Shown here: positions 1 to 64,000 of the stretch, in pieces
How the letters are laid out: each line of letters starts with the position of its first letter
Position numbering within the stretch: the first letter of the stretch is position 1
From: Candidatus Lutacidiplasmatales archaeon
GTDB taxonomy: Archaea > Thermoplasmatota > Thermoplasmata > Lutacidiplasmatales > UBA184
Assembly: GCA_044451945.1 (NCBI GenBank)
Contig: JBIOKR010000006.1
Span: forward strand, 8,605 to 72,604
DNA length: 64,000 bases
Reading direction: 5' to 3'
Notes under the pieces: model-generated
Told to the model about the DNA's origin: nothing
The model's database searches: none
Seen by the model: only the letters and a program-made list of their open reading frames with translations
Translations under genes and position numbers: made by a program

Positions 1-1
1 G

Positions 2-337
2 CGGGCAGGCCTCGCCTGCCCGCCTGGTCCGTATGACGTCGAATCCGGCCAGTTCCAGGAGATCGGTCTGGACGTTGAGAAAGAGGAAAAAGTCCGGGGG
101 CGACTGTTCGAGATTGACGGTCAAGACTTCGATTGGGTCATAGTGGACGAGAGAAATTCGGTAGGCGTTCACCAACGCGAGGACTACCGGTATGAAGTCG
201 GAAACGACCATGTCACAGCGGACCTAGTCAATTGGCGGGTCCCGCGAGGTGGTCCGTGGTACCTTATCCTCGAGATCCCGTATCGACAGAATCCGCGGTC
301 AGTTCGCGTTGAGCTCAAGCGGGAACCCCGAGAATAG
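2..337 (+). CDS. hypothetical protein, C-terminal fragment (5' end lies left of the window)
   Basis: Frame 2 is open from nt 2 to the TAG at 335-337; the tracked ORF 143-337 is its in-frame tail. It ends in a strand-rich module, PRGGPWYLILEIPYRQNPRSVRVEL, that resembles the C-terminus of the 13509-14129 protein. No family recognised. Confidence 0.45.
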   Translation, partial: RAGLACPPGPYDVESGQFQEIGLDVEKEEKVRGRLFEIDGQDFDWVIVDERNSVGVHQREDYRYEVGNDHVTADLVNWRVPRGGPWYLILEIPYRQNPRSVRVELKREPRE

Positions 338-418
338 GTTCGAGTTCGGTCGTTCCACGAGCCCTCGAATGACTGAGAGAGATCGCGCCGCCTCCAAGGA
401 GGGCACGTAGCACCTCGC

Positions 419-1459
419 TCACCCCCCTGATTTGAACGCCTTCCTCGCTACAAGATTCAGGGACGCCGCGGAAAGCGCGTAGACAAAGTAGGCATCCTCC
501 TTGTCCGCGCTCAACACCGGGTTGAGCGTCCGACTTCCTGCTTCTATGGGCTTGAGGTACTTCGAGGCGAAGTTGAACAGCCCCCGAAGCCCAGCAAGTA
601 ACTCGTCGACAGCAGGCTCACTCAGACCCGATTCTACAAGCACTGGCTTCAGAGCGGCCTCGTCCCGTGTTAGGTCCCAAACGTCTCGGCTGTGCTTGAC
701 GCACTCGTTCCATTCCCCCTCCGACAGGTCCTTGCGCATCTGGTCGGAGGCGCGTCGGGCACGCGAGAGGCGCTCTTTCAACTCTCCCGTGGCTGGGAGT
801 CCCTCAATTTCAGGAATCTCAAGGACGAGGAATGAACCCAGCCTCAGAGCCGGAATGAAGTCGGCGGTCCAGTCACTCGATGGTACCGTGGCAGCCCCCT
901 TCAGCTCCTCGGTTATCACACAAAGCAGGCTGCTGCCCATCCCGCCGGGTGTCAACAAGCCGGAGCCACCCTTGCTCTTGTCCGAAGGAGCCCAGGCCGC
1001 AAGGTACATCCGCTTCTCTTCCGACCCCCCGTATCCGGAACGGTTTCTGACTTCCTCGATGTAGGTGACATCGTGGAGCGTCGCCATGGGTTGAAGAAAG
1101 GTCAGCCTGACGATCAGATTCAGGACCAGGTCGTGCTTCCTGTTCTTGTTCCGACAGTCTTCGAGATGGGCAAGTTCGGTGGGGGTGAGGCCGAACTGGA
1201 ATTCGAGCTGATTCTCGACCGGTTGAATCGCTGGTGCAGGGTTCCTCAGGACGTCGAGCGGGAAGCCCGCGGAACCCGAGTTAACCAAGGCATGAGAGGG
1301 GGTTCCCACCCGCTTCCCTGCTTCCGATGTTAGGGTAGCAATGGCCGCAATGGGTGCCTCCCGGCCTGGAGCGTAGTTGACGAACGCGATGACCTTGACC
1401 CTCGGGTCGATAGACTCGCCGATGGGGTTGACGGTAACGGCACGAATCCATGGCGACAT
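419..1459 (-). CDS. hypothetical protein (ORFan, about 347 aa)
   Basis: Long ORF in the lower-GC tract. ATG at 1459 (MSPWIRAVTV) is preferred over the upstream alternative start at 1543. Strand-rich N-terminal half, Gly-rich loop (SKGGSGLLTPGGMGSS), helical C-terminal half. No catalytic motif recognised. Confidence 0.55.
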   Translation of the reverse strand: MSPWIRAVTVNPIGESIDPRVKVIAFVNYAPGREAPIAAIATLTSEAGKRVGTPSHALVNSGSAGFPLDVLRNPAPAIQPVENQLEFQFGLTPTELAHLEDCRNKNRKHDLVLNLIVRLTFLQPMATLHDVTYIEEVRNRSGYGGSEEKRMYLAAWAPSDKSKGGSGLLTPGGMGSSLLCVITEELKGAATVPSSDWTADFIPALRLGSFLVLEIPEIEGLPATGELKERLSRARRASDQMRKDLSEGEWNECVKHSRDVWDLTRDEAALKPVLVESGLSEPAVDELLAGLRGLFNFASKYLKPIEAGSRTLNPVLSADKEDAYFVYALSAASLNLVARKAFKSGG

Positions 1460-1656
1460 TGCTTCCCTCGGCCTGGCCTCTGCCCCCGCAAGCAGACGTT
1501 GCTTTAAGAAGCCTCTCGACGGGGAGGCAGTCCCGCCACACAAGCCCGAGCGCGGGACTCAATCGCTAGACATGCCTGAGCGAACCGGAAGCTATCACTC
1601 GAAGCACTCTCCCCTCGTGCCTCGTCTCTAAGACGTCGAAGTCAATTCGAGGCCCG

Positions 1657-1863
1657 ATGGCCGACCTCGAAGGCTTCACCGACCTCATCTGGGAACGGAT
1701 CGGACCGGAAGTCCGCGAGATGGTCCGCGAGTCGTGGAAGGTGACTCACGAGCTCGGCCCCGAGCTTCAGCCGAAGGTCTACGCCTGCTTCCTATGGGTG
1801 ACTTGGCTCCGGGGGACGCGTGGAATGCCGCAGGGGCGGCCGGACTTCTGGGACCATGTATGA
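1657..1863 (+). CDS. small hypothetical protein (68 aa)
   Basis: Only plausible ORF in the 372-nt gap between two minus-strand genes. The first about 40 residues look helical and protein-like (MADLEGFTDLIWERIGPEVREMVRESWKV). No homology recognised. Confidence 0.25.
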   Translation: MADLEGFTDLIWERIGPEVREMVRESWKVTHELGPELQPKVYACFLWVTWLRGTRGMPQGRPDFWDHV

Positions 1864-1915
1864 GCTGGGTTGATCGTTCCAGGCGGGCAAGGAACGGTCC
1901 AACAATCAACCCGGC

Positions 1916-3028
1916 CTAAGTCACGACCGGGCTTTGTCCGATTGCATCGCTGCTCGGCCGGTCGGCTCTCCCCGTCGCAATGTAGGATGTCCAGTCCATC
2001 CCAGACGTAGGATCCGGTCTGAGACTTCCTGCGATGAGCACAAGCCCGCCTCCGTCAAGGCTATCGGCGTTCCCGTCTGGGTCGATCCAATCGGCCCGGA
2101 TCCAGAGTCCAATAGCTCGTTCTGTCGCCTGGCCGCCCTTTGCAGTCGCGCCTGTCCAGGGTGATGGGTCGACCCAGAATACGTCCCCCGGTGCGAGCCT
2201 GTCCACGACGGGAGGATCCGAAGGCGGGGCTTTCCACTTTGACTCCATCACGTTTGCTGGCGTGGCGGACTGGACGGTGGCAAATGGGTAGGTCTTGCAT
2301 GATGCGGCTAGACGAACCGCGGTGGCCGATCCCGAACCTGTGTTCTCCAGCCCGATTAATGGATTGCCAAGAAGGCGGTACGCGTTTCCTGGAATCAACC
2401 CGAGAGTCCTCAGCTCCGGCTGAAAGGCAGCCGTAACGACCCTCAGTCTTGGGAAAGTCGTCGCCCGGCGATGCGCTTCTGCCGTCTTAGACTGCTCGGC
2501 GAGTATCTTTGCCTGACTTGATGAGACCTTGGCCTGCTCCTCGAGCACTATCAGTTGAGCTCTTGAGACTTGGAGCCCGGAGGTAGACGCTGACAACTGT
2601 CGCTCCGCCGAGTTCGCGAGGGCTTCCGTTGCCCGAGACTGACTCCCGGCCGACTTCAGAAGAGCTTCCGCCGCTTGCGCCTGTCGAAGTGCGGAGTAGG
2701 CGAGTGCCAGAGTGCCGGCGGCGAGGAGAGCGGTGGCTGTAGTGAGGGCATCGACGTAGGGCAGCCTCAGGCCGTGGACATGGACCCCGCTCGCACTCGG
2801 ATAGAAGTGTGCGAGGTAGCAGTACGCGATCTGGTAACCGAGGAGGACGGCAACTCCAATCACTACGGCCCAAAGCGCGATGGGGAGGTGAGCGAGCTGA
2901 TCCCACGCAAGGGACCATCGACTCTTGCCAGCACTCGGTTGGGAGCCTGGAGGAACGGTTGGAGGGGGGGGACCAGCTCGTTCAGGGTCGGTGAGGACCC
3001 TTGGGACTCCTTGCGCGCCGTCGGGCAT
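1916..3028 (-). CDS. hypothetical membrane protein with coiled-coil and C-terminal beta-rich domain
   Basis: 370 aa. Pro-rich N-terminus, two hydrophobic helices (LPIALWAVVIGVAVLLGYQIAY and ALTTATALLAAGTLALAY), a Q/A/S/E-rich coiled-coil-like stretch, then a beta-rich domain. No family recognised. Confidence 0.6.
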   Translation of the reverse strand: MPDGAQGVPRVLTDPERAGPPPPTVPPGSQPSAGKSRWSLAWDQLAHLPIALWAVVIGVAVLLGYQIAYCYLAHFYPSASGVHVHGLRLPYVDALTTATALLAAGTLALAYSALRQAQAAEALLKSAGSQSRATEALANSAERQLSASTSGLQVSRAQLIVLEEQAKVSSSQAKILAEQSKTAEAHRRATTFPRLRVVTAAFQPELRTLGLIPGNAYRLLGNPLIGLENTGSGSATAVRLAASCKTYPFATVQSATPANVMESKWKAPPSDPPVVDRLAPGDVFWVDPSPWTGATAKGGQATERAIGLWIRADWIDPDGNADSLDGGGLVLIAGSLRPDPTSGMDWTSYIATGRADRPSSDAIGQSPVVT

Positions 3029-3200
3029 AGCCGGCTGACGCAGCTTCCTCTATACGCCTTGTTGCGTGGATTGGGGACATGCTCGCCTCCCTTCGATGCG
3101 CCGGAGGGGCGAGATCGGCCGTTTCCGGACAGATTCCCTGACGGAAGATGGGCCGGGCTAGTGCAACTTTCGGCGAATTGGCTATACCCCGCCTCGCGAG

Positions 3201-3273
3201 TGGGCCGGGACGGATTCGAACCGCCGATCTCCGCGTTGTAAGCGCGGCGTCCTAACCGCTAGACGACCGGCCC
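3201..3273 (-). tRNA. tRNA-Val (anticodon TAC)
   Basis: Reverse complement reads GGGCCGGTCGTCTAGCGGTTAGGACGCCGCGCTTACAACGCGGAGATCGGCGGTTCGAATCCGTCCCGGCCCA. It has a 7-bp acceptor stem, anticodon stem CCGCG/CGCGG with loop CTTACAA, T-loop TTCGAAT and discriminator A. Confidence 0.9.
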
Positions 3274-5148
3274 ATTGGTGGGGTTCCTTGCTGAATCGGT
3301 GGACGTCCCAGAGTCCCCCGTCACCGAAGGGTGTGCTCTATGCCGTACCTGTACTGCCAGACCACGTTGCAGCTCGGTCATCAGGGCCCCGGGAAGCCGT
3401 GCTTCGCCCACTCCCAGCAGCACACCCTGCTGCACGAGGAGGACCGCATCCCCCGCTCTGATGGATCGGTCCGCGCGAGCAACGCCGGGAACGAATAGGT
3501 CACCCGTAATGTGGACCTCAGGGGAGACCTCGACCGTGGGACCACCGGCCCCCATCATCCGTTCGCCACCTCTCACTGTGAGTTGGAATAGCCCCCTTTC
3601 TTCTCGCCACGTTGCGAGGTCCGTCCGGCCCGCATCGGTCAAACGCTGGAACCACGGTCGCCCCATAAGCCGGACCGGCGGCCGGAATAGGGCTTCTCCG
3701 GCGGAATCGCCGAACTGGAAGCAGGCAATGGCCTGAAGCTCCTCCCGCACCACCGCGAGCGCTCCGATCCCCCCACCGGCCAGTTCGCTGAGCGCTCCAT
3801 CGACGGCCCGCCGCAACGCGGAAACTGCCGACGCGGAGGTGGTGTGGTCGTCAGGAATGGTCCACTCCGGCTGGAGGGATGCCGGAAGGCGCTCCCGCAG
3901 GAACGCATACTCCGTCGGATCCAGGTGGACGACGATCCGCTGATACTGACCGGTCTTGATCAATCGATCGAGCGCATCCGTGACCGCCCTCCGCTCCGCC
4001 TCCGACCATTCCCCCGTGACCGGAATGTCGTAGTGGCGGGCGGGAAAGGTGTCTTCGAGTTCCCTTGGGACGAGGCCGAGCGGCGAGGTCACCGAAACCG
4101 TGTGGACGAGCGAGAGCGTCGGGAGTCCCTCGAGCGCCCTCGCGAAGCGCCGGTGGCTTCTCGAGGAGCGGTACGGCTTCGTTCGAGAGCACGGCACGAG
4201 GAGGAGGACCCTCTTGGACGGGGGCGGTCGATAGTGGGTGAGAAACCGCTCGCGGAAGCGTCGGACCTCGGGCCGTCGAAACGAGTCGACGATGACGTAG
4301 GTGCTCGAACCGGATCCGACGACCGGCACTCGCTCCTCTAGGAGCGCATAGAGGTCCCGGTCGGCATACCGGAGCAACTCTCCGAGCAGGGGCTCCGAAG
4401 GCAGTCGGGATTCGACTAATTGGCGCAGTCGTCCGATTCGAGAGACCGCCCGTGCCCGCCGTATCTCTTCTTCGAGGGCAAAGACGGCGTGTTCCGAAAG
4501 GGAGACCGGACCGTTGGTGGCACATGCTGGGCATCGACAGGTCCGCTCTTCCGCTTCCGGAGCCGAGTCGAGCACCCCCAGCTGAGGGTCCAGGTACTCT
4601 CCGGCCAGAGCCCGGAATCGCGCCTCGGTCGTGTCCATGAGGTCGACTCCGAGGTACGAGAGCATGGGGACCCGGTGAGGAAGCGCCACGCGGGGGGTCC
4701 ATAGCACCGGCCCGGCGCCAATCTGGCTGCGCAATCCTTGGATCGCTTGGACGAACGGCTCTCCGGAGGCCAGCAGGGCCCGGGCGTTTCCCAGTACGAG
4801 AAGCTCAGGGCGAGAAGCCCGGATGGTCTCGATCTGCCCCGAATCGAGCGGCCAGTGAACGACCCAGCAGTTCGGCGCTGCCTCATAGGCCGCCCCGGCG
4901 GCTCCGGAGACCTCGGGAGAGGGGACGCGGAACCGAATCGGGAAGTTCTCCCCGTTGGCCAAGAGCCGAACTGTTCGGAAGCCCCAGTCCTCCTCGCCTC
5001 CTCCCGCGAGGGCGAGTCGACCCGCCGCGATGGGGGGTGAGCCTTCGACTTGATCGAACGCTAGCTCTGGGACCCTCAGCGGGATCGGGCCTACGCGGGC
5101 CTCCCCCAGAAGGAGCAGCCCTTCGAGGCGTTCAACGTGCCGGGGCAT
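3259..5148 (-). CDS. arcS: archaeosine synthase ArcS (TgtA2-type, tRNA-guanine transglycosylase-like)
   Basis: 629 aa. TGT-like N-terminal region, Zn motif CRCPAC, the ArcS signature PC-x3-KPY-x2-S-x2-H (LLVPCSRTKPYRSSRSH) and a C-terminal PUA-like domain. The last 15 nt overlap tRNA-Val. Confidence 0.85.
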   Translation of the reverse strand: MPRHVERLEGLLLLGEARVGPIPLRVPELAFDQVEGSPPIAAGRLALAGGGEEDWGFRTVRLLANGENFPIRFRVPSPEVSGAAGAAYEAAPNCWVVHWPLDSGQIETIRASRPELLVLGNARALLASGEPFVQAIQGLRSQIGAGPVLWTPRVALPHRVPMLSYLGVDLMDTTEARFRALAGEYLDPQLGVLDSAPEAEERTCRCPACATNGPVSLSEHAVFALEEEIRRARAVSRIGRLRQLVESRLPSEPLLGELLRYADRDLYALLEERVPVVGSGSSTYVIVDSFRRPEVRRFRERFLTHYRPPPSKRVLLLVPCSRTKPYRSSRSHRRFARALEGLPTLSLVHTVSVTSPLGLVPRELEDTFPARHYDIPVTGEWSEAERRAVTDALDRLIKTGQYQRIVVHLDPTEYAFLRERLPASLQPEWTIPDDHTTSASAVSALRRAVDGALSELAGGGIGALAVVREELQAIACFQFGDSAGEALFRPPVRLMGRPWFQRLTDAGRTDLATWREERGLFQLTVRGGERMMGAGGPTVEVSPEVHITGDLFVPGVARADRSIRAGDAVLLVQQGVLLGVGEARLPGALMTELQRGLAVQVRHRAHPSVTGDSGTSTDSARNPTNGPVV

Positions 5149-5269
5149 ACATGGGTCTCCGGCGCAGCCAGCCGACCGCGGGGAAACGCCTTTCCCCCGG
5201 AGCCAGCCAGCGAAGTAGAGGTCGTATCGTGTTGGAGGATCTCAACCGAGGTGAGCCACCGGTCGCCTT

Positions 5270-6136
5270 CTAGAAAAGGACCCCGAGGGCGCACGCGAGG
5301 AGGAACACGCCTGCCATGGCGAAGTGACGGCGGAACGGGCGCTCGGCGCGTGTAGGGGAGCGAAGGAAGTCGAGATCGGTCCAGACGAGGAGAACCCCGA
5401 GGGCCACCAACCCAAGGTAGAACCACCCATGGAGGCGAGCGAGCCAGCCGAACAGGGCCAGTAGGCTGACGGCGATCGCATGGAATACGGTGGTCAAGCG
5501 AGCGCTTGGATCGACCCCCAGACGGAGCGGAAGGGAGTGGAGGCCGAGCGAGCGGTCGGAGTCGATGTCCCCCAGGCTGTGGACCGTCTCGAACGCCGTC
5601 CCCCAGAACAAGAGCCCGAGCGCCGCGACCAGGGCGGCGACCGGGAGGTTTCCGGTCACGGCGATGAAGACCGCTGCCGGGGTGATCGACTCGACCACGC
5701 CGAGAAACACGGTCGTCCACGCGCTCAGGCGTTTCGTGTAGCTGTAGCCCATGATGGCAGCGAGCGCTACCGGCGCAAGGAGCAGGGCGAGAGGGTTCAG
5801 TAGGTGGGCGGCGACGACGAGGACGGCGGCGTTGACCGCCGCAAACCCCAACGCAAACCCCGGCGACCTCTTCCCGGTAACGAGGGCCCGGTGTTGGGTC
5901 CTGGGATTCCGGGCGTCGAGCTCGCGGTCCGCGTAGCGATTGAAGCTATGGCCGGCGTTCCTCGCGGCCACGAACGCGATGACGACCAGGGCCAAGGTCC
6001 GGGCCGTAGGGAGCCCGTGGGAAGCGACCAGTAGGAAGCCCAGCGCGAAGGGAAGGTTGAGCGCAAGATTCTGGATCTCTAGGAACTTTCCGAGCTCCCG
6101 AATGCTACCGGTTTCGTTGGGGGAGTCGGCTCTCAC
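5270..6136 (-). CDS. ubiA: UbiA-superfamily aromatic prenyltransferase
   Basis: Polytopic membrane protein with Asp-rich motifs NRYADRELDARNPRT and GDIDSDRSLG. GTG at 6136 overlaps the ubiD stop (GTGA). The longer tracked ORF (to 6238) would overlap ubiD by 106 nt and adds a non-membrane G/P/R-rich head. Confidence 0.85.
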   Translation of the reverse strand: MRADSPNETGSIRELGKFLEIQNLALNLPFALGFLLVASHGLPTARTLALVVIAFVAARNAGHSFNRYADRELDARNPRTQHRALVTGKRSPGFALGFAAVNAAVLVVAAHLLNPLALLLAPVALAAIMGYSYTKRLSAWTTVFLGVVESITPAAVFIAVTGNLPVAALVAALGLLFWGTAFETVHSLGDIDSDRSLGLHSLPLRLGVDPSARLTTVFHAIAVSLLALFGWLARLHGWFYLGLVALGVLLVWTDLDFLRSPTRAERPFRRHFAMAGVFLLACALGVLF

Positions 6137-7614
6137 GAGCCTTTGCGACCCCCCAGCCGGCGGAGCAGCGTGTCCCCTTGTACCAGGGCCTCCATGCGCG
6201 CCGCGACCGACGGGTCCATGCGGATCTCCTCCGGCCACGGGCGGGGGAATCCGTCCTCCGAGCGCTTGCGGGTCGCGTCGATCCCCATCTTCGCGCCGAG
6301 GAGCGGAACCGGGTTCGAGATGGAGAGCTGGTCCACCGGGCCCTGGACGACCTCGATGTCGCGCTCGGGGTCCGCCTGCAGGCCGACCCGGTAGAGCACC
6401 TCCCTAAGGTCGTGCACGTCGACGTCGTGATCGACCACGACGACGTAGCGGGTGAACATCATCTGGCCAAGCCCCCAGAGGGCGTGCATCACCTTCCGGG
6501 GGTGGTCGGGGTAGGACTTGCCGATGGAGAGGATCGCGACGTTGATGAAGAGACCCTCCAAGGGGAGGTTCATGTCGACGATCTCGGGAAGGACGAGGCG
6601 GACCACCGGCAGGAAGACCCGCTCGACGGCCTTCCCGAGAATGGCGTCCTCGGTCGGGGGCTTCCCGGTGACCGTCGAGAGGTAGACCGGCTTCTCGCGG
6701 TGGGTGATCCGCGTGACGTGGAACACCGGGAACGGCTCGGGCGCCGAGTAGTAGCCGGTATGGTCGCCGAACGGTCCCTCGACCTTGCGCTCGGTCGGGC
6801 CGACGTACCCCTCGAGGACGATCTCGGCCTGCGCCGGGACCTCGAGGTCGACGCCGACCGCCTTCGTGAGCTCGAGCGATTCCCCCCGGAGGAATCCGGC
6901 GAAGACGAGGTTCGATATCCCCTCGGGAACCGGGGCGAGCCCGGCGAACACCGTCGCCGGGTCGCAGCCGATCACCGCGGCCACTTCCATGCGCTCGCCG
7001 CGGGCGCTCCACTTGCGGTAGTTGTTGGCGCCGACCCGGTGAACTTGGAAGTGCATCCCGAGGGTGTCGGGCCCGTACTGCTGGAGACGGTAGATCCCCG
7101 TGTGCTGCTCTCCGCTCTCGGGATCCTTCGTGATGACGACAGGAAAAGTGATGGTGCGCCCCGCGTCGCCCGGCCAGCACTTCAGGATCGGGATGGTCGA
7201 GAGGTCGACCTTCTCCTCCACGACCTCCTGGCACGGACCTTTGCTCACACGCTTTGGGCCCAACGAGCGCAGCGTCTCCAAGGTCGCGAGGGTCCCGCTC
7301 AGGTCCCTGATCGCTCCGAGCACGCCGGCCGGTGGCTTGAGCCGGACGAGCCGGGAGATCTTCTCTGCCGGCTCCTCGATCGACTCGGAGCCGAGAGCAA
7401 GCGCGATCCGTCGCGTCGAGCCAAGGACGTTCGTGGCGACGGGCATGCTCGCGCCCTTCACGTTCTCGAAGAGCAGCGCCGGCCCGTCCGTCCGGACGGA
7501 GCGCTGGGTCAGCTCCGTGATCTCAAGGTCCTGGGAGACGGCGGCCCGAACCCGAAGGAGGTCGCCCCTCGACTCCAATGCGGCCAGGAACTCGCCGAGA
7601 GACCGGTAGGCCAT
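6133..7614 (-). CDS. ubiD: UbiD-family (prenyl-FMN-dependent) decarboxylase
   Basis: 493 aa, typical UbiD length and layout, with the EGPFGDHTGYY motif. ATG at 7614. Translationally coupled to the downstream prenyltransferase. Confidence 0.9.
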   Translation of the reverse strand: MAYRSLGEFLAALESRGDLLRVRAAVSQDLEITELTQRSVRTDGPALLFENVKGASMPVATNVLGSTRRIALALGSESIEEPAEKISRLVRLKPPAGVLGAIRDLSGTLATLETLRSLGPKRVSKGPCQEVVEEKVDLSTIPILKCWPGDAGRTITFPVVITKDPESGEQHTGIYRLQQYGPDTLGMHFQVHRVGANNYRKWSARGERMEVAAVIGCDPATVFAGLAPVPEGISNLVFAGFLRGESLELTKAVGVDLEVPAQAEIVLEGYVGPTERKVEGPFGDHTGYYSAPEPFPVFHVTRITHREKPVYLSTVTGKPPTEDAILGKAVERVFLPVVRLVLPEIVDMNLPLEGLFINVAILSIGKSYPDHPRKVMHALWGLGQMMFTRYVVVVDHDVDVHDLREVLYRVGLQADPERDIEVVQGPVDQLSISNPVPLLGAKMGIDATRKRSEDGFPRPWPEEIRMDPSVAARMEALVQGDTLLRRLGGRKGS

Positions 7615-7637
7615 GCCGGGCGGCGGAGCCGAGCTCG

Positions 7638-7645
7638 ATATTTAA
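7638..7645 (-). promoter_or_regulatory. TATA-box-like element (TTAAATAT on minus strand) for ubiD
   Basis: Isolated AT-rich octamer in GC-rich DNA, centred about 27 nt upstream of the ubiD ATG (7614). This spacing fits a leaderless archaeal promoter. Confidence 0.35.
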
Positions 7646-7681
7646 TCGCAGGCGCAGAGCCAAGGTTCAATACGAAACCTC

Positions 7682-8428
7682 GTGGTCCCGCTCGGGAGCG
7701 CCATGCAGACGGTCACCCTCGAGTTCCGCACCGAGGACCTCACGCTCCTCGGGGTCATTCCTCCGAACTTCTTCCAGAAGTACGAGGAGGTCGAGCTCCT
7801 CGAGACGCTCCGCCTCGAGCGCGGCTTTCGCCTGCAGCTACTGCGTCTGCGCCGCCGCACTCCGCTTCGGTCCGAGGGGGACCTCGAGCGCGAATCCCGA
7901 CGGATCCGTCGCCACTACGGCCTCGAGAGCTTCGAGGTGATTGAGCGGCGTCCGAGAAGCCGGGAGTACATTCTTCTCGTCCGGCAGCGCAACCCGGAGT
8001 GGCTCAAGCGGCTCCTCACGCTCTCCGGGGGAGAGATCACTCCGACGGCGCCGTTCCGCATCGCTGAGGAGCGGGTGGTGGCGACATTCCACGGGGAGGA
8101 GAGGGCGCTGAAGCGGGTCTTGGGTCGCCTCGAGCGGGAAGGGCTCTCCTTCCGTGTGCTGCGCGCCTCGACCCACCCGTACCTCGGCGACGCGGGGGCC
8201 GCCGCGCTCACGGGAAAGCAGCGGGCCGCCGTCGCCCGCGCCTGGGCGCTCGGCTTCTACGCCGTTCCCCGGAGGGTGACACTGAGCCGTCTCGCCAAGA
8301 GCACCGGCCAGAGCCCCCCGGCCCTCGGCAAGATGCTCCGACGGGCGGAGGGCCATCTGATCGCCCGATTCCTGAGCGCCACCGAGCCGGACGAGGGTGC
8401 CCCGGAGCCGGAAACGAAACCCGAGTAG
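7682..8428 (+). CDS. HTH_10 (bacterio-opsin activator-type) transcriptional regulator
   Basis: C-terminal LTGKQRAAVARAWALGFYAVPRRVTLSRLAKSTGQSPPALGKMLRRAEGHLIARF matches the Bat/HTH_10 DNA-binding domain. Start is GTG 7682 or ATG 7703 (MQTVTLEF). Confidence 0.75.
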   Translation: MVPLGSAMQTVTLEFRTEDLTLLGVIPPNFFQKYEEVELLETLRLERGFRLQLLRLRRRTPLRSEGDLERESRRIRRHYGLESFEVIERRPRSREYILLVRQRNPEWLKRLLTLSGGEITPTAPFRIAEERVVATFHGEERALKRVLGRLEREGLSFRVLRASTHPYLGDAGAAALTGKQRAAVARAWALGFYAVPRRVTLSRLAKSTGQSPPALGKMLRRAEGHLIARFLSATEPDEGAPEPETKPE

Positions 8429-8489
8429 GGCGGGGCGGCCGCGCCCCCGGCTCGAAAGCTAGAAACGGGCCGGCATCTCGGGAGACACC

Positions 8490-8933
8490 ATGCCCACGTC
8501 GCGTCGGGTAGTGACCGTGGAGCGGGTCGCCGACGCCCCCGAGGTCCCTTTTCCCACCCGGGCCACCGACGGTTCGGCGTGCTTCGATCTTTGCTCCGCT
8601 GAGTCGGTGCGGCTGCGCCGGGGGAAGATCACCCTGGTGCGCACGGGCCTTCGGATGCGCTCGCCCCCGGGGACGTTCATCGAAGTGCGACCGCGCAGCG
8701 GCTTAGGCTCGAAGGGCGTCATCATGCCGAATGCGCCCGGCACGATCGACCGCGACTACGCCGGGGAGGTCAAGGTGCCGCTCACCTTCCTCCTGTCCGG
8801 CGGTTACCGGATCGAGATCGGGGACCGTATCGGGCAGGTCCGGGTGGTCCGAGAGAGTCCCGCGGCGTTCCGGAAGGGCCGGGTCACCGTCTCGACCGAC
8901 CGGGACGGCGGCTTCGGGAGCACCGGCCGCTGA
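8490..8933 (+). CDS. dut: dUTP diphosphatase (trimeric dUTPase)
   Basis: 147 aa with dUTPase motifs: ATDGSACFDL, RPRSGLGSKG, GTIDRDYAGEV and C-terminal GGFGSTG. Confidence 0.85.
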   Translation: MPTSRRVVTVERVADAPEVPFPTRATDGSACFDLCSAESVRLRRGKITLVRTGLRMRSPPGTFIEVRPRSGLGSKGVIMPNAPGTIDRDYAGEVKVPLTFLLSGGYRIEIGDRIGQVRVVRESPAAFRKGRVTVSTDRDGGFGSTGR

Positions 8934-8937
8934 ACGG

Positions 8938-10575
8938 CTAGCTCGGCGCGTTGTATTCGAAGAGCGAGCGCTGCACCGTCTTGGAAGGGGGCGGGGGAGG
9001 CAAGGTCCCGCGCGCCGCCTCCTCCTCGACCCGCTCGAGCATCTGGTGCATCCGGACCTCTTTTCCCGCCGCCGAGCGGGCCAGGCCCACGTCCCGCGTT
9101 CCCCCGGCGACCAGGACGATCGCGCGACCCAGGCGAGCGCGGCCCGTCCGGCCACGTCGCTGGATGGTCCGGATAAGGTCCGGCACCGGCTCGTAGAATA
9201 GCACAAGGTTCGTGGAGGGGATGTCGAGCCCCTCCTCCGCGACCGAGGTGGCGATGAGGCAGTTGACGCTGCCAGCTCGGAATTGATCCAGGATCGCCAG
9301 CTGCTCCTTCTGGGTCAGCCCCTCGTCCGTTCCGTGCGAGGCCTGCCCGACGAACCGCTCGGCCCGGACCGCCGGGTCGGCGGCCCGGCGCAACTCGGCG
9401 ACCAGGACGTCCGCGGTCTGGCGATACTGGGTGAAGATGATCACGCGCGAATCGGGAGATGAGCGAAGCTCCTTTGTGACGATCTCGACCGCCTTCGCCA
9501 CCTTCGGGTGCTCGATCTGGATCGACGAGAGCGCGACGATCGCCTGAGCCACGTCCGGGTCACCGAGGAAGGCGCGCTGGGCGGGTTTCATCCGGCCCCC
9601 GGGTGATTCCGACTGCTTCGCGAGGAAGCCCCGGAGCGCGTCGACCCCCTGGGTCTCGATGAGCTCGAGGGCGTGGAGTCCTTTCATCGCCACGGACTGA
9701 GCGGTCACCGCCGACCAGAGGGCCGCCCCGCCGTTCTGCCCCTCCCGACGAGCGTTCGATATCTCGAGGCGCAACTGGGCACCCAGCCCCAAGAGCTCCC
9801 TTCGGCCCACCGGCTGTTCGGGGAGCCGATGCATCTTGCGCAGGAGATCCTCCTGACGTGCCACGGTGGTCCTCAGCAGGATCCCGAGGTGCTTCACCTC
9901 CGCCGGTATCGGTACCTCCACGGTCTCGACGCCAACGCCGTGGACGTACGGCATGACATCGGTATCCTGGGCGGTGCGGTATTCGAACCGCTCGATCCCG
10001 AGGTGGTACCATACCTCGCGGATCCTTTCGAGACGCGGGCCGGGGGAGGCCGTCATGGCGAGCACCCGGGCGTGGGCGCCGCGCCGGTTCGCTTCCCCGA
10101 TGGTAACGTACGGATAGTCGCCGGCCGCGCGGTGGGCTTCGTCGAAGATGATGAGCGAGTAGTCCTCGAGACGGAACTCGGCCCGGGCCAGGTCGTTTCC
10201 GACGACTTGGGGAGTCGCCACGACGATCTGAGGAGGAGCGAGGAGCGCGGCGCGACGGTCCGGGGGGATCGTGCCGGTGAGGACCACCGGTGGCGGGGTG
10301 AACAGCGACGCGGCCACGGTTCGGGCGTGTTGGAGAACGAGCGGTCGGGTCGGGGCGAGGAAGAGGATCGAGCGCGTCGGTGCCCTCAGAAGCCACTCGG
10401 CGATGACCCGGAGCGCGATCGCCGTCTTTCCGAGCCCGGTCGGGAGTACGACCAATGTGTTGTGGTCGATCGCCGTTGCCGCAATGCGCTCCTGATAGAG
10501 CCGGTCGTCCAGAACTCCGGGGCGTATCCGCGGGTGCTCGACGACCGCCAAGGGGTACCCGCCCTCCCGGTCCAC
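8938..10575 (-). CDS. hef: Hef/FANCM-type SF2 helicase (helicase part only)
   Basis: 545 aa. YQERIA...LVVLPTGLGKT (motif I), FDEAHRAAGDY (motif II), MTASPG (motif III), QRRGRTGR (motif VI). No ERCC4/XPF nuclease domain follows. GTG start. Confidence 0.8.
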   Translation of the reverse strand: MDREGGYPLAVVEHPRIRPGVLDDRLYQERIAATAIDHNTLVVLPTGLGKTAIALRVIAEWLLRAPTRSILFLAPTRPLVLQHARTVAASLFTPPPVVLTGTIPPDRRAALLAPPQIVVATPQVVGNDLARAEFRLEDYSLIIFDEAHRAAGDYPYVTIGEANRRGAHARVLAMTASPGPRLERIREVWYHLGIERFEYRTAQDTDVMPYVHGVGVETVEVPIPAEVKHLGILLRTTVARQEDLLRKMHRLPEQPVGRRELLGLGAQLRLEISNARREGQNGGAALWSAVTAQSVAMKGLHALELIETQGVDALRGFLAKQSESPGGRMKPAQRAFLGDPDVAQAIVALSSIQIEHPKVAKAVEIVTKELRSSPDSRVIIFTQYRQTADVLVAELRRAADPAVRAERFVGQASHGTDEGLTQKEQLAILDQFRAGSVNCLIATSVAEEGLDIPSTNLVLFYEPVPDLIRTIQRRGRTGRARLGRAIVLVAGGTRDVGLARSAAGKEVRMHQMLERVEEEAARGTLPPPPPSKTVQRSLFEYNAPS

Positions 10576-10612
10576 CGTCGCCGCCTTATTATCGAGTTAC
10601 CCTGCTCGGCCG

Positions 10613-11746
10613 TTGCTCCCGCTCCTTCTCCTCGGGCTGGCCCTGCTCGCGACGGTCGTCGTGCTCCTCTACCAGGGGTTCGCGCTGCTGCTTGCTTCCG
10701 AGATGCCGCGGCTCGACCCGAGCGGGTCGTCGAAACCCGGCGATCGACCGCTCGTGAGCGTGGTGATCGCCGCCCGCGACGAGGAGGCGGATCTTCCGGG
10801 CTGCCTAGATGACCTTCTGCGCCAATCCTACCCCAATCTCGAGATCCTGGTGGTCGACGGGGGGTCGACCGACCGAACGCGAGAGGTCGCACGGGAGAAG
10901 GCGCCGCGCGTGCGGTTGATCGAGGAGCCGGCGCTCCCGGAAGGTTGGGTCGGGAAGAACTGGGCGTGCGATGTCGGCTACCGAGCGAGCCGCGGGGAAT
11001 ACCTACTCTTCCTCGACGCCGATGTCCGCCTGAATCCCTGCACGATTGCCGCGACGGTCGAGTGGACGGAGTCGACCGGCGCACAGCTCTCCACTCTCGC
11101 TCCAAGGATCGAGCTGGGCAGTTTCTGGGAGAAGCTCGTACTCCCCTTCTACGTCCAGATGGTCCTGACGTACTTCCGGACGCCGCACGTCAACCGCGCG
11201 AACTCCCGGGCCGCGATGGCCAACGGCCAGTTCTTCCTTGTTCGGAGGCCGGCGTACGAGCGGGTCGGTGGCCACGCCGGCTTCCGGGGGTATGTGCTCG
11301 AGGACGTACGGATCGCCGAGGAGTTCCGTGGCGCCGACTTGCCAATGCGCGTCGCCTGGGCGCCGGCGCTCATGACCACTCGAATGTACCGGGACCGCCG
11401 CGAGCTGTTCGAGGGCCTTCTCAAGAACGTCCACGGCACCCGGTTCTCCGCACTCCGGCAGGTCGGTTTCCTCGCGGGGCTCATCGGGTTCTTCTGGCTG
11501 CCCCTCGCGCTCCTTCCCCTGGGCCTCTTCGTCGCCTCCCCTTCGTTGATAGCCCTCGGAGCGATCCTGTATCTGGCGTTGTTCGCCAAGCACGCCGGGT
11601 TCTCTCGCGCGGTCGGAGGCTCGGCGGTTTACGGTCTCTTGTTCCCAGCTGCGGTCGGATTCTACGTCGTACTGGTCGCGACCTCGATCGTGCGCGGGCT
11701 CAGGGGCCGCCCCGTCGCGTGGAAGGGTCGGTCATACCCGATCTGA
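10613..11746 (+). CDS. family 2 glycosyltransferase with membrane anchor and C-terminal TM bundle
   Basis: N-terminal TM helix, GT-A core VSVVIAARDEE...LVVDGGSTDRT...FLDADV (DxD), then four or so C-terminal TM helices. TTG start. Confidence 0.8.
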   Translation: MLPLLLLGLALLATVVVLLYQGFALLLASEMPRLDPSGSSKPGDRPLVSVVIAARDEEADLPGCLDDLLRQSYPNLEILVVDGGSTDRTREVAREKAPRVRLIEEPALPEGWVGKNWACDVGYRASRGEYLLFLDADVRLNPCTIAATVEWTESTGAQLSTLAPRIELGSFWEKLVLPFYVQMVLTYFRTPHVNRANSRAAMANGQFFLVRRPAYERVGGHAGFRGYVLEDVRIAEEFRGADLPMRVAWAPALMTTRMYRDRRELFEGLLKNVHGTRFSALRQVGFLAGLIGFFWLPLALLPLGLFVASPSLIALGAILYLALFAKHAGFSRAVGGSAVYGLLFPAAVGFYVVLVATSIVRGLRGRPVAWKGRSYPI

Positions 11747-11872
11747 GCCAGAGTCGCTCGGCGAACGGACAGGAAGGGCACCAACGTCCCCCGTGAACGC
11801 CGAGGGGATGCCCAACGCCCCGCTCTGGGAACGGTTATCCCCGTCCCCCATTCTCGCCGGGAGAGTTCGACC

Positions 11873-13351
11873 ATGGCCGGGCAGGTAGACGCGAAGTTCG
11901 AGCTGTTCATCGGCGGCAAGGAGGTTCCGGGGACCCGGGGAGACCGTCGAACTCTCCTCAATCCGGCGGCGAACACGCCGCTCACCAGCACTGCGGTCGC
12001 CAGCGTCGACGACGCGCGCCACGCGATGGAGACGGCCGAACGGGCGTTCCGGGAGTCGAACTGGACGGCAGATGACGGAGCGCGCCGCGCGAAGGCGCTC
12101 CACAAGCTCTCCGGACTTCTCGAGACCCAGCTCGAGGAGTTCGCCCGTCTCGAGACGCTCAACCAGGGCAAGACGATCAGGGAGGCCCGGGGCGACATCG
12201 GGTTCGTCGTCCGGACCCTCGAGTACGCCTCCGGTCTCGCCGACAAGATCCAGGGGGAGACAATCCCGGTTCCCGGGCCCCGGTTCGACTACACCCTGAG
12301 GGAGCCCCTCGGGGTCACGGTCCATATCTCGCCGTGGAACTACCCGCTCGTCCTCGCGATGCGCTCGGTCGCTCCGGCGCTCGCCGCCGGCAACTCGGTC
12401 GTCCTGAAGCCGGCGAGCCTTACCCCGCTCACCGCACTCAAGCTGGCCCGCTTGGGAAAGGATGCCGGGATCCCGGACGGGATCTTCAACGTCGTCACCG
12501 GGAACGGCTCCGAGGTCGGCGAGGCGCTCGTCACGGACCCGCGTTGCCAGTCTGTCACGTTCACGGGCAGCGGCGAGGTCGGGGCCCGGATCGCCGAGCT
12601 CGCGGCGAAGCGGATCATCCCGTACACGCTGGAACTCGGGGGAAAGAGCCCGGTGATCGTCTTTCCGGACGCCGACCTCGACCGCGCCGCCCGCGGGGTA
12701 GCCTTCGGGATCTTCGGCAACGCCGGGCAGATGTGCTGGGCCGGTTCCCGCCTGCTGCTCGCCAACTCGATCGCCGACGACTTCTTGGGGAAGTTGCGAA
12801 CGATCGCCGAGGCGTACCGCCTCGGGCCCGGTATCGAGGAGACCGCCGAGATGGGCCCCCTGGTATCGAAGGAGCAGAGCGAGAGGGTCCTCGGTTTCGT
12901 CGACGAGGCCCGGGGCGACGGAGCGAAGGTCGTCACGGGCGGCGGAAAGGCCGAGGAGGAGCCGCTCCGCGCCGGGAACTTCGTGCGGCCGACGGTGCTG
13001 GCCGAACTTCCCGAGACCGCGCGAGTCCTCCGGGACGAAGTGTTCGGGCCGGTGCTCGTGGTCCAACGGTTCAACACGCCGGACGAGGCCGTGGCCTCGG
13101 CGAACCGGACTCACTTCGGGCTGTTCTCCGCCCTGTGGACGAAGGATCTCGTCACGGCGCATTCGGTCGCCCGACGATTGGAGTCCGGACTCGTCGCCAT
13201 CAACGACCCGCCGAACTCGTTCCCCCAGACCCCCTTCGGAGGGTTCAAGGGGAGCGGGGTCGGTTTCGAGCAGGGGATCGACGCGGTCCAGTCGTTCACG
13301 CGTCGAAAGAACGTGATGATCAACCTCTCCGTCAGCAAGCCCAAGAAGTAG
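11873..13351 (+). CDS. NAD(P)+-dependent aldehyde dehydrogenase
   Basis: 492 aa. ALDH motifs ISPWNYPL, FTGSGEVG, LELGGKSP (catalytic Glu) and FGNAGQMCWAGSR (catalytic Cys). Confidence 0.9.
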   Translation: MAGQVDAKFELFIGGKEVPGTRGDRRTLLNPAANTPLTSTAVASVDDARHAMETAERAFRESNWTADDGARRAKALHKLSGLLETQLEEFARLETLNQGKTIREARGDIGFVVRTLEYASGLADKIQGETIPVPGPRFDYTLREPLGVTVHISPWNYPLVLAMRSVAPALAAGNSVVLKPASLTPLTALKLARLGKDAGIPDGIFNVVTGNGSEVGEALVTDPRCQSVTFTGSGEVGARIAELAAKRIIPYTLELGGKSPVIVFPDADLDRAARGVAFGIFGNAGQMCWAGSRLLLANSIADDFLGKLRTIAEAYRLGPGIEETAEMGPLVSKEQSERVLGFVDEARGDGAKVVTGGGKAEEEPLRAGNFVRPTVLAELPETARVLRDEVFGPVLVVQRFNTPDEAVASANRTHFGLFSALWTKDLVTAHSVARRLESGLVAINDPPNSFPQTPFGGFKGSGVGFEQGIDAVQSFTRRKNVMINLSVSKPKK

Positions 13352-13508
13352 AGGGCCCGGGGCTTCGGCGGACGACGGCCGCCGCCCTCTGCCTCCTCAG
13401 ATCTCTGGCTCCCATCGTCACGGGTCATTGGCCCGGCCGACGACGGCTCCCGAGAGCTCCCGGGGTTAGTACGCTCAGCGGAAAACCCCCGCGTCGCCTC
13501 GGCGATCG

Positions 13509-14129
13509 TTGCCCGCCGGTAGACCCGAAATCACGGAGAAGCCTTGGGTCACCTGCACCCTTTGCGGCGACGCCGTACCGCCCGGCGGGGTCCCTTGCCC
13601 GACGTGCGGTCAGTCGAGCCCCGCCGACCCGATGCTGGCTCCCCCGCTCCCGCGCGCCAAGGCGCGCCGACTGAAGTTCATCCAGTTCGCCCGCTCCTTC
13701 GTCATCGTCGTGGCGGTCGTCGGGATCGCTTACGCCCTCATTTCGGCCGTGATCACCGGACCCCCGACGTTCTCGGACCCGCTGACGGGCCACGGCACCT
13801 ACACGATCGCCCCGGGGAACTTCACGTACCTCACCGGCGACATCACCGGCGAGGACTACGTCGAGGGGAACTACACCGTGATGACGCCGCCGGGGGCGCA
13901 GGTCGTCTTCTCGGTGCTCAACCAGAGCGAGTTCATCGCCTACGCGCACCACAAACCGTACCAGTCGCTCTGGTCGGTCTCGGGCCAATCGGCGGGGCGG
14001 ATCGTCTTCGCGGCTCCGTACACGGGCACCTTTTACCTGGTGTTCCAGAACCCGTACCCCGCCGCCTCCGGGCTCGGGGTCGATCTATACATCGTGACCG
14101 AGTATCAGTCGAACGTGGTCATCGGCTGA
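13509..14129 (+). CDS. zinc-ribbon membrane protein with extracytoplasmic beta-sandwich-like domain
   Basis: 206 aa. CTLCG...CPTCG zinc ribbon, one TM (FVIVVAVVGIAYALISAVI), then a strand-rich domain ending GTFYLVFQNPYPAASGLGVDLYIV. TTG start. Confidence 0.65.
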   Translation: MPAGRPEITEKPWVTCTLCGDAVPPGGVPCPTCGQSSPADPMLAPPLPRAKARRLKFIQFARSFVIVVAVVGIAYALISAVITGPPTFSDPLTGHGTYTIAPGNFTYLTGDITGEDYVEGNYTVMTPPGAQVVFSVLNQSEFIAYAHHKPYQSLWSVSGQSAGRIVFAAPYTGTFYLVFQNPYPAASGLGVDLYIVTEYQSNVVIG

Positions 14130-14150
14130 GCGCCGAGCCCCGAAGAATAC

Positions 14151-14834
14151 TCAAGCGGCCGGTTTCGCCGAGTCCGGGCGGCGGGTCAGGAACGTCGCCG
14201 GGACCTGGTCGACGAGAAAGACGGTCTTTCCCGCCTGCATGATCACGATCCCCTCGGAGCGCGCCCGCTTCGCATCGACCTGGAGGATCACGGGCTCCGG
14301 AGCCCGCACGGCACCGGCGGCCCGGGCGTCCTCGGCGGTCCGCGAGAGGTGCACCTTTCGGCGGTCGGACGGCTTGAGGCCGACCTCGAGGACGATCGAC
14401 GCCTCCTCGGGGGTGACCGGGAAGAACAGCTCGTCCGGGATGTTGTCGGTCGGAAGGTCGAGGTCGACCTCGACGGTGTGCGCGTAGGTGGCGCGGATCC
14501 GGTCGTCCTTCACCTCGTAGCGGCCCTTCGCGTCGCTCTCGGCGATGGCGACCAGGTGGTGGACCCTCAGCCAGTGGTAGCCTCTGTGGTGTCCCGCGAT
14601 CGCCTTGACGAGGGCGGGCAGCTCCACCCATCCGCGGGGGTCGACGGCGAGGCCGTACTTCTCCGGGAAGTGTCGAAGGATGCCGGTCATCACCCGACCC
14701 AGGTGGTCGAGCTCGCGTTCGTTGATCAGGAAGCGACCGGGTTGGCCGCAGACCGGGCAGATCTCCGCCCGAAAGTAGCCATGCTGAGCGCACTCCTTGA
14801 GCATGACGCCGTTGCCGCCGCCGCTCGCGCTCAC
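14151..14834 (-). CDS. kptA: RNA 2'-phosphotransferase (Tpt1/KptA) with N-terminal Zn-ribbon-like extension
   Basis: ILRHFPEKYGLAVDPRGWVELPALV, the HHLV and VHLSRT motifs are typical of Tpt1. N-terminal CAQH...CPVCG. The GTG start overlaps the rpoL stop (GTGA). Confidence 0.85.
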   Translation of the reverse strand: MSASGGGNGVMLKECAQHGYFRAEICPVCGQPGRFLINERELDHLGRVMTGILRHFPEKYGLAVDPRGWVELPALVKAIAGHHRGYHWLRVHHLVAIAESDAKGRYEVKDDRIRATYAHTVEVDLDLPTDNIPDELFFPVTPEEASIVLEVGLKPSDRRKVHLSRTAEDARAAGAVRAPEPVILQVDAKRARSEGIVIMQAGKTVFLVDQVPATFLTRRPDSAKPAA

Positions 14835-15154
14835 GTCTTGGTCTTTTCCGCCTTCTTGTCGAACTCGGCGAGCATGTCCCCGTAGAGGTCCGATAGGTCC
14901 TTGAGAACCCGCTTGAGCACCTGCTGAGGCTTCTCTCCCTTCGTCTTGAGATAAAGGGTGGGACGGTCCAGGAACGGGTGACCAAGGTAGTAGCGTGCTT
15001 CGACGACCTTCTCTTCCGCCTGGAGGGTCTCGACGAGGGGAATCAGGAGGGTCTCCTCGCCCCTCGGGATCTCGATACGGAGCGAATCGTGCTCCTTCTC
15101 AACGACGCGGACCTCCACAGGCGCGACCCCTCTGAGCCGGCCACCGTGGTTCAC
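14831..15154 (-). CDS. rpoL: DNA-directed RNA polymerase subunit L (Rpo11)
   Basis: VEVRVVEKEHDSLRIEIPRGEETLLIPLVETLQ...ARYYLGHPFLDRPTLYLKT matches the Rpo11/RpoL fold signature. The true start may lie a few codons inside. Confidence 0.85.
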   Translation of the reverse strand: MNHGGRLRGVAPVEVRVVEKEHDSLRIEIPRGEETLLIPLVETLQAEEKVVEARYYLGHPFLDRPTLYLKTKGEKPQQVLKRVLKDLSDLYGDMLAEFDKKAEKTKT

Positions 15155-15226
15155 TTCTTAAGCGTGGCGGGGCAGAGCACTCTCGCTCCCCCGTCGGCCG
15201 AGGAATCTCGGCGTCTGCTCGACAGG

Positions 15227-15237
15227 CCTATATCTTT
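15227..15237 (+). promoter_or_regulatory. TATA-box-like element (CCTATATCTTT) upstream of purD
   Basis: AT-rich box centred about 33 nt upstream of the purD ATG (15265). Confidence 0.3.
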
Positions 15238-15264
15238 CGCCCCGTCGCTGGCGCCGGACCAACG

Positions 15265-16671
15265 ATGCGGGTTCTCCTGGTCGGCGGCGGGTCGCGCGAG
15301 CACGCTATCGGCTCCGTGCTCCACCGCGCCGAGGCGAAGCTGCTCGTCGCCTCGAAGAACGCGAACCCGGGCCTGGAGAAGCTCGCCACGGCTTCGCGCC
15401 GGCTCGACCCCACCGACGCCGTCGGCATCTCGAACTGGGCGAAGGCCGAGCGGGCCGACTACGCCGTGATCGGCCCGGAGGCGGCGCTTTCGGCCGGCGT
15501 CGCCGATGCCCTCGAGGGTGTTCAGGTCCCGTGTGCGGGACCGACGAAGGCGGCCGCTCAGGTCGAGACGTCCAAGCGGTTCTGCCGAGAGCTCCTCCAG
15601 AGGAACGGGATCACCGAGACCCCGCGATTCGTCTTCGCCCAGTCGCAGAGCCAGGTCGACGACGCGGTGAAGGGCTTCTCCACGCCGTTCGTCGTGAAGC
15701 CGGCCGGTCTCACCGCGGGCAAAGGCGTCTGGGTGCAGGGCGTCGATTTCGAAACGGCCGAGGACGGGGCGAAGTACGCCAAGCAGTTCCTCACCGGAGC
15801 CGGCGGGGTCGTCTTCGAGGAGAAGGTGGAAGGAGAGGAGTTCAGCCAGATGGCGTTCGTCACCGACTCCGGCGTCTACCCGATGCCGGCGGTCCAGGAC
15901 TACAAGCGGGCGGGCGAGGGGGACACGGGTGCGAACACCGGCGGGATGGGCTCGTACTCCCAGCGCGACCACCTCCTCCCGTTCCTTCCGAATTCGGCCC
16001 GTGAGAAGGCGGTCGACATCCTTCGACGGTCGGTCGCGGCGCTCCGCAGGGAGGGCCTGAGGTACCGGGGCGTCCTCTACGGCGGCTTCATGCAGACCGC
16101 CGTCGGCCCGACGCTCCTCGAGTTCAACGCGCGCTTCGGGGATCCCGAAGGGATCAACGCGATGACCCTCTACGAGGATGGCGACATGGACGAGCTCCTC
16201 TTTGGCGTCGCGACGGGGCGCGTCGACCCGAACCTTGTTCAGTTCCGCCTGCGCTCGACCGTGGTAAAGTACCTCGTTCCCCCCGGTTACCCCGGTAGCC
16301 CGAAGGCCGGGGGCCAATTGCAGGTCGACGAACCGGCGATCGAGGCGCTCGGCGTCCACGTCTACTTCGGGAGCGTCGACACCGCAGGGCCCGGCCGCAT
16401 GACGCTCTCGACATCGCGCAGCATCGCGCTCGCCGGTGAGGCGAGCGCCATCTGGGAGGCCGGGGAGCGCGTCGAGTCCGCACTGGCCCACGTCAAGGGC
16501 GACTACCAGGTCCGCCACGACATCGCGACGAAATCCGACCTATCGAAGCGCTGGGAGCACATGCGCAAATTGATCGCTCCCCAGGCGAAATCGTCCCCGC
16601 TCCCGCTGAGCGTCGCCGCGGCCGATGCGCCCGCCTCGAGCCTCGGGGATGCGTCGCAGGTCATCGGCTGA
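15265..16671 (+). CDS. purD: phosphoribosylamine-glycine ligase
   Basis: 468 aa. MRVLLVGGGSREHAI N-terminus, ATP-grasp core (VVKPAGLTAGKGV, GGMGSY, FNARFGDPE). Confidence 0.92.
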   Translation: MRVLLVGGGSREHAIGSVLHRAEAKLLVASKNANPGLEKLATASRRLDPTDAVGISNWAKAERADYAVIGPEAALSAGVADALEGVQVPCAGPTKAAAQVETSKRFCRELLQRNGITETPRFVFAQSQSQVDDAVKGFSTPFVVKPAGLTAGKGVWVQGVDFETAEDGAKYAKQFLTGAGGVVFEEKVEGEEFSQMAFVTDSGVYPMPAVQDYKRAGEGDTGANTGGMGSYSQRDHLLPFLPNSAREKAVDILRRSVAALRREGLRYRGVLYGGFMQTAVGPTLLEFNARFGDPEGINAMTLYEDGDMDELLFGVATGRVDPNLVQFRLRSTVVKYLVPPGYPGSPKAGGQLQVDEPAIEALGVHVYFGSVDTAGPGRMTLSTSRSIALAGEASAIWEAGERVESALAHVKGDYQVRHDIATKSDLSKRWEHMRKLIAPQAKSSPLPLSVAAADAPASSLGDASQVIG

Positions 16672-16692
16672 GCGTCCCGTTCAGCGCCCGAA

Positions 16693-16703
16693 TTCTTAAT
16701 AAT
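16693..16703 (+). promoter_or_regulatory. TATA-box-like element (TTCTTAATAAT) upstream of tfs
   Basis: AT-rich box centred about 29 nt upstream of the tfs ATG (16727). No room for a Shine-Dalgarno leader. Confidence 0.4.
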
Positions 16704-16726
16704 CCACTCCGAGTCGGCGGCGGGTC

Positions 16727-17038
16727 ATGTTCTGCCCAAAGTGTAAGCGCCTCATGCGGCCGGACAAGGCCAAGGGCGTCTGGCTGTGCGGCTCGTGCGG
16801 CACGAAGCTGCCGCTCGGGAGCGCGCACGAGGTGGGCCGCTCCGAGGCGAGCGGCCGCTCCATGGCGATCGTCGAAGGCGACCGAGCCGCCACGCTGCCC
16901 ACCGCGGAGGAGGAGTGCCCGAAGTGCGGCAACTCGAAGGCCTACTGGGTGCTTCGGCAGACGCGCGGGGCCGACGAACCCGAGACCCGCATCTTCGAAT
17001 GTACGAAGTGCGGCCACAAGTGGCGCGAGTACCAGTGA
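16727..17038 (+). CDS. tfs: transcription factor S (TFS, RpoM-like)
   Basis: 103 aa. Two zinc ribbons (CPKC..CGSCG and CPKCG..CTKCG) and the acidic hairpin motif QTRGADEPETRIFEC. Confidence 0.9.
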   Translation: MFCPKCKRLMRPDKAKGVWLCGSCGTKLPLGSAHEVGRSEASGRSMAIVEGDRAATLPTAEEECPKCGNSKAYWVLRQTRGADEPETRIFECTKCGHKWREYQ

Positions 17039-18345
17039 CCGCCGGCGCCGATAGCTTCCAGACGGTCCGGGACGCGCTCGCCGAAGGAGCCGTCGGGAGT
17101 GCGCTCAAACTGCGCGGCTGGGTCCAGAAATCCCGGTCTTCCGGGGGGATCCTCTTCCTCCAGCTGCGCGATCGCACGGGAACGATCCAGGTGACGGCGC
17201 GCCGCAACGAGATCGGCGAGGAGAAGTTCGCCTCCGCCGAGCACGTCCAGGTCGAGGGGGCGGTCATGATCGAAGGGACGGTCGTCGCCGACCCACGCTC
17301 CAAGAGCGGGCGCGAGGTGCGGGCGAGATCGCTCGATGTCGTCCACGCCGGAGACCCGTTCCCGATCTTCTTGGAGCAGACCGAAGAGTTCCGCCTCGAC
17401 AAGCGGCATCTCGTGATCCGCTCCCCGGAGCACGTCACGACCTTCCGGATCAAGGCGGCGCTGCTCCGGGAGCTGAGGGCCTTCCTCGACGCGGAGGACG
17501 TTCTCGAGATGACGCCCGCGATCCTCACGGGAAACCCCGCCGAGGGGGGCGCCGAGGCGTTCCAGATCGACTACTTCGGGCGGCCGGGGTATCTCTCGCA
17601 GTCGGCCCAGATGTACCTGGAGGCACTCCTCTTCCCGAGCGAGCGCGTCTACGCGATCACCCCGTCGTTCCGCGCGGAGAAGTCGAGGACCCCTAGGCAT
17701 CTCACCGAGTACCAGCATCTCGAGGTGGAGCTCGCCTGGTGCTCGCTCGAGCAGCTGATGGGGTTCATCGAGCGGATGATGGTGACCGTCCTGCACCGCC
17801 TGGCCACGACGCTCCCCAAGGAGCTCGCCTCGCTGGGCCGACCGCCCGACGAGCTCCTCGCCATTCAGGCGCCGTTCCCCCGCATCACGTACGTCGAGGC
17901 GATCGATCGCCTCTCGAAAGCCGGCTTCCCCGTGCACTTCGGCAGCGACCTCGGCACCGCCGAGGAACGCGCCCTCACGCTCGAGGAGAAGAGCCCGATC
18001 TTCGTCACGCACTTTCCCGCCGAGCTCAAGGCGTTCTACATGCTGAAAAGCCCCGGCGACCCGCGCACCGTCGAGGCGGCGGACCTTCTCGGTCCGGAAG
18101 GGTACGGGGAAATCATCGGCGCGAGCGCCCGCGAGACCGACGTCGCCCGGCTCATCGAGCGGCTGAAGGCGATCGGAGCGCCGGTCGAGGAGTACGAGTG
18201 GTACCTCGATCTTCGGCGGCACGGGAGCGTTCCGCACGCCGGTTTCGGTCTCGGTATCGAGCGCGTCGTGCGTTGGATGCTGCGTAGAGAGCACATCCGA
18301 GAGACGACCCCGTTCCCCCGGACCCCCTCGCGGCACACTCCCTGA
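17035..18345 (+). CDS. asnS: asparaginyl-tRNA synthetase
   Basis: Class IIb aaRS. OB-fold N-terminus (LRGWVQKSRSSGGILFLQLRDRTG), motif 2 FRAEKSRTPRHLTEY, motif 3 GFGLGIERVVRWM, and the C-terminal FPRTP typical of AsnRS rather than AspRS. GTG 17035 overlaps the tfs stop (GTGA). The tracked N-terminal extension lies inside tfs. Confidence 0.85.
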   Translation: MTAGADSFQTVRDALAEGAVGSALKLRGWVQKSRSSGGILFLQLRDRTGTIQVTARRNEIGEEKFASAEHVQVEGAVMIEGTVVADPRSKSGREVRARSLDVVHAGDPFPIFLEQTEEFRLDKRHLVIRSPEHVTTFRIKAALLRELRAFLDAEDVLEMTPAILTGNPAEGGAEAFQIDYFGRPGYLSQSAQMYLEALLFPSERVYAITPSFRAEKSRTPRHLTEYQHLEVELAWCSLEQLMGFIERMMVTVLHRLATTLPKELASLGRPPDELLAIQAPFPRITYVEAIDRLSKAGFPVHFGSDLGTAEERALTLEEKSPIFVTHFPAELKAFYMLKSPGDPRTVEAADLLGPEGYGEIIGASARETDVARLIERLKAIGAPVEEYEWYLDLRRHGSVPHAGFGLGIERVVRWMLRREHIRETTPFPRTPSRHTP

Positions 18346-18397
18346 GCGTTCGGGCGAGTGATGAGCCGGGCACGGAAGATTCATCTAACGTGAGGGA

Positions 18398-18976
18398 TTG
18401 AACTCGCTGGTTCGGACGGTCGGAGAGACACGCGTGGGGGCCCAGGGAAGCACGGAGAGGGTCGAAGAAGGACCCGCTTCCGCCAATCAGAAAGCGGTGG
18501 CGGCGCCCAAGCCGCTCGTCGTCGAGCGGTTGACCCACCAGGACGTCCCGAACATCTGCGCCCTCTACAAGCGCGTCTGGGACGCCTTCCGCCCGGAGCT
18601 CCCCTCCGACCTCATCAAGGCGTGGGAACCGACGCCGCTCGAGTTCACGAGCTGGATGGAGGGCGTCACCTACTTCGCCGCGCGGCGCGACGGCAAGATG
18701 GTCGGCGCCGTCGGGTGCGAGCTGAGCGAGGGCAGTTGCCGGATCGTCCATCTCGCGGTTGACCCGGATTCCCGCCGGCAGGGCGTCGCGCGGGCGCTGA
18801 CGACCGCCGCGCTCGAGTGGGCGCGGCACAACAACAGCCACTCCATCTGGGCCGACGCACTCGAGCGGTTCGGCGGCGCCGCGGAACTGTTCAAGCACCT
18901 GGGCTTCGCCGAGTGCGGAATCTTCCACAAGCACTACTGGAACGAGGACGTCCGACTTTTCGAGATGATGCTCTAG
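18398..18976 (+). CDS. GNAT-family N-acetyltransferase
   Basis: Acetyl-CoA-binding motif AVDPDSRRQGVARALTTAAL and a C-terminal ...LGFAECG typical of GNATs. TTG start; exact start uncertain. Confidence 0.75.
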   Translation: MNSLVRTVGETRVGAQGSTERVEEGPASANQKAVAAPKPLVVERLTHQDVPNICALYKRVWDAFRPELPSDLIKAWEPTPLEFTSWMEGVTYFAARRDGKMVGAVGCELSEGSCRIVHLAVDPDSRRQGVARALTTAALEWARHNNSHSIWADALERFGGAAELFKHLGFAECGIFHKHYWNEDVRLFEMML

Positions 18977-18990
18977 GCGCTCAGCGCCGA

Positions 18991-19965
18991 CTAGCCCGAG
19001 CGGGTCCGCACGCTGCGCGTGCCCACGGGGCCGCCGTGAACCTGGGCGAGCAGGCGCAGGCGTCGAAGAGCCTCTTCCGGCCGCCCGCGCGCGAACTCAC
19101 GGGCCCCCCGGGCGAGTTCGGCGACCTCGAGGTCGACCGGCGTGCCGTCCGATCGCTCCCGCACCAGCGCCTCGCCGTAGCGCGCGATGTAGTCGGGGAG
19201 ATCCCGCTTGAGCTGACCGAGCGCCTGCTGGCGGGTCGCCCTAAGCTGCTGCTTGAGCGCCGCGAGCCGGCCGCCTCGTAGTTCGCGCTCGAGCTCCTGG
19301 GAGACCTCCTCGGGAGGCGAGGGCAGGCGAAGGCCGAGGGACTCCATGTCGCGCAACAAGGAGATCAGCTTCTCGAGCTCCTCTCGGGCCTGGTCGAGGT
19401 GGCGCTCCTTGAGGGCAACGACGCGGTCGACCTGCTGGTAGGTGGCGAGCGCGGTCGTGACGTCGCCGGCGCGCGCGGCGTGAAGGACGTCGTCCATCTG
19501 CTCGTGCTCGAGCCGTCCGTCCACGCTGTACGCCTCGAGGCGAGATAGTCGCGTCCGGGTCTGCCGCTCCCACTCCTCGAGGGCTTGGACGATCTTGCGC
19601 TGCGCGATCCGTTCGACGCCGCGGACCACCTCGGCCCATTGGTCGCCGGCACCGCTCGCGGCGGACGATGCCTCGGCCCACGACGGGAGGGCGGGCAGCG
19701 AGACCGAGAGCGGAATAGCGGCCTCCGCCCACTGTTGAAGTCGCCCCAGCCGTCGCGTAAGCTCGCTGGCGGACGGCGGCCCGTCGCCCTCCGGGCCCAA
19801 CTCCCGCAAGGAGCTGCCCGATTCGGTGGCGTCCGGCGACGCCGACGCGTCGGGCCGCTCGGGGGTCTCGGGCGCTCCGATGGGGAGCGAACAGGACGGG
19901 CAGTTGAGCGCGTCCGGCGGCACTTCCGAGCCGCAGCGCGGGCAGATCGAAGGTTCACCGGACAC
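18991..19965 (-). CDS. zinc-ribbon protein with long helical/coiled-coil body
   Basis: 324 aa. N-terminal CPRCG...CPSC ribbon, disordered P/S/A/E linker, then about 230 aa of predicted helices rich in E/R/L/Q. GTG start. No family recognised. Confidence 0.6.
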   Translation of the reverse strand: MSGEPSICPRCGSEVPPDALNCPSCSLPIGAPETPERPDASASPDATESGSSLRELGPEGDGPPSASELTRRLGRLQQWAEAAIPLSVSLPALPSWAEASSAASGAGDQWAEVVRGVERIAQRKIVQALEEWERQTRTRLSRLEAYSVDGRLEHEQMDDVLHAARAGDVTTALATYQQVDRVVALKERHLDQAREELEKLISLLRDMESLGLRLPSPPEEVSQELERELRGGRLAALKQQLRATRQQALGQLKRDLPDYIARYGEALVRERSDGTPVDLEVAELARGAREFARGRPEEALRRLRLLAQVHGGPVGTRSVRTRSG

Positions 19966-19986
19966 GGCTTCTCCGGTCGGCGAAGA

Positions 19987-20071
19987 TGCAGGGGGTGAGA
20001 TTTGAACTCACGAACTCCTACGAGACCAGGACCTCAACCTGGCGCCTTTGACCAAGCTGGGCCACCCCTGC
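19987..20071 (-). tRNA. tRNA-Leu (anticodon GAG), class II with long variable arm
   Basis: Reverse complement reads GCAGGGGTGGCCCAGCTTGGTCAAAGGCGCCAGGTTGAGGTCCTGGTCTCGTAGGAGTTCGTGAGTTCAAATCTCACCCCCTGCA. Anticodon stem CCAGG/CCTGG with loop TTGAGGT, variable arm TCTCGTAGGAGTTC, T-arm GTGAG-TTCAAAT-CTCAC. Confidence 0.9.
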
Positions 20072-20260
20072 GGCTCGGCGGTCGTACGGCTCCTCCGCCA
20101 TAACCTTTACCCGCATCACGCCGGCCCCGAGGGAGTCTTGGCCGCCGGAGGGGACGACCGGAGGAAAAACCTACCCTCTTGGTCCCGCATCCGCCGGTCG
20201 CGTTCCCTCGCGGGCCGCGGGACGAAAACGCCTTGACCCGTCATCGTATCGAAGCAGGGC

Positions 20261-20620
20261 ATGAGCGAACCAACTACCGGCGCGGCCGTCTCCGGCGGCC
20301 TCGTCGTCTACATCGGCACCAAGCCGACGATGACCTACGTCTTCCAGGTCGTCGCGCAGCTCAACAGCGGCGCCGGCCCGGTGCTGGTGAAAGCGCGCGG
20401 GAACGTCATCGGCAAGGCCGTCGATATCGCCGAGGTCGTGCGCCGGCGCTTCCTTCCCGGCCAGGTCGACCTGGGAGAGATCCGGATCGACACGGAGCGG
20501 CTCGTGAACCGCGACGGACGGGAGACGAACGTCTCCTCGATCACCATCCCCCTCGTCAGGAACGGGGCGCCGCCGCCGCCGGCGGCGGTGGGGGCGGCGG
20601 GCTCTCTGCCGGCCCGGTAG
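20261..20620 (+). CDS. albA: DNA/RNA-binding protein Alba
   Basis: VYIGTKPTMTYVFQVVAQL...VLVKARGNVIGKAVDIAEVVRRRF...VSSITIPL matches the Alba/Sso10b core. Carries an extra Pro/Ala-rich C-terminal tail. Confidence 0.88.
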   Translation: MSEPTTGAAVSGGLVVYIGTKPTMTYVFQVVAQLNSGAGPVLVKARGNVIGKAVDIAEVVRRRFLPGQVDLGEIRIDTERLVNRDGRETNVSSITIPLVRNGAPPPPAAVGAAGSLPAR

Positions 20621-22466
20621 GCCGGTCGTCCACCACCCACGTCCCGGCGAGGTAGTCCCCGAGGCGCTGCCGCTCGGCCGTCGCCTGGATGAGCCCCCCG
20701 CTCACGAGCGCGCAGCAGACGAGCGCGAGGACGACCAGGACGGCGATTGCCGCCAGGGTGATCGCTCCGGCGCTGAGGGTGAGCGAGCCATTGGCGGGAC
20801 TGAACTCGGCGACCGATAGGCCGCGACTGAGGATCAGCGAGGCGACGGCCCCGGCGCCACCGAGCACCGTGAGGGGGAGCAGCTTCGGGAGCTCTCGCAC
20901 CAGCACGCGCAGGAGACCGGGCTCGCCGAGAGATCGGTCGCGTACGGCGATCTTGATGAGCGACTTTCCCAGCGTGGTGCCGAAGGCGCTCTGGACGATG
21001 ACGAAGTAGAGAAAGGCGCCGGCCGCGTAGGCGAAGATCGATGTGTAGTACGGAACGCTCGAGAGCACCTGCGTCGAGGTGCCGGGGAGCGTCCGGGCGA
21101 GGTAGACCCACATAAGGAACGCCGGGCAGCTCACGACGAGAAGATCGAGGGCGAAGGCGAGGGAGCGGCGGGTGAACGACGAGAACCGGCGCTGTGCCAC
21201 CTCGCTCGCGATCTGGACCTGGAATCGGGCGGTGAGGAAGGCGCGGGCGGTATCCCTCTCGTTCGCGGTGGGGTGCGCCCCGAGCGCTTCGAGGTTGCGA
21301 AGATCGTTCGCCACGTACGGAGCGACCCCGAGCCCCTCCCAACGGTTCGCGGGAGCCGAGGCGCGAGCGGGCAGGGTGAGGAGCGCGGCCTGATCGATCC
21401 CATCGCGGGCGGCCGACAACGATTCCCGGACGCTGTCGCTCGCCCGGTCCTCGAGCGCCAAGCCGAGGGCGCGGCGCAATCGGCCCCCGGGGGAAGGGCT
21501 GGGTGGCGACGGTTCCCGGATCGGGGGGTGGTGGGGAGCCCCCGTGGCCGTGAACCGGTAGGTGACGTACGAGCTTGCGAGGGCGAGCAAACCGGTGAGA
21601 TAGAGCAGGTCGAGAGGGCCGGCGCCGCCGATGGCTAGGAGGGCGGCGGGACCCCCGGCATAGAGCGGCGGCTGCCTCAGGAGGTCCGCCCCGATGAGGA
21701 CGCCGAGCGTCGCCGCCGCGTAGGCGATAGGGAGCCCGACTCTCGCGTCGAGCCGTAAGAGACGGTTCGCCACGAGTGGCGCCGCGACGCCCACCCCAAC
21801 GGGAGCGATGAGATAGTACGGGAACTCGGAGCTGATTCCCTGCCCCTCAACCGCCGCCGTCGTGAGGAAGGTGACCAGTAGGACGGCCATGGTGAGGGAG
21901 AGCAGGGCGCCAACGATGCGTCGGGTCCTTGAGAGCTGTGAAGCCGTACTCACGAGCCCGGCACCTAGGAAAATGAGCACCGGTACCGCGACGCAGATTC
22001 CTAGGGCGAGGTAGAAGCGGTCCGAGAGCTGCAGAAACAGCGGCCCGGCGAGGCCGCTGCGCAAGACCACGTCGAGCCCTCCGGGCAGGCTGGGGGTGAG
22101 CACGACCAAGGCCAGGAGTGACGCGCACACCGCCGCGTAGACCGAGAGAAAGCCAGCGAGCGCTGCGGTGGAGGGGAGCACGTTCCGGCGCACCAGGAAG
22201 AGGGAGAGGAGGACGGGTACCGCGCCGCCGCCAATGTTCACGGCCAGAATGTCGGCGTGGTAGCTGAAGATCGGAAGGTTCCCGATGGATCCCACGAACG
22301 CCCCCGGAAGGAGGAGCCAGAACGTGAGCCGGCCGATCCCTACGCTCCTCGCGAGGGCGGAGTCTTCCCAGGCGAACAGATACAGGAAGAGCCAGAGCAG
22401 CGGCGGCAGCGCGACGGCCGCCACCGATTGTAGGATGTCGTCCGTAAGGACCGACGGGTCGACCAA
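20556..22466 (-). CDS. polytopic membrane protein: DUF1614-like N-terminal module fused to a C-terminal RDD domain
   Basis: 636 aa. The N-terminal about 330 aa have multiple TM helices with ILAVNIGGGAVPVLLSL and VLIGADLLRQ motifs (DUF1614-like, from memory). Then a soluble linker and an RDD-type 3-TM module (AFALDLLVVS...GTTLGKSLIKIAVRDR). PPPPPPPAAAAP tail. TTG start. Confidence 0.7.
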   Translation of the reverse strand: MVDPSVLTDDILQSVAAVALPPLLWLFLYLFAWEDSALARSVGIGRLTFWLLLPGAFVGSIGNLPIFSYHADILAVNIGGGAVPVLLSLFLVRRNVLPSTAALAGFLSVYAAVCASLLALVVLTPSLPGGLDVVLRSGLAGPLFLQLSDRFYLALGICVAVPVLIFLGAGLVSTASQLSRTRRIVGALLSLTMAVLLVTFLTTAAVEGQGISSEFPYYLIAPVGVGVAAPLVANRLLRLDARVGLPIAYAAATLGVLIGADLLRQPPLYAGGPAALLAIGGAGPLDLLYLTGLLALASSYVTYRFTATGAPHHPPIREPSPPSPSPGGRLRRALGLALEDRASDSVRESLSAARDGIDQAALLTLPARASAPANRWEGLGVAPYVANDLRNLEALGAHPTANERDTARAFLTARFQVQIASEVAQRRFSSFTRRSLAFALDLLVVSCPAFLMWVYLARTLPGTSTQVLSSVPYYTSIFAYAAGAFLYFVIVQSAFGTTLGKSLIKIAVRDRSLGEPGLLRVLVRELPKLLPLTVLGGAGAVASLILSRGLSVAEFSPANGSLTLSAGAITLAAIAVLVVLALVCCALVSGGLIQATAERQRLGDYLAGTWVVDDRPTGPAESPPPPPPPAAAAPRS

Positions 22467-22981
22467 CCGCGCTCTCCTCGACGGGCCTCCCGGCTGCGAC
22501 GACGACCGGGGGGGCCCGTGGCTCGAATCCTAACGGCCTTCCTAAAGGATTCCCATTCAGGGCCCCGGCCGCTCCCGCTACAACTCCCCCCTCTTGGACC
22601 CCCGTCCTCGACCGACGGACCGAAACGAACGGCGTTCGTCTCCGCGCCGCAGGTCGTCTCGGGCCCGGATGAATCGACCGTCACGGCCCGGGGTCGTCCA
22701 TCCCATCCTGAGTGCGCGCGGGCGAAGCGGAGGGCGAAATCCCCTCATTTCCCGCGAATATACCGGGGGCGCCTCCTTCGACAAGCCGGTCGTCGTTCTC
22801 GGCGGTGGCCCCGACGGCCTCTCGCCTCCCCACCGCGGAAATTAGGCACAATGCCCCGGAAACCCCTGGGATGAACGATGGGAGGGATCGGCGAAAACCG
22901 ACGTTTATCTACGTTCAGTTCGCTGGGCCCCCGCCTGCGGTTCCATCACGAAGGTGGTCCTTCGGGCCAAGGAGGAGAGCA

Positions 22982-23986
22982 ATGGAAAGGGAGAGGGAGA
23001 GAGCGCGAGGAACGTATCGAGTAGGGCGCGCCGGAGCCTGGGCTGCAGGGTCCGGCGCCGTTGCGGTCGCGTTGCTGATGGTGTTGTCGCCGGCCGCCGT
23101 CGGCGCTCGGCCCGGCACCACGTATCTGCCGCCGTACGCGGGGACGAGCTCGAGCGTATCGCAGTCGCTCAGCTCGAACTGCGGGTCCGCGGGAGGGCAC
23201 GCGGCCCACTGGAAGTCGACCAACGGCCAAGTCATCGGGGCCTCGAAGGTCGCCATCCACTCCTGCCCATGGTGGTTCGGGCAGCCGGGCGCGAGCTCTC
23301 AACACTCGGTGATCGTCGCGATCCCGGTGCACCCGAGCTTGATCAGCCTTTACAACGTGAGCGAGAGCTGGAGCTGGAAGGTCGTGACAGCGATGGCGCT
23401 GTCGTCCCCCAGCAGCTGCCACGCGGCGATCAACTACACGAGCGGGTACGATTACGAGGATTGCTACTGGTACGCCGACTGGTATGCCTACGCCCAATCG
23501 ACGCTCTGGGACACGAGCACCAACACGATGGTGAGCACCACCTACAACGAGTGGGCCCTCGAGAACTACACGGAGAACTACGTCGACAACTACTGCTACT
23601 ACGGTACCTGCAGCAGCGGGTCGGGCTCCTTCAGCGGGTCGAGCGCGGGCAACTACGCGGCCCAAGGCACCGGTTACGACTACTCCTACACCTACCTGGG
23701 CTCCGGGACGACCACCGGAACGGCGAGCCTCTGGACGAACACGTCGAACTACTACGTGAACAACACGCTGACTCCGACCCACAAGTACGCGTTGATCACG
23801 ACGTGGGTGTTCGAGGCGTACGCCTACTTCTACGCCTACCAGTACGCCTTCGACGGGACCAACTACTACTACAACAGCTACGCCGCGCCGGGCCCGGCCA
23901 CGGCGAGCGCCTCGGTCGCCGCGTTGCCGTCGTCGGGCACATCCGGCGGGATTACCGTGACCTCGGTCGTCCTGACAGCGGTCTAA
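22982..23986 (+). CDS. secreted tyrosine-rich, sequon-rich protein
   Basis: ATG 22982 is preceded by AAGGAGGAGAGCA (SD-like). Signal/anchor RAGAWAAGSGAVAVALLMVLSPAAVGA. 34 Tyr in 334 aa by my count (for example EAYAYFYAYQYAFDGTNYYYNSY) and several N-x-S/T sites. The upstream part of the tracked ORF (from 22712) looks non-coding. Confidence 0.65.
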   Translation: MERERERARGTYRVGRAGAWAAGSGAVAVALLMVLSPAAVGARPGTTYLPPYAGTSSSVSQSLSSNCGSAGGHAAHWKSTNGQVIGASKVAIHSCPWWFGQPGASSQHSVIVAIPVHPSLISLYNVSESWSWKVVTAMALSSPSSCHAAINYTSGYDYEDCYWYADWYAYAQSTLWDTSTNTMVSTTYNEWALENYTENYVDNYCYYGTCSSGSGSFSGSSAGNYAAQGTGYDYSYTYLGSGTTTGTASLWTNTSNYYVNNTLTPTHKYALITTWVFEAYAYFYAYQYAFDGTNYYYNSYAAPGPATASASVAALPSSGTSGGITVTSVVLTAV

Positions 23987-24017
23987 GAAAGACGCTGGTC
24001 AGCGACGGACCACGGCT

Positions 24018-24037
24018 CCTCCCGCGCGAGCGGGAGG
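24018..24037 (+). other. stable stem-loop (8-bp stem, GCGA tetraloop) downstream of the Tyr-rich gene
   Basis: CCTCCCGC-GCGA-GCGGGAGG, starting 32 nt after the stop at 23986. Possible 3'-end or terminator structure; no T-tract follows. Confidence 0.3.
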
Positions 24038-24326
24038 GGCTCAACCCTTTCCGCTTGACCCGTCGTCGGACGGGCCCTGGTCCGGGCCCAACGCCGGCCT
24101 CGAGCCTCCTCGTTGAGGTCTCTAGAAGCGGGAGGGTGCACGATCACGTGCCAACGGGGCCTGGTCCGGGCGGCGTGACCCGACCCCGAGCCGCTCGGAC
24201 ATCGCGGCGGAACTCTGCGCCAGGCACAGTGCAGAGCTTGAGCCCCGACCGCTCCTACGTCAGGTTCGAGAAGGTCGTGGGTTCGACCGGAGCGCCGACC
24301 CCACCGCGCGGGCGCCTCCAGGCCCC

Positions 24327-25643
24327 TTACGGGAAAGACTCGGGGATCGTGCCCGAGTACGACCCGACGCCGTGGATCGCCAGCTCGTAGCCCTGACCGA
24401 CAAACGAGCTACCGTCGGTGAGGTGCCATGCGTCGCCACTGCTTACGGAGCCGGAGGCACCGGTGGTGCTGCACGGGAAAGTGGCCGGCGTTCCCCAGGA
24501 CGCCATGACGAACGTGTACGTCGCGACTTCGCAGCCGGTGACGGCGACCGCAGTCAGCGTCTGGGGTCCGGAGGAGCCGGTGACCGGGGCGCCGCCCGCC
24601 GTCTCGACTTGGAGTTGCAGGTCGCCGTACTTGAGGCCCGCGGTCGCTGACTCGACGAACATCGTGTAGTTGTTGCCGGAGGCGGTGACGCTTCCTACCG
24701 CCAGCGCCGTGCCGATCGGAGTTGAGACGGCCGGTGAGCGGAACCCGACGGAGAAGCTGCAGTTCTGGACCGACGTTTGGGAGGAAACGACCGCCCCGGT
24801 CACCGCATCGATAGTCGCGTTGAAGGCGGGGGCCGAGGTGTTCGAGCTCGAGATCCCCTTGCAGGCGGTGTAGAGGATCGCCCACCGGGGGTTCTGTACC
24901 GAGACCCCGGCGAACGAGACGCCGCTCTCGACCAGCATCGCCACCGTCGCGTCCGTGTGGCCCTGGAGGAATGCCGACCCCCCGGCGGCGTTCGCGCTCG
25001 CGACCGCCTGGGTCGAGTCGACGGTCGAAGAGGAGAGCGTCCCGAGATACCCCACGTAGAGGGAGTACGTCGCGCAGGCGCTGCCGCTTGACCCGGTCAG
25101 AATCGCGAACGGCAGTGCGGTCCCGCCCGAGACCGTGACGATGAGGATCCCCCCGGTCGAGTTCCGGTAGGCGAATCCCCAGAACGGGGCTGTCCCCCCG
25201 CTGACCGAGCCGGTCGTCGCCGGGATCGATACACTGCTGCCGCTGGTGACCGGGGCGAGAGCGCAGCCGGCCGACAGGTTTCTACCGGTAAACGGCGCGG
25301 TGTACCCGTATGGGCTCGCAAAGCCCGCGGCCCCGACCAGCGACCAGCCGCCCCCACCGAACGAGTTCGCGGCCCGGTCGGCGCCGGCGCGCGCCTGCGA
25401 GAACGACGCGATACTCGGGATCGACGGCGCCGGTCGGGAGAACGGGCCGACCCCCGCTGCCCAGAGTGCGAAGAGCACGAGGAGGGCGACAATCACGATC
25501 GCACCGACACCGACGAGCATCGCCTTCCGCCGCGAGATCGAGACGGAGCCGCGGGGCGCCGGCGCCGGGGCGCCGGGAGCGGAGGCTGGCATCAGCGCTG
25601 GCGGGGGAGTCGGACTTGCTCCGGCTGCTTGTTCGGGCATCAT
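24327..25643 (-). CDS. membrane-anchored or secreted Ser/Thr/Gly/Ala-rich surface protein
   Basis: 438 aa. Pro/Ala-rich N-terminus, RRKAMLVGVGAIVIVALLVLFALWAAGV anchor/signal, then S/T/G/A-rich beta-type sequence with multiple N-x-S/T sequons and scattered Cys. Confidence 0.65.
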   Translation of the reverse strand: MMPEQAAGASPTPPPALMPASAPGAPAPAPRGSVSISRRKAMLVGVGAIVIVALLVLFALWAAGVGPFSRPAPSIPSIASFSQARAGADRAANSFGGGGWSLVGAAGFASPYGYTAPFTGRNLSAGCALAPVTSGSSVSIPATTGSVSGGTAPFWGFAYRNSTGGILIVTVSGGTALPFAILTGSSGSACATYSLYVGYLGTLSSSTVDSTQAVASANAAGGSAFLQGHTDATVAMLVESGVSFAGVSVQNPRWAILYTACKGISSSNTSAPAFNATIDAVTGAVVSSQTSVQNCSFSVGFRSPAVSTPIGTALAVGSVTASGNNYTMFVESATAGLKYGDLQLQVETAGGAPVTGSSGPQTLTAVAVTGCEVATYTFVMASWGTPATFPCSTTGASGSVSSGDAWHLTDGSSFVGQGYELAIHGVGSYSGTIPESFP

Positions 25644-26122
25644 GGTCGCCCTCCCCTAGGGACGTGCCCCTCTTGGCGTCAGCGGGGGCCGCCGCCTACG
25701 GTTCGCCGCGGGGAGCGCCACTAATCGGTCGCTGGCGCCGCGACCCCCGCCGAACGGTTCGTCATCGGCCGCGAAACCCGCCAATACGAGGTGGCGGGCT
25801 CGGTCACCCCAGCCCGGGTTGGGTCGCTCGCCTCGCCTCGCAGGGGCACGACTATCCGTCCATCGCCGGGAAGATGCGTGCGGGGCATCGGAGGCCGCAA
25901 ACCTGGGAGGATGCGAGGGTGTGTTCCGGCCTTTCTCGCTTCGTACCGCGGAGCCCTAGCGGCGTCGTACGGAGGACAAGCGTCTCCCGGCGGAATCGAA
26001 ACGCCGCCGGCGGACAGCCGTAGGCAGCCGTCCATGGGCGACGACGGCTACCGCTTAGCGACGAAGAGTGTCCGTCTCAACACCCCAAACAGTTTTCTCT
26101 CGCCACGGGTCGTCGACGCCGC

Positions 26123-27523
26123 ATGGGTGCCTCGAGGGTCGAAGAGGACTCGCTGGGTAAGCGCGAGGTGCCGGCCGAGGCGTACTACGGCATCCAAGCA
26201 CTGAGGGCCTCGGAGAACTTCCCCGTCAGCGGGCTCAAGACCTCTGCGCTGCTGATCCGCTCGTACGCGCTGTTGAAGCTCGCCTGCGCCCGGGCCAACC
26301 TGGAGCTCGGGGGGCTAGACGAAAGGCGCGCGTCGGCGATCGCGAAGGCGGCCGAGGAGATGGCCGACGGCCGGTTCAACGCGCAGGTGATCGTCGACGT
26401 CTTCCAGGCCGGAGCGGGAACGTCCTTGCACATGAACGTGAATGAGATCCTCGCCAACCGGGCGCTAGAGATCCTCGGCAAACCCCGAGGTTCCTACGGG
26501 GATCTGAGCCCGAACGATCACACGAACCGCGGCCAGTCGACGAACGACACGTTCCCCTCCGCGGCCCAGGTCGCCACCCTCCTCGGGTTCGTCCGCCTGC
26601 GCTCCTCGCTCGGCACGCTCATCGAAAGCCTCCGACGGAAGGGGGTGGAGTTCCGGGACCTCCCGAAGGCCGGCCGCACTCACCTCAAGGACGCCATGCC
26701 GGTGACGCTCGGCGCCGAGTTCGAAGCGTATGCAGCGGCCCTTGAGCGCCTGCTATCGCTGCTCCCGCCGATCGAATCCGCTCTCGGCGAGATCCCCCTC
26801 GGGGGCAGCGCGGTGGGCAGCGGGATCAACTCCCTGCCGGGATTCCGGAAGCGCTCGGTGGAGCTCTACGCGCAGCTCTCTGGAGTCCCGCTGCGCGTCG
26901 CGAGGGACCCGTTCGAGACGATGCAGAGCCGCTGGCCGCTCGGCGCGGCGGCCGGATGGCTCAAGCTGCTCGCGGGGGAGCTCGGCCGCGTCGCCAACGA
27001 CCTTCGCCTGCTCTCGAGCGGTCCCGCGACCGGCTTTGACGAGATCCGCCTCCCCGAGATCCAGCCGGGATCGTCGATCATGCCGGCGAAGGTGAACCCG
27101 TCCGCCGCCGAGTGCCTCAACATGCTCTGCTTCCACGTCGTCGGGGCGGAGCTCGCGACCTCGCTCGCGGTCCAGGCCGGGCAGCTCGAGATCAACGTGA
27201 TGATGCCGCTCGCCGCGTACGAGGTCCTCTTCTCGAGCGAGGCGCTTTCGAACTACCTGCCCGTCTTCGCGAAGAGCTGCGTCGACGGGATCACCGCCAA
27301 TCCGCAGGCGATGGAGGACTACCTCCTCGATTCAACGGCGCTCGCGACGGTCCTCACGCCGAAGCTCGGGTACAAGAAGGTCGCCGAGGTGATCCACGAG
27401 TCCTCCCGGACCGGCCATTCCGTCAAGGAGATCCTGCTGAGGGATCATCTCCTGACGCCGGCGGAGCTCGAGACCTTGCTAGGTCCCGAAGCGCTGCGCC
27501 GCCTCGCACGGCCGGTCCCGTGA
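26123..27523 (+). CDS. class II fumarase/aspartase-family lyase (AspA-like)
   Basis: 466 aa. Family signature GSSIMPAKVNP, plus QSTNDTFPSA and N-terminal EAYYGIQALRASENF, which leans toward aspartate ammonia-lyase over FumC (not decisive). Confidence 0.85.
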   Translation: MGASRVEEDSLGKREVPAEAYYGIQALRASENFPVSGLKTSALLIRSYALLKLACARANLELGGLDERRASAIAKAAEEMADGRFNAQVIVDVFQAGAGTSLHMNVNEILANRALEILGKPRGSYGDLSPNDHTNRGQSTNDTFPSAAQVATLLGFVRLRSSLGTLIESLRRKGVEFRDLPKAGRTHLKDAMPVTLGAEFEAYAAALERLLSLLPPIESALGEIPLGGSAVGSGINSLPGFRKRSVELYAQLSGVPLRVARDPFETMQSRWPLGAAAGWLKLLAGELGRVANDLRLLSSGPATGFDEIRLPEIQPGSSIMPAKVNPSAAECLNMLCFHVVGAELATSLAVQAGQLEINVMMPLAAYEVLFSSEALSNYLPVFAKSCVDGITANPQAMEDYLLDSTALATVLTPKLGYKKVAEVIHESSRTGHSVKEILLRDHLLTPAELETLLGPEALRRLARPVP

Positions 27524-27578
27524 ACGATCGCTCCTGGCACGCCAGACGAAAGGTAATGCGACCATCGATTCTGGGGTC

Positions 27579-28334
27579 GTGATGCCGACCGTCGAGGAGG
27601 CCGCGGCGACCCTCGGCAGCGAGGTCTCCCAGGAGTACCGAAAGGCCGTCGAAGTCCTGAGCAAGGTCGGGCTCACCCTCTACGAGGCGAAGGCATACAT
27701 CGCGCTCGTGGCGAGGGGCGGCGGTGACGCCCCGACGCTCGCCGAGAGCGCGGGGATCCCCCGGACCTCATCGTACAAGGTGCTCGAGTCGCTCACCGCG
27801 AAAGGGTATGCGAGCCCCTCGGGAGGGAAGCCGATCCTATTCCGCCCGAAGCCTCCGCTCGAGGTCGCAGAGTCCCTCAAGAGCGCGATCCAGGATGTCT
27901 TCGAAAAGCTCGAGCTGCTCCACAAGGTCGTCGCCGACCACGGCGAGCCCCAGCTGGTCTACCTGTTGAGCGGCCGGGCCAAGGTCGTCGCCAAGATCGG
28001 GGAGCTCCTCGACCGCTCGACCAAGACGTTCATCCTCACGACGCCCCAGCTCTCCGAGATCCGCGACGAGCTCGGGAAGAAGGTGGCGCACGCCGTCAAG
28101 CGCGGCGTCGAGATCACGTTCGTCTCCGGCCCTCTCCAGAGGGTGCCGGAGGGGGTTAGGCTCATTGCCCGCCCGACGCTGCTCGCCACGGAAGTGCTCG
28201 CGGACGGCGAGCACGCCCTGCTCGCGGCCCCGGGCCTCGATGCGTGCGGGTTCACCGACAACCCGATCCTGACCGCCCATCTCAAGCAGTTCTTGGACGT
28301 CGTGCTCGAGAAAGGCCAAGAAGCGTCGGCGTGA
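27579..28334 (+). CDS. TrmB-family transcriptional regulator
   Basis: N-terminal wHTH LTLYEAKAYIALVARGGGDAPTLAESAGIPRTSSYKVLESLTAKGYA and a TrmB-like C-terminal domain. AT-rich box GAAAGGTAATG (27548-27558) lies about 27 nt upstream. Confidence 0.8.
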   Translation: MMPTVEEAAATLGSEVSQEYRKAVEVLSKVGLTLYEAKAYIALVARGGGDAPTLAESAGIPRTSSYKVLESLTAKGYASPSGGKPILFRPKPPLEVAESLKSAIQDVFEKLELLHKVVADHGEPQLVYLLSGRAKVVAKIGELLDRSTKTFILTTPQLSEIRDELGKKVAHAVKRGVEITFVSGPLQRVPEGVRLIARPTLLATEVLADGEHALLAAPGLDACGFTDNPILTAHLKQFLDVVLEKGQEASA

Positions 28335-28347
28335 CGGTTGCATAGCC

Positions 28348-29229
28348 GTGGCCGAACGCCGGGGTCCCAAGCGCTCGCCGGTCGAGCGGGTCCGCGAGCG
28401 CGTGGCGAGGGAGGTCGGGGATTCGGTCGCCCGCGCGATCCCCGACGGCTACCAGCGGCTCGGCCGGGTGCTTCTCCTGAGGCTTCCCCCGTCGCTCCTC
28501 CGGCACCACGCGCTCATCGGCGAGGCGTGGCGGGAGGCTCTCGGGGTGGAGACGGTCCTCGTGCGCACGGGTCCGGTCGGCGGCGAGTTCCGGCGGCCGA
28601 CGGTCGAGCGCGTCGCCGGGGGCCCGACCGAGACCGAGGTGCAGGAGAATTCGGTGCGCTACCGTTTCGACGCCGCCCGAATCATGTTCGCGAAAGGCAA
28701 CGGGGACGAGCGGCGCCGGATCTCCTCCCTCGTGCGGCCCGGAGAGACCGTCGTCGACCTGTTCGCCGGTATCGGCTACTTCACGCTGCCCATCGCCGTC
28801 CGGTCGCGCGCCGAACGGGTCATCGCGGTGGAGGCCAACCCCGTCGCATTCCGGTACCTGGAGGAGAACGTCGAGCGCAACCACGTGCGGTCCCGGGTGA
28901 CAACGTACCTCGGCGACAACCGGAGCGCCCCGTTGCCGACGGGCATCGCCGACCGTGTCGTCCTGGGTTACCTCCCGTCCTCCCTACCGTGGCTCGCCAG
29001 GGCGCTCGAGCTCCTGAAACCGGCCGGCGGTTGGCTCCACGTCCACGAGCTCGCCGAGGTCCGGGCGCCTCTCTCCGCTGCGGAGGCCGAGCTGGTCCAA
29101 GCACTCGAGCAGCGGGGAGCTCTGGTGCGCTCGGTGAAAGCGCTGCTTGTCAAGCCGTATGGGCCGGGACGCAACCACCTCGTGCTCGACGCTTCCTTGG
29201 GCGGCTCCGGGTTGGCCCCGGGTAGCTGA
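28348..29229 (+). CDS. Met-10+/Trm5-TYW2-family SAM-dependent tRNA methyltransferase (Trm5 or Taw2)
   Basis: 293 aa. Class I MTase motif I ETVVDLFAGIGYFTLPIA, followed by AVEANP and the C-terminal layout typical of Trm5/Taw2. GTG start. Confidence 0.8.
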   Translation: MAERRGPKRSPVERVRERVAREVGDSVARAIPDGYQRLGRVLLLRLPPSLLRHHALIGEAWREALGVETVLVRTGPVGGEFRRPTVERVAGGPTETEVQENSVRYRFDAARIMFAKGNGDERRRISSLVRPGETVVDLFAGIGYFTLPIAVRSRAERVIAVEANPVAFRYLEENVERNHVRSRVTTYLGDNRSAPLPTGIADRVVLGYLPSSLPWLARALELLKPAGGWLHVHELAEVRAPLSAAEAELVQALEQRGALVRSVKALLVKPYGPGRNHLVLDASLGGSGLAPGS

Positions 29230-29274
29230 GGCAGCCGGACTATCCCTCACGGGAGGTGTCGTCGGGGAGCCTGC

Positions 29275-32235
29275 CTACTCGCCAGTCGGCGGCGGGGGCT
29301 CGACCCAATCGCCCGTTTCGCTCGCCGGTGAGGTGGGGGGACGGCGTCTCAGAAGGAGAATCGCCGCGATGACGGCGACCGCGGCCAACGCCGCAATCAC
29401 GCCGAGGTAGAGCACGAACCCGCCCGCCCCATTCGACGGGGACGAGAGTTGCGGTGCCGGGGCCAAAACGCGGAGGGGGAACACGCTGCTCGAGACGCGG
29501 TCACCGAGGGCGTCGACGACGGTCACACTCACGCTGAAGTTGCCGCTGCCCGTCGGCTGGCATTCGATGGTCGACTGGTTGCCGGCGGCACATCCGGGCG
29601 GCAATCCCGACCACTCATACGTGTACGGGGAGAACCCGCCGGTCGCCGTAGCCTGGAGCGTGATCCCCGCTCCGACGTTCGCGCTGCTGACGTTCGCTGT
29701 CACGGCCGCGGTGAGCGGCGCGCCCACGACGACGTCGAGCGACTTGGAGACCTGGGTCGACAGGGCGTCGACCATCGTGACCACCACGAGGTAACCCCCG
29801 GCCCTGGCGAAGGTGTGCTCGATCGAGGCGGGCGCACTGACGACCGTGGAGTTGCCGAACGACCAGCGGAACGACAGGGGAGGCACGCCACCGACCGGTC
29901 CCGCGGTCAGCGTCACATTGAACGGGGCGAGTCCCCGGGGCGCGGAGGCGGAGAGCGTGAGCGCAGGATGCGCGGCGACGACCACGGTAAGGTTGTGCCG
30001 GGCGCTCTGGTGGCTTTGGTCCTCGACGAGGAGGCTGACGTTGAACGTCCCAGCCGTCGTGAACGTCACGGAGGGGCTCGGGTCGGTCGACGCGGGGACT
30101 CCGGGACCGAAGCTCCAGTTGTACGAGAAGGGGCCAAGCCCGCCGGCGACCACGGAGCTGAACAGGACGGCCAACGGGCCGTACCCCGAGGTCGGCGATG
30201 CACTCGCCGAAAGCTCCAGGGGAGAGACGACATCGACGGAGACGGCCCGGGTGACCCGGTCCCCACCGACGTCCGTGACCGTGGCGACCGCCGTGTAATT
30301 CCCGACGGTCCGATAGGTGTGCGACACCGACGCGGAAGAGGATCCGGGAAGGCCATCGCCGAACGCCCACCCATAGGTATAGGGGGACTCCCCGGCGCTC
30401 GCCGAGGCGTTGAACGGTACCGTCAGGGGCGCGACTCCTACCATCGTCGATGGGGTGACGGAGAGGTTGAGCGGCCCGAAGACCGAGACCGAGCCGGAGC
30501 TGTTCAAGTAGTCGTGGGCGGAATCGGTGACGTTGAGCGACCAGTTGTAGTCCCCCTTCGCGCGATACGTGTGGGTCACCTTGGCGAGCGCGCTCGAGCT
30601 CCCGTCGCCGAAGCTCCACTTGAGGGAGTAGGGCGCGTAGCCGCCAGCAACGTGCGACGTGAAGTTCACCGCGAGCGGGGCGTCGCCGCCCGCCGGTGCC
30701 GAGCTCGAGTTGCCGACGAGCGGTCCGACGACCGTGATCAAGAACTCGGTCGACCCGCTCAGGCTGCGCGCGTCGTCGATCTCGAGGCTCGCGAGGAAAG
30801 TCCCGCCGGTGGTGTAGCTGTGGGTGGCGTTCTCGGTCGTCGCATTCGTTGACCCGTCCCCGAACGACCAGTTGTACCGGAACGGTCCCTGGCCCCTTTC
30901 GGCGGTCGAGTTGAACGTCGTCTTCAACGGGGCGCCCCCGACGATCGGGGCGGCCGTCGCATTGAGCTCCACGCCCGAGATGAACAGCCACGTGTCGGTT
31001 CCGAAGCTGTTCGACCCCCCGACGGAGTTCTCGTTACCGGAGAAGGTGACGTCGGCTCCCATCTGGGAGTCGTAGGCGAACTCCGCGGCCCAGCGGCCCG
31101 GGGGAGCCGTGCCGACGTACGAAGTGATCTGGGTCCACTTGAGGCCTTTGAACAGCCATGTCTCCTGCGTCACCGAACCGTACGCCGAGGTGTAGCCGCT
31201 GAAGATGACGACGCCGCCCTGATTCGGGTCGAAGACGCCTACGTCGGTCCCTTCGAGGGCGGAGGGACGAGTCGTCTGGTTCTTGCTCATGTTCCAGAAC
31301 TTTCCGCCGTGGTAGGCCCAGGTGAGCCCGTGCGAGGTTCCCCCGCTGTCCGTCCCGGCGAAGTAGAGCACGATCGAGTCGCCCGGGTCGTCGTAGGCGA
31401 AGAAGCCTCCCATCGGGAGCGTGCCCTTCGTCTTCGAGGAGACGTCCTTCCAGGCCCCGTTCGTGAACTCCCACTCCTCCAGGGTGGAACTTCCCACCCC
31501 CGCGTTCGACAGCCAGACGTAGCCGTCCGAGCTGTCGTAGACGAGGGCGTTGGCGGCGTCCCGAGGAGAGGGGGCGACGACAAGGTTGAGTTGGTTCCAC
31601 CCCGAGGCGTTGAACGTCCAGGTGTCGTTGAGGGCGCACGTGGAACAGATGGAGATGAAGTTCGTCTGGCCGCCGAAGAGCAGGAGGGAGTCGAGCTGCG
31701 GGTCCCAGACGAGCCCAGCCCCCCAGCGGGCGGACGGCTCGGTCCCCACCGAACTGCTGACGTCGGTCCAGTTGCCGTCGACGAACTCCCAGGTGTCTCC
31801 AAGGGGGTTCCCGTAGGTGTCCTGTCCCCCGAACATCACCACGGCGTTGAGGAGGGGGTCGTAGGCGAGCGTCGAGGCTTGCCGGGCTCCGGGGGTGTTC
31901 GTGGAGTTCGTCCAATCCGTCCAATTGCCGTAGACGATCGAGCTCTTCGCGTTCGGCCGGGCGCTGAACGAAAGCCCGCTCCCCAAGGGAGCCGGTCGGG
32001 CGCCGGATCGAGGAGCGAGTGGGCCGGACGGCGCGACGCGAGTAGGGAGGCCGGCCCGTTCGCCCCTTGGCACGTGCGGATGCCCCGGCCCCAGCGCCGG
32101 AGAATGGGCCGGAGAGACCCCGGTAGTCGTCGGCAGGCCGACCATCAGTAGGCAAACCAACGCCGAGGCAACGGCGGCAACCATCGTGCCTGGGGCGGGA
32201 CGCCGCGGCTTCACGGTCCCCGGCTCGAGTAACAT
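29275..32235 (-). CDS. large surface protein: Kelch-type beta-propeller + tandem PKD domains + C-terminal TM anchor
   Basis: Signal/anchor MVAAVASALVCLLMVGL. Kelch-like blades (MFGGQDTYGN, LLFGGQTN, VIFSGYTS). About six PKD-like repeats marked by [NKGR]W[SA]FG[DPN]G. C-terminal LYLGVIAALAAVAVIAAILLLRRR. ATG 32235 chosen. Confidence 0.8.
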   Translation of the reverse strand: MLLEPGTVKPRRPAPGTMVAAVASALVCLLMVGLPTTTGVSPAHSPALGPGHPHVPRGERAGLPTRVAPSGPLAPRSGARPAPLGSGLSFSARPNAKSSIVYGNWTDWTNSTNTPGARQASTLAYDPLLNAVVMFGGQDTYGNPLGDTWEFVDGNWTDVSSSVGTEPSARWGAGLVWDPQLDSLLLFGGQTNFISICSTCALNDTWTFNASGWNQLNLVVAPSPRDAANALVYDSSDGYVWLSNAGVGSSTLEEWEFTNGAWKDVSSKTKGTLPMGGFFAYDDPGDSIVLYFAGTDSGGTSHGLTWAYHGGKFWNMSKNQTTRPSALEGTDVGVFDPNQGGVVIFSGYTSAYGSVTQETWLFKGLKWTQITSYVGTAPPGRWAAEFAYDSQMGADVTFSGNENSVGGSNSFGTDTWLFISGVELNATAAPIVGGAPLKTTFNSTAERGQGPFRYNWSFGDGSTNATTENATHSYTTGGTFLASLEIDDARSLSGSTEFLITVVGPLVGNSSSAPAGGDAPLAVNFTSHVAGGYAPYSLKWSFGDGSSSALAKVTHTYRAKGDYNWSLNVTDSAHDYLNSSGSVSVFGPLNLSVTPSTMVGVAPLTVPFNASASAGESPYTYGWAFGDGLPGSSSASVSHTYRTVGNYTAVATVTDVGGDRVTRAVSVDVVSPLELSASASPTSGYGPLAVLFSSVVAGGLGPFSYNWSFGPGVPASTDPSPSVTFTTAGTFNVSLLVEDQSHQSARHNLTVVVAAHPALTLSASAPRGLAPFNVTLTAGPVGGVPPLSFRWSFGNSTVVSAPASIEHTFARAGGYLVVVTMVDALSTQVSKSLDVVVGAPLTAAVTANVSSANVGAGITLQATATGGFSPYTYEWSGLPPGCAAGNQSTIECQPTGSGNFSVSVTVVDALGDRVSSSVFPLRVLAPAPQLSSPSNGAGGFVLYLGVIAALAAVAVIAAILLLRRRPPTSPASETGDWVEPPPPTGE

Positions 32236-32497
32236 GGTCTCATGAGCCTTTTGGGGAGGTCTCGGCAGGGGGCTTTCCGCGGTTACGCGGTCGGGCAACC
32301 CGCTCCTCCGCGAGCGGTCGGGGGGCGAGGTAGCGGGTGCAGGTGCGTACCCGACATAGCGCCGGTCCCCGGAGGGTGGGGTGGGGACCGACCTTGGCCG
32401 CCGAGACTGGGTGGGTCACGACCCTCGGGCTCTCTTCGGGACGTCGAATCCATCCATGTTCGACGGTCGGCGGCCGACGCGGTCTCCTGTTGCGAGC

Positions 32498-33628
32498 CTA
32501 CGAGCGGGCCGGGGCTTCTACGGGCCGGCCCTTCCGAAGGGCCGCGATCGCGAGGGGGAACGCCTCGACGAAGCGTGCGACATCCTTGGGCGGGTTGGAG
32601 AAGGAGAGCCGCACGAATCGGCCGCCGAACTTCGGAGAGAGGTAGTCGCCAGCGCGAACGAAGACCTGGTGGCGCTCGAGGAGTTCGCGCTGCAGGGCCT
32701 CCGGAGCGATGCCGGTCTTCTCGATGTCGATGACGAACATGTTCGCCTGGGAGGGGAAGACGAGGAGGTGCGTGTCCGGGACCTGGGCGACTGCGGAACG
32801 GATCGCCTCCTGGTTCTTCCGGCTCTGGGCACGAACGGTCGGGAACCATTCCTTCTTCGTCCGCAGGGCGGCGACCGCGGCGACCTGCGCGAAGATGTTG
32901 ACCCCCAGGTCGTTCGTGTTGTAGCGGCCGATCTTCTGCGACATCTCCGTCGGAGCGCAGACGCCCCCGAGGCGCATTCCGGCGAGGCCGCAGTTCTTCG
33001 ATACCGACCATACGGTCAGCGTCTCCTCCGGGGCGAAGCGGGCGGCGAGGGTGTGGGTCTCCGCGAAATCACGGTACGTCACGTCGTTGAGAAGCAGGAG
33101 GTGCCGGTCGTGGGCGATCTCGGCGATCGCCCGGACCTCGGACTCCGGGTACCCCGAGCCGAGCGGGTTCAACGGATCGATCAGGAGGATCATCCGGGTC
33201 TTGTCGGTGACCGCCTCGTTCACCCGGTCGGCGGTGAGTCGCCAGGGGGCGCTGTAGATGGGCAGATTGACGGTGCGCGCGCCCGACAGTTCGATGAACC
33301 GGTGGATGATGAGGTAGCTCGGGTCGGAAGCGATCACCTCATCGCCCGGCGAGAGCAGCGCTCGGGCGCTCATGTAGAGGGATTCGGTCCCGCCCGCGGT
33401 CACCAGGCAGGGACTCCCGGCGGGGAACCCGAGGTCCCCCAGCACGAGCGACTTGAGCTCGGGAAGGCCGGAGGCGAACGGGTAGCCTTCGTAGCGGTGC
33501 TCGCGCAGCGCCTGCTGGATGGCGCCCTCGATGACGCTCGGCGGAACCAGGTGGTTCGTGTTCTGGCTCAGCCAAGCGACCTCATGGTATCGGTCGTGGG
33601 CGTATCGGAAGGCATCGAACGCCGGCAT
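32498..33628 (-). CDS. class I/II pyridoxal-phosphate-dependent aminotransferase
   Basis: 376 aa. DPLNPLGSGY, NDVTYRDF and PLP-lysine motif SVSKNCGLAGMRLG. Confidence 0.85.
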   Translation of the reverse strand: MPAFDAFRYAHDRYHEVAWLSQNTNHLVPPSVIEGAIQQALREHRYEGYPFASGLPELKSLVLGDLGFPAGSPCLVTAGGTESLYMSARALLSPGDEVIASDPSYLIIHRFIELSGARTVNLPIYSAPWRLTADRVNEAVTDKTRMILLIDPLNPLGSGYPESEVRAIAEIAHDRHLLLLNDVTYRDFAETHTLAARFAPEETLTVWSVSKNCGLAGMRLGGVCAPTEMSQKIGRYNTNDLGVNIFAQVAAVAALRTKKEWFPTVRAQSRKNQEAIRSAVAQVPDTHLLVFPSQANMFVIDIEKTGIAPEALQRELLERHQVFVRAGDYLSPKFGGRFVRLSFSNPPKDVARFVEAFPLAIAALRKGRPVEAPARS

Positions 33629-33713
33629 CGGGCTCCCAGCGCTGTTCGGCCCGCGGCCAATTAACGCCTTTGGGTCGTCGGACTGCGAGGGGGGATTGAC
33701 CCCTTGCGCACCC

Positions 33714-34493
33714 TCAGCGGGCGACCTCGGCGAAGAAGCTCGTGACGATCCCGAACGACTGGCGAGATGCGACCGCTTGGTCGTACCCCGCTTCGCGCAA
33801 CAGCTCGAGCATCCGGGGGGTCGCGGGAAGGTGGCGCAGCGACTCCGGCAGGTACCGGTAGGGTCCGGCGCTCTTGACCGCCGCCCCGAGCCACGGGACG
33901 ACCCGGTCGAAGTAGGCGTGGAACATCGAGCCGATGAGCGCTGAGGGGGGCTCGGTGATCTCGAGGGTGAGGAGAGTGCCCCCCGGGGTGAGCACCCGGC
34001 GGAGCTCCCGGAACGCCAGAGGGAGGCTCGGGAGGTTGCGGGCGACGAACGCCGACATCACCACATCGAAGGAGGCGGAGCGGAACGGCAGGTGGAGCGC
34101 GCTCGCGCCGGCGAAGTCGACCTGTCCAGGGCGATGCCCGTCGCCGGTGAGCTCTGTCGCTCTCTGGAGCATCGCGGGCGTGAAGTCCGCCCCGACGACC
34201 CTCGCACTAGGGAACCGGCGCGCCGCCTGTCGTGTCAGGTCGCCGGTCCCGCAGCCGATGTCGAGGATGCGGCGCGTGGGGCGGTCCGACCGGCGCCGCT
34301 CGAGATCCCAGAGCGCCCGGGGACGCCAGAGATAATCGTTGCCGAGCGACGCGACATGGTCGAACCAGTCGTAGCGGACGGCGATGTGGGTGAACATCGC
34401 CCGGACGTCGCGCTCGAAGGTTGGACGGTTGCGGTCGGGGTACGGCGAGCCGTCGCTTGCCGTGCGGTCCGCCCGCGGGATCGAACCGGCCAC
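33714..34493 (-). CDS. ubiE: demethylmenaquinone/ubiquinone C-methyltransferase (UbiE/MenG family)
   Basis: YDWFDHVASLGNDYLWR plus SAM motif ILDIGCGTGDL and FDVVMSAFVARNL, as in UbiE/MenG. GTG start. Confidence 0.85.
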   Translation of the reverse strand: MAGSIPRADRTASDGSPYPDRNRPTFERDVRAMFTHIAVRYDWFDHVASLGNDYLWRPRALWDLERRRSDRPTRRILDIGCGTGDLTRQAARRFPSARVVGADFTPAMLQRATELTGDGHRPGQVDFAGASALHLPFRSASFDVVMSAFVARNLPSLPLAFRELRRVLTPGGTLLTLEITEPPSALIGSMFHAYFDRVVPWLGAAVKSAGPYRYLPESLRHLPATPRMLELLREAGYDQAVASRQSFGIVTSFFAEVAR

Positions 34494-34517
34494 GGAGTAT
34501 CGAGGGGGACGGCGGGT

Positions 34518-36962
34518 TTAACGCTGCGCCGTCGGACTGGTGGCGAGGCGCTTCGCCAGCGCCGCCACGTTCTCGGAGAGGTCTCCGCGCAGCCGAAGGA
34601 TCCCGAGGCCCCTCGCTTGGGAGAGGTGTTCTCGGGCCTTGTCGAGCTCCCCCGCCTCCGCGCTGAGCTCCGCCAGGCGGTACTCGACCTCGGCGGTCTC
34701 CGCGGAGAGCGAGAGGACCTGGGCGAGCTTGAGGGAGCGCTGGTAGAGCTGCTCCGCCGCCTCGAAGCGCCGCTCCTCGGCGGCGATCATCGCGTCGATC
34801 ATGAGCAGCTGCTGGAGCGCGAGTTGGTCCCCGAGAGGCTCGAGCATGGCCCGCGCCCTCTCCGCGTGGGTGCGCGCCTCGGCAGGGGCATGCAGCTCGA
34901 CGCGGAACTGCGCCATGTTGAGATGGCAGTAGCCGATCCAGATCCGCGAGCGCGACTTCTCCGCGGCCGCAATGGCGCCTTCCATGTCGACGAGCGCCAG
35001 ATCCATGTGGCCCGCATTGTGGTGGAGGAGGGCCCGGTTCATCAGCACCCTCGATTGGGCGCTGTGGTCCCGGCTCTCGGCGAACAGCGCGATCGCCCGC
35101 TCGTAGAGCGTGAGCGCTTCGGCGATCCGCTCGCCACCGAGCCGGATCTCCGTGTTGGCAAGATCGATGAGCGCGTGGCCCTTCTCGTTCGCCGTGCCGC
35201 TCTTCTCGGCGATGGCGAGCGCCTCGGTCTGGTGGGAGACGGCAAGCGGGAGGTCCCCGAGCCGCCAGTAGGCGACCCCGAGGACTCGGTGGGCGGTCAT
35301 GATCCCGCGCGGGTTCCCCAGCTTCTCGAGGATCCCGTACGCCTCCGTGGCGAGCTCGCGGGCGCTCGAGTACTCGCTCAGGTCGGTGCGAGTCTGGGCG
35401 AGCCCGATGAGCGCGAGGGCCAGCTCCGTCTCCCGCCCCGCCTCGCTGCGGGCGCGGGTCACCGCGTCCAGAAGGACGCCTTCGGAGCGCCGCAGGTCGC
35501 CGAACTCGTCCAGGATCCGGCCGAGCTCGATCATGAGCCGAAGCTCCCCGGCGAGGTCTCTCGGCGTGAGCCGCCGCTGGGAGTCGAGCGCCCGTTCGAG
35601 GTGCAGTACCGCCGTCTCGAAGGCGAGCGCGCGGGCCGCATGCTCCGCGGCCCGGCGATTGTACTCGACCGCCTTCGGGTCGTTCTGCCCGAGGTAGTAC
35701 TGCCGGGCGAGCTCGTAGTCGCGCGTTGCGCTCGAGCCGCCGGGACGCGAGGCGATCGCATCCGCGGCCTTGCGGTGGAGGATCCGCCGGCGCGTCTCCG
35801 TGAGTTGGGAGTAGACGTCCGCCCGTACCGCCTCCCTAACGAACTCGTAGACCTCGCCGCCCTTCTCGCGCAGGAGGCCGCCGTGGACGAGCCTATCGAG
35901 CGACTCGCTCAACCGCTCCTCGTCCTGGCCGCTCGCCAGCGAGAGCATCGGGAACTCGAACTCCTTCCCTAGGATGGCGCCGTAGACGAGGACCCGGCGG
36001 TCGACGTCCGCCAGCCGCTTGACCCGGTCCCTCAGCAGCCCGTCCAGGTCCTGCCCACGGCGCTCCGGGCCGGCAGGGGGCGGAGCGAAGCCGCTGCTTC
36101 CGCGCACGAGGTATTCGACGAACAGGGGGTTGCCGTCCGTCTGGGTGAACCAACGCATGACGGAATCTCGGCCGGGATCCCGGCCGTTCAGGAGCCACTT
36201 CACATACGGCTCGAGCTCGGATTCGCTCATCGCCCGCAGCTTGAGCGGCGCCGAGCGGGGCGAGGAGAGGAGGGTCGCGATGATCCCGGCGGAACGGCTC
36301 GGCATCTCGGAGAGCGGCGGAACGGTCGCGACGATGACGAGCGGCGAGCGCTCGATGCGGGGAAGAAGGCGCAGGAGTAGCTCCAGGGAGGAGTCGTCCG
36401 CGAACTGTAGGTCGTCGATCGCGAGAAGCAGCGGCCGCTCCTTCGACAGCTGGAGAAGGTAGTCGGCGAGCTCCTCGAACAGGTTCGAGCGGTTCGCGTC
36501 GACCCGCTCGACCGGGTTGGCGAGATGTCGGAGGAGCCGGGCCGCCTCCTCCTGATCCGGAGGCTCCTCGGTGAGCCCGGTCGACCGCGCGGCCGGGCCG
36601 GTCGCGTCGGTCTCGAACGGGCCGAGGAACATCGGGAGGACCGGGCTGGCTCGCGACCGAACGGTCGGCGGGTCGTGGCGTTGGCGCGCGGAGCGAAGAA
36701 GGTCCTGGACGAGCGCGAACGGCTCGGGAACATCGGAGGGGAGGGCGCGGCCGACCAGCACCTGATAGTCGAGGCCGCGGGCGCTCGCTTCGGCGGCCCC
36801 GAGCAACGTGCTCTTCCCGATCCCTCCCTCGCCGACCAAGAGGAGGAGCCGGCCGCCACCCTCCCGGGAGCCTTGGAGGAGCCTCAGGAGCTCCTCGACG
36901 ACCTCGTGCCGCCCGAACAGGGGAACGGCCTTCCCCCGCTCTGTCGACGCCGAGACCGCCAC
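34518..36962 (-). CDS. STAND-type P-loop NTPase (AAA_16-like) with winged-helix and long TPR array
   Basis: 814 aa. Walker A LLVGEGGIGKST, Walker B LLLAIDDLQFAD, then wHTH-like LVYGAILGKEFEF...LVHGGLLRE and about 400 aa of TPR-like repeats. No effector or DNA-binding output domain seen. GTG start. Confidence 0.8.
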   Translation of the reverse strand: MAVSASTERGKAVPLFGRHEVVEELLRLLQGSREGGGRLLLLVGEGGIGKSTLLGAAEASARGLDYQVLVGRALPSDVPEPFALVQDLLRSARQRHDPPTVRSRASPVLPMFLGPFETDATGPAARSTGLTEEPPDQEEAARLLRHLANPVERVDANRSNLFEELADYLLQLSKERPLLLAIDDLQFADDSSLELLLRLLPRIERSPLVIVATVPPLSEMPSRSAGIIATLLSSPRSAPLKLRAMSESELEPYVKWLLNGRDPGRDSVMRWFTQTDGNPLFVEYLVRGSSGFAPPPAGPERRGQDLDGLLRDRVKRLADVDRRVLVYGAILGKEFEFPMLSLASGQDEERLSESLDRLVHGGLLREKGGEVYEFVREAVRADVYSQLTETRRRILHRKAADAIASRPGGSSATRDYELARQYYLGQNDPKAVEYNRRAAEHAARALAFETAVLHLERALDSQRRLTPRDLAGELRLMIELGRILDEFGDLRRSEGVLLDAVTRARSEAGRETELALALIGLAQTRTDLSEYSSARELATEAYGILEKLGNPRGIMTAHRVLGVAYWRLGDLPLAVSHQTEALAIAEKSGTANEKGHALIDLANTEIRLGGERIAEALTLYERAIALFAESRDHSAQSRVLMNRALLHHNAGHMDLALVDMEGAIAAAEKSRSRIWIGYCHLNMAQFRVELHAPAEARTHAERARAMLEPLGDQLALQQLLMIDAMIAAEERRFEAAEQLYQRSLKLAQVLSLSAETAEVEYRLAELSAEAGELDKAREHLSQARGLGILRLRGDLSENVAALAKRLATSPTAQR

Positions 36963-36988
36963 GTTACCTCAACCGGCCCGAAAGTAGT

Positions 36989-38575
36989 TCAGCTAGTCCC
37001 TCGGGAGGCGGGCTCACCGGCGACCGAAGGGTCGGTCTTCGACGCCTGGGCGACCTGCCGGGAGAGCTCGGCGAACGGCTTAGCGAGGTTCGGTTTCAAG
37101 GTGGGGAGGTCGAGCTGGGCCGCCGCCTCGAGCTCGCTCCTGGCCTTCGGAAGGTTCCGGGTCTTGAACAGGAGTCGGGCGAGTAGGAAGCGCGATTCGG
37201 CCTCCTCCGGCTTGAGGCCGTACTTGCGCGAGCGTTCGATCGCCCTCCGGTAGGCCGCCTCGCCTTCCTCCCACTGCCCCTTCTTCTCCAGGATCAAACC
37301 CTCGTTCTTCTCGACCTGCTGGAGGCCGAGGGGATCTTCGGCCCGCTCGAGGAGCCGGCCGGCCTGCTGGTTGTCCCGCTCCGCCTCCTCGACCTGGCCG
37401 AGGGCGAGGCGCATCTCGACGCCCGAGAAGAGCGACCAGCCGGCCCAGCGCGGCTCGTGGGCCCGCTCGGCCGCCTCCTGGCAGCGGGCGAGGTTCTCAA
37501 GCCCCTCGGCGGGCCGGGACTCGCCGATGAGCACCCCCAGGTTGTGGTACGCCCGGGCGACCTCCGTCCAATCCCCGACCTCGCGGAGCCTATCGATGGC
37601 GCGCTCGTACCAGCTGATCGCCTCGCCGCCGACCCCGGAGCCGAGCATGGCGAACGCATTGCCGATGTCGATGCACAGCTCGCCCAGGACCCTCAGGTCG
37701 TTCCCCTGCTGGAGGAGGTCGAGCGCCCGCATCCCTTCGTCCAGCGCCTCCCGGTAGGCGCCTTTCGACAGCGCCACCCGGCCTAGGATTCGGTGGATCG
37801 CCGCGACGCCGCCCAGATCGCCGACGCGGGAGAAGAGCTCGTGCGCCTGGCGGGCGAGGCGGACCGCCGTCTCGAGCTCGAGCCGCTCCCTAGCGACCTC
37901 GGCCCTCGCCAGGAGGAGCCTCGCCCTGAGCTTGATGTCCTTCTCGCCGACCCATTCGAGTCCCTCGTGGTAGAGCCGGTCCGCAGCGTGGAGGTCGCCC
38001 GTGGCGAAGTAGAGCGCTCCGAGCTCCTCTGCGAGACCTGCCTCTTCGAGGCTGTGGTCGCCCGGTAGGGCCCTCAGGTCGATCCGCGCCCTCTCGAGGT
38101 GGTGCGCGGCGACCTCGGGCTGGCTCCCCTCCCGGGAGAGGAGCGCGGCCCGACGGTTAAGATGGTAGGACTTCTCGGGAACCTTGCCGAGGAAGTAGTG
38201 TCGGCCCATCTCGGGGATGACGTCGACCGGAGGCGACGGGTACAGCCTTTCCATCGCCTCTGCGATCTTCCGGTGAAGGACGCGTAGCCGACTCGCCGTC
38301 AGCGACTGGTAGACCTTCGCCCGGGCCTCGTCGTGCACGAAGCTGAAACGGTCGCCGCCCGGCCGCTCCCTCAGGACGCCGAGCTGGGTGAGCTTCTCGA
38401 CCTCTTCCGAGAGGTTCTCCTCGTTGCCGCCCAGGGCCGCGACCAGGAGCTTGAAGTCGAACTCGCGCCCGACGGCGCTCCCGTAGGCGAGGATCCTTAG
38501 CTGCTCCGGGGTGATCCCCTTCGGAAGCTGCCCCGCGTCGAGCCCCTCGACACGATCCGCGTCGACGGACTCCAT
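36989..38575 (-). CDS. winged-helix + TPR protein, NTPase-less paralogue of the downstream STAND gene
   Basis: About 528 aa from ATG 38575. ILAYGSAVGREFDFKLLVAALGGNEENLSEEVEKLTQLGVLRERPGGDRFSFVHDEARAKVYQSL...VLHRKIAEAM aligns with residues after the NTPase of the 814-aa protein. No P-loop. Confidence 0.75.
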   Translation of the reverse strand: MESVDADRVEGLDAGQLPKGITPEQLRILAYGSAVGREFDFKLLVAALGGNEENLSEEVEKLTQLGVLRERPGGDRFSFVHDEARAKVYQSLTASRLRVLHRKIAEAMERLYPSPPVDVIPEMGRHYFLGKVPEKSYHLNRRAALLSREGSQPEVAAHHLERARIDLRALPGDHSLEEAGLAEELGALYFATGDLHAADRLYHEGLEWVGEKDIKLRARLLLARAEVARERLELETAVRLARQAHELFSRVGDLGGVAAIHRILGRVALSKGAYREALDEGMRALDLLQQGNDLRVLGELCIDIGNAFAMLGSGVGGEAISWYERAIDRLREVGDWTEVARAYHNLGVLIGESRPAEGLENLARCQEAAERAHEPRWAGWSLFSGVEMRLALGQVEEAERDNQQAGRLLERAEDPLGLQQVEKNEGLILEKKGQWEEGEAAYRRAIERSRKYGLKPEEAESRFLLARLLFKTRNLPKARSELEAAAQLDLPTLKPNLAKPFAELSRQVAQASKTDPSVAGEPASRGTS

Positions 38576-38651
38576 CTGACGGAAATACCGTGGCCGGGGG
38601 CTTAAAGACTCGCGGCGGCCCGCCGGGCGACCCGGACCCGCCTCGCGGGGC

Positions 38652-38664
38652 AAAAGTTATCTTT
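38652..38664 (+). promoter_or_regulatory. TATA-box-like element (AAAAGTTATCTTT)
   Basis: AT-rich box centred about 30 nt upstream of ATG 38688. Confidence 0.35.
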
Positions 38665-38687
38665 GAGACACCGGCTCGACCGTCACG

Positions 38688-38945
38688 ATGGCGGACGAAG
38701 CCGAGCCCGGAGGGGAGGGTGCCCGCTCCGTCTCGGAGCTACCGCTCCACCGCCAGCTCACCTTCTACGCGTTCGCCGGGCTCCTCGTGCTCGCCCTCGT
38801 CTTCTACCTCTGGTGGGGGTTCTCCTTCGGCGTGTGGGTCGACAACGGCATTTATGCCGTCGTCGTCGTTCTCGCGATGTTCGGCCTCGCCGGGATGTGG
38901 CTCATGATGCCGAACCCGCCCGTCCACGAGACCCTGCCGGGATAA
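38688..38945 (+). CDS. small two-TM membrane protein
   Basis: 85 aa. Two hydrophobic helices (FYAFAGLLVLALVFYLWWGF and IYAVVVVLAMFGLAGMWLMM). A TATA-like box sits at leaderless distance. Confidence 0.5.
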   Translation: MADEAEPGGEGARSVSELPLHRQLTFYAFAGLLVLALVFYLWWGFSFGVWVDNGIYAVVVVLAMFGLAGMWLMMPNPPVHETLPG

Positions 38946-38973
38946 CCGCGGGGCCTGCGCCTCGCCCAACTCG

Positions 38974-40401
38974 CTATAGCGGGCGGGCCGCGATCGCCCA
39001 CACCGCGTTTTCGTGCGCCCCGCACGCGATGCATTTCGGCGCTCCCTCGGGAACGACCGACGTCGCTCCTTGCGGGGTTCCGAGCAGAGAACCGTCGATC
39101 GCCTTCTCGATCTCGTGACCGCACTCTTCCTTCCCGCACCAGCCGAGCACGCGGGCCTTCGTCGACCCGGCGAGCTCGCCGAGGTCCTTCGCGGTGGAGA
39201 ACGCCTCCTTGAACGCGGCCTGCGCGCTCGCACCGAGGGCGCGGTCGAAGGCGGCGAGCCGCTCTCGCACGGCCTCCTCGATCTTCTCCGGGCCGACGAC
39301 ACCTTTCGTCCCCTTCCGGTCGACGGCGGTGGCGCTCCCCTCTTTCGCCTCGCGGGGTCCGACCTCGAGCCTCAGCGGCACGCCGACCGATTCCCAGCGG
39401 TAGTACTTCGCCCCGGGCCGGTCCTCCGAGGCGTCGAGATGCACCCTCAGGCCGGCCGCCTTGAGCCGCTCGGTCAGCGCCTGGGCGGCCGTACGGGGGA
39501 TATCCCCGGCGCTCGCCGGGGCGATGGGGACAACTACGACCTGGTAGGGGGCGATCGAGCTCGGGAAGGCGACCCCCTTCTGGTCTCCGTGGACCGCAAC
39601 GACGGCGCCGAGAAGCCGCTCCGACAGTCCGAAGGTCGTCTGATGGACGAGCTTCTGGGAGCCGTCCGGGGCCTCAAAGGCGATCCCGTACGGCTTCGAG
39701 AAGTTCTCCCGGTAGTGATGGATGCTGCCGATCTGCAGCGTCCGGGCCTCGCCGACCGGGATGTCGAGGGCGATCGAGTAGTAGGCGCCTGGGAACTTGT
39801 CCCACTCGGGCCGGCGCAGTGCGACGTACGGGAGCTCGAGCTCCTTCGCCATCCGGGAGAAGGCGGTCAGGTTCGAGTGGACCCGCTCGGTGGCGGCTGC
39901 CTCGTCGACCTGGCAGGTGTGCTCCTCGAAGAAGTGGATCTCCCGCACCCGGAGGAACGGCCGGGTCGTCTTCGTCTCGTAGCGGAACGTGTTGACGATC
40001 TGGTAGACGTTGAGCGGCAGGTCACGGTGGGAGCGGATCCACAGCGAGAAGACGGGGTACATCGCGGTCTCGCTCGTCGGGCGGAGCACGAGCGGGATGT
40101 CGAGGTCGCTCTCCCCGCCCTTCGTGACCCAGTAGACCTGAGCGTCGAACCCCTTGATGTGCTCCTTCTCCTTCTGGAACTCCGTCTTCGGGATCAGGGT
40201 CGGGAACTCGACCGCCTGGGAACCGGTCGATTCGATCGCCCGGATCATCACGTCGTCCAGGCGGCGGCGCGCCTGGAAGCCGTAGGGGGTCCAGACGTTC
40301 ATCCCCTTGACCGGGTAGCGCTTGTCGGTCAGGTTCGCCCGCTCGACGACGGCGAGGTACCAGTCGATGAAGGCCCGGCCCTTCTCGGGAAGTTCCTCCA
40401 T
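38974..40401 (-). CDS. proS: prolyl-tRNA synthetase (archaeal/eukaryal type)
   Basis: 475 aa. FIDWYLAVVERANL...YPVKGMNVWTPYGF, class II motifs (FRYETKTTRPFLRVREI, TFGLSERLLGA) and a C-terminal Zn module CGKEECG...CIACG. Confidence 0.92.
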   Translation of the reverse strand: MEELPEKGRAFIDWYLAVVERANLTDKRYPVKGMNVWTPYGFQARRRLDDVMIRAIESTGSQAVEFPTLIPKTEFQKEKEHIKGFDAQVYWVTKGGESDLDIPLVLRPTSETAMYPVFSLWIRSHRDLPLNVYQIVNTFRYETKTTRPFLRVREIHFFEEHTCQVDEAAATERVHSNLTAFSRMAKELELPYVALRRPEWDKFPGAYYSIALDIPVGEARTLQIGSIHHYRENFSKPYGIAFEAPDGSQKLVHQTTFGLSERLLGAVVAVHGDQKGVAFPSSIAPYQVVVVPIAPASAGDIPRTAAQALTERLKAAGLRVHLDASEDRPGAKYYRWESVGVPLRLEVGPREAKEGSATAVDRKGTKGVVGPEKIEEAVRERLAAFDRALGASAQAAFKEAFSTAKDLGELAGSTKARVLGWCGKEECGHEIEKAIDGSLLGTPQGATSVVPEGAPKCIACGAHENAVWAIAARPL

Positions 40402-40522
40402 CGGCCCGGCCCCCGGGGGGTCTACGGGCTCATATAGACCTCGGCTGCGATGCCGGGCGCCCGTGCGCTCCGTGCCGGCACGTGCGAGTTGTTAAGCTCC
40501 GGCCGTCCCATCGCGGAGTGCC

Positions 40523-41602
40523 ATGCGGCTCGTCGTGTCCGTCGACCGGGACGACGATCTCGGCCGCAAAGCCGGCGTCCAGGGACCGGTCGTCGGGCGG
40601 GCTGCCGTGCTCGACGCCGCGATGCGTCTGGGGATCGCCGACCCCGAGGATTCGGACACCAACGCACTGTTCGCCGCCGTCCACCTCTACGACGAGATCC
40701 TGCGCTCGGGCGACGAGTGCGAGGTCGCCGTCCTCACCGGCTCCCCGAAAGTCGGATTCGTCTCCGACCGGAAGGTGAGCGAGCAGTTCGACAAGGTCCT
40801 CGCCAGCACGAAGGCGACCTCCGCCCACCTGGTCTCCGACGGGGCGGAGGACGAGTTCCTGAATCCGATCCTCGCCTCCCGGGTCCGGATCGACGGGGTG
40901 CTGCGCGTCTTCGTCCACCAGAACGCCTCGATCGAGTCGACCTACTACACCATCACAAAAGCGCTCAAGGACCCGAAGTTCCGGGCCAAGACGCTCTTGC
41001 CGCCCGCGCTCGTCCTCCTCCTGATCGGGATCGCGGCGGGTGCCGGCTACGTCTGGTGGGGGCTCATCAGCCTCCTGATCCTGCTGGGCGTCTACCTGGT
41101 CCTCTGGACGTTCGATATCGACGAGGCGCTCGTCGAGTCTCTGCGTTCGGCGTCGAGCGACATCCGCCAGGGCTCCGTCGCCTTCGGATTCGGTCTGTTC
41201 GCGATCGCGCTGGTCGGCGTCGGCTTCCTCTCCGGCTGGAAGGTGCTTCCCGAGCCGACCCCGATCGGCAACCTGCTCGCCTTCCTGAACGCGGCGATGG
41301 TCTTCTGGTTCGTGGCGGCCGAGGTGTGGGAGAGCGGCCGCGCGCTGCGCTTTTACTTCCTGAGGAGCCGACTTCCCCGGGCGTTCCCGATCGCCACCAC
41401 ATCGATCGTCGGCATCGGGTTCCTGAGCTACGGGCTCGTCTACCTGGTCGAGTATCTCGAGGGCCTGCAGTACCCCTCCCAGCTGCCGTTCATCGTCGGT
41501 GCGGTAGTGCTCGGGCTCGGCCTGATCACGGGCGCCGGGATCCTCTCGCAGTACCTCAAGGGCCGCCTCCAGACGGAAGCGAGCGCCCCGTCCGTCGGCT
41601 GA
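40523..41602 (+). CDS. DUF373-family archaeal membrane protein
   Basis: N-terminal soluble domain VVSVDRDDDLGRKAGVQGPVVGR...LGIADPEDSDTNALF, as I recall for DUF373, followed by about six TM helices. Confidence 0.75.
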   Translation: MRLVVSVDRDDDLGRKAGVQGPVVGRAAVLDAAMRLGIADPEDSDTNALFAAVHLYDEILRSGDECEVAVLTGSPKVGFVSDRKVSEQFDKVLASTKATSAHLVSDGAEDEFLNPILASRVRIDGVLRVFVHQNASIESTYYTITKALKDPKFRAKTLLPPALVLLLIGIAAGAGYVWWGLISLLILLGVYLVLWTFDIDEALVESLRSASSDIRQGSVAFGFGLFAIALVGVGFLSGWKVLPEPTPIGNLLAFLNAAMVFWFVAAEVWESGRALRFYFLRSRLPRAFPIATTSIVGIGFLSYGLVYLVEYLEGLQYPSQLPFIVGAVVLGLGLITGAGILSQYLKGRLQTEASAPSVG

Positions 41603-41654
41603 ACGCCGACCACCGCTTTCGTCGGTCTGCTCGCACCGGCGCCCGGCGAGGGCG

Positions 41655-42272
41655 CTACGGAACGGGCGAGCCGAGCGACGTGACGCGCTTCAAGTCGGAA
41701 AGTGGGACCTTGAGCCCGCAGCGCTCCTCGAGGAGGGCCTTCGCGGCGGGGAGGTCGCCGGCCACCTTGAGCGCCTGGGGAGCGAGCGTCGCCAGATCCT
41801 CCCAGTAGTTCCAGGGAAAGACGATCCAGACCCACGCGTCCCGGGCGATCTCCTCGGCAAAGTAGGTCGGGACGAACTTCGAGTGCGTGATGTGGAGGAA
41901 CGTCGCGCTCTCGACCCGCGTCGGTCCGGCGGCGCCGACCTTCTCGGCGGCGAGCTCCAGGCTCTCGCCCGTGTCCGTGATGTCGTCGACCAGGAGCACG
42001 TTCTCCCCTTGGATCGCGCCGCTCAGTCCCTCGGTGATCTCGGCACGTCCGCTCGGCGTGGCCGTGACCCCCCAGTGCTGGGCGCGCACCGAGACGACCC
42101 GGCGGACGCCGAGCCGGTCGGAGAGTAGCCGAGCCGGTACCCAACCGCCGCGGGTGAGCGCGACCAGGGTGTCCGGGACCCGATTGGCGTCGGTCACCGC
42201 CCCGGCGAGCTTGTCGGCCCACCGGTCGACCTCGCGCCAGGTCGTCAGCCGACACCGGGGGAGCTCCGCCAT
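41655..42272 (-). CDS. purine phosphoribosyltransferase (Hpt/Gpt-like)
   Basis: 205 aa. PRPP-binding motif NVLLVDDITDTGESL, preceded by LVALTRGGWVPARLLSD. Confidence 0.8.
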   Translation of the reverse strand: MAELPRCRLTTWREVDRWADKLAGAVTDANRVPDTLVALTRGGWVPARLLSDRLGVRRVVSVRAQHWGVTATPSGRAEITEGLSGAIQGENVLLVDDITDTGESLELAAEKVGAAGPTRVESATFLHITHSKFVPTYFAEEIARDAWVWIVFPWNYWEDLATLAPQALKVAGDLPAAKALLEERCGLKVPLSDLKRVTSLGSPVP

Positions 42273-42308
42273 GAGCGGACGACCTCTCGGTAGGGACCCG
42301 GGTCCTCT

Positions 42309-43571
42309 CTACGGGTAGATCCCGCGCATCTTGAGCGCGTCCACGACCCGCTGGATTGCGAGGACATAGGCGGCGGTCCGGTTGTGAACGGAGCGCTCCT
42401 CGGCGACCTTGTGGACCTCGGCGTACGACTTGACCATCGTGCGCTCGAGCCGCTGGTTGACTTCCTCGAGCGGCCAGAAGAATCCCTGGATGTCCTGGGC
42501 CCACTCGAAGTAGCTCACCGTCACGCCCCCCGCGTTCGCGAGGATATCCGGCAGGACGGTGATCTTGCTCTCGTAGAACACCTTGTCCGCCTCGGGGAGG
42601 GTCGGTCCGTTCGCCGCCTCGGCGATGACCCTCGCCTGCACCTTCTCGGCGTTCTTCTTGGTAAGCTGGTTCTCGAGCGCGGCGGGGATCAGGATGTCGA
42701 CCTTCGCCTCGAGGATCTCGGTGTTGGAGATCGGTTTCGAGCCGGGGAAGCCGACCACGGAGCCGGTCTTGTGCTTGAATTCGTCGACCGCGTGCGGGTT
42801 GAGCCCCTGCGGGTTGATGATGCCGCCCCTGGAGTCCGAGACGGCGACGATCTTCGCGCCCTGCTCGTCGTGCAGGATCTTCGCGGCGACGCTTCCGGCG
42901 TTGCCGAAACCCTGCACGGCGACGCTGCCGCCCTTTACCCGGACGCCGGCGTGGGAAGCGGCTTCCCGGATGACGTAGGCGCAGCCACGGCCCGTCGCTT
43001 CCCCGCGGCCCTCGCTGCCGCCCAGGGAGATCGGCTTACCTGTGACGACGCCGGGCACGGAGTAGCCCTTCTGCATCGAGTAGGTGTCCATGATCCACGC
43101 CATCGTCTGGGAGTCGGTGTAGACGTCGGGGGCAGGAATGTCGATCTCGGGGCCGATGATCGGAGCGATCTCGCTCGCGTAGCGCCGGGTGAGGCGTTCG
43201 AGCTCCCCCTGGCTCATGTGCTTGGGGTCGCAGATGACGCCGCCCTTCCCGCCCCCGTACGGCAGGTTGACGACGGCGCACTTCCAGGTCATCCAGGCCG
43301 CGAGCGCGCGGACCTCGTCCAGCGTGACCTGCGGGTGGTAGCGGATGCCCCCCTTCGTGGGGCCTCTCGCCATGTTGTACTGGACCCGGTAGCCCGTGAA
43401 CACCCGGTAGGAATTGTCGTCCATGCGGACGGGGAAGTTCACGGTGAGCTCGCGCTTCGGAGCTTTGAGGATCGCCCGGATCCCGGAGTCGAGGCCCAGA
43501 ATGTCGGCGACGATATCGATCTGGCGTTTCGCAGTCTCGAACGGATTTACAGCCTCGGATTCCTTCGCCAT
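42309..43571 (-). CDS. gdhA: glutamate dehydrogenase
   Basis: 420 aa. GPTKGGIRYHP, PYGGGKGG (catalytic Lys region) and Rossmann motif VAVQGFGNAGS. Confidence 0.92.
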   Translation of the reverse strand: MAKESEAVNPFETAKRQIDIVADILGLDSGIRAILKAPKRELTVNFPVRMDDNSYRVFTGYRVQYNMARGPTKGGIRYHPQVTLDEVRALAAWMTWKCAVVNLPYGGGKGGVICDPKHMSQGELERLTRRYASEIAPIIGPEIDIPAPDVYTDSQTMAWIMDTYSMQKGYSVPGVVTGKPISLGGSEGRGEATGRGCAYVIREAASHAGVRVKGGSVAVQGFGNAGSVAAKILHDEQGAKIVAVSDSRGGIINPQGLNPHAVDEFKHKTGSVVGFPGSKPISNTEILEAKVDILIPAALENQLTKKNAEKVQARVIAEAANGPTLPEADKVFYESKITVLPDILANAGGVTVSYFEWAQDIQGFFWPLEEVNQRLERTMVKSYAEVHKVAEERSVHNRTAAYVLAIQRVVDALKMRGIYP

Positions 43572-43770
43572 CGAAGATCACCTGGGTCGGCGCGGGCACG
43601 CGGCCATCGGTACTTGAACGTACCGCGCCCCCTGTGAGGGTCCGACACGGGGGAGCAGGGGGGGCCCCCGAGCGGGCCACGCAACGACGCGTGTCACCGG
43701 GACTCCTAGGAGACTCCCAGCCGCCTTGGCTACCCGACCCGCTCCGACGTACGCGTTGGGCTCGTCCGGG

Positions 43771-44961
43771 CTACTTGTAGGGCAGGAAATCCTTGCCCAA
43801 CAGCTCGCGACCGAGGATGATCCGCATGATGTTGAGGCCCCCTTCGGCGCCGACCATGTACGACATCACGCCCCGCAGGCCGAGCTCGAGACCCACGTCC
43901 TTGGTGTATCCCGCGGCCCCATGCCACATCATGACCCGTTTCACGCACTCGAAGGCGAGGGGGGGCGCGGTGAGCTTCACGGAGGCGACGGTGCGCTCGA
44001 TCTCCGAGCGCGTCGCGTCGTCGACCTTCCCGGGGTGGGCATCGATCAGCCACGCCGCGCGGCGGCATTGCCACTTGACGGCCTCCACCTGGGAGTAGAG
44101 GTCCGCGAGCTCGAACTGGATCCCCTCGAACTTCCCGAGGGGGCTTCCGAAGGCTCGCCGCTCCTTGATGTAGCTCGTCCCGACCTCGAGGGCGCGCTCC
44201 GCGGCGCCGACACAGGCGGCGGAGACGAAGGTGCGCGCGATGCGGAACCCCTGCATCGCCACCTCGAAGCCGTGGTCCTCCTCGCCGATGAGGTTGCGAG
44301 CGGGGACGCGGACGTCGTCGTAGGTGATCGAGCCGGTCGAGATGCCCATCCGGCCCATGTTCTCAAAGCGCTGCGTGGTGATCCCGGGGGCGCCGGTCGG
44401 CACGTAGAGGAAGTTGAACCCTCCCGTCTCCGCGCGGGTGAGCGTGAGGTGGCCGCCCCCGAGCGACTTTGCCTCCTCGACCCCTGAGAGGAACGACTTC
44501 TCGCCGCGGATTACGAATTCATCCCCGTTCCTTCGCGACCGGGTGCGCATTGCCGATAGGTCGCTGCCTCCGGTTGGCTCGGTCGTGGCGATGCCGAGGA
44601 ACGCTTCGCCCCGGCAGACGCTCGGCAGGACCGCCTGGCGGCTCTCCTCCGTGCCGAACCGGCTCAGGATCGCTCCCCAGCCGGCCTCGAGCAAGAAGAA
44701 GACCGCGGTCGCCATCGAGAAATCGCCCCGGCCGACCTCCTCGGCGGCGAGCTCGGTGAGCACGGCGCTGCCGCCCATCCCGCCGTAGGCCTCGGGGACC
44801 GGCATGGCGAGCAACCCGAGCTGGGCCATTCCCTGGAGGACCTCCTTGGGGATGCGGCCCTCCCGGTCGATCTGGCGCTCGTGCGACCGGAGCACCTTGT
44901 CCCCGAAGTGCCGGACCGCCTCCTGGAAGGCCCGTTCCTCGTCGGTGAGTGAGAAGTCCAT
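43771..44961 (-). CDS. acyl-CoA dehydrogenase
   Basis: Start at ATG 44961 (MDFSLTDEERAFQEAV). ACAD motifs ATTEPTGGSDLSAMRT and the C-terminal helical domain with the conserved YEG replaced, but overall layout typical. Confidence 0.85.
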   Translation of the reverse strand: MDFSLTDEERAFQEAVRHFGDKVLRSHERQIDREGRIPKEVLQGMAQLGLLAMPVPEAYGGMGGSAVLTELAAEEVGRGDFSMATAVFFLLEAGWGAILSRFGTEESRQAVLPSVCRGEAFLGIATTEPTGGSDLSAMRTRSRRNGDEFVIRGEKSFLSGVEEAKSLGGGHLTLTRAETGGFNFLYVPTGAPGITTQRFENMGRMGISTGSITYDDVRVPARNLIGEEDHGFEVAMQGFRIARTFVSAACVGAAERALEVGTSYIKERRAFGSPLGKFEGIQFELADLYSQVEAVKWQCRRAAWLIDAHPGKVDDATRSEIERTVASVKLTAPPLAFECVKRVMMWHGAAGYTKDVGLELGLRGVMSYMVGAEGGLNIMRIILGRELLGKDFLPYK

Positions 44962-45098
44962 CGAGGAGGAGGCGACAGTCACCTCGGTTATAGGATTGCC
45001 CCCGGTGACGGGCGGCTCGCAGCATAGCGCCGGCGACAACCGGTCCTTCGGGATACCTCTTTAATCCCGACGCGGCTCGAGGAGACCCCGGAAGGCGA

Positions 45099-46130
45099 AT
45101 GTCGGTCAAGGTCGCCATCAACGGCTACGGGACGATCGGCAAGCGGGTGGCGGACGCGGTCCGTCGGCAGCCCGACATGACCTTAGTCGGGGTGGCAAAG
45201 CGACGCCCGAACTATGAAGCGCTTCACGCTGCGCACCTCGGATACCCGATCTTCATCGCCGGGGACGGCAAGAAGGCCGACTTCGACGCGGCCGGGCTTC
45301 GCACAGCGGGAACCTCCCGGGACATGATCGCGCTCGCCGACGTGGTCGTCGACGCTTCGCCCGACAAGACCGGGAGGGAGAACGCCGCGCTCTACCAGGC
45401 GGCGAAGGTGAAGGCGATCTTCCAGGGCGGCGAAAAGGCCGACGTCGCCGAGGTGTCGTTCAACGCCCTCGCGAATTACTCACGGGCGAAGGGCAAGGAG
45501 CGGGTCCGGGTCGTCTCGTGCAACACGACAGGTCTCGCCCGCGCCGCGGCGGTCCTCACCCCTCGCTGGGGGATAGAGTCGTGGGAGGCGACGATCGTCC
45601 GACGGGCCGCGGACCCCGCGGAGACCGGACGGGGACCGATCAACGGGATCGTTCCCGTCTTCACCCTCCCCTCGCACCACGGGCCCGACGTCAAGACGAT
45701 CTTCCCCGACCTCTCCATCCGAACCGCCGCTGTCGTTGTCCCGACCACCTTGATGCACGTCCACGTGAACCGCGTGCGCCTTCGCCGCCCGCCCCGCGAC
45801 AAGGACGAGGTGATCGACGTGTTCCGGCAGACCCCGCGCTTCCACGTCTTCGAGGCGTGGGAAGGGGTCGACGGGACCCCCCAAGTGATGGAGTACGCGC
45901 GAGACCGCGGCGTCGGACGCAACGACATGATGGAGAACGCTCTCTGGGCGAACGGGATCGAGCTCGTGGAGCGTGACGTCTTCTTCTTCCAGGCGATCCA
46001 CCAGGAGTCGATCGTCGTCCCGGAGAACATCGACGCGATCCGGGCGATGTTCGACTTGGCGCCCGACGGACCCAGCTCCATCGCGATGACGGACAAGGCC
46101 CTCAAGATCGAAGGGGCCTCGCTCCCCTAG
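45099..46130 (+). CDS. gap: type II (archaeal) glyceraldehyde-3-phosphate dehydrogenase
   Basis: 343 aa. VAINGYGTIGKRVADAV NAD(P) motif and active-site VVSCNTTGL. Confidence 0.9.
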   Translation: MSVKVAINGYGTIGKRVADAVRRQPDMTLVGVAKRRPNYEALHAAHLGYPIFIAGDGKKADFDAAGLRTAGTSRDMIALADVVVDASPDKTGRENAALYQAAKVKAIFQGGEKADVAEVSFNALANYSRAKGKERVRVVSCNTTGLARAAAVLTPRWGIESWEATIVRRAADPAETGRGPINGIVPVFTLPSHHGPDVKTIFPDLSIRTAAVVVPTTLMHVHVNRVRLRRPPRDKDEVIDVFRQTPRFHVFEAWEGVDGTPQVMEYARDRGVGRNDMMENALWANGIELVERDVFFFQAIHQESIVVPENIDAIRAMFDLAPDGPSSIAMTDKALKIEGASLP

Positions 46131-46218
46131 CCGGCCCAAGGGGTGCGGCGGCCGGCAGGGGCGTGAGCCGCCCCCCAGCCAAGGCACACAGCCGACCGCG
46201 CCGCGGTCGGCTCGACGC

Positions 46219-46914
46219 CTAGCAGTTGGGGCAGCGAATCGAGCTCAGGGTGAGGGCCAGGTTCTTGACCAACGCGGTCGCGCTGGAGCCGGTCCCGGTC
46301 GCGCTCGCCTGGGTGGTGAGGTGGGTGGTGACGATGAACCAGTACTTGTCGTAGGTCGAGAAGGTGCTGGTCTTTCCCGTGACCAGGATCGTATGAAGCC
46401 CTCGGTACGGATGAACGGATTTCTGGATCGTTCCACTCGCACAGCTCACGGTGTGGTTCGCCACGGGCGTCGCGAGATTTCCTCTCCACACGAAGCTGCT
46501 CGTGGAGAGGTCGTAGATATTGCCCTCGAGGGAGAAGTTGTACGAGGCGCTCGCGGTCCCCGTGCCTCCGGAGCAGTTGGCGATGAGGCTGACGGAAAAG
46601 GCGACTCCCGAGAACCGGTACACCAACTTGGAGCTGGTGTTCGTCGGCGAAAAGCAGAGACCGTTCGACGGTCCCGGCCCCATGGAGATCCACCCCATCG
46701 TCTCGAGGTCCGACGAACCGCCTTTGGCCGCGGCGGCGGATTGCGAGCCTTGGCGGATGCTGCCGTTGCTGTAATTGTTGCTGTAGGAGGGGCCGCTCGT
46801 CGTGCCCGTCTGGGCGACGGTTATCGATCCCTGCTGGGTCCCGTAGCATTGGGCATGGTACGCGGGCGCCACGCGAAGGGCGACGCCACCGGGAGCCCAG
46901 GCGATCAGCAACAC
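46219..46914 (-). CDS. secreted Cys/Ser/Thr/Asn-rich protein, distant relative of the 22982-23986 protein
   Basis: 231 aa from GTG 46914. S/T/G/N-rich with sequons. C-terminal DKYWFIVTTHLTTQASATGTGSSATAL...LALTLSS parallels HKYALITTWVFEAY...ASASVAAL...ITVTSVV. The start is problematic (see findings). Confidence 0.55.
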   Translation of the reverse strand: MLLIAWAPGGVALRVAPAYHAQCYGTQQGSITVAQTGTTSGPSYSNNYSNGSIRQGSQSAAAAKGGSSDLETMGWISMGPGPSNGLCFSPTNTSSKLVYRFSGVAFSVSLIANCSGGTGTASASYNFSLEGNIYDLSTSSFVWRGNLATPVANHTVSCASGTIQKSVHPYRGLHTILVTGKTSTFSTYDKYWFIVTTHLTTQASATGTGSSATALVKNLALTLSSIRCPNC

Positions 46915-47204
46915 GAGCGTGGCCAGCGTGGCGAAGCCAGCGGCGCTTCCACCGGAGACCGACGGTCGGGAAAGGACGGTTCGGAGGGAAATCTTCGAAA
47001 TGGAGGGCCCCGTGCACTAGGCAGCGCCCTCGGTATAGCTTGGAGGGTGGCGGGAAATCGGGAGGTCCTGAACGCGATTCGGTCGAAATCTCCCACGGAC
47101 TCGCTTCGGCATCGGCGAGGGGAGGGGCCGACCGCGAGAGATTTGGCGGGTGAATTCGACGACGGATTCCGGAGAGGTCGCCACCGCGCTTCTCGTGTGG
47201 CAAG

Positions 47205-47214
47205 TTTCTTATAG
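47205..47214 (+). promoter_or_regulatory. TATA-box-like element (TTTCTTATAG) upstream of rpo7
   Basis: AT-rich box centred about 27 nt upstream of ATG 47237. Supports that start and a leaderless transcript. Confidence 0.4.
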
Positions 47215-47236
47215 CAAACCCCGCTGCGCGCGCCGG

Positions 47237-47893
47237 ATGTATTATCTCGACCATCAGCGCGACGTAGTCCGCATCCCACCGGAGCGCCTCGGGCCTAAGC
47301 TCGACACGGTGCTCACGGAGCTCGCGCAGCAGCAGTTCGAAGGCAAGCTGGTCGACGGCCAGAACCTGACCGTGATGATCAAGGACGTCACCCCCATCGG
47401 CGAGGGTCACATCATCCACGGCGATGGCGGAGTCTACCAGGAGGTCGAGTACGAGGCTCTCCTGTTCCGCCCGGAGATCCAGGAGGTCGTCGAGGGGACG
47501 GTCGTCGAGATCCGCAAGTTCGGTGCCTTCGTTCGTTTCGGTCCGCTGGACGGCCTCCTGCACGTCTCTCAGATCATGGACGACCGGGTGAACATCGACG
47601 AGCACAACCAGCGCTTGGTCGGCGTCGAGACGAAGAAGGACCTCAAGGTCGGCTACAAGGTCCGCGCACGCGTCGTCTCCCTTTCGCTCTCCGAGATTTC
47701 CCCGAGGGACAGCCGGATCGGCCTCACGATGCGCCAGCCGGGCCTTGGGCGACTCGAGTGGATCGCCGAGTCCCACAAGAAAGCCGAAGACAAGGGCCCG
47801 AAGAAGGGAGGACCCAAGCGCGACGCCGCCGGCAAGGTCCTGCCGCCCACCAAGGCCGCCGCTCCGGCCACCCCTGCGGTGAAGCCCGCATGA
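47237..47893 (+). CDS. rpoE: DNA-directed RNA polymerase subunit E' (Rpo7) with S1 domain
   Basis: MYYLDHQRDVVRIPPERL..., S1 fold GTVVEIRKFGAFVRFGPLDGLLHVSQI. Lys/Pro/Ala-rich C-terminal tail. Confidence 0.88.
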   Translation: MYYLDHQRDVVRIPPERLGPKLDTVLTELAQQQFEGKLVDGQNLTVMIKDVTPIGEGHIIHGDGGVYQEVEYEALLFRPEIQEVVEGTVVEIRKFGAFVRFGPLDGLLHVSQIMDDRVNIDEHNQRLVGVETKKDLKVGYKVRARVVSLSLSEISPRDSRIGLTMRQPGLGRLEWIAESHKKAEDKGPKKGGPKRDAAGKVLPPTKAAAPATPAVKPA

Positions 47894-48075
47894 TGAACCT
47901 CAAGGCCTGCAAGAACTGCCATTCCATCACGGAGGGACCGAAGTGCCCGCGTTGCGGAGGGGAGACCTCCCGTGAGTGGCAGGGCTATCTCGTCGTGATC
48001 GACCCGGAGAAATCCGAGATCGCCCGGAAGATGGGGATCCATGCGAACGGCCGCTACGCGCTCCGGGTCAAGTGA
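47890..48075 (+). CDS. spt4: transcription elongation factor Spt4 (RpoE'')
   Basis: 61 aa. Zn ribbon CKNC...CPRCG and GYLVVIDPEKSEIA. The ATG overlaps the rpo7 stop (ATGA). Confidence 0.85.
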   Translation: MMNLKACKNCHSITEGPKCPRCGGETSREWQGYLVVIDPEKSEIARKMGIHANGRYALRVK

Positions 48076-48598
48076 AGAGCGCGTCTGGGTCGTTCCCGAA
48101 TCGCTGCGCCCCACGCTCGCGCAACGGTACGGTCCGGTCTACCAAGGCGCTGACGCCGAGCGTCGCCTCGTCCACCTCGGGGTCTTCGGGGCGTGCGGGG
48201 ACCGAGTCACCGCGGATGCGATCCGGCTCGGCAATCTCCCGCTGATCGGCATCGTCGACCTCAAGACGCGCCGCAACGAACCGGTCGACCCGAAGGCGTT
48301 CGAACCGCTCGCGAGACGTCGCCGGGTGCGCCTGAAGAATCCTGCAGGGATGCTCACCGAGCGCCTGCGGAGAGCAGTCCGAGAGATGGCGGGAACCGGC
48401 GGCGGGCTCATCGAGGTGGACGGCGAGGAGGACCTCGGGGCGCTCGCCCTCGTGGAGGCGCTCCCCGCCGGGGCCACTGTTATATATGGCATCCCGGGTG
48501 CGGGGGTCTCCTTCGTATCGGTGGACGCCGTATCGAAGGAACACGTAAGGGCGCTCGTCGCTCAAATGGAACTGAGGCGCATCGACCTTGGAGCTTAA
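48041..48598 (+). CDS. DUF359-family protein (archaeal GTP-dependent dephospho-CoA kinase)
   Basis: 185 aa. GDRVTADAIRLGNLPLIGIVDLKTRRNEP and IEVDGEEDLGALALV match my recollection of DUF359/DPCK. Conserved position after rpo7-spt4. Confidence 0.75.
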   Translation: MRTAATRSGSSEERVWVVPESLRPTLAQRYGPVYQGADAERRLVHLGVFGACGDRVTADAIRLGNLPLIGIVDLKTRRNEPVDPKAFEPLARRRRVRLKNPAGMLTERLRRAVREMAGTGGGLIEVDGEEDLGALALVEALPAGATVIYGIPGAGVSFVSVDAVSKEHVRALVAQMELRRIDLGA

Positions 48599-48965
48599 GA
48601 TTCTCGAGGAGCGGCCGAACCCGCTCCTCCAGCGCGTCGAGTACAAATTCGAAGTCGCCCACGCCACGAAGGCCACGCCGACCCGCGAGGAGGTCCGCGT
48701 CGAGCTCGCGAAGGCGCTCAAGCTCTCGAAGGACCGGGTCGTCATCGAGCGGATGAGCGCGAAGTTCGGCACCGCCCGCAGCGAGGGGGAAGCCGCTTCC
48801 TACACGAACACCGAGGCGCTCAAGGCGATCGTGCGCGACCACATCCAGATCCGCAACGGGTTCAAGGAGAAGGCCGTCAAGGGCCCTGCCGCCCCCTCCG
48901 AGCCCGAGAAGCCCACCGCCGCTCCGCCCGCAGCTGCGGCCGCCGAGCCGGCCAAGGGAGCGTAG
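48588..48965 (+). CDS. rps24e: 30S ribosomal protein S24e
   Basis: ILEERPNPLLQRVEYKFEVAH...ATPTREEVRVELAKALK is typical of S24e. TTG start overlapping the previous gene by 11 nt. Ala/Pro/Glu-rich tail. Confidence 0.88.
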   Translation: MELKILEERPNPLLQRVEYKFEVAHATKATPTREEVRVELAKALKLSKDRVVIERMSAKFGTARSEGEAASYTNTEALKAIVRDHIQIRNGFKEKAVKGPAAPSEPEKPTAAPPAAAAAEPAKGA

Positions 48966-48968
48966 GCG

Positions 48969-49169
48969 ATGGCGAAAGCTCGCGTCGGCCTCTACTCGAC
49001 GAAGGGCGACACCCTCACGCGTACCCACAAGTTCTGTCCGAAGTGCGGCAGCGGCACGTTCCTGGCCGAGCACGCCGACCGTCGTTCGTGCGGCCACTGC
49101 GGCTACAGCGAGTCGAAAGGACCCCCGGCCGCAGCCAAGCCGCCGAAAGGCCCCAAGCCCTCGGGCTGA
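48969..49169 (+). CDS. rps27ae: 30S ribosomal protein S27ae
   Basis: 66 aa. Zn ribbon [26 protein letters not shown]. Confidence 0.88.
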
Positions 49170-49288
49170 GCCGTACTGCCCCGATGGGGCCGGGGCCCTC
49201 TACTGTCTCGAGGGGTCCCGGACCGGAAATTTTTCGAACCTTTGCGCTTCCGCCCGGAGTGGGCTGGGCCGTATCGATCCAGTGAACT

Positions 49289-49945
49289 TCACACCGGGAA
49301 GCCGTCGAGGAACCGCCACCAGGCTTGGGAGGTCTCGTCCACGGCCTTGCGCGCATCCTCGGCCGCCTTCGGGGAAGCCGCCATCGCCTTGGAGAGGAGC
49401 GTGCGCTCCGCGGCGGAGTGCGCGACGTCGGCGGTCGTGTGCACCCTGAAGAACTCGTGGGCGGCCTTGGAGCGGATCCCGTAGTGCTCGGAGAGACCGC
49501 GGGACTTCTCCGATGCGATCTCGGGGAAGATCGACTCGTACGCGTAGAGCGATCCCAGCGCGGAGGCCGCCGTCCCTCGCACCGCCCACCGCTCGTAGGT
49601 CTTGAGAAGCCGCTGGGTGTAGAGACTCGGGGCCGCTGCGCGGACCTGCCGCTCCTTCATCCCGAGCGACGAGGCGAAATCGAGCCAGAGTTGCGGGTGG
49701 GTCGGCTGGCGCCCCTCCTCGTCCACGAGGTTCTCCAATAGCGACTGCCGGTCGGAGGGCGACGGAAGCCTCGCATACGCCGCTGCGACGAACCGGGGAA
49801 AGTTCGATTCGAACTGGTAGTACTGGCCGGCGTACGACCGCAACGTCGGCAAGGAGACGCGGCCTTGGGCCCACGCCTGGTAGAACGGGTGCTTCAGAAG
49901 GTGCCGGCTCTGGATCGTGCGGTCGAGGTCCCGGACGGTCGTCAT
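49289..49945 (-). CDS. heme-oxygenase-fold di-iron protein of the PqqC/TenA/CADD group
   Basis: HLLKHPFYQAWAQGRVSLPTLRSYAGQYYQFESNFPRFVAAAY and later E..H motifs (EFFRVHTTADVAHS) match CADD/PqqC-like proteins as I recall them. ATG 49945 preferred over TTG 49963. Confidence 0.7.
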   Translation of the reverse strand: MTTVRDLDRTIQSRHLLKHPFYQAWAQGRVSLPTLRSYAGQYYQFESNFPRFVAAAYARLPSPSDRQSLLENLVDEEGRQPTHPQLWLDFASSLGMKERQVRAAAPSLYTQRLLKTYERWAVRGTAASALGSLYAYESIFPEIASEKSRGLSEHYGIRSKAAHEFFRVHTTADVAHSAAERTLLSKAMAASPKAAEDARKAVDETSQAWWRFLDGFPV

Positions 49946-50143
49946 CGTTCCGCCGAGCGCCAAAGGCCTCTATAGCCTTGCTGACCCCGCGGCGGGATGC
50001 CGGGCAAGCCCCCCCGAGCCAGACCCCCGAGCCCGGAATCCAGGGGTGCCTTTCCGGTTCGTCAAGGGGTCGGCGATAGAGGTTCGGTAGCCACCATCGA
50101 GCGAAAGGGGGTCGGCCATGGTCGCCCCGCCGTCGTCCCCCGA

Positions 50144-50155
50144 ATCTTTATTTGA
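50144..50155 (+). promoter_or_regulatory. TATA-box-like element (ATCTTTATTTGA) upstream of wtpA
   Basis: AT-rich box centred about 27 nt upstream of ATG 50176. Supports that start. Confidence 0.4.
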
Positions 50156-50175
50156 TGTGCCGTTTCCACACATCG

Positions 50176-51252
50176 ATGTCCGTCCGACTCCACCCGCTCT
50201 GGGTGATCGTGATCGCCGGAGTTGCGCTCACCGCCGGCTTGCTGGGAGGCTATGAGCTCCGGGGCTCGTCGAGCTCCCCGGGCGCTCCCAGCGCCAACTC
50301 GGGCTCCCCCGTGCTGTCGATCACGGGCGCGGGAACCCTGGGGACCGCGTTCCCGGCGCTCGCGAGCCTGCTCGTGAACCAGTCGACGGGTGCCCAGGCC
50401 CCGAGCGCATCCCAGACGTACCAGGGCAGTCTCGCGGCGCTCGGGCTCATCGCCACGTCGCACGACGTCTACGATGTCGCCGCAGCGGCGGATTTCCGCC
50501 TCATCCCGCATCTCCTCGAGCCGACCTACGCCAACTGGGAGGTCGTCTTCGCCACGAATCCCGAGGTGCTCGTGTACGACCCGAGCGTCGCGGCGCTCTC
50601 GGGGATCAACTCGTCGAACTGGGGGGAGAAGGTCCAGAGCGCCGGCGTCGTCCTCGGGGTCGCCAACGCGACGACCGACCCGAACGGCTACAACGGGATC
50701 TTCGTCCTCCAGCTCGAGGGATTGGCCGAAGGCGGCTCGCTCGCGAGCCTCTACAGCCACTTCTACACGGGCGCCCCGGGGTCCCCCGCTCTGCCAGTAT
50801 CCAGTACTGCAAAGCTCGAGCTAGAGACGCAGGTGTCGACGCTCATCAGCACCCACGTGGTGAGCGCGTTCATCACCTACCGATCGTACGCGGTCACGCA
50901 CCATCTCTCCTACGTGTCCCTCGATCCGAGTGTCGGTCTCGGTAACTTCTCCTCCGAGGAACTCGCGAACTACGCGCTCGCCTCCACCCAGATCACCGCC
51001 GCGAACGGATCGCTGACGACGATTCGGGGTGCGCCGGTGGCGTTCTCCGCGACGGTCCCGTTGAACGCCGCCAACCTGACCCTCGGCGACCTGTTCGTGC
51101 ACCTGGTCCTCTCGAGCCAGGGGGAGGCCTTCCTGCAGTCGTACGGGTTCACGCCGATACTTCCCGGCTACTCGATCGGTTCCAAGGCGCTGCCCGGCCT
51201 CCTGCAGCCGGAGACCGTTGCGCTCCCGGCGGCGCTCGCGGCCGAGATCTGA
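50176..51252 (+). CDS. wtpA: tungstate/molybdate ABC transporter substrate-binding protein (WtpA/ModA type)
   Basis: N-terminal anchor VIVIAGVALTAGLLGG. YDVAAAADFRLIPHLLEPTYANWEVVFATNPEVLVY and TTDPNGYNGIF resemble WtpA motifs. First gene of the transporter operon. Confidence 0.78.
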   Translation: MSVRLHPLWVIVIAGVALTAGLLGGYELRGSSSSPGAPSANSGSPVLSITGAGTLGTAFPALASLLVNQSTGAQAPSASQTYQGSLAALGLIATSHDVYDVAAAADFRLIPHLLEPTYANWEVVFATNPEVLVYDPSVAALSGINSSNWGEKVQSAGVVLGVANATTDPNGYNGIFVLQLEGLAEGGSLASLYSHFYTGAPGSPALPVSSTAKLELETQVSTLISTHVVSAFITYRSYAVTHHLSYVSLDPSVGLGNFSSEELANYALASTQITAANGSLTTIRGAPVAFSATVPLNAANLTLGDLFVHLVLSSQGEAFLQSYGFTPILPGYSIGSKALPGLLQPETVALPAALAAEI

Positions 51253-51267
51253 GGTCGGAGCGAGACG

Positions 51268-52167
51268 ATGGCGCCCGGGGAAGTGGTCACTCCCCGGGCC
51301 CTTGTCATAGCCAACTCGCCGGCAGCCCGCTGGAGGGGCGAGGCCCCACTTCTCCTGCAGGTGCTGGTCGGAGGGTCGCTGCTCCTTCTCCTGATCCTCC
51401 CCATCATCGCGCTATTCACCTCGATCCCGCTCTCCGCGATCCGGTCCGCCGCCTTCGATTCCGGGCTGCGGATCTCCCTCGAGTTCACGCTGCTCGCCTC
51501 GGCGCTCAGCCTCGTGGTCGTCGTGGGCCTCGGCGTGCCGCTGGGGTACCTCCTCGCCCGACGCCGCTTCCCCGGGCGCGAGGTCGTCGAGTCGGTGGTC
51601 GCCCTGCCCATCGTCCTCCCGCACCTCATCGGGGGCCTCGCGCTCTTCCTCCTGTTCGCCCCGGACGCGCCGCTCGGCCGGCTGGCCATCTCCGCGGGCC
51701 TTCCCGTCATCCAGACGATCTGGGGAGTCGTCCTCGTGATGGTCTACGTGAGCGCGTCGTACACGGTCCTCGCGAGCCAGGTCGCCTTCCAGTCGGTCGA
51801 CGCTCGGGTCGTCGAGGCGGCGCGCAGCCTCGGGGCGAGCCCGTCGGAGGCGTTCGCCTCGGTCTCGCTGCCGATCGCCGCCCGCGGCGTCTTCTCGGGG
51901 GTGCTCCTCTCCTGGGCCCGCTCGATCAGCGAGATCGGCGGCTTTCTCATCGTCGCCAACGCAGTCTACCCGAGCCCGCCCTATGGGGGACCGGTGACGA
52001 GCCCGGTATCGGTCTATGTGTACAACCTCTACCAGATCGGCGACCTTCAGGGCGCCACTGCGGCGGCGGCTCTCCTCGTCCTGATCGCCTTCGCGATCTT
52101 CCTCGTCGTGCGGCTCAGCGCCCGGCACGGTGCCAGCTGGTGGAAGCGGGTGGCGTCGGGAACATGA
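51268..52167 (+). CDS. wtpB: tungstate/molybdate ABC transporter permease
   Basis: Six TM helices and the EAA loop VVEAARSLGASPSEAFASVSLPIA. Confidence 0.85.
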   Translation: MAPGEVVTPRALVIANSPAARWRGEAPLLLQVLVGGSLLLLLILPIIALFTSIPLSAIRSAAFDSGLRISLEFTLLASALSLVVVVGLGVPLGYLLARRRFPGREVVESVVALPIVLPHLIGGLALFLLFAPDAPLGRLAISAGLPVIQTIWGVVLVMVYVSASYTVLASQVAFQSVDARVVEAARSLGASPSEAFASVSLPIAARGVFSGVLLSWARSISEIGGFLIVANAVYPSPPYGGPVTSPVSVYVYNLYQIGDLQGATAAAALLVLIAFAIFLVVRLSARHGASWWKRVASGT

Positions 52168-53195
52168 GCGAGCTCTCCGTGGAACGCCTCGTGGCCCGGC
52201 AGGGCGAGTTCACGCTCGGCCCGGTCGACCTCACGGTCCCCGAGGGAAGGGCCCTCGCCGTGATCGGGCCGTCCGGATCCGGGAAGACGACGCTCCTGCG
52301 CGCCCTCTCGGGATTCGTGCCGCTCGCGGGAGGCCGCCTGTCGATCGACGGGGGCGACTTGGCCCGGCTCGCGCCCGAACAACGAGGGATCGGGTACGTT
52401 CCGCAGGGCCTCGCCCTATTCCCTCACCGGAGCGTCCGAGGGAATCTCGAGTACCCCCTGGAGATCCGGGGCAGGTCCGACGGCGCAGAGCGGGTGGAGG
52501 ATCTGGCGAAAAGCTGGGGTCTCTCCTCCCTCCTCGACGCCCGGCCCGGCGAGATCTCCGGCGGCGAACAGCAGAAGGTGGCGATGGCGCGCGCGCTCGC
52601 CTCGGAGCCGAGGGTCCTCCTCTGGGACGAGCCACTCTCCGCCGTGGACGCCCTGGCGAGGAGCCAGCTGATCGATCTCGTTCGCCAGGAGCTCGAACGG
52701 GTGCGGATCCCGATGGTGCTGGTGACCCACGACGCAGAGACGGCGTTCAGCGTGGCGGACCGGTTCCTCGTGCTCGACCACGGTGCGGCGCGCTTCTACG
52801 AAAACTCGGAAGCACTCGAAGCGCACCCCCAGAACGCTTTCGTCGCGCGGTTCGCGGGCTATGAGAACGTCCTCGGACCCGAGGAGCTCGGGCGTCTCAA
52901 GGCAAACGGCCCGGCCGAAGAACTCATCGCGAGGTCGGGGCGGGACGGCGTCTGCTTCCCCGCGGACGCGGTAGTGATCATGACGGCCTCGGAACCGGGG
53001 TGGACCGCGTCGGTGCTTCGAATTCGCCGCAGCCCTTCGTTCGTCCGCCTCCAGCTCGAAACGGCCGGGGTCTCTCTCTCGATGGTGCTAAGCTCCTCGT
53101 CCCCCCTCCCACCTGCCGTCGGTGTAGGAGCTCCCGTGAAGGTGAGGGTCCGAGCGGAAGCGGTCCGGCCCGTCGGGCCAGGAAAGATGGACTAG
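52164..53195 (+). CDS. wtpC: tungstate/molybdate ABC transporter ATP-binding protein with C-terminal TOBE-like domain
   Basis: Walker A GPSGSGKTT, signature ISGGEQQKVAMARAL, Walker B LLWDEPLSAVD, H-loop VTHD. The ATG overlaps the permease stop (ATGA). Confidence 0.88.
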   Translation: MSELSVERLVARQGEFTLGPVDLTVPEGRALAVIGPSGSGKTTLLRALSGFVPLAGGRLSIDGGDLARLAPEQRGIGYVPQGLALFPHRSVRGNLEYPLEIRGRSDGAERVEDLAKSWGLSSLLDARPGEISGGEQQKVAMARALASEPRVLLWDEPLSAVDALARSQLIDLVRQELERVRIPMVLVTHDAETAFSVADRFLVLDHGAARFYENSEALEAHPQNAFVARFAGYENVLGPEELGRLKANGPAEELIARSGRDGVCFPADAVVIMTASEPGWTASVLRIRRSPSFVRLQLETAGVSLSMVLSSSSPLPPAVGVGAPVKVRVRAEAVRPVGPGKMD

Positions 53196-53198
53196 AGC

Positions 53199-53861
53199 AT
53201 GCCCGCTCGAACGGGTCGAGAGGTCGTCCTCACGGAGCTCGACGCCGGGTTGCTGCTCGCTATCGAGGAAGAGAAGAACCTCGTGCGGGCGTGTGAACGA
53301 TTGGGGATCGGGCGCGACCGTGGCAACTCCCGCATTGGGAGGCTGTCGAGAGCGCTCGGGCAGCCGGTGGTCGAGGCGAACCGGGGGGGTCGAGGGAAGG
53401 GTGGCACCCGCCTTACCCCGATGGGACGCCGACTCCTTCGCCAGTCTCGCCCGCCCCACCAGGTGGTCCCACGCGACCCGGCACGACCGCTCGAGTCGAC
53501 GATTTTGCACGGGACGTACCGCGCCCGTCCCTCGCCCCGGGTGCGCCTCGACTCGGGAGCCGAGCTGTTCGTCGGGTTCCGGCGGCCCGACGGGGAGCGT
53601 GTCGCCGTGGCGATCGATCCCGAGGTCGTCCTCGTCGGCCTCGGGAGGTTCGCGACAAGTGCACGCAACACCCTCCCGGGAACCGTGCGTCGGGTCCATC
53701 GGGTCGACGCGAACCACATCGCCGTGGACGTGGACGTCGGGGGGTCGGTGATCCGCGCCGGCGTCACCCCCGAATCCGTCTCTCAGTTGGCCCTCGCCCC
53801 AGCCGCACAGGTGTATCTGTACGTGAAGGCGCTCGCCGTTCGTTGGATCGGGCCCTCCTGA
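53199..53861 (+). CDS. ModE-like molybdate-responsive regulator (N-terminal HTH + one TOBE/Mop domain)
   Basis: LLAIEEEKNLVRACERLGIGRDRGNSRIGRLSRALGQPVV...GGTRLTPMGRRLL is ModE-N-like. C-terminal NTLPGTVRRVHRVDANHIAVDVDVGG...YLYVKALAV is TOBE-like. Confidence 0.75.
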   Translation: MPARTGREVVLTELDAGLLLAIEEEKNLVRACERLGIGRDRGNSRIGRLSRALGQPVVEANRGGRGKGGTRLTPMGRRLLRQSRPPHQVVPRDPARPLESTILHGTYRARPSPRVRLDSGAELFVGFRRPDGERVAVAIDPEVVLVGLGRFATSARNTLPGTVRRVHRVDANHIAVDVDVGGSVIRAGVTPESVSQLALAPAAQVYLYVKALAVRWIGPS

Positions 53862-53981
53862 CCCGGCCCCGGCCGGGCGATCCTGGATTGGCGGATTCCG
53901 ATGGATCGAGCCCGCGAGCTAGTCTCCCTCGACTCTTGGACCACGGAGCTTTGACCCCGCCGTTTGGGGGCCAATGGAAGG

Positions 53982-53988
53982 ATTAATA
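53982..53988 (+). promoter_or_regulatory. TATA-box-like element (ATTAATA)
   Basis: AT-rich heptamer centred about 30 nt upstream of ATG 54015. Used to prefer that start over 53964. Confidence 0.35.
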
Positions 53989-54014
53989 CCCGGAAATCCA
54001 CCAGCGCCATCCAG

Positions 54015-55040
54015 ATGCCACGATCGCCCGCGGATCCCACCAGCGCCGCCGAGACGGAGCCCCGGTCGGCCGAACGGGCCGCGGAACCGAAGCGTCAGGT
54101 CCTGAACGCGGGCGTGGTCGCCTTCAATGAGGAACGCCACGTCGAGTCGGCCTTGCGCTCGCTGCTGCGGCAACCGCTCCCCGAGGGATTCCGCTGGGGA
54201 ACGATCTGGGTCGTGGCGAGCGGATGCAGCGACCGGACCGTCTCCATCGTGCAGAGCGTCGCCGCCACCGAACCGCGTGTCGTTCTCGTCGAGGAACGGG
54301 TGCGACGGGGAAAGGCCCAGGCGCTCGCCGAGGTGTTCCGACGAGCCGAGGGAGGGTTCCTGGTGCTGCTGAACGCGGACGCGCTCGCCCACGATGGGGC
54401 GCTAGGGGCGCTGCTGGACGCCGCGGTCGGCTCCACGATCCCAGCGGCCGTGATGGCCCGACCGGTCGTTCCCGAACGAAGCGCCCGTGGTGCCTTCGGA
54501 GGGGCGATAGAGCTCCTCTGGGCGTTGCATCACGAGCTCCACGTGGAGATGATAGATCGCGGTGAGGGGACCCACCTGTCCGACGAGCTTCTGCTGTTGC
54601 GCCTTCGCCGGATGCCCGAGATCCCTTCTGGGGTGATCAACGACGGTTCGTTCCTCGGAGCTTGGCTGACACGGGAACGAGGGACGCTGCGCTACGCCCC
54701 CAATGCGCAGGTGTCGATCCAAGTCCCCCGCTCAATGAGAGAGCACCTCGTCCAGCGTCGCCGTATCCTCGCCGGGCATGCCCAGGTTGAGGCGTCGCTC
54801 GGGATCTCTCCCACCACGTTCCCCTCCTACTTCCGAGCGCATCCTTCGTCGGCGACCCAGCTGCTGCGCCGGACGCTCAAGGGCCGGCCGAACGGATCCC
54901 GCGACCTCCTCCTGCTCACCGTTGCTGAGCTCGCCGCCGTAGCCCTCTCCCTTTGGGCGAGGATCCCCCCGCGGCGCAACTTCGTGCTCTGGGAACGGGT
55001 GGGACTTCCTACGCTCTCTCCCCGACGCACCGAAGCGTAG
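54015..55040 (+). CDS. family 2 glycosyltransferase
   Basis: GVVAFNEERHVESALRSLL...ASGCSDRT...LLNADA (DxD-like), with a C-terminal hydrophobic helix. Confidence 0.75.
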   Translation: MPRSPADPTSAAETEPRSAERAAEPKRQVLNAGVVAFNEERHVESALRSLLRQPLPEGFRWGTIWVVASGCSDRTVSIVQSVAATEPRVVLVEERVRRGKAQALAEVFRRAEGGFLVLLNADALAHDGALGALLDAAVGSTIPAAVMARPVVPERSARGAFGGAIELLWALHHELHVEMIDRGEGTHLSDELLLLRLRRMPEIPSGVINDGSFLGAWLTRERGTLRYAPNAQVSIQVPRSMREHLVQRRRILAGHAQVEASLGISPTTFPSYFRAHPSSATQLLRRTLKGRPNGSRDLLLLTVAELAAVALSLWARIPPRRNFVLWERVGLPTLSPRRTEA

Positions 55041-55080
55041 GCTCGCCCCCGCCGGGCGCCGGACGATCCCCGATCGCGGG

Positions 55081-56319
55081 TCAGTTCGCGGTCAGCGTCA
55101 CCGGGGTGGGGAGCAGGAGCGGCGCCCTCGGGGGGGCGCTGAAGTTGAAGAACCCGATGAGGGACGGGGAGTCGGTGATCTGCGGGGTGAGGTACGGCAA
55201 TCCAAAGTTGTCCTCCGCGAACTTGAGCAGGCTCGCCGGGTCGAGCCGTTCGTGGGAGATCCTACCGGCCGGGGTCCACGGGGAGATCACGATGAAAGGG
55301 ACGCGAAAGCCGTCGCCGACGGCTCCACGGGTCGGCGGTACGACCGGGTCCCAGAATCCCCCGTTCTCGTCGTCGAAGAAGAAGACGGCAGAGGAGTTGG
55401 CCACGGGGCTGGTGAAGATCTCGTTCAGCACCGCCACCGTCCAGTCTTCTCCGAGGGTGATGTTTCCCGGCGGATGATCGCTCACCGGGAAGTCCTGGGA
55501 CGGGTCGATGTAGGTGATCGCCGGGGCATGGGGGCCCGAAAGGAGCCCTGCGAGCTGGCCCATCGGGACGATCCGCGAAGTAAGGCATGCGCTGTCGGCG
55601 ACCGCCGGAACAAGGAGCGGAATCTGTGCGGCCCTAGGGCCAGCGTAGACGTAGCTCCACGGGATCCCGGCGTCCTCGAGCTGGTTCAGGAGGGTCGTGC
55701 CGGTGACGGCATTGGCCGGCGGTTGCGCGTCGGAGGTCCACGAGGTCTCGGTGAGGCCGAGGTCGAACAGACGGTTCGGCAGCGTAGGCCCGAGCACGCC
55801 GGCGAAGAATCGGTCGCCGATGGTATAGTTCTGGGCGTAGGCAAAGTAGTCGGGGATCTGCGCCGAGGTGTAGTAGCCCACGGCGTCCTCGGGGGTCGGG
55901 AGCCCGAGGGAGGCGGCCTGCGCGACGAACAGGTCGTTGCGGCCGTGGTCGAGGTCGGTGAGGTCTGAGCCGCGGTCGTTGGGGAGATACGGAGCGCTCG
56001 AGGCGGACAGTGGGTACGGGGCGACCAAGGGCGGGCCGCCGAAGGAGGCGGGGAAGCTTCCGTTCGGCGGATAGCCGATGACGCCGGGGATCGTCCCGAA
56101 GAAGTTCTCGAAAGCATGGTTCTCCTTGATCAGGAAGAAGATGTGCTGTATCGGCGAGCGGGCGTCGGACGCCGACCACCCCAACCGCGGGCACGGGAAG
56201 CCCACCGAGGGGACCCAGGCGACGGCGATGGTGGGAACGACCATGGCGACGACGAGGAGGGCGATGAGAACGGTGGGGGGGCTTGCCGTGCGGGGCGGAG
56301 ACTCCCGGGGAATCGACAT
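55081..56319 (-). CDS. membrane-anchored phosphoesterase-family protein (PlcN/AcpA-type, PF04185-like)
   Basis: N-terminal TM VLIALLVVAMVVPTIAVAW, then IQHIFFLIKENHAFENFFGT and DHPPGNITLGE, typical of the phosphoesterase family. Confidence 0.8.
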   Translation of the reverse strand: MSIPRESPPRTASPPTVLIALLVVAMVVPTIAVAWVPSVGFPCPRLGWSASDARSPIQHIFFLIKENHAFENFFGTIPGVIGYPPNGSFPASFGGPPLVAPYPLSASSAPYLPNDRGSDLTDLDHGRNDLFVAQAASLGLPTPEDAVGYYTSAQIPDYFAYAQNYTIGDRFFAGVLGPTLPNRLFDLGLTETSWTSDAQPPANAVTGTTLLNQLEDAGIPWSYVYAGPRAAQIPLLVPAVADSACLTSRIVPMGQLAGLLSGPHAPAITYIDPSQDFPVSDHPPGNITLGEDWTVAVLNEIFTSPVANSSAVFFFDDENGGFWDPVVPPTRGAVGDGFRVPFIVISPWTPAGRISHERLDPASLLKFAEDNFGLPYLTPQITDSPSLIGFFNFSAPPRAPLLLPTPVTLTAN

Positions 56320-56471
56320 CGTCGGCCCACGACCTTACGGTCAACGGTCGCGAGAAAGACGGCTTGGGATAGGGTTAGCCGGTCCTCTCCCCTCAGGGGG
56401 GCCCTCCGGGGCTCCCCGCATTGCGAGAGCTACCCGAAGGAGAATAAGCCCGGGGACGTTCGACGGTCGCG

Positions 56472-57665
56472 ATGCGGAGGCTCTGGGGGGTGGCCATCGC
56501 CATCGGGGTCGTGGTTCTGCTCGCGATCGCGGGCTGGGACCTGCTCCTTAGGTCTCCTACCGGGACCGCGACGGAGGGTGCCTGTCCGGCCCTCGCGCAG
56601 GGTCCCCTGTCGGTCGAGAACACCACCGCTGACCTGGGCGGCGTATTCCAGGCGGGTTCGATCCAGGCGTTCGGCTCGAACCAAACGTCGATCCTGCTCG
56701 GGGGTCTCTCTGCGTTCGATCAGTCCGCGGTGCCCTTTGTGAGCGAGCCGGCCGCCGCGGAACTCGCCGGTACCCCGGGCTCGTCCGCCGCCATCAACCT
56801 CACCTCCCTCCTCGCCCCGTACTTTTCCGGGGGCGGCATCTTCCCACCCGTCTGGAACGGGTCGGCGTGGCTGATCGCTGGCCAGACGAGGGTCGCCGGG
56901 GAGCTCGAGGGGAGTGCGGTGTTCCTTCAAGGGAGCCGGGTCACCGATCTGACCTCGCTCTTGTCTCCGTTCTTCCGCGGCCAGGGCATATTCATCGCCG
57001 GCTGGGACGGGACCGGTTGGCTGATCGGTGGAAACGAGACGAGTGAAGCGTCGCTCGTCTACCTCGAGAACGGTGCCGTCACGAACCTCTCTGGACTCAT
57101 CCCCCATAACCGAGCCGGGGACTGGGTGCAGGTGATCGGCTGGAACGGGGCCGCCTGGCTCGTGGGTGGGTTTGGAGTCTTCGGCACCTGGTCCGCGGGG
57201 CGATACACCGACCTGTATCCTACGTCGGCGTTCACCTCGGGGGGTGTCTACGCTTTGGGATGGAACGGGAGTGCTTGGTTGGCGAGTGGGGAACCCGCTG
57301 TCCTCGAGGTGCTGGACGGGAGCTCGCTCACGACCGGTCCCGGGCTTTCCAATTGGACTACCGGGTGGGTCAGCTCCATCGTCCCGCTCGCGGGGGGCTG
57401 GCTGCTCGCGGGGGCATCGAGCACCTCCGATGGGAAGTACAACCCCCGCGTCGAGCTATCGGGTGGAGAGGCCGGACGAGGTGTGCTCGACGTCAGTGCC
57501 TGCCTGCCTGGGGCGTTCTCGGGTGGTTGGGTCCAGTTCGCTTCCGGGGCGGATCCCCTTCCACCGGGAAGCGTCCTATTGGTCGGCGAGGGAAGGACGA
57601 ACCCTGTTACCGGGTCCAGCCACGGCGCGGCCGCGACGATCGGTCTCCCCCTGGACCACCCGTGA
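56472..57665 (+). CDS. secreted or anchored repeat protein with GW[ND]GxxWL[IV]xG blades (unclassified beta-propeller-like)
   Basis: N-terminal anchor LWGVAIAIGVVVLLAIAGW. Repeats VWNGSAWLIAGQ, AGWDGTGWLIGGN, IGWNGAAWLVGGF, LGWNGSAWLASGE, LAGGWLLAGAS, each preceded by V[TS][DN]L[TS]xL. Confidence 0.65.
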   Translation: MRRLWGVAIAIGVVVLLAIAGWDLLLRSPTGTATEGACPALAQGPLSVENTTADLGGVFQAGSIQAFGSNQTSILLGGLSAFDQSAVPFVSEPAAAELAGTPGSSAAINLTSLLAPYFSGGGIFPPVWNGSAWLIAGQTRVAGELEGSAVFLQGSRVTDLTSLLSPFFRGQGIFIAGWDGTGWLIGGNETSEASLVYLENGAVTNLSGLIPHNRAGDWVQVIGWNGAAWLVGGFGVFGTWSAGRYTDLYPTSAFTSGGVYALGWNGSAWLASGEPAVLEVLDGSSLTTGPGLSNWTTGWVSSIVPLAGGWLLAGASSTSDGKYNPRVELSGGEAGRGVLDVSACLPGAFSGGWVQFASGADPLPPGSVLLVGEGRTNPVTGSSHGAAATIGLPLDHP

Positions 57666-57686
57666 CCTCGGAGCGGGTGGACGGTT

Positions 57687-58703
57687 GTGCCGGATTCCAC
57701 AGGATCTCGCCCCAAGGTGAGCGTAGTCATCGCGGGCCACGGCCGCACGGAGTTCTTCGAAGGGGCCGTGGAATCGGTCCGGCGCCAGACTCTGAGGGCG
57801 GCCGAGCGGGAGACCTTGGTACTCAAAGACGTCCGAAATCCCGAGCTCGATCGCCGACTCGAAGCGGCGGGAGCAACCGTCCTCCAGCTCGAGGACGGCC
57901 CCCGGGGTGGCTGGCTCAGCGCCGCGTTATCAAATGCGCGGGGGGAGCTGATCGCCTTCCTGGACGACGACGATGAATTCGAGCCGTTCAAACTCGCACG
58001 GGCCGTACAGGCGTTCGAGAATCATCCGTCCGCGGCGTACTACCACAACAGGATTCGGCGTCTGGACGCTACTTCAACCGCCGAGCCGCCCCCCGACGCC
58101 AACCCTCCGCTGCGTGCGGTGACTTCCGAGCAAGCACGGCGGTCGTTCTCCCGGCTATGGCGCGAAGGCGCGGGTTTCAATCTGAGCTCGATCGTCGTCC
58201 GACGGTCGCTGATTGAGAATGACCCGGGGCAGCTCGCTCAGGTCCAGGTGAGCGTCCCAGCCTACCTGTTCTACTCGGCGCTACGAGGCCCAGCGGGGCT
58301 CCTGCTGGATGAAGGAGAGTGGACGCGCTATCGCTTCGCTTCGCCGACGGCGCGCGGGTACGCGTCGCCGGGACCCCGTTCCGCTCGCCGGCTCGCCGAG
58401 GTGGCTCGGGAGCATCTGCTCGACGCAAGAATCCTCGCCGCCATCGCGGAGTCGATGGACCTGCCGGAGGCCCGCCGCCCACCGGAAGCCGCCCTGGCCC
58501 AAGCGACCTTGGTGATCGCGCTCGATGAGGGGACGAACGGGAGGATCGAGAGGTTACGGGCGCTACTGCGTCTTTTCCGACTCCGACCATGGGGAGCTCT
58601 CGCGGCGGACCGCGCCGTGCCCATTCTCTCGGTCTGGGCCCTCCTGGACCCGTGCGATGCCCACCGGCGGTGGGTTCGACTCAAGGCAACGGACCGAGGC
58701 TAG
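57687..58703 (+). CDS. family 2 glycosyltransferase
   Basis: KVSVVIAGHGRTEFFEGAVESVRRQT and DxD motif FLDDDDEF. GTG start. Confidence 0.78.
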   Translation: MPDSTGSRPKVSVVIAGHGRTEFFEGAVESVRRQTLRAAERETLVLKDVRNPELDRRLEAAGATVLQLEDGPRGGWLSAALSNARGELIAFLDDDDEFEPFKLARAVQAFENHPSAAYYHNRIRRLDATSTAEPPPDANPPLRAVTSEQARRSFSRLWREGAGFNLSSIVVRRSLIENDPGQLAQVQVSVPAYLFYSALRGPAGLLLDEGEWTRYRFASPTARGYASPGPRSARRLAEVAREHLLDARILAAIAESMDLPEARRPPEAALAQATLVIALDEGTNGRIERLRALLRLFRLRPWGALAADRAVPILSVWALLDPCDAHRRWVRLKATDRG

Positions 58704-58876
58704 GCAGCTTCCTCTGGCGTAACCGGGGAGTTGTCCCCCACTTCACCCTAGGAGAGGAGAGTGTGACTACCTCCCGTCGCCTCGGGCCCTTCCCGGCCGA
58801 GCGCTCCGACTCGAAGTTCGGTGCCTACCCCTCGTCCGAGAGCCCCTAAATAGAACGGACGCTCGCCGACTCCGAA

Positions 58877-58950
58877 GGGCCCGTAGTATAGCTTGGATAT
58901 CACAGAGGCCTCCGGAGCCTCGGACCCGGGTTCGAATCCCGGCGGGCCCG
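58877..58950 (+). tRNA. tRNA-Arg (anticodon CCG)
   Basis: GGGCCCGTAGTATAGCTTGGATATCACAGAGGCCTCCGGAGCCTCGGACCCGGGTTCGAATCCCGGCGGGCCCG. Perfect acceptor stem, anticodon arm GAGGC-CTCCGGA-GCCTC, T-arm CCGGG-TTCGAAT-CCCGG. The D-stem is irregular (needs a bulged C). Confidence 0.85.
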
Positions 58951-58953
58951 TCG
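58936..58953. repeat. direct repeat copy 1 (putative attL) = tRNA-Arg 3' end
   Basis: ATCCCGGCGGGCCCGTCG. Identical 18-mer at 60757-60774. Confidence 0.75.
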
Positions 58954-59232
58954 AACTACGATTCGGATCGACAGTCTCTGAGCCTCGCCCCGCCTCATCT
59001 GGAACGAACCGGCCCGTTGACCAGCCGTCGCCGATCTCGGCTCCGGGCGGCACGCGACCGAGGGGTGGGGGATGCTGCCGGGCTTGGGCGGTCGGGGCAG
59101 GTGCCGGTTTCTCGATTGCGATTCCTCGCTCAGCGCTCGCCTCCCGCCGCCGCGTGCGGGGAGAACCGGATGGCCGGCCGATGACCCACGTGACCTGGGC
59201 GAACGGTGACCACCGGGCGTATATATCACCAA

Positions 59233-59973
59233 ATGATATATGACCTCGTGACGACCCTCCGGACCTTTGCCGTCCCGGCCACGTTCCAGCGTATCTGGGA
59301 GAAGATCGGAAGCCGGCCATTCTCGCCTCGCGAGGTGGAGGAGCTTGCCCGCAAGCGGGGGGTCGCCAACTACGTCGTGCTTTCTCGATTGACGCAAGGC
59401 GGCTGGCTCCTGCGACTGAGTAGGGGTCGGTATCTTGCCGCGGAGCCGTTAGTCCGTATGGATAGCCGGCTCCGAACTCGGCTCGCGCCGTTCCGGGAGA
59501 GGTGCTTCTATCCGATCCTCCAGGGGGCGGTGGCCTCGATCCTCCAAGTGTACGCCGGCCAGGTGATCGCCATCGCCCTGTTTGGGTCCGCCGCACGCGG
59601 TACCGACAGCCCCGAGAGCGACCTCGACCTTCTCGTACTGGTCGATCGCCGCACGGCCTCTCCCATGGACGACGCAAGGACTCGGGCGCGAATCGGACGA
59701 TTGTCGGCCGGAGCCCGAATGGAAGAGTGGGAGACGCGCCGACATTTTCACCAGGTTCAGGTCGTCATCGCGATCCCGTCGGACCTCGACCGACCGGGCC
59801 CGCTGTTCCTCGATTTGTCCCAGGACGCGCATGTCCTCTGGGACCCTTCCGGAGTCTTGGCGCGGGGACTGCGCCGTTTCGCCGCCAGGTTACGGTCGGC
59901 GGGTGCTCGCCGGCGGCACTCGAGCCAACTCGGAACGTACTGGGATCTGGGTCGAGCCTTCGCCGAGGGGTGA
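59233..59973 (+). CDS. winged-helix (AbiEi-N-like) domain fused to minimal nucleotidyltransferase (MNT antitoxin-type)
   Basis: N-terminal PFSPREVEELARKRGVANYVVLSRLTQGGWLLRLSRGRYL (RGxY wHTH). Pol-beta NTase motif ALFGSAARGTDSPESDLDLLVLVD. Start ambiguous: GTG 59206, ATG 59233 or GTG 59248. Confidence 0.75.
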   Translation: MIYDLVTTLRTFAVPATFQRIWEKIGSRPFSPREVEELARKRGVANYVVLSRLTQGGWLLRLSRGRYLAAEPLVRMDSRLRTRLAPFRERCFYPILQGAVASILQVYAGQVIAIALFGSAARGTDSPESDLDLLVLVDRRTASPMDDARTRARIGRLSAGARMEEWETRRHFHQVQVVIAIPSDLDRPGPLFLDLSQDAHVLWDPSGVLARGLRRFAARLRSAGARRRHSSQLGTYWDLGRAFAEG

Positions 59974-59974
59974 C

Positions 59975-60430
59975 GTGAAGGGAAACCCTCGGTTCGCCAC
60001 CGGAACACTCCGTCGTGGTCTCGATGCGCTGGAGGTGGCCGAATCCGCCTTCGAGCGCCGACGCTTCGCCCTCGTGGTGTCGCTCGCTCAGCAAGCGGCC
60101 GAGCTCGCCCTCAAGGCCGACCTTCGGTGGGCGGGAATCGACCCCCCTCGGCAACACGATGTCGGGGACCTGCTTCGCGCCCGGGGCGCGAGGTTTCCGG
60201 CGTGGTTCCGCCGCGAGGTGCCCTTCCTGCGGGAATCCTCCGAACTCCTCGCACGCCTTCGCGAGCCGGCCACGTACGGAAGCCCTTCGGAGGATCGATC
60301 GCCGGGTGAGCTCTTCGCCGACCCCGCCGTCGCTCAGGATGCTCTGGATCGCGGGCGCCGGGTCTGCGCTCTCTCGTCCCGGCTGGTCGCTCGGAACGGC
60401 GGCCCCTCCGCTGCCTTGGTGAAGGCGTAG
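59975..60430 (+). CDS. HEPN-domain protein (toxin-type partner of MNT)
   Basis: 151 aa from GTG 59975, 1 nt after the MNT stop. Helical; FALVVSLAQQAAELALKADLRWAGIDPPRQHDVGDLL and LARLREPATYG resemble PF05168-type HEPN. Confidence 0.7.
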   Translation: MKGNPRFATGTLRRGLDALEVAESAFERRRFALVVSLAQQAAELALKADLRWAGIDPPRQHDVGDLLRARGARFPAWFRREVPFLRESSELLARLREPATYGSPSEDRSPGELFADPAVAQDALDRGRRVCALSSRLVARNGGPSAALVKA

Positions 60431-60432
60431 CT

Positions 60433-60672
60433 TTGAGCGAAACCCCTACTCGGGTTCAAGGGCAGTACCTGGCCTACATCTACAGCTACACGAGGGTCCA
60501 CCGGCGACCCCCCTCGGAGAACGAGATCGCCGAGTTCTTCGGAGTCCGAGGGCCGTCGGCCCATCGAACGATCGTTGGGCTCGAGAGTCGTGGATTCCTC
60601 TCCCGAATTCCGGGCCAACCCCGAACGCTCACGGTGCTGCTTCCCCGAAAAGACATACCGGATCTGGAATGA
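60433..60672 (+). CDS. stand-alone LexA-N-terminal-like winged-helix DNA-binding protein
   Basis: 79 aa. QGQYLAYIYSYTRVHRRPPSENEIAEFFGVRGPSAHRTIVGLESRGFLSRIPGQPRTLTVL follows the LexA_DNA_bind pattern. TTG start 2 nt after the HEPN stop. Confidence 0.65.
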   Translation: MSETPTRVQGQYLAYIYSYTRVHRRPPSENEIAEFFGVRGPSAHRTIVGLESRGFLSRIPGQPRTLTVLLPRKDIPDLE

Positions 60673-60756
60673 ACTCGATTGGCGACCCGCTGACGTGCTT
60701 CCGGGCGGCCGAGCCCTGCGAGAAGGACTCATCGTGCGGCCGGCTCGCACTAGCGT

Positions 60757-60774
60757 ATCCCGGCGGGCCCGTCG
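60757..60774. repeat. direct repeat copy 2 (putative attR)
   Basis: ATCCCGGCGGGCCCGTCG, identical to 58936-58953. 20 of 21 identical when extended 3 nt to the left. Confidence 0.75.
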
Positions 60775-60849
60775 TCCCCATCTGTCGCGTGTCGCTCGGC
60801 CGCCACCGAAGGCCCCGGAAGGTGCCGTAGGCTTCGTGCGAAAGGATCC

Positions 60850-61257
60850 TTAGTTCAGCCAGAGTGTTTCGTGGAGTTCACGGAAGTGAGCGTCTCCGGT
60901 GAGGAGGCGAGCCCTGGTGCGGCGAGTGGTAGCGAGCACCAAGCCGTCTCCAAGACCCGGAGGGTTGAGTCGTCGGGACCTGGCAAGCTCCCGAAGCTCG
61001 CGGGTCGCCAACGAGGCGACGGCCACCAAGTCGGGGTCGATCGGGACAAGGGCTGAGGACTCGACGATTCCCCTCAGTTCTCGCCGAATCTGACCTTCCT
61101 CGAAACCTTCCCGCAGACACTTGTGGGCTACCTCTGCCAACACAATCGCAGGCGTGTAGCAGGATTCGGCTGCCTCCATGAGGCCCTTGACCTTGACCCC
61201 GAGTGGGGTTCCTTTGATCAACTCAATCCACGCATAGGAGTGAATCGTGAGACTCAA
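60850..61257 (-). CDS. vapC: PIN-domain protein (VapC-like toxin)
   Basis: 135 aa. IVLAEV (Glu), GLGDGLVLATT (Asp), LLTGDAHF (Asp). The first strand reads LTIHSYAWIE, with His where PIN domains normally have Asp. TTG start. Confidence 0.72.
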   Translation of the reverse strand: MSLTIHSYAWIELIKGTPLGVKVKGLMEAAESCYTPAIVLAEVAHKCLREGFEEGQIRRELRGIVESSALVPIDPDLVAVASLATRELRELARSRRLNPPGLGDGLVLATTRRTRARLLTGDAHFRELHETLWLN

Positions 61258-61513
61258 GACGATCCTCCTCGCGGAACTTGGAAATGGCCCCCTGTCCGCT
61301 TCCGAGGATCCAATTGAGCGCCCGTGCGCGTCGCTCCCGTACCAGCTTCAGAATGGTCTCGTCGGCGCTGCGGGTATGGAAGACCTCTCTCAAGCGCTCC
61401 AGTTCGGTCAGGGTCTGCCGCGAGACGCGCACGGACGTGTCAGCGACGGCCATGGCCGACTGCATGCGAGCATGCATGATGAGAGTTCCCTGGTCGATGA
61501 ACAATGGGCGCAT
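61223..61513 (-). CDS. putative VapB-type antitoxin (RHH-like)
   Basis: Small ORF immediately upstream of and overlapping the PIN gene. VRVSRQTLTELERLREVF looks like a ribbon-helix-helix strand plus helix. The true start may be an internal Met (for example 61465). Confidence 0.55.
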   Translation of the reverse strand: MRPLFIDQGTLIMHARMQSAMAVADTSVRVSRQTLTELERLREVFHTRSADETILKLVRERRARALNWILGSGQGAISKFREEDRLESHDSLLCVD

Positions 61514-61669
61514 CCCGCGGCGTGTATCGGCGGCCGATCCTCGAACAACGTGACCGGTGGATCCCGAACCCTGTAGGGATTGGTGCCCCCGGACCCACTC
61601 TAGCCAGGAGGTCTTGACGGCCCGATGCCGAAGGTGCGTCCCAACGAGGGATCCGGATAACGTGATGGG

Positions 61670-61690
61670 CGAGTTCCGGCGGGACCGCCC
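61670..61690. repeat. degenerate third copy of the tRNA-Arg 3'-end repeat (16/21)
   Basis: CGAGTTCCGGCGGGACCGCCC versus tRNA CGAATCCCGGCGGGCCCGTCG. Same orientation, in the gap between the VapBC pair and the YVTN genes. Confidence 0.3.
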
Positions 61691-61774
61691 TCCCTTTGCA
61701 CGGGTTGTTTCGGGCGGGGGGCCAGGGCACGGCCGGACGGCCGCCCCCGGTTCCCCGTCGGTCGGGGGTCGCCC

Positions 61775-62791
61775 CTATGCGACGATGTACACGATCCCCG
61801 AGCTGAACGCCGCCACATACATCCGGTCGTTGACCTCGTCATACGCGAGCCCACCGGGGAGGGTCGCGACACCCTTGATCGTCTTCACTACGCTGGTGCC
61901 CGAGATGACGGAGATCGTGCCGGCGATCCCGTTTGTGACGTAGATCTCAAGTTTTGCCTGATCCCACGCGATGCCTTGGGGCGCCTTTCCGACCGGGATG
62001 GTCGCCAGGATGTGCCCGGAGCCGGACATCACGGTGACGTTGTTGCCGGTGATGATGTAGTCCGAGTGGTCCGCGACATCGTAGGCGCACCCGTAGGGCG
62101 TCGTCGACCCGAGGAGGACGTTGCCGACCGGTGCCGACAGGGGGGAGTAGGCGTTGAGGAGGGTGATGTTGTAGGACAGTTGGTTCGTGACGACGATCAC
62201 GTTGTAGTACGGGTCGTAGCAGATCCCGAACGGCGAGCTCCCGACCGACACGTTCCCGATGACGGCGGTGCCGGAGATCGCGAAGACGGCGTCGGCGTAG
62301 GCATCCGTGATGAGCATGAGGTTGTCGCCCGGATCCCAGATGATCGATTCGAGGGCGGCGAACGCCGTGTTCGTGATGGTCGAGACGACCGTCGTTCCTG
62401 AGATGACGTAGACGACATTGAGGTTGAGGTCCGTGACGTACATCTCGTTATCCGCGGGGTCGAACGCTGCCGACACGGGCTGGCTCCCGGAGGGCAGGGT
62501 GATCGTTCCCACCAACGTGCAGGTGCCGCTCAGGACGGTGATGTTGGCGCTTCCGTAGTTCGGAACATAGACGTAGTGATTGACGGGGTCGAATCCCGGG
62601 CGGACTGGTTTGGTTCCGACGGCGCACGGGCCGCTGATCGGTCCGTGGACGATCGTCCCAGAAACCGGGTGGAAGGCGCCCGCGCTCAGCACTCCGCCGA
62701 AGGCGAGCATCCCCACGGCCGAGATGCTCATCGCCATCACCGTCCACCCGAATCGCCTATGTCGCGCTCCCTGGTTGCCCCGGTTCTTCAC
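61775..62791 (-). CDS. secreted YVTN-type beta-propeller repeat protein (paralogue 1)
   Basis: Signal-like KNRGNQGARHRRFGWTVMAMSISAVGMLAFGG. Repeats VYVPNYGSANITVLSG, MYVTDLNLNVVYVISG, IVVTNQLSYNITLLNA, IYVTNGIAGTISVISG. Start ambiguous: GTG 62791, ATG 62839 or ATG 62737. Confidence 0.78.
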   Translation of the reverse strand: MKNRGNQGARHRRFGWTVMAMSISAVGMLAFGGVLSAGAFHPVSGTIVHGPISGPCAVGTKPVRPGFDPVNHYVYVPNYGSANITVLSGTCTLVGTITLPSGSQPVSAAFDPADNEMYVTDLNLNVVYVISGTTVVSTITNTAFAALESIIWDPGDNLMLITDAYADAVFAISGTAVIGNVSVGSSPFGICYDPYYNVIVVTNQLSYNITLLNAYSPLSAPVGNVLLGSTTPYGCAYDVADHSDYIITGNNVTVMSGSGHILATIPVGKAPQGIAWDQAKLEIYVTNGIAGTISVISGTSVVKTIKGVATLPGGLAYDEVNDRMYVAAFSSGIVYIVA

Positions 62792-62997
62792 GTTCGTTAT
62801 CCCCTGCCGCTTCTCGAGGGGGGAGCCGGGCACGGTCATCAACCCATCGATGGCGTTCCCCGGCTCCCGGAGCTTCGGCGGGCCGCCGGGCCGGCCTCGC
62901 GGTCGAACCCCGGCGGACCCTGCGCGATTGTGCCATGGGTCGGTCGGCCGGGTCACGGCGGGGTCACCGCGGCCCGGTCGGGGAGCCGGCCCCCCCC

Positions 62998-63987
62998 TTA
63001 TGCGACGATATAGACGACGTTCGAACCGAACGCCGCGACGTACATCCGGTCGTTCACCTCGTCGTAGGTCAGCCCGTAGGGGGTGGTCGCAACGCCCTTG
63101 ATGGTCTTGACGACGCTGGTGCCAGAAATTACGGAGATGGTGCCGGCGTTGCCGTTCGTGACGTACACCGCCAACTTCGCCTGGTCCCAAGCGATGCCCT
63201 TCGGATACTTTCCCACGGGGATGTTCGCCAGCACATAACCGGTGCCGGTCATCACCGTGACCTGGTTGCCGTTGAGGATGTAGTCCTCGTGATTGGCGAT
63301 GTCGAAGGCGCAGCCCGTCGGCCCGTACGACACGTTGATGTTCGCAAGCGCCGATGCGAGAGGGGAGTAGGCGTTCAGCAGGGTGACGTTGGTCGAAGCC
63401 TGGTTGGCGACGACAATCACATTGTAGTAGGGGTCGTAGCAGATGCCGTACGGGTAGCTGCCGACCGCGACCGACCCGATGACCGTGCTGCCGGAGATCG
63501 CGATGACCGCGTTGGCGTAGCTGTCGGCGACCAGCATGAGGTTGTCCCCGGGATCCCAGACGAGTTGCGCCGGGGCGACGAACGACGAGCTCGTGATGGT
63601 CGAGACGACGGTGGTGCCGGAGATGGCATAGACCCCGGGCAGTCCGATGTCCGTGACGTACATCTCGTTGTTCGCCGGGTCGAACGCCGCCGCGTACGGG
63701 ATGCTTCCGAAAGGCAACGTGATCGTGCCGACCTTCACGCAGGTGGCGCTCAGGACGGTGATGTTGGAACTCAAGGAGTTGGGCACGTAGACGTCGTGAT
63801 TGACGGGGTCAAAGCCCGGAAACGTCGGCTCGGTTCCTACCGAGCACGGTCCACTCACCGGACCGTGGCTGATCGTGGAGGAGACCGGACGGAATGCACC
63901 GGCCGTGATCGCCCCGCTCAGGGCGAGCATTCCAACCGCCGAAACGCTCAACGCCATCACGGTCCACTCGAATCGGCCGCGTCGCAA
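62998..63987 (-). CDS. secreted YVTN-type beta-propeller repeat protein (paralogue 2)
   Basis: 329 aa. MRRGRFEWTVMALSVSAVGMLALSG signal, same repeat architecture and colinear with paralogue 1 along the full length. TTG start. Confidence 0.8.
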   Translation of the reverse strand: MRRGRFEWTVMALSVSAVGMLALSGAITAGAFRPVSSTISHGPVSGPCSVGTEPTFPGFDPVNHDVYVPNSLSSNITVLSATCVKVGTITLPFGSIPYAAAFDPANNEMYVTDIGLPGVYAISGTTVVSTITSSSFVAPAQLVWDPGDNLMLVADSYANAVIAISGSTVIGSVAVGSYPYGICYDPYYNVIVVANQASTNVTLLNAYSPLASALANINVSYGPTGCAFDIANHEDYILNGNQVTVMTGTGYVLANIPVGKYPKGIAWDQAKLAVYVTNGNAGTISVISGTSVVKTIKGVATTPYGLTYDEVNDRMYVAAFGSNVVYIVA

Positions 63988-64000
63988 ACCCCTGTTTTCC

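Follow-up and report, generated by a model that had tools for sequence, protein, structure and literature searches.

An effector-less STAND NTPase and its NTPase-less paralogue in a modular gene family of soil Thermoplasmata

The locus reported here represents a modular family of STAND proteins that lack effectors and are specific to one lineage, a family of soil Thermoplasmata. In the window (the whole analysed stretch of 64,000 nucleotides, from an uncultured soil archaeon of the Thermoplasmata) it consists of two neighbouring genes, one for a STAND NTPase with a TPR sensor (FL) and one for its paralogue without the NTPase (HL), which were followed across 151 genomes of one GTDB family. We tentatively read HL as a NOD-less sensor or adaptor that would work in trans via FL-type NTPase modules, a reading to which we give somewhat less than an even chance. 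The features are listed below, with positions counted from the first letter of the window.

33714..34493 (-): gene for a UbiE/MenG-type methyltransferase, conserved right-hand border of the cassette, 24 nt downstream of FL
34518..36962 (-): FL gene, ORF of 814 aa, STAND NTPase without effector, NBD-HD-WHD-arm-TPR
34533..35558 (-): FL TPR sensor array, aa 469-810 (TPR_12, AlphaFold2 helical repeats)
35802..36047 (-): FL winged-helix domain (WHD), aa 306-387 (AlphaFold2 model)
36411..36431 (-): FL Walker B, LLLAIDD, aa 178-184 (motif and conservation)
36612..36638 (-): short motif L-P-[LM]-F-[LA]-A-P-[FY]-[ED] in the NBD insert, FL aa 109-117 (conservation)
36810..36833 (-): FL Walker A, GEGGIGKS, aa 44-51 (motif and conservation)
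36966..36970 (-): purine-rich GAGGT just before the FL GTG, within the 26-nt spacer (read from sequence)
36989..38575 (-): HL gene, ORF of 528 aa from ATG, winged helix, arm and TPR array without NTPase
37031..38065 (-): HL TPR sensor array, aa 171-515 (AlphaFold2 helical repeats)
38066..38299 (-): HL arm, aa 93-170, including the junction motif LTASRLRVLHRK (conservation, chimera crossover)
38300..38509 (-): HL winged-helix domain, aa 23-92 (AlphaFold2 secondary structure H-E-H-H-E-E)
38602..38606 (-): TATA-like TTTAA box, 27-31 nt ahead of the HL start codon (read from sequence)
38688..38945 (+): divergent gene for an 85-aa small membrane protein, conserved left-hand border of the cassette, present at empty sites too

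FL is translated from a GTG start codon, and Pfam matched AAA_16 at residues 14-211 (E 1.2e-19) as well as TPR_12 (E 8.8e-20). Its P-loop NBD carries both Walker motifs, GEGGIGKST covering residues 44-52 and LLLAIDDLQFAD residues 178-189; among 50 orthologues G44, G47, G49, K50 and S/T51 of Walker A were invariant or nearly so, and D183 and D184 of Walker B occurred in all 50. The AlphaFold2 model (pLDDT 87.3) comprised the NBD (14-245), the HD (246-291), a disordered hinge (292-304), the WHD (306-387), and then arm and TPR up to residue 808. Together with Foldseek it gives the order expected of STAND proteins, that is, NBD-HD-WHD (NOD) followed by arm and repeat sensor. Coordinates, Pfam, AlphaFold2 and Foldseek concur in this with the earlier note on this DNA, which had described an effector-less STAND-TPR protein of 814 residues. 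FL orthologues formed at least 120 clusters of 800-820 aa with 48-59% identity.

A sensor-I Arg after strand beta-4 and a His of the WHD are the canonical STAND residues for hydrolysis and nucleotide clamping. At FL positions 214 and 376, which the AAA_16/MalT sequence motifs suggest to be these two sites, the orthologues have V/S/T/L and S/R/T, respectively, so that the canonical Arg is missing and the canonical His is replaced. Paralogues C15 and C9 also depart from the canonical residues, and the distant paralogue C11 has both of them (yRPE, FDH).

HL lies upstream of FL on the same strand, the two being separated by 26 nt here and by 3-26 nt across relatives. It lacks any NBD and, according to AlphaFold2 and Foldseek, has kept only WHD-arm-sensor from the NOD-arm-sensor order; its model (pLDDT 91.7) shows the WHD at residues 23-92, followed by arm and TPR up to residue 514. 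Both the ORF and the models bear out the earlier claim that a 528-aa protein begins at the winged helix, and since domain limits are available from the models of both proteins, the HL start can be put exactly at the HD/WHD hinge. Residues 27-511 of HL aligned with FL 323-809 at 30% identity (BLASTP, E 2e-47, 6 gaps in 489 columns), a match far beyond chance that makes the two proteins paralogues and agrees with the alignment without P-loop proposed before; Pfam recognised TPR families only. A remnant NTPase would not fit upstream of HL because only 112 nt separate HL from the divergent gene that starts at 38688, as had been noted previously.

Conservation in HL is greatest in the WHD and the arm (mean pairwise identity 0.69 and 0.68; 0.65 for the FL WHD), and 16 of 32 highly conserved WHD positions and 15 of 34 in the arm are identical in HL and FL. 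The WHDs themselves are alike in both proteins, with a net charge of about -5 (about -4.7 in HL) and an acidic recognition helix. The TPR arrays, on the other hand, have in common 7 of 46 conserved distal and 16 of 55 conserved proximal positions, mostly structural G/A/L, and the invariant polar set of HL (R224, E226, R229, R266, E280, R299, W322, W336, R376, N402, R411, N424, W435, K471 and R473) differs from the FL consensus. The HL orthologues, 503-550 aa long, fall into at least 120 clusters and, at 56-66% identity, are more alike than those of FL.

The closest solved relative is the archaeal protein PH0952 from Pyrococcus horikoshii (PDB 6MFV, PMC6468293), which has the same NBD-HD-WHD-arm-TPR order as FL and was its best Foldseek match (6mfv_A, E 5.5e-14 over 791 columns). 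It also matched HL across WHD-arm-TPR, the only other PDB hits of HL being TPR proteins. Sequence identity is nevertheless low, at about 14%, the canonical sensor-I Arg and WHD His are missing from the FL clade, and PH0952 has no described partner of the NOD-less kind.

An effector domain at either end is usual, though not universal, in STAND proteins. None was found in HL or FL by Pfam, NCBIfam, PADLOC, a PDB profile search or Foldseek against PDB, and all structured residues of both AlphaFold2 models are explained as NOD-arm-TPR; a cryptic effector, as considered in the earlier note, is hence not seen in either protein by these searches. More specifically, an N-terminal effector of Avs type is absent, the FL NBD beginning at residue 14, and no Pfam HTH family (DNA-binding, LuxR or ArsR-type) matched HL or FL. 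The combination of AAA_16 with MalT-like TPRs is common to FL and to MalT/LAL (LuxR-family) and AfsR-type regulators and TOMM kinase/cyclase fusions; NCBIfam TIGR03903 positions 473-1232 matched FL 5-772 (E 1.8e-30, far below the cut-off), and the AfsR match covered the TPR part only and was far below the family cut-off. Those proteins have LuxR, SARP, kinase or cyclase output domains, however, while FL and HL have none.

Signals around the genes may be read as follows. The TTTAA box would favour the ATG at 38575 as the HL start, along with a leaderless-type transcript. No AT-rich box was found in the 26-nt spacer between HL and FL, and the GAGGT located there suggests that FL is translated off the HL transcript; as judged from the sequence of the window, the two genes are probably co-transcribed.

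The gene order around the pair, GDH-PRT-DUF373-ProRS-small gene-X-UbiE-aminotransferase, is fixed across 7 genera, where the cassette X contains, by genus, HL+FL, HL only, FL only, HL+HL+FL, HL+FL+FL or nothing. In three genera (g15, g17 and g20) HL is alone at the locus, directly upstream of UbiE, with one unlinked FL elsewhere in the genome; in another (g19) FL is alone, HL being found in none of 9 genomes and FL in all 9, at 4-9 copies per genome. An obligate two-gene system was rejected on account of these four genera. The possibility raised earlier of a defence island was not substantiated either: the locus is a fixed housekeeping one, between ProRS and UbiE/aminotransferase, no defence genes were found among its neighbours, and PADLOC returned a generic TPR model only (E about 1e-5).

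HL was present in 118 of the 151 family genomes and in 6 of the 7 genera. Within the home genus, 98 genomes had both genes, 21 had neither, one had FL only and none had HL only; HL without FL was encountered in the whole sample in a single genome, which is 64% complete. The 21 double-negative genomes miss the HL and FL copies of two or more separate loci together and are compatible, on the ProRS tree, with one loss or up to four; the phyletic correlation of HL and FL rests on few independent events. In the gene tree HL formed its own clade (support 100/99) outside both FL clades. This topology indicates that HL is an ancient paralogue, the split of which from FL predates the division of the two FL clades, and corrects the former view of HL as its neighbour's headless copy. 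The subtrees of the two proteins agree with each other, and gene trees follow genera; the pair is inherited together, vertically, among housekeeping genes. The idea of a sensor with a paired partner has held as regards co-inheritance, whereas obligate pairing has not, as the HL-only and FL-only genera demonstrate.

Further evidence on the role of HL came from a sister lineage, which carries at least eight headless genes in tandem. Their WHD (0.74) and arm (0.78) are conserved and their distal TPRs diversified, down to 0.44. In the same lineage two conserved proteins, P0252 and P0391, join an FL-C-type NBD-HD-WHD to an HL-type arm-TPR: P0391 matches P0403 at 68-93% identity as far as about residue 385, and past this residue the chimera arm-TPR is 60-78% identical to HL genes of the arrays, with a sharp crossover at the conserved WHD/arm junction. 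Chimeras of this type form about 12 orthologue clusters, from which we conclude that selection has retained them. Both the chimeras and the arrays are new in this analysis. Headless arrays and conserved chimeras therefore lead us to see in HL a sensor module without NOD, plug-compatible with FL-type NTPases; what the chimeras demonstrate is that the parts are compatible in cis, which is not the same as action in trans. Across the relatives as a whole, a sensor without ATPase can occur by itself, be multiplied into rows of eight or more, or rejoin an ATPase.

Under the trans-acting reading, FL would be a nucleotide-dependent switch with intact Walker A and B and non-canonical sensor-I Arg and WHD His sites; its input would come via the TPR sensor, and the only output open to it would be the WHD/TPR scaffold of its own oligomer. 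HL would have lost NBD-HD at the hinge, kept the WHD and arm as the STAND part that docks on the NTPase, and evolved a TPR sensor of its own, by which it may modulate an FL-type switch or add a second input to it. The trans interaction of HL with FL is inferred, and its effect may be either activating or inhibiting. In favour of this reading, HL is functional, old and family-wide, its WHD and arm are the best conserved although it has no NBD of its own and remain so in the tandem headless genes of the sister lineage, the subtrees of HL and FL agree, the two genes lie close together on one strand with a TATA-like box before HL only, the genera with HL alone at the locus all retain one unlinked FL, and natural chimeras of FL NOD and HL sensor have been kept. 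Against it, one genus has kept FL in the absence of HL and three have kept HL with no FL beside it, and the conserved WHD and arm residues of HL may reflect intramolecular packing alone.

The separate occurrence of the two genes also fits an alternative we regard as rather unlikely, yet as the strongest of the rivals, namely that HL now works as a TPR scaffold or adaptor in its own right, without any STAND NTPase, and that its adjacency to FL is left over from tandem duplication. The occurrence of HL alone in g15, g17 and g20 and of FL alone in g19 speaks for it, as do the HL sensor with invariant residues of its own and the better conservation of HL. It does not account for HL practically never occurring in genomes that lack FL-type genes, for the joint absence of HL and FL from two or more loci in 21 home-genus genomes, for the NTPase-docking WHD and arm being the top-conserved part of HL, or for the natural retention of HL arm-TPR re-fused to FL NOD.

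An extension of the trans-acting reading, which we consider doubtful, is an NLR-like network of separable parts, with many NOD-less sensors and few effector-less FL hubs. Each WHD-arm-TPR sensor would have its own ligand and dock in trans on an FL hub, docking would drive or block FL oligomerisation, and sensor and NTPase would be swapped by recombination at the WHD/arm junction. NOD-less sensors number one per genome here and at least eight in the sister-lineage arrays. If true, prokaryotes would have here their own version of the sensor/helper and truncated-NLR regulation known from plants.

That the family forms an NLR-like immune network, its diversified NOD-less sensors (HL, arrayed in some lineages) and NOD-bearing FL hubs detecting invader proteins while the killing or abortive output lies elsewhere or in the oligomer itself, is in our view unlikely. 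Avs proteins, like FL, combine a STAND NTPase with a TPR sensor, Foldseek also matched Avs3 (8dgc), and Avs has sensor-only relatives reminiscent of HL, the Avs7 sensor being reused without NTPase in Dsr1 (PMC12803255). Variation in copy number and presence at the locus, the 4-9 FL copies per g19 genome, the arrays of at least eight genes with diversified distal TPRs and the domain-swapping point in the same direction. On the contrary, Avs proteins have N-terminal effectors, horizontal mobility and defence contexts, none of which is true of the FL/HL locus: the members examined lack an effector domain, PADLOC gave its generic TPR model only, and the family-wide syntenic housekeeping position and congruent trees are unlike the horizontal transfer of Avs (PMC12803255). 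Moreover, orthologues have 50-66% identity, hypervariable orthologous sensors were not seen among them, and no defence genes are adjacent.

By analogy, the best working analogue of HL is the plant protein NRG1C, which consists of WHD-LRR only, is encoded next to full-length NRG1A/B and works by sequestering the ligand that they share, EDS1-SAG101 (PMC12177489). Similarly to NRG1C, HL is a paralogue cut to WHD and repeat sensor, beside a full-length STAND/NLR gene and kept by selection; NRG1C differs in its plant origin, in an LRR rather than TPR sensor and in having arisen independently, and HL in a sensor surface that is probably unlike that of FL, in being far older than its neighbour and in its ability to exist without FL. 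The literature search returned no prokaryotic description of an NTPase-less STAND sensor pair, in line with the earlier statement that the system was not a described one, though NRG1C, as a close described analogue (PMC12177489), qualifies that statement. An NRG1C-type feedback inhibitor, sequestering the FL-activating ligand by higher affinity, would agree with the common architecture, the known mode of NRG1C (PMC12177489) and the probable co-transcription of HL and FL, but is improbable given that conserved TPR polar residues largely differ (7/46 distal and 16/55 proximal positions in common), that HL and FL, at 30% identity, split before the two FL clades parted, and that HL is retained where the locus FL was lost. 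A plain same-ligand decoy was found unlikely as well, each of the two proteins keeping its own invariant polar residues on the TPR surface. Finally, the view that HL is a decaying remnant of a duplicated FL, be it a pseudogene or a recent truncation, foreseen in the earlier note as a one-off event, has only the missing N-terminal domains in its favour and deserves next to no credence, with an intact frame of constant length (503-550 aa) in well over 100 species, 118 of 151 genomes, identity above that of FL orthologues, a confident AlphaFold2 model, truncation at a domain boundary and a family-wide clade of at least 120 clusters.

A further observation concerns the NBD of FL, in which residues 99-125 form a disordered insert (AlphaFold2 pLDDT <50). 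The motif at residues 109-117 stands out within it (L 46/50, P 46/50, A 47/50, P 44/50), surrounded by a hypervariable, unconserved Pro/Ala/Glu-rich sequence; that it may be a TPR ligand is only an idea. Paralogues C15 and C9 carry the motif too.

Both genes lie on the minus strand of the window, where the earlier note had placed them.

34518-36962, minus strand: full-length gene (FL), GTG start, 814-aa ORF, STAND NTPase with nucleotide-binding (NBD), HD, winged-helix (WHD), arm and TPR parts
36989-38575, minus strand: headless gene (HL), 528-aa ORF counted from its ATG, with WHD, arm and TPR parts

The spacer between the two ORFs measures 26 nt, contains GAGGT ahead of the FL GTG and has no AT-rich box, and a TATA-like TTTAA is located 27-31 nt before the HL ATG; from these signals we infer that HL and FL are probably co-transcribed here. 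Downstream of FL, after 24 nt, follow the genes of a UbiE-type methyltransferase and an aminotransferase. A divergent gene of 85 aa starts at 38688, only 112 nt from HL, and a hidden NTPase remnant upstream of HL is therefore impossible, as the earlier note had also concluded.

Pfam searches identified AAA_16 (aa 14-211, E 1.2e-19) and TPR_12 in FL and only TPR families in HL, and BLASTP aligned FL 323-809 with HL 27-511 (30% identity, E 2e-47, six gaps), establishing HL as an NTPase-less paralogue of FL. Confident AlphaFold2 models, for which 46 and 50 orthologues served as input, gave the following domain limits.

HL (pLDDT 91.7): WHD 23-92, arm, TPR to 514
FL (pLDDT 87.3): NBD 14-245 with a disordered insert at 99-125, HD 246-291, disordered hinge 292-304, WHD 306-387, arm, TPR to 808

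By these limits, the start of HL coincides with the HD/WHD hinge. A Foldseek search of the PDB matched FL to the archaeal STAND protein PH0952 (6mfv_A, E 5.5e-14, 791 columns), followed by TPR proteins and Avs3, and matched HL to nothing but TPR proteins and 6mfv, the latter over its WHD-arm-TPR part. NCBIfam, PADLOC and PDB profile searches returned nothing beyond TPR matches; together with Pfam and Foldseek on both models, they leave FL with an NTPase module (NBD-HD-WHD, hereafter NOD) and TPRs, and neither protein with a cryptic effector domain, which is what the earlier note had read for FL and had suggested checking by Foldseek in both. A DNA-binding role of the WHD was rejected on its net charge of about -5 in both proteins and its acidic recognition helix. 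An amyloid-type signalling motif common to the C-terminal end of HL and the N-terminal end of FL was also discarded, both ends being variable and disordered with no shared motif. Long frames of 1100-1276 aa in some relatives, considered as FL-UbiE fusions of Rosetta-stone type, proved upon inspection to be the FL frame prolonged at its 5' end in GC-rich DNA.

All 50 FL orthologues compared keep Walker A (GxGGVGK[ST]) and Walker B (DD) unchanged. Canonical AAA_16/MalT-type proteins also carry a sensor-I Arg and a WHD His at fixed positions; at what we take from AAA_16/MalT motifs to be these positions in FL, the orthologues have V/S/T/L and S/R/T, respectively. The closer paralogues of the same genome (on contigs C15 and C9) are equally non-canonical, and a distant 1017-aa one on contig C11 has both residues. 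Among the neighbours of the C15 and C9 paralogues, ORF calls and N-terminal sequences alone revealed no effector candidates. Within FL, conservation is lowest in the NBD (mean pairwise identity 0.43-0.47) and highest in HD, WHD and arm (0.63-0.66). Within the disordered NBD insert, between Walker A and B, lies a conserved island, L-P-[LM]-F-[LA]-A-P-[FY]-[ED] (aa 109-117; 36612-36638, minus strand), which is common to the C15 and C9 paralogues and surrounded by hypervariable sequence; it resembles a short linear motif and is a candidate peptide ligand of a TPR groove.

At least 120 orthologue clusters of HL, from soil metagenome-assembled genomes of "Thermoplasmata archaeon", are all 503-550 aa long and 56-66% identical, and at least 120 FL clusters (800-820 aa) are 48-59% identical, the headless protein being the better conserved of the two. 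HL was present in 118 of the 151 sampled genomes of the GTDB family and in six of its seven genera, and an FL-type NOD in 129 of the 151. Among 301 genomes from 88 genera of the class, HL-type proteins were confined to the family, and HL was absent from 264 other genomes of the class. The constant length and family-wide presence refute the view of HL as a pseudogene or one-off duplication, which the earlier note had named as the finding that would undo its reading.

Of the home-genus genomes sampled, 98 contain both genes, 21 neither, one FL only and none HL only; the 21 double negatives also lack the unlinked FL paralogues. The best NOD match immediately followed HL, in the same orientation, in 20 of 20 cross-checked genomes of this genus. 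In a ProRS tree, genomes lacking HL and FL form four supported groups on a backbone without resolution, so that one to four loss events are to be assumed in the home genus. It should be added that this tree places three genomes of GTDB genus g19 within the home genus (99/93), which is either single-gene noise or a sign that the genus limits do not match the ProRS marker.

Three long contigs and 20 further loci revealed a conserved frame: GDH, phosphoribosyltransferase, DUF373, ProRS, a divergent small gene, a variable cassette, UbiE and aminotransferase. The locus, with its housekeeping frame, is not a defence island, a setting that the earlier note had wanted tested, and HL and FL behave as vertically inherited.

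Content of the variable cassette between the small gene and the UbiE gene
HL+FL: this window, most of the home genus, genera g16 and g18
HL only: genera g15, g17 and g20
FL only: genus g19
HL+HL+FL: genome G120
HL+FL+FL: genome G051
HL-UbiE-HL: genome G049
Empty: genomes G022 and G002

The pair, whose co-occurrence the earlier note had thought worth examining, occupies the locus in most of the home genus, and other genera have HL-only or FL-only loci; adjacency is obligate for neither gene. Where HL is the only gene of the cassette, the genome has one unlinked FL, and empty sites retain just about 150 nt between the small gene and UbiE. At one of them (L073, G002:C2, 2245-2944), about 700 nt separate the small gene from ProRS, versus 29 nt in the window. 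In genus g19, each genome carries 4-9 full-length copies, and headless genes are absent. Furthermore, two full-length STAND-TPR paralogues form tandem pairs at other places in the family and in one further family of the class (G003:C3:920548-924546, G032:C21:9100-12961, G058:C4:166201-169527, G004:C56:22904-26825).

A maximum-likelihood tree built from the WHD-arm-TPR region that HL and FL share (68 sequences, rooted with homologues from other families) resolved three family-wide clades: HL (100/99), FL of the locus, FL-B (96/91), and unlinked FL, FL-C (100/99), the last including the C15 and C9 paralogues. FL-B and FL-C are sisters (100/95) and HL falls outside both, therefore HL is an ancient paralogue and did not arise by recent truncation of the adjacent FL. 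The subtrees of HL and FL-B are congruent within the home genus. Conservation of HL is highest in WHD (0.69) and arm (0.68) and lower in the distal TPRs (0.55). Of the highly conserved positions, HL and FL have the same residue at 16 of 32 in the WHD and at 15 of 34 in the arm; for the TPRs, the counts are only 16 of 55 and 7 of 46, mostly structural G/A/L, and each protein has its own set of invariant polar residues. This pattern fits a common NTPase-docking module with a diverged sensor.

A search of 1.84 billion representative proteins recovered a full-length 797-aa protein, P0252, nearer to HL than any FL (E 8e-87). Its relatives comprise about 12 headed clusters and about 45 headless ones (about 510 aa, with 54-64% identity to the C-terminal portion of P0252), all from a sister lineage of 58% GC. 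One contig of this lineage bears at least eight headless WHD-TPR genes of 508-513 aa in tandem; another has the order HL-HL-HL-STAND (888 aa)-small gene-HL-UbiE-aminotransferase, that is, the same conserved locus with three headless genes and the STAND gene directly upstream of it.

L141 (JGI 3300033405, Ga0326727_10000748), 1538-12776, and L139, 114-9590: contigs with the array and the HL-STAND order

The array copies share 57-72% identity, with WHD (0.74) and arm (0.78) maintained and distal TPRs diversified, down to 0.44. In the WHD-TPR tree, the headed proteins nest within the headless array clade (100), and in the NOD tree their NOD groups with those of FL-C (98). A sliding-window comparison of the headed protein P0391 with the FL-C-type protein P0403 and the array copy a7 located the junction.

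Identity of P0391 to P0403 and a7
Residues 1 to about 385: 68-93% to P0403
Residues 287 to about 385: 68-84% to P0403, 26-47% to a7
After about 385: 17-39% to P0403, 60-78% to a7 (42% in the last window)

The crossover is sharp and lies near residue 385, at the conserved WHD/arm junction (LTExRRRxLHRK). The headed proteins are chimeras of an FL-C NBD-HD-WHD and an HL arm-TPR. They are kept by selection; FL-type NOD and HL sensor module are therefore compatible with each other. The genes of P0252 and P0391 (L135 and L137, 10001-12394) are single and located among genes of PKD-domain surface proteins.

The best reading of these data, held tentatively, is that of an FL switch with HL acting in trans. 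FL would be a nucleotide-dependent oligomerising switch without enzymatic output, and HL a NOD-less sensor or adaptor, here co-transcribed with FL, that would work through FL-type NODs. That HL is an independent scaffold is less likely: HL does stand alone at some loci, but its arm-TPR part is joined to FL-type NODs in the chimeras. A reading of the family as an NLR-like immune network whose output lies elsewhere is unlikely; FL and HL have no effector domain, and the locus is of housekeeping character. Most improbable is HL as a same-ligand inhibitor of the NRG1C type. Plant NRG1C, the closest working analogue of HL, is a WHD-LRR-only paralogue beside full-length NRG1A/B and sequesters their activator (PMC12177489), but the conserved TPR residues of HL and FL mostly differ. 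The sensor/decoy switch suggested in the earlier note is thus supported in part: the headless paralogue is real and conserved, and the TPR divergence argues against a plain same-ligand decoy.

PH0952, the closest solved relative, has an ArsR-type effector, which is absent from FL (PMC6468293), and Avs7/Dsr1 is like HL in sensor-only reuse, unlike it in that the sensor is accompanied by effectors (PMC12803255). The literature search found no published description of an archaeal HL-FL pair, in line with the previous impression that the system is undescribed. This is a STAND family whose sensor-only paralogues are conserved and recombine; new here are the arrays and chimeras, and also the cassette polymorphism, the three-clade history and the NRG1C parallel.

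As a rule, a STAND/NLR protein unites sensor, ATP switch and output in one chain. In the present family the output domain is absent, and a sensor-only paralogue has been retained for as long as the organism family exists, being losable, duplicable, expandable into arrays and recombinable onto an NTPase. To our knowledge, the control of a full-length NLR by a truncated one has so far been worked out only in plants; if HL acts on NTPases in trans, it would be a simple prokaryotic case of it, and the WHD/arm junction would be a natural module boundary of STAND switches. These genes may thus appeal to STAND/NLR biology, albeit in uncultured organisms, and, behaving as vertically inherited core or shell genes, they caution against annotating every STAND-TPR gene as antiviral.

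Two further loci of the same genome, both outside the window, should be mentioned. The AAA_16-TPR paralogue on C11 (G000:C11:4599-7652, plus strand) keeps the canonical yRPE and FDH motifs and is preceded by two short ORFs whose N-termini resemble, by eye only, PIN-domain (VapC-type) toxins. An 802-aa ORF on contig C4 (G000:C4:56454-58862, plus strand) has, judged by sequence, an N-terminus like a winged HTH (GISQRELAKALGYHPSSMCRPLQDLVESGHL), then a P-loop (GPPGMGKT) and an extended stretch of helical repeats; its product is a candidate STAND transcription factor of the PH0952 kind, effector included.

Follow-up and report, generated by a model that had tools for sequence, protein, structure and literature searches.

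The window, by which we mean the whole stretch of 64,000 nucleotides analysed here, contains an intact tRNA-Arg(CCG) gene followed by a short gene cluster that is bracketed by two copies of the 3' end of this tRNA (Table 1). The repeated 18-mer, ATCCCGGCGGGCCCGTCG, occurs exactly twice and in the same orientation, as the earlier note had described, and 20 of 21 positions match when the repeat is lengthened leftward by 3 nt. The left copy spans the final 2 nt of the T-loop, the 3' strands of the T-stem and the acceptor stem, the discriminator and the TCG trailer. The bracketed element of ~1.8 kb holds three genes, for a wHTH-MNT protein, a HEPN protein and a LexA-N-like wHTH protein, and the genes for a VapC and a VapB-like protein are located in the flank beyond the right copy.

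Table 1. Features of the tRNA-Arg(CCG) locus, in window coordinates.
Feature	Position	Strand	Basis or remark
tRNA-Arg(CCG), intact, integration target	58877-58950	+	ARAGORN; Rfam RF00005, 53.4 bits
attL core, 18 nt	58936-58953	+	last 15 nt of tRNA-Arg(CCG) plus TCG trailer
Left arm, non-coding	58954-59110	.	homologs undetected
Decayed internal copy of ~70-nt repeat unit (arm plus degenerate core GGAGAACCGGATGGCCGGCCG)	59111-59180	+	
Palindrome and TATA-like box TATATATCACCAAATGATATAT, putative promoter/operator	59220-59241	.	read from the sequence
wHTH-MNT nucleotidyltransferase, putative antitoxin, 241 aa	59248-59973	+	NCBI annotation; ORF open from 59206
HEPN-domain protein, putative toxin	59975-60430	+	Pfam HEPN, E=9e-17
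LexA-N/DtxR-like winged-helix protein, 79 aa, third cassette gene	60433-60672	+	Pfam LexA_DNA_bind, E=9e-7
Right arm, P-arm-like	60674-60756	+	homologous to arms beside L002 cores
attR core, partial tRNA-Arg 3' end, exact 18-nt copy	60757-60774	+	
vapC (PIN), native flank outside insert	60850-61257	-	Pfam PIN, E=3e-13
vapB-like gene, native flank outside insert	61223-61513	-	
Predicted attB junction of the window element			GGTTCGAATCCCGGCGGGCCCGTCGTCCCCATC; GGTTCGAATCCCGGCGGGCCCGTCGTCCCCATCTGTCGCG
Predicted attP junction of the window element			CTAGCGTATCCCGGCGGGCCCGTCGAACTACG; GCTCGCACTAGCGTATCCCGGCGGGCCCGTCGAACTACGATTCGG

The earlier note had held that an exact 18-mer pair is not expected in 64 kb. 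This is correct for the tRNA 3' end, of which a copy has a chance expectation of 2.3e-5 and which was absent from 100 of 100 dinucleotide shuffles, but not for exact 18-mer pairs of any kind, which appeared in 15% to 28% of the Markov simulations of this G+C-rich window. The window also holds two chance pairs of 17-mers. The repeat is thus significant because its sequence is specifically that of the tRNA 3' end, and because of the comparative data given below. Two matches considered as further cores were rejected: the one at 7891-7911 lies inside a coding ORF and was treated as chance, and the one at 62583-62607 falls in a conserved GFDP coding stretch. Another match in the window, at 62897-62921, is at best a possible core.

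The gene content named in the earlier note was confirmed by Pfam. The MNT protein matched NTP_transf_2 (E=3e-8), Polbeta and, weakly, the wHTH domain AbiEi_4, and its GS...DLD motif (GSAARG...SDLDLL) was invariant in 5 homologs. A protein identical to it (P0001, 100% identity) was found, but the protein occurred on only two contigs of one population, and there is therefore no sign of recent multi-copy spread. The HEPN gene starts with GTG, 1 nt past the stop codon of the MNT gene, and its homologs are 72% to 85% identical and begin with MKGNPRF. The LexA-N-like wHTH gene accompanies the MNT and HEPN genes in L002-5 and L147-9, and the palindrome with its TATA-like box, kept in L002, L147, L006 and L007, is the putative promoter/operator of the operon. 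Look-ups of the wHTH and PIN proteins as exact sequences gave no match, probably owing to differing gene start calls.

HEPN-MNT toxin-antitoxin modules, in which the MNT and HEPN genes adjoin, are known as type VII systems in Shewanella and Aphanizomenon. The adjacent genes of the window, with the GSx(n)DxD motif conserved in the MNT protein, resemble these modules and may encode an active toxin-antitoxin system. They differ in the N-terminal AbiEi-like wHTH domain of the MNT protein and in the third gene, for a wHTH protein, and also in the HEPN protein, which belongs to PF05168 and contains invariant RQHD and REPATYG motifs but no obvious Rx4-6H motif.

Arms adjoin the two cores on the cassette side. 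The non-coding left arm yielded no match in blastn and tblastn searches against 140 related loci, and could be either all that is left of a deleted element or a portion of the attP arm. The unit that follows it aligned with its intact counterpart (...GCGAGTCCCGGCGGGCCCG) in two other loci, L002 and L147, where this is located ahead of the homologous cassette, and also with the right arm of the window (60674-60744), in which case 12 of 300 shuffles reached the score. This decayed unit is of the same ~70-nt type as the one that ends in the right-hand 18-mer. The full right arm was in turn similar to the repeat copies of L002, with none of 300 shuffles scoring as high in local alignments for the left copy and 5 of 300 for the right copy. 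The insert is thus a composite that contains a decayed att relic. Since the outer cores are perfect and the internal relic is heavily decayed, the data suggest that the composite, with the old relic already inside, arrived in one recent event, the 18-bp core being too short a target for its perfect identity to date the insertion. The bracketed DNA had also been described as visibly lower in G+C than its surroundings. Its G+C content was 66.7%, as compared to 67.6% for the window, which corresponds to the 19th percentile of 1803-bp windows, and this rules out low G+C content as a sign of foreign origin.

Empty sites in related genomes, for which the earlier note had suggested a search, were identified in three Thermoplasmata species (L022, L092 and L110). 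Here, orthologs of the vapC-vapB genes were located directly 3' of an intact tRNA-Arg gene, at distances of 79, 73 and 23 nt, respectively, and the corresponding gap between attR and vapC in the window is 79 nt. With amino acid identities of 56% to 71%, these are other species rather than strains, so the site is unoccupied in relatives at the species level. The uninterrupted order of tRNA-Arg and vapC-vapB in these species identifies the 1.8 kb of the window as an insertion. Additional pairs of occupied and empty sites were L086/L043, L112/L065, L113/L129 and L130/L137. A metagenome scan with the core plus its flank (ATCCCGGCGGGCCCGTCGWMC) gave 12 matches, 9 of which were chance matches in high-G+C bacterial DNA and 3 of which came from other Thermoplasmata; the scan returned no contig from the species of the window, and neither an attP circle nor an attB site of that species.

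To place the repeat in a broader context, we compared 119 species-level tRNA-Arg loci covering ~0.8 Mb. An exact 15-mer core was found downstream of the tRNA on the same strand in 8 cases, and neither upstream nor on the opposite strand in any. With up to 6 mismatches allowed in 25 nt, the numbers were 18 downstream, 3 upstream and 1 reverse. The earlier note had named two outcomes as speaking against its reading, a dispersed repeat unrelated to tRNA-Arg or a lack of empty sites, and neither was observed. The copies of the tRNA end bound cassettes of 0.9 to 5.2 kb without integrase genes, mostly toxin-antitoxin modules, at times several in a row. Multi-cassette arrays were seen in L112 (3 cores), in L007 and in L006, the last having 4 exact cores of the tRNA-Lys type. 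No integrase or integrase fragment was detected in ~10 small inserts of these loci, and the cassettes were multi-gene operons in both orientations.

Comparisons of arrays showed that they grow at the tRNA-proximal end (L113/L129, L112/L065). The related arrays L076 and L061 contained the same cassettes in permuted order, with the state of core decay following the position in the array, a pattern that is hard to obtain by independent decay in situ. The VapBC cassettes of different arrays had a constant right end, with ~35 nt from the vapC stop codon to the core end, and variable left parts. The arm motifs next to the cores were conserved, and were even common to arrays with Arg cores and Lys cores. 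Many of the internal cores were decayed, and many array cassettes are therefore probably fixed relics.

The three-gene cassette was itself found in two other contexts (L002 and L147), as had been proposed as a check, with ~80% DNA identity from just upstream of the promoter to the stop codon of the wHTH gene. In L002, imperfect direct repeats of ~75 nt enclose the cassette. They terminate in a core similar to the tRNA-Arg end, and 0 of 300 shuffles reached their score. For L147, the left copy of the repeat is exact, and the right copy is so decayed that its score was not above that of the shuffles. The left boundary of the MNT cassette was identical in all three contexts and lies directly at an att-like core.

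The cassette of the window contains neither an integrase gene, an integrase fragment nor split int halves, in agreement with the earlier note. No integrase was detected by Pfam searches of all ORFs in the insert or by tblastn and profile searches of the six-frame translation of the window (E > 0.2) with a divergent family of tyrosine recombinases, here called F8, that is found in related genomes. Two ORFs run across the cores (58893-59243 and 60669-60830), and neither matched any family. The best 25 of 101 families in a Pfam screen of 50 window ORFs for integrases did no more than indicate a housekeeping context.

The assignment of F8 to the tyrosine recombinases was based on a match to PHROG_1 (E=4e-8), PF00589 in 3 of 6 members and a remote match to XerA, and emerged only with PHROGs, profile searches and Pfam searches of individual members; when one F8 sequence was used, neither Pfam nor PDB gave a match. 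Neither a single sequence nor the F8 alignment retrieved relatives from IMG/VR, which therefore provided neither a reference from viruses or plasmids nor a free attP site. F8 genes adjoin tRNA-Arg(CCG) in about 20 loci of other species, and tRNA-Lys in others. The genes beside the tRNA are intact and located outside the core. In the integrase-bearing elements the int gene starts 31 to 43 nt past tRNA-Arg, and in 10 loci an F8 gene is situated just upstream of the tRNA and transcribed away from it. L082 was the only locus with both a divergent integrase and a cassette. A search for the attR of integrase-bearing elements, over 10 kb downstream of int in L142 and over 7.8 kb in L093, gave one doubtful relic but no clear second core.

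With tRNA 3' repeats in the same orientation at both ends and the tRNA intact at one, the window element has the layout of a tRNA-targeted integrative element that lacks an integrase of its own. Archaeal chromosomes gather integrated elements at tRNA genes, with partial tRNA repeats at the borders (PMC7253208; PMC6563490), and re-use of a site yields arrays of integrated elements (PMC6563490). The borders, the re-use of the same site and the arrays described here follow this pattern. SSV-type integrases (PMC7253208) reportedly bring about "gene capture" at archaeal tRNA genes, as described by She and colleagues in 2001. In this type of integration the att core lies within the int ORF, so that int is split and its halves, int(N) and int(C), come to lie at the two ends of the element, whereas neither half is present at the ends of the window element and no integrase similarity was seen in the insert, which rules out a split integrase of this type.

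By analogy, the window element is best read as a possible archaeal counterpart of the cis-mobilizable elements (CIMEs) of Streptococcus and other Firmicutes. CIMEs retain attL and attR sites from the 3' end of a target gene but no integrase or transfer genes, occur in tandem with further elements that share the site, and can presumably be mobilised only if a related element supplies the integrase (PMC5704250). The window element is likewise att-flanked from the 3' end of its target and without integration and transfer genes, and its relatives form tandem arrays. It differs from CIMEs in its archaeal host, in its size of only 1.8 kb, in its cargo, which consists solely of a toxin-antitoxin operon, and in having no known conjugative partner. 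The F8 genes at the same tRNA in relatives, the tandem arrays and the permuted cassette order are circumstantial observations with regard to CIME-style mobilisation.

The genomic islands at ssrA in Dehalococcoides are arranged in rows downstream of a small-RNA gene. Direct repeats of ~20 bp that match the 3' end of this gene border every island, with a conserved motif just 5' of each repeat and an insertion point in the T-loop (PMC3146451). The archaeal cassettes share all of these features, but the Dehalococcoides islands are large, carry rdhA genes and use a serine recombinase, DsiB (PMC3146451), whereas the archaeal candidate is a tyrosine recombinase, the target a tRNA gene, and the cassettes 0.7-5-kb units with mostly toxin-antitoxin genes. 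Integrons, including archaeal ones, contain arrays of small cassettes that lack recombinase genes, are enriched in toxin-antitoxin genes and are inserted at the array end closest to the primary site (PMC9668308). The tRNA-end arrays are similar in being recombinase-less, rich in toxin-antitoxin genes and growing at the primary-site end. However, their sites are copies of tRNA 3' ends rather than attC hairpins (folding of the repeat units was not better than that of shuffled sequences, with z from +1.05 to -1.78), the cassettes have promoters of their own and several genes each, and no IntI/attI adjoins the window array, where the gene upstream of the tRNA encodes a GT2 glycosyltransferase and the searches detected no tyrosine recombinase.

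The repeat pair is very probably the scar of a site-specific insertion, as the earlier note had proposed in terms of attL and attR, given the empty sites, the recurrence downstream and on the same strand, and the tyrosine integrases found beside this tRNA in about 20 relatives. The frequency of arbitrary 18-mer pairs in the simulations would be compatible with a repeat that arose by chance, or with a copy of the tRNA end made without integration, such as by replication slippage or homologous recombination with a tRNA-like sequence. This explanation is effectively refuted by the shuffles and the low expectation for this particular 18-mer, by the empty sites and by the recurrence of the duplication across many species, in each case on the tRNA strand and downstream, and we give it almost no credence. 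A resident tyrosine recombinase next to the tRNA could alternatively insert, excise and shuffle promoter-bearing cassettes that end in a ~75-nt tRNA-derived site, much as in an integron. The multi-cassette arrays, their tRNA-proximal growth, the permuted order and the arm motifs shared between Arg-core and Lys-core arrays would fit such a platform, as would the 10 loci in which F8 points away from the tRNA, in the geometry of intI and attI. Yet integrase and cassette coincide in L082 only, a glycosyltransferase gene takes the upstream position in the window, the sites are not attC-like in their folding, the multi-gene operons occur in both orientations, and many cores are decayed, all of which makes this explanation very unlikely.

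A real possibility, if a less than probable one, is decay in situ, by which a full-size integrative plasmid or provirus with an F8-type integrase beside attL was deleted down to the addictive toxin-antitoxin module on the attR side; the cassette would then be fixed today and would at no time have been mobile as a small unit. The absence of detectable integrase fragments from the ~10 small inserts and from the left arm of the window argues against this, even though the deletion would have to begin where int starts in the integrase-bearing elements. The constant right ends and variable left parts of the VapBC cassettes resemble nested deletions from the left, but the left boundary of the MNT cassette is constant, at an att-like core, in three contexts. 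Decayed cores are common, as would be expected of fixed remnants, but cassette order is permuted between related arrays, and in the window an old relic sits between two perfect cores. There are precedents for decay, in that CIMEs are described as arising in this manner (PMC5704250) and 15 Dehalococcoides ssrA islands without an integration module have been proposed to be either cis-mobilizable or fixed (PMC3146451). As between mobilisation in trans and a reduced remnant, the data lean towards the former without settling the matter.

We therefore favour, at somewhat better than even probability, the full reading that the 1.8 kb is a mobile cassette inserted at tRNA-Arg(CCG) by site-specific recombination and mobilised in trans. 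An incoming att site with an 18-bp core identical to the tRNA end would recombine with the tRNA gene, and conservative site-specific recombination would restore an intact tRNA on the left (attL) and leave a partial copy on the right (attR), beside the original neighbours vapC-vapB. The recombinase-less cassette would most likely enter, and could exit, as a small non-autonomous unit, and the window unit presumably moved without an integrase of its own. The enzyme acting in trans would be a tyrosine recombinase, for which the best candidate is F8, resident at tRNA-Arg in related Thermoplasmata; an enzyme of this type may have catalysed the recombination at the window tRNA, although it is hypothetical for this genome because no integrase was found in the 64-kb window. 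The cargo would be a HEPN-MNT pair and a small winged-helix regulator under a conserved palindromic promoter/operator of their own, and toxin-antitoxin addiction would account for the persistence of such cassettes. A more far-reaching scheme is that Thermoplasmata own an integron-analogous, tRNA-anchored system, in which small promoter-bearing cassettes, mainly of toxin-antitoxin and defence genes, with ~75-nt sites (the last 14 to 25 nt being the 3' end of tRNA-Arg(CCG) or tRNA-Lys(CTT)) are inserted, excised and reshuffled by F8 recombinases encoded elsewhere or beside the tRNA, with the window element as an active or recently active member; we regard this as unlikely.

Taken singly, the window element is an ordinary product of site-specific integration, an integrase-less att-flanked island held by a toxin-antitoxin pair. 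This type of insertion is already known, but in related archaea mini-cassettes of this sort occur in entire rows at the same tRNA. The 3' flank of tRNA-Arg(CCG), and apparently that of tRNA-Lys(CTT), is a hotspot in uncultured soil and sediment Thermoplasmata, at which integrase-less mini-cassettes accumulate in arrays and to which an uncharacterised family of tyrosine recombinases is linked through the same tRNAs. If the cassettes are truly moved in trans, this would represent a simple route by which toxin-antitoxin and defence genes spread in archaea, and the defined att sites and the candidate integrase could be turned into genetic tools, which this lineage lacks so far.

The window derives from a Thermoplasmata MAG of the acidic-soil Lutacidiplasmatales study series (PMC9287336). 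The exact, same-orientation 18-bp repeat of the tRNA-Arg end described in an earlier note is real; the repeated sequence, ATCCCGGCGGGCCCGTCG, begins with the final 2 bases of the T-loop, continues through the 3' strand of the T stem and that of the acceptor stem, and ends with the discriminator and 3 bases of trailer, and 20 of 21 positions match when the copies are extended 3 bases leftward. The claim that no exact 18-mer would recur in 64 kb held for this particular tRNA-end 18-mer, with an expectation of 2.3e-5 and no occurrence in 100 dinucleotide shuffles of the window, but not for 18-mers at large, since some exact pair arose in 15% to 28% of Markov simulations of this window, which has 67.6% G+C. 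Two chance 17-mer pairs were also present in the window. Chance is a highly improbable origin of the repeat. A weaker core match at 7891-7911 was dismissed as chance, being located within a coding ORF. The repeat finder also reported a four-copy 36-nt family at 29621-54338 (29621, 30377, 39491, and 54303; 69% to 81% identical), which is probably a coding-sequence motif or chance.

Features of the tRNA-Arg locus and the bracketed DNA in the window
Feature	Position	Strand or orientation	Basis or remark
tRNA-Arg(CCG)	58877-58950	+	ARAGORN and Rfam agree
18-mer, two exact copies (attL and attR cores)	58936-58953 and 60757-60774	same orientation	only two occurrences in the window
Heavily decayed counterpart of the left flanking copy of L002 and L147	59111-59180
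Palindrome and TATA-like box	59220-59241		ahead of the operon
wHTH-MNT nucleotidyltransferase	59248-59973		Pfam NTP_transf_2, Polbeta, weak AbiEi_4; bounds follow the NCBI annotation of P0001, an identical protein
HEPN protein	59975-60430		Pfam E=9e-17
LexA-N/DtxR-like winged-helix protein, 79 aa	60433-60672		Pfam
Right arm, homologous to L002 arms	60674-60756

A scan for the 3' half of tRNA-Arg, with one genome per species, yielded 119 loci (here given L-numbers), almost all from Thermoplasmata. In 3 of these, L022, L092, and L110, an intact tRNA-Arg was followed after 79, 73, and 23 nt, respectively, by orthologs of vapC (PIN) and vapB with protein identities of 56% to 64% and 67% to 71%. 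In the window, these genes are found 79 nt beyond the second repeat. The 3 relatives represent empty sites and the window the occupied state. The partial tRNA copy in the window occupies the exact place of the full tRNA in the relatives, showing that DNA was inserted conservatively at the 3' end of the tRNA, with the core duplicated in the process. Reading the repeat as an att scar was essentially correct, but the chance argument had been put too strongly and the argument from base composition fails: the bracketed DNA, said to be visibly lower in G+C, has 66.7% against 67.6% for the window, which places it at the 19th percentile of equal-sized windows.

No ORF in the insert matched an integrase, as the earlier note had stated. 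The GS...DLD motif of the MNT protein and long stretches of the HEPN protein were invariant across homologs, which is consistent with a functional HEPN-MNT toxin-antitoxin pair, as judged from sequence conservation, and the palindrome and TATA-like box were kept in every homologous cassette. A 2.6-kb contig from the same population (L001; GCA_022749835.1, JAKIWY010000244.1) was 100% identical to 58133-60540, a stretch that includes the tRNA and the greater part of the cassette. The first 166 nt of the contig were unrelated to the window, and it stops within the wHTH gene. These features may reflect an assembly break or strain heterogeneity at the locus.

The search for the same cassette at other loci was also successful. 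All 3 genes were identified at about 80% DNA identity in 2 further contexts, L002-L005 and L147-L149, with the similarity extending from 59172 to the wHTH stop codon and with no tRNA-Arg gene nearby. In both contexts, the sequence ...GCGAGTCCCGGCGGGCCCG, which differs from the tRNA-Arg end by a single change, was located about 150 nt before the MNT gene, and a decayed core copy about 100 nt past the wHTH gene. The flanking copies in L002 aligned over about 75 nt, a score reached by none of 300 shuffles, while the right-hand copy in L147 was too decayed to outscore shuffles. The bracketed 1.8 kb in the window consists of about 160 nt of unassigned DNA, an old att relic, and the 1.6-kb cassette with its arm, and the whole composite is enclosed by 2 perfect cores.

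Similar duplications were found in other species. Across the 119 loci (about 0.8 Mb), the exact 15-nt tRNA end recurred 8 times, always downstream of the tRNA and on its strand, and no copy lay upstream or on the other strand. When as many as 6 of 25 nt were allowed to differ, 18 matches were downstream, 3 were upstream, and 1 was in reverse orientation. The downstream copies, 15 to 29 nt long and 1.1 to 5.2 kb from the tRNA, were located in L035, L082, L086, L112 (two), L113, and L129. They enclosed one to few genes, encoding VapBC, PIN-AbrB, Zn-ribbon-MNT with HepT, CYTH, or ArsR-AHSA1-RibD_C, and the DNA between the copies contained no integrase or integrase fragment in any of these loci. 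Occupied and empty sites could be paired for L086/L043 (flank 92% identical, beginning at the tRNA end), L112/L065 (upstream genes 82% identical), L113/L129, and the metagenomic L130/L137 (87% to 88% identical from the T-loop on).

A conserved 25-nt motif, TAACACTTTCCTTATAGAACCCATG, directly followed tRNA-Arg in about 19 loci on genome contigs (e.g. L011, L017, L027, and L094) and internal partial tRNA copies in L035, L112, L113, and L129, often with a DNA methyltransferase gene just downstream; the motif may represent the left arm of a family of elements and not native trailer sequence. In the window, 2.1 kb past attR, an intergenic stretch on the same strand (62897-62921) matched the T-arm/acceptor 3' half of tRNA-Arg at 19 of 25 positions. 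This match could be what is left of an old att site, in which case vapBC together with the first propeller gene would form an older cassette, or it could be due to chance. Another tRNA-Arg-like match (62583-62607) lies within a conserved GFDP coding stretch and was attributed to chance. The propeller genes (61775-63190 and 62998-63987, both on the minus strand) are tandem paralogs for secreted beta-propeller (YVTN/SGL-like) proteins with 77% to 80% DNA identity and a period of about 1220 nt; the first probably has its true start near 62770.

In 11 loci, genes for divergent tyrosine recombinases of about 440 aa, here called F8, began 31 to 43 nt past tRNA-Arg and on its strand. F8 genes were located just upstream of tRNA-Arg and transcribed away from it in 10 further loci, half of these genes being fragments. 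F8 was absent from the window by both tblastn and the family profile. One F8 sequence on its own had no Pfam or PDB match, but F8 matched the PHROG_1 integrase (E=4e-8), 3 of 6 members matched PF00589, and the family profile gave remote matches to archaeal XerA structures and XerA/C/D models. The 113 homologs, some annotated as integrase, were mostly from Thermoplasmata, with no relatives found in IMG/VR. Some F8 genes adjoin tRNA-Lys(CTT) instead, starting about 40 to 60 nt after it in L145 (9870-11308) and L146 (9887-11326), and the family therefore targets more than one tRNA; tRNA-Arg(CCG) and tRNA-Lys(CTT) have the acceptor 3' strand CGGGCCCG in common. The far end of the integrase-bearing elements was not found within 8 to 10 kb. 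In L142 (3611-13516), about 9 kb beginning with an intact F8 gene separates tRNA-Arg from an AHSA1-ArsR-RibD_C block that adjoins the tRNA directly in 5 other species, probably a full-size element with a decayed far att site.

More distant MNT-HEPN homologs gave the same picture. In L006 (2310-9869), next to an IS110 transposase, HicAB, MNT-HEPN-SNF2 helicase, and a cassette of two small ORFs were set apart by four exact copies of TCCCCTCGGGCCCG, the 3' 14-mer of tRNA-Lys(CTT), all of them intergenic and on the same strand. In L007, cores separated 2 MNT toxin-antitoxin pairs. Arm motifs directly left of the cores were common to unrelated arrays, even between Arg and Lys cores: ATTCGAATAnCTAGTTGCTCGAA occurred at the Arg-type core at +1661 in L061 and the Lys-type core in L006 (8441-8465), and AAACGGnAnCATAAGAGTTCGA in L130 and L007 (9114-9138). 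A dedicated integron-like platform is an unlikely explanation; the core sites folded no better than shuffled sequence and are thus unlike integron attC sites.

Whereas the insertion itself is demonstrated, we infer either movement without an integrase or its later loss. On balance, we think it somewhat more likely than not that the cassette was mobilized in trans, because integrase fragments are absent from all small inserts, the MNT cassette keeps one left boundary, at a core, in 3 contexts, and the perfect cores in the window enclose a decayed relic. Furthermore, cassettes A (RibD_C/AHSA1/ArsR) and B (VapBC) are permuted in the related genome-contig arrays L076 and L061, with cores fresher nearer the tRNA in each. 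That the insert is instead a fixed remnant that lost its integrase after insertion is a possible but less probable account, to which the VapBC cassettes with ragged left and constant right ends, the many decayed cores, and the location of the integrase genes of full elements at the exact point where a deletion would begin all point.

The closest likenesses of the window element are bacterial. Cis-mobilizable elements (CIMEs) are att-flanked, have lost integration and transfer genes, and are often in tandem with other elements (PMC5704250), and the tandem ssrA islands of Dehalococcoides are bounded by 20-bp copies of the 3' end of ssrA, each accompanied by a conserved motif; integration modules are missing from 15 of these islands, which were suggested to be either cis-mobilizable or fixed (PMC3146451). 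The element belongs neither with SSV-type split integrases (PMC7253208) nor with integrons, archaeal ones included (PMC9668308). Arrays in which integrated elements use a single site repeatedly were already known from archaea (PMC6563490). The element is set apart by its host lineage, its very small size, a cargo made up solely of toxin-antitoxin genes, and how widely arrays occur around it. Taken alone it is ordinary, and its moderate interest comes from the pattern across the family and from the uncharacterized integrase family.
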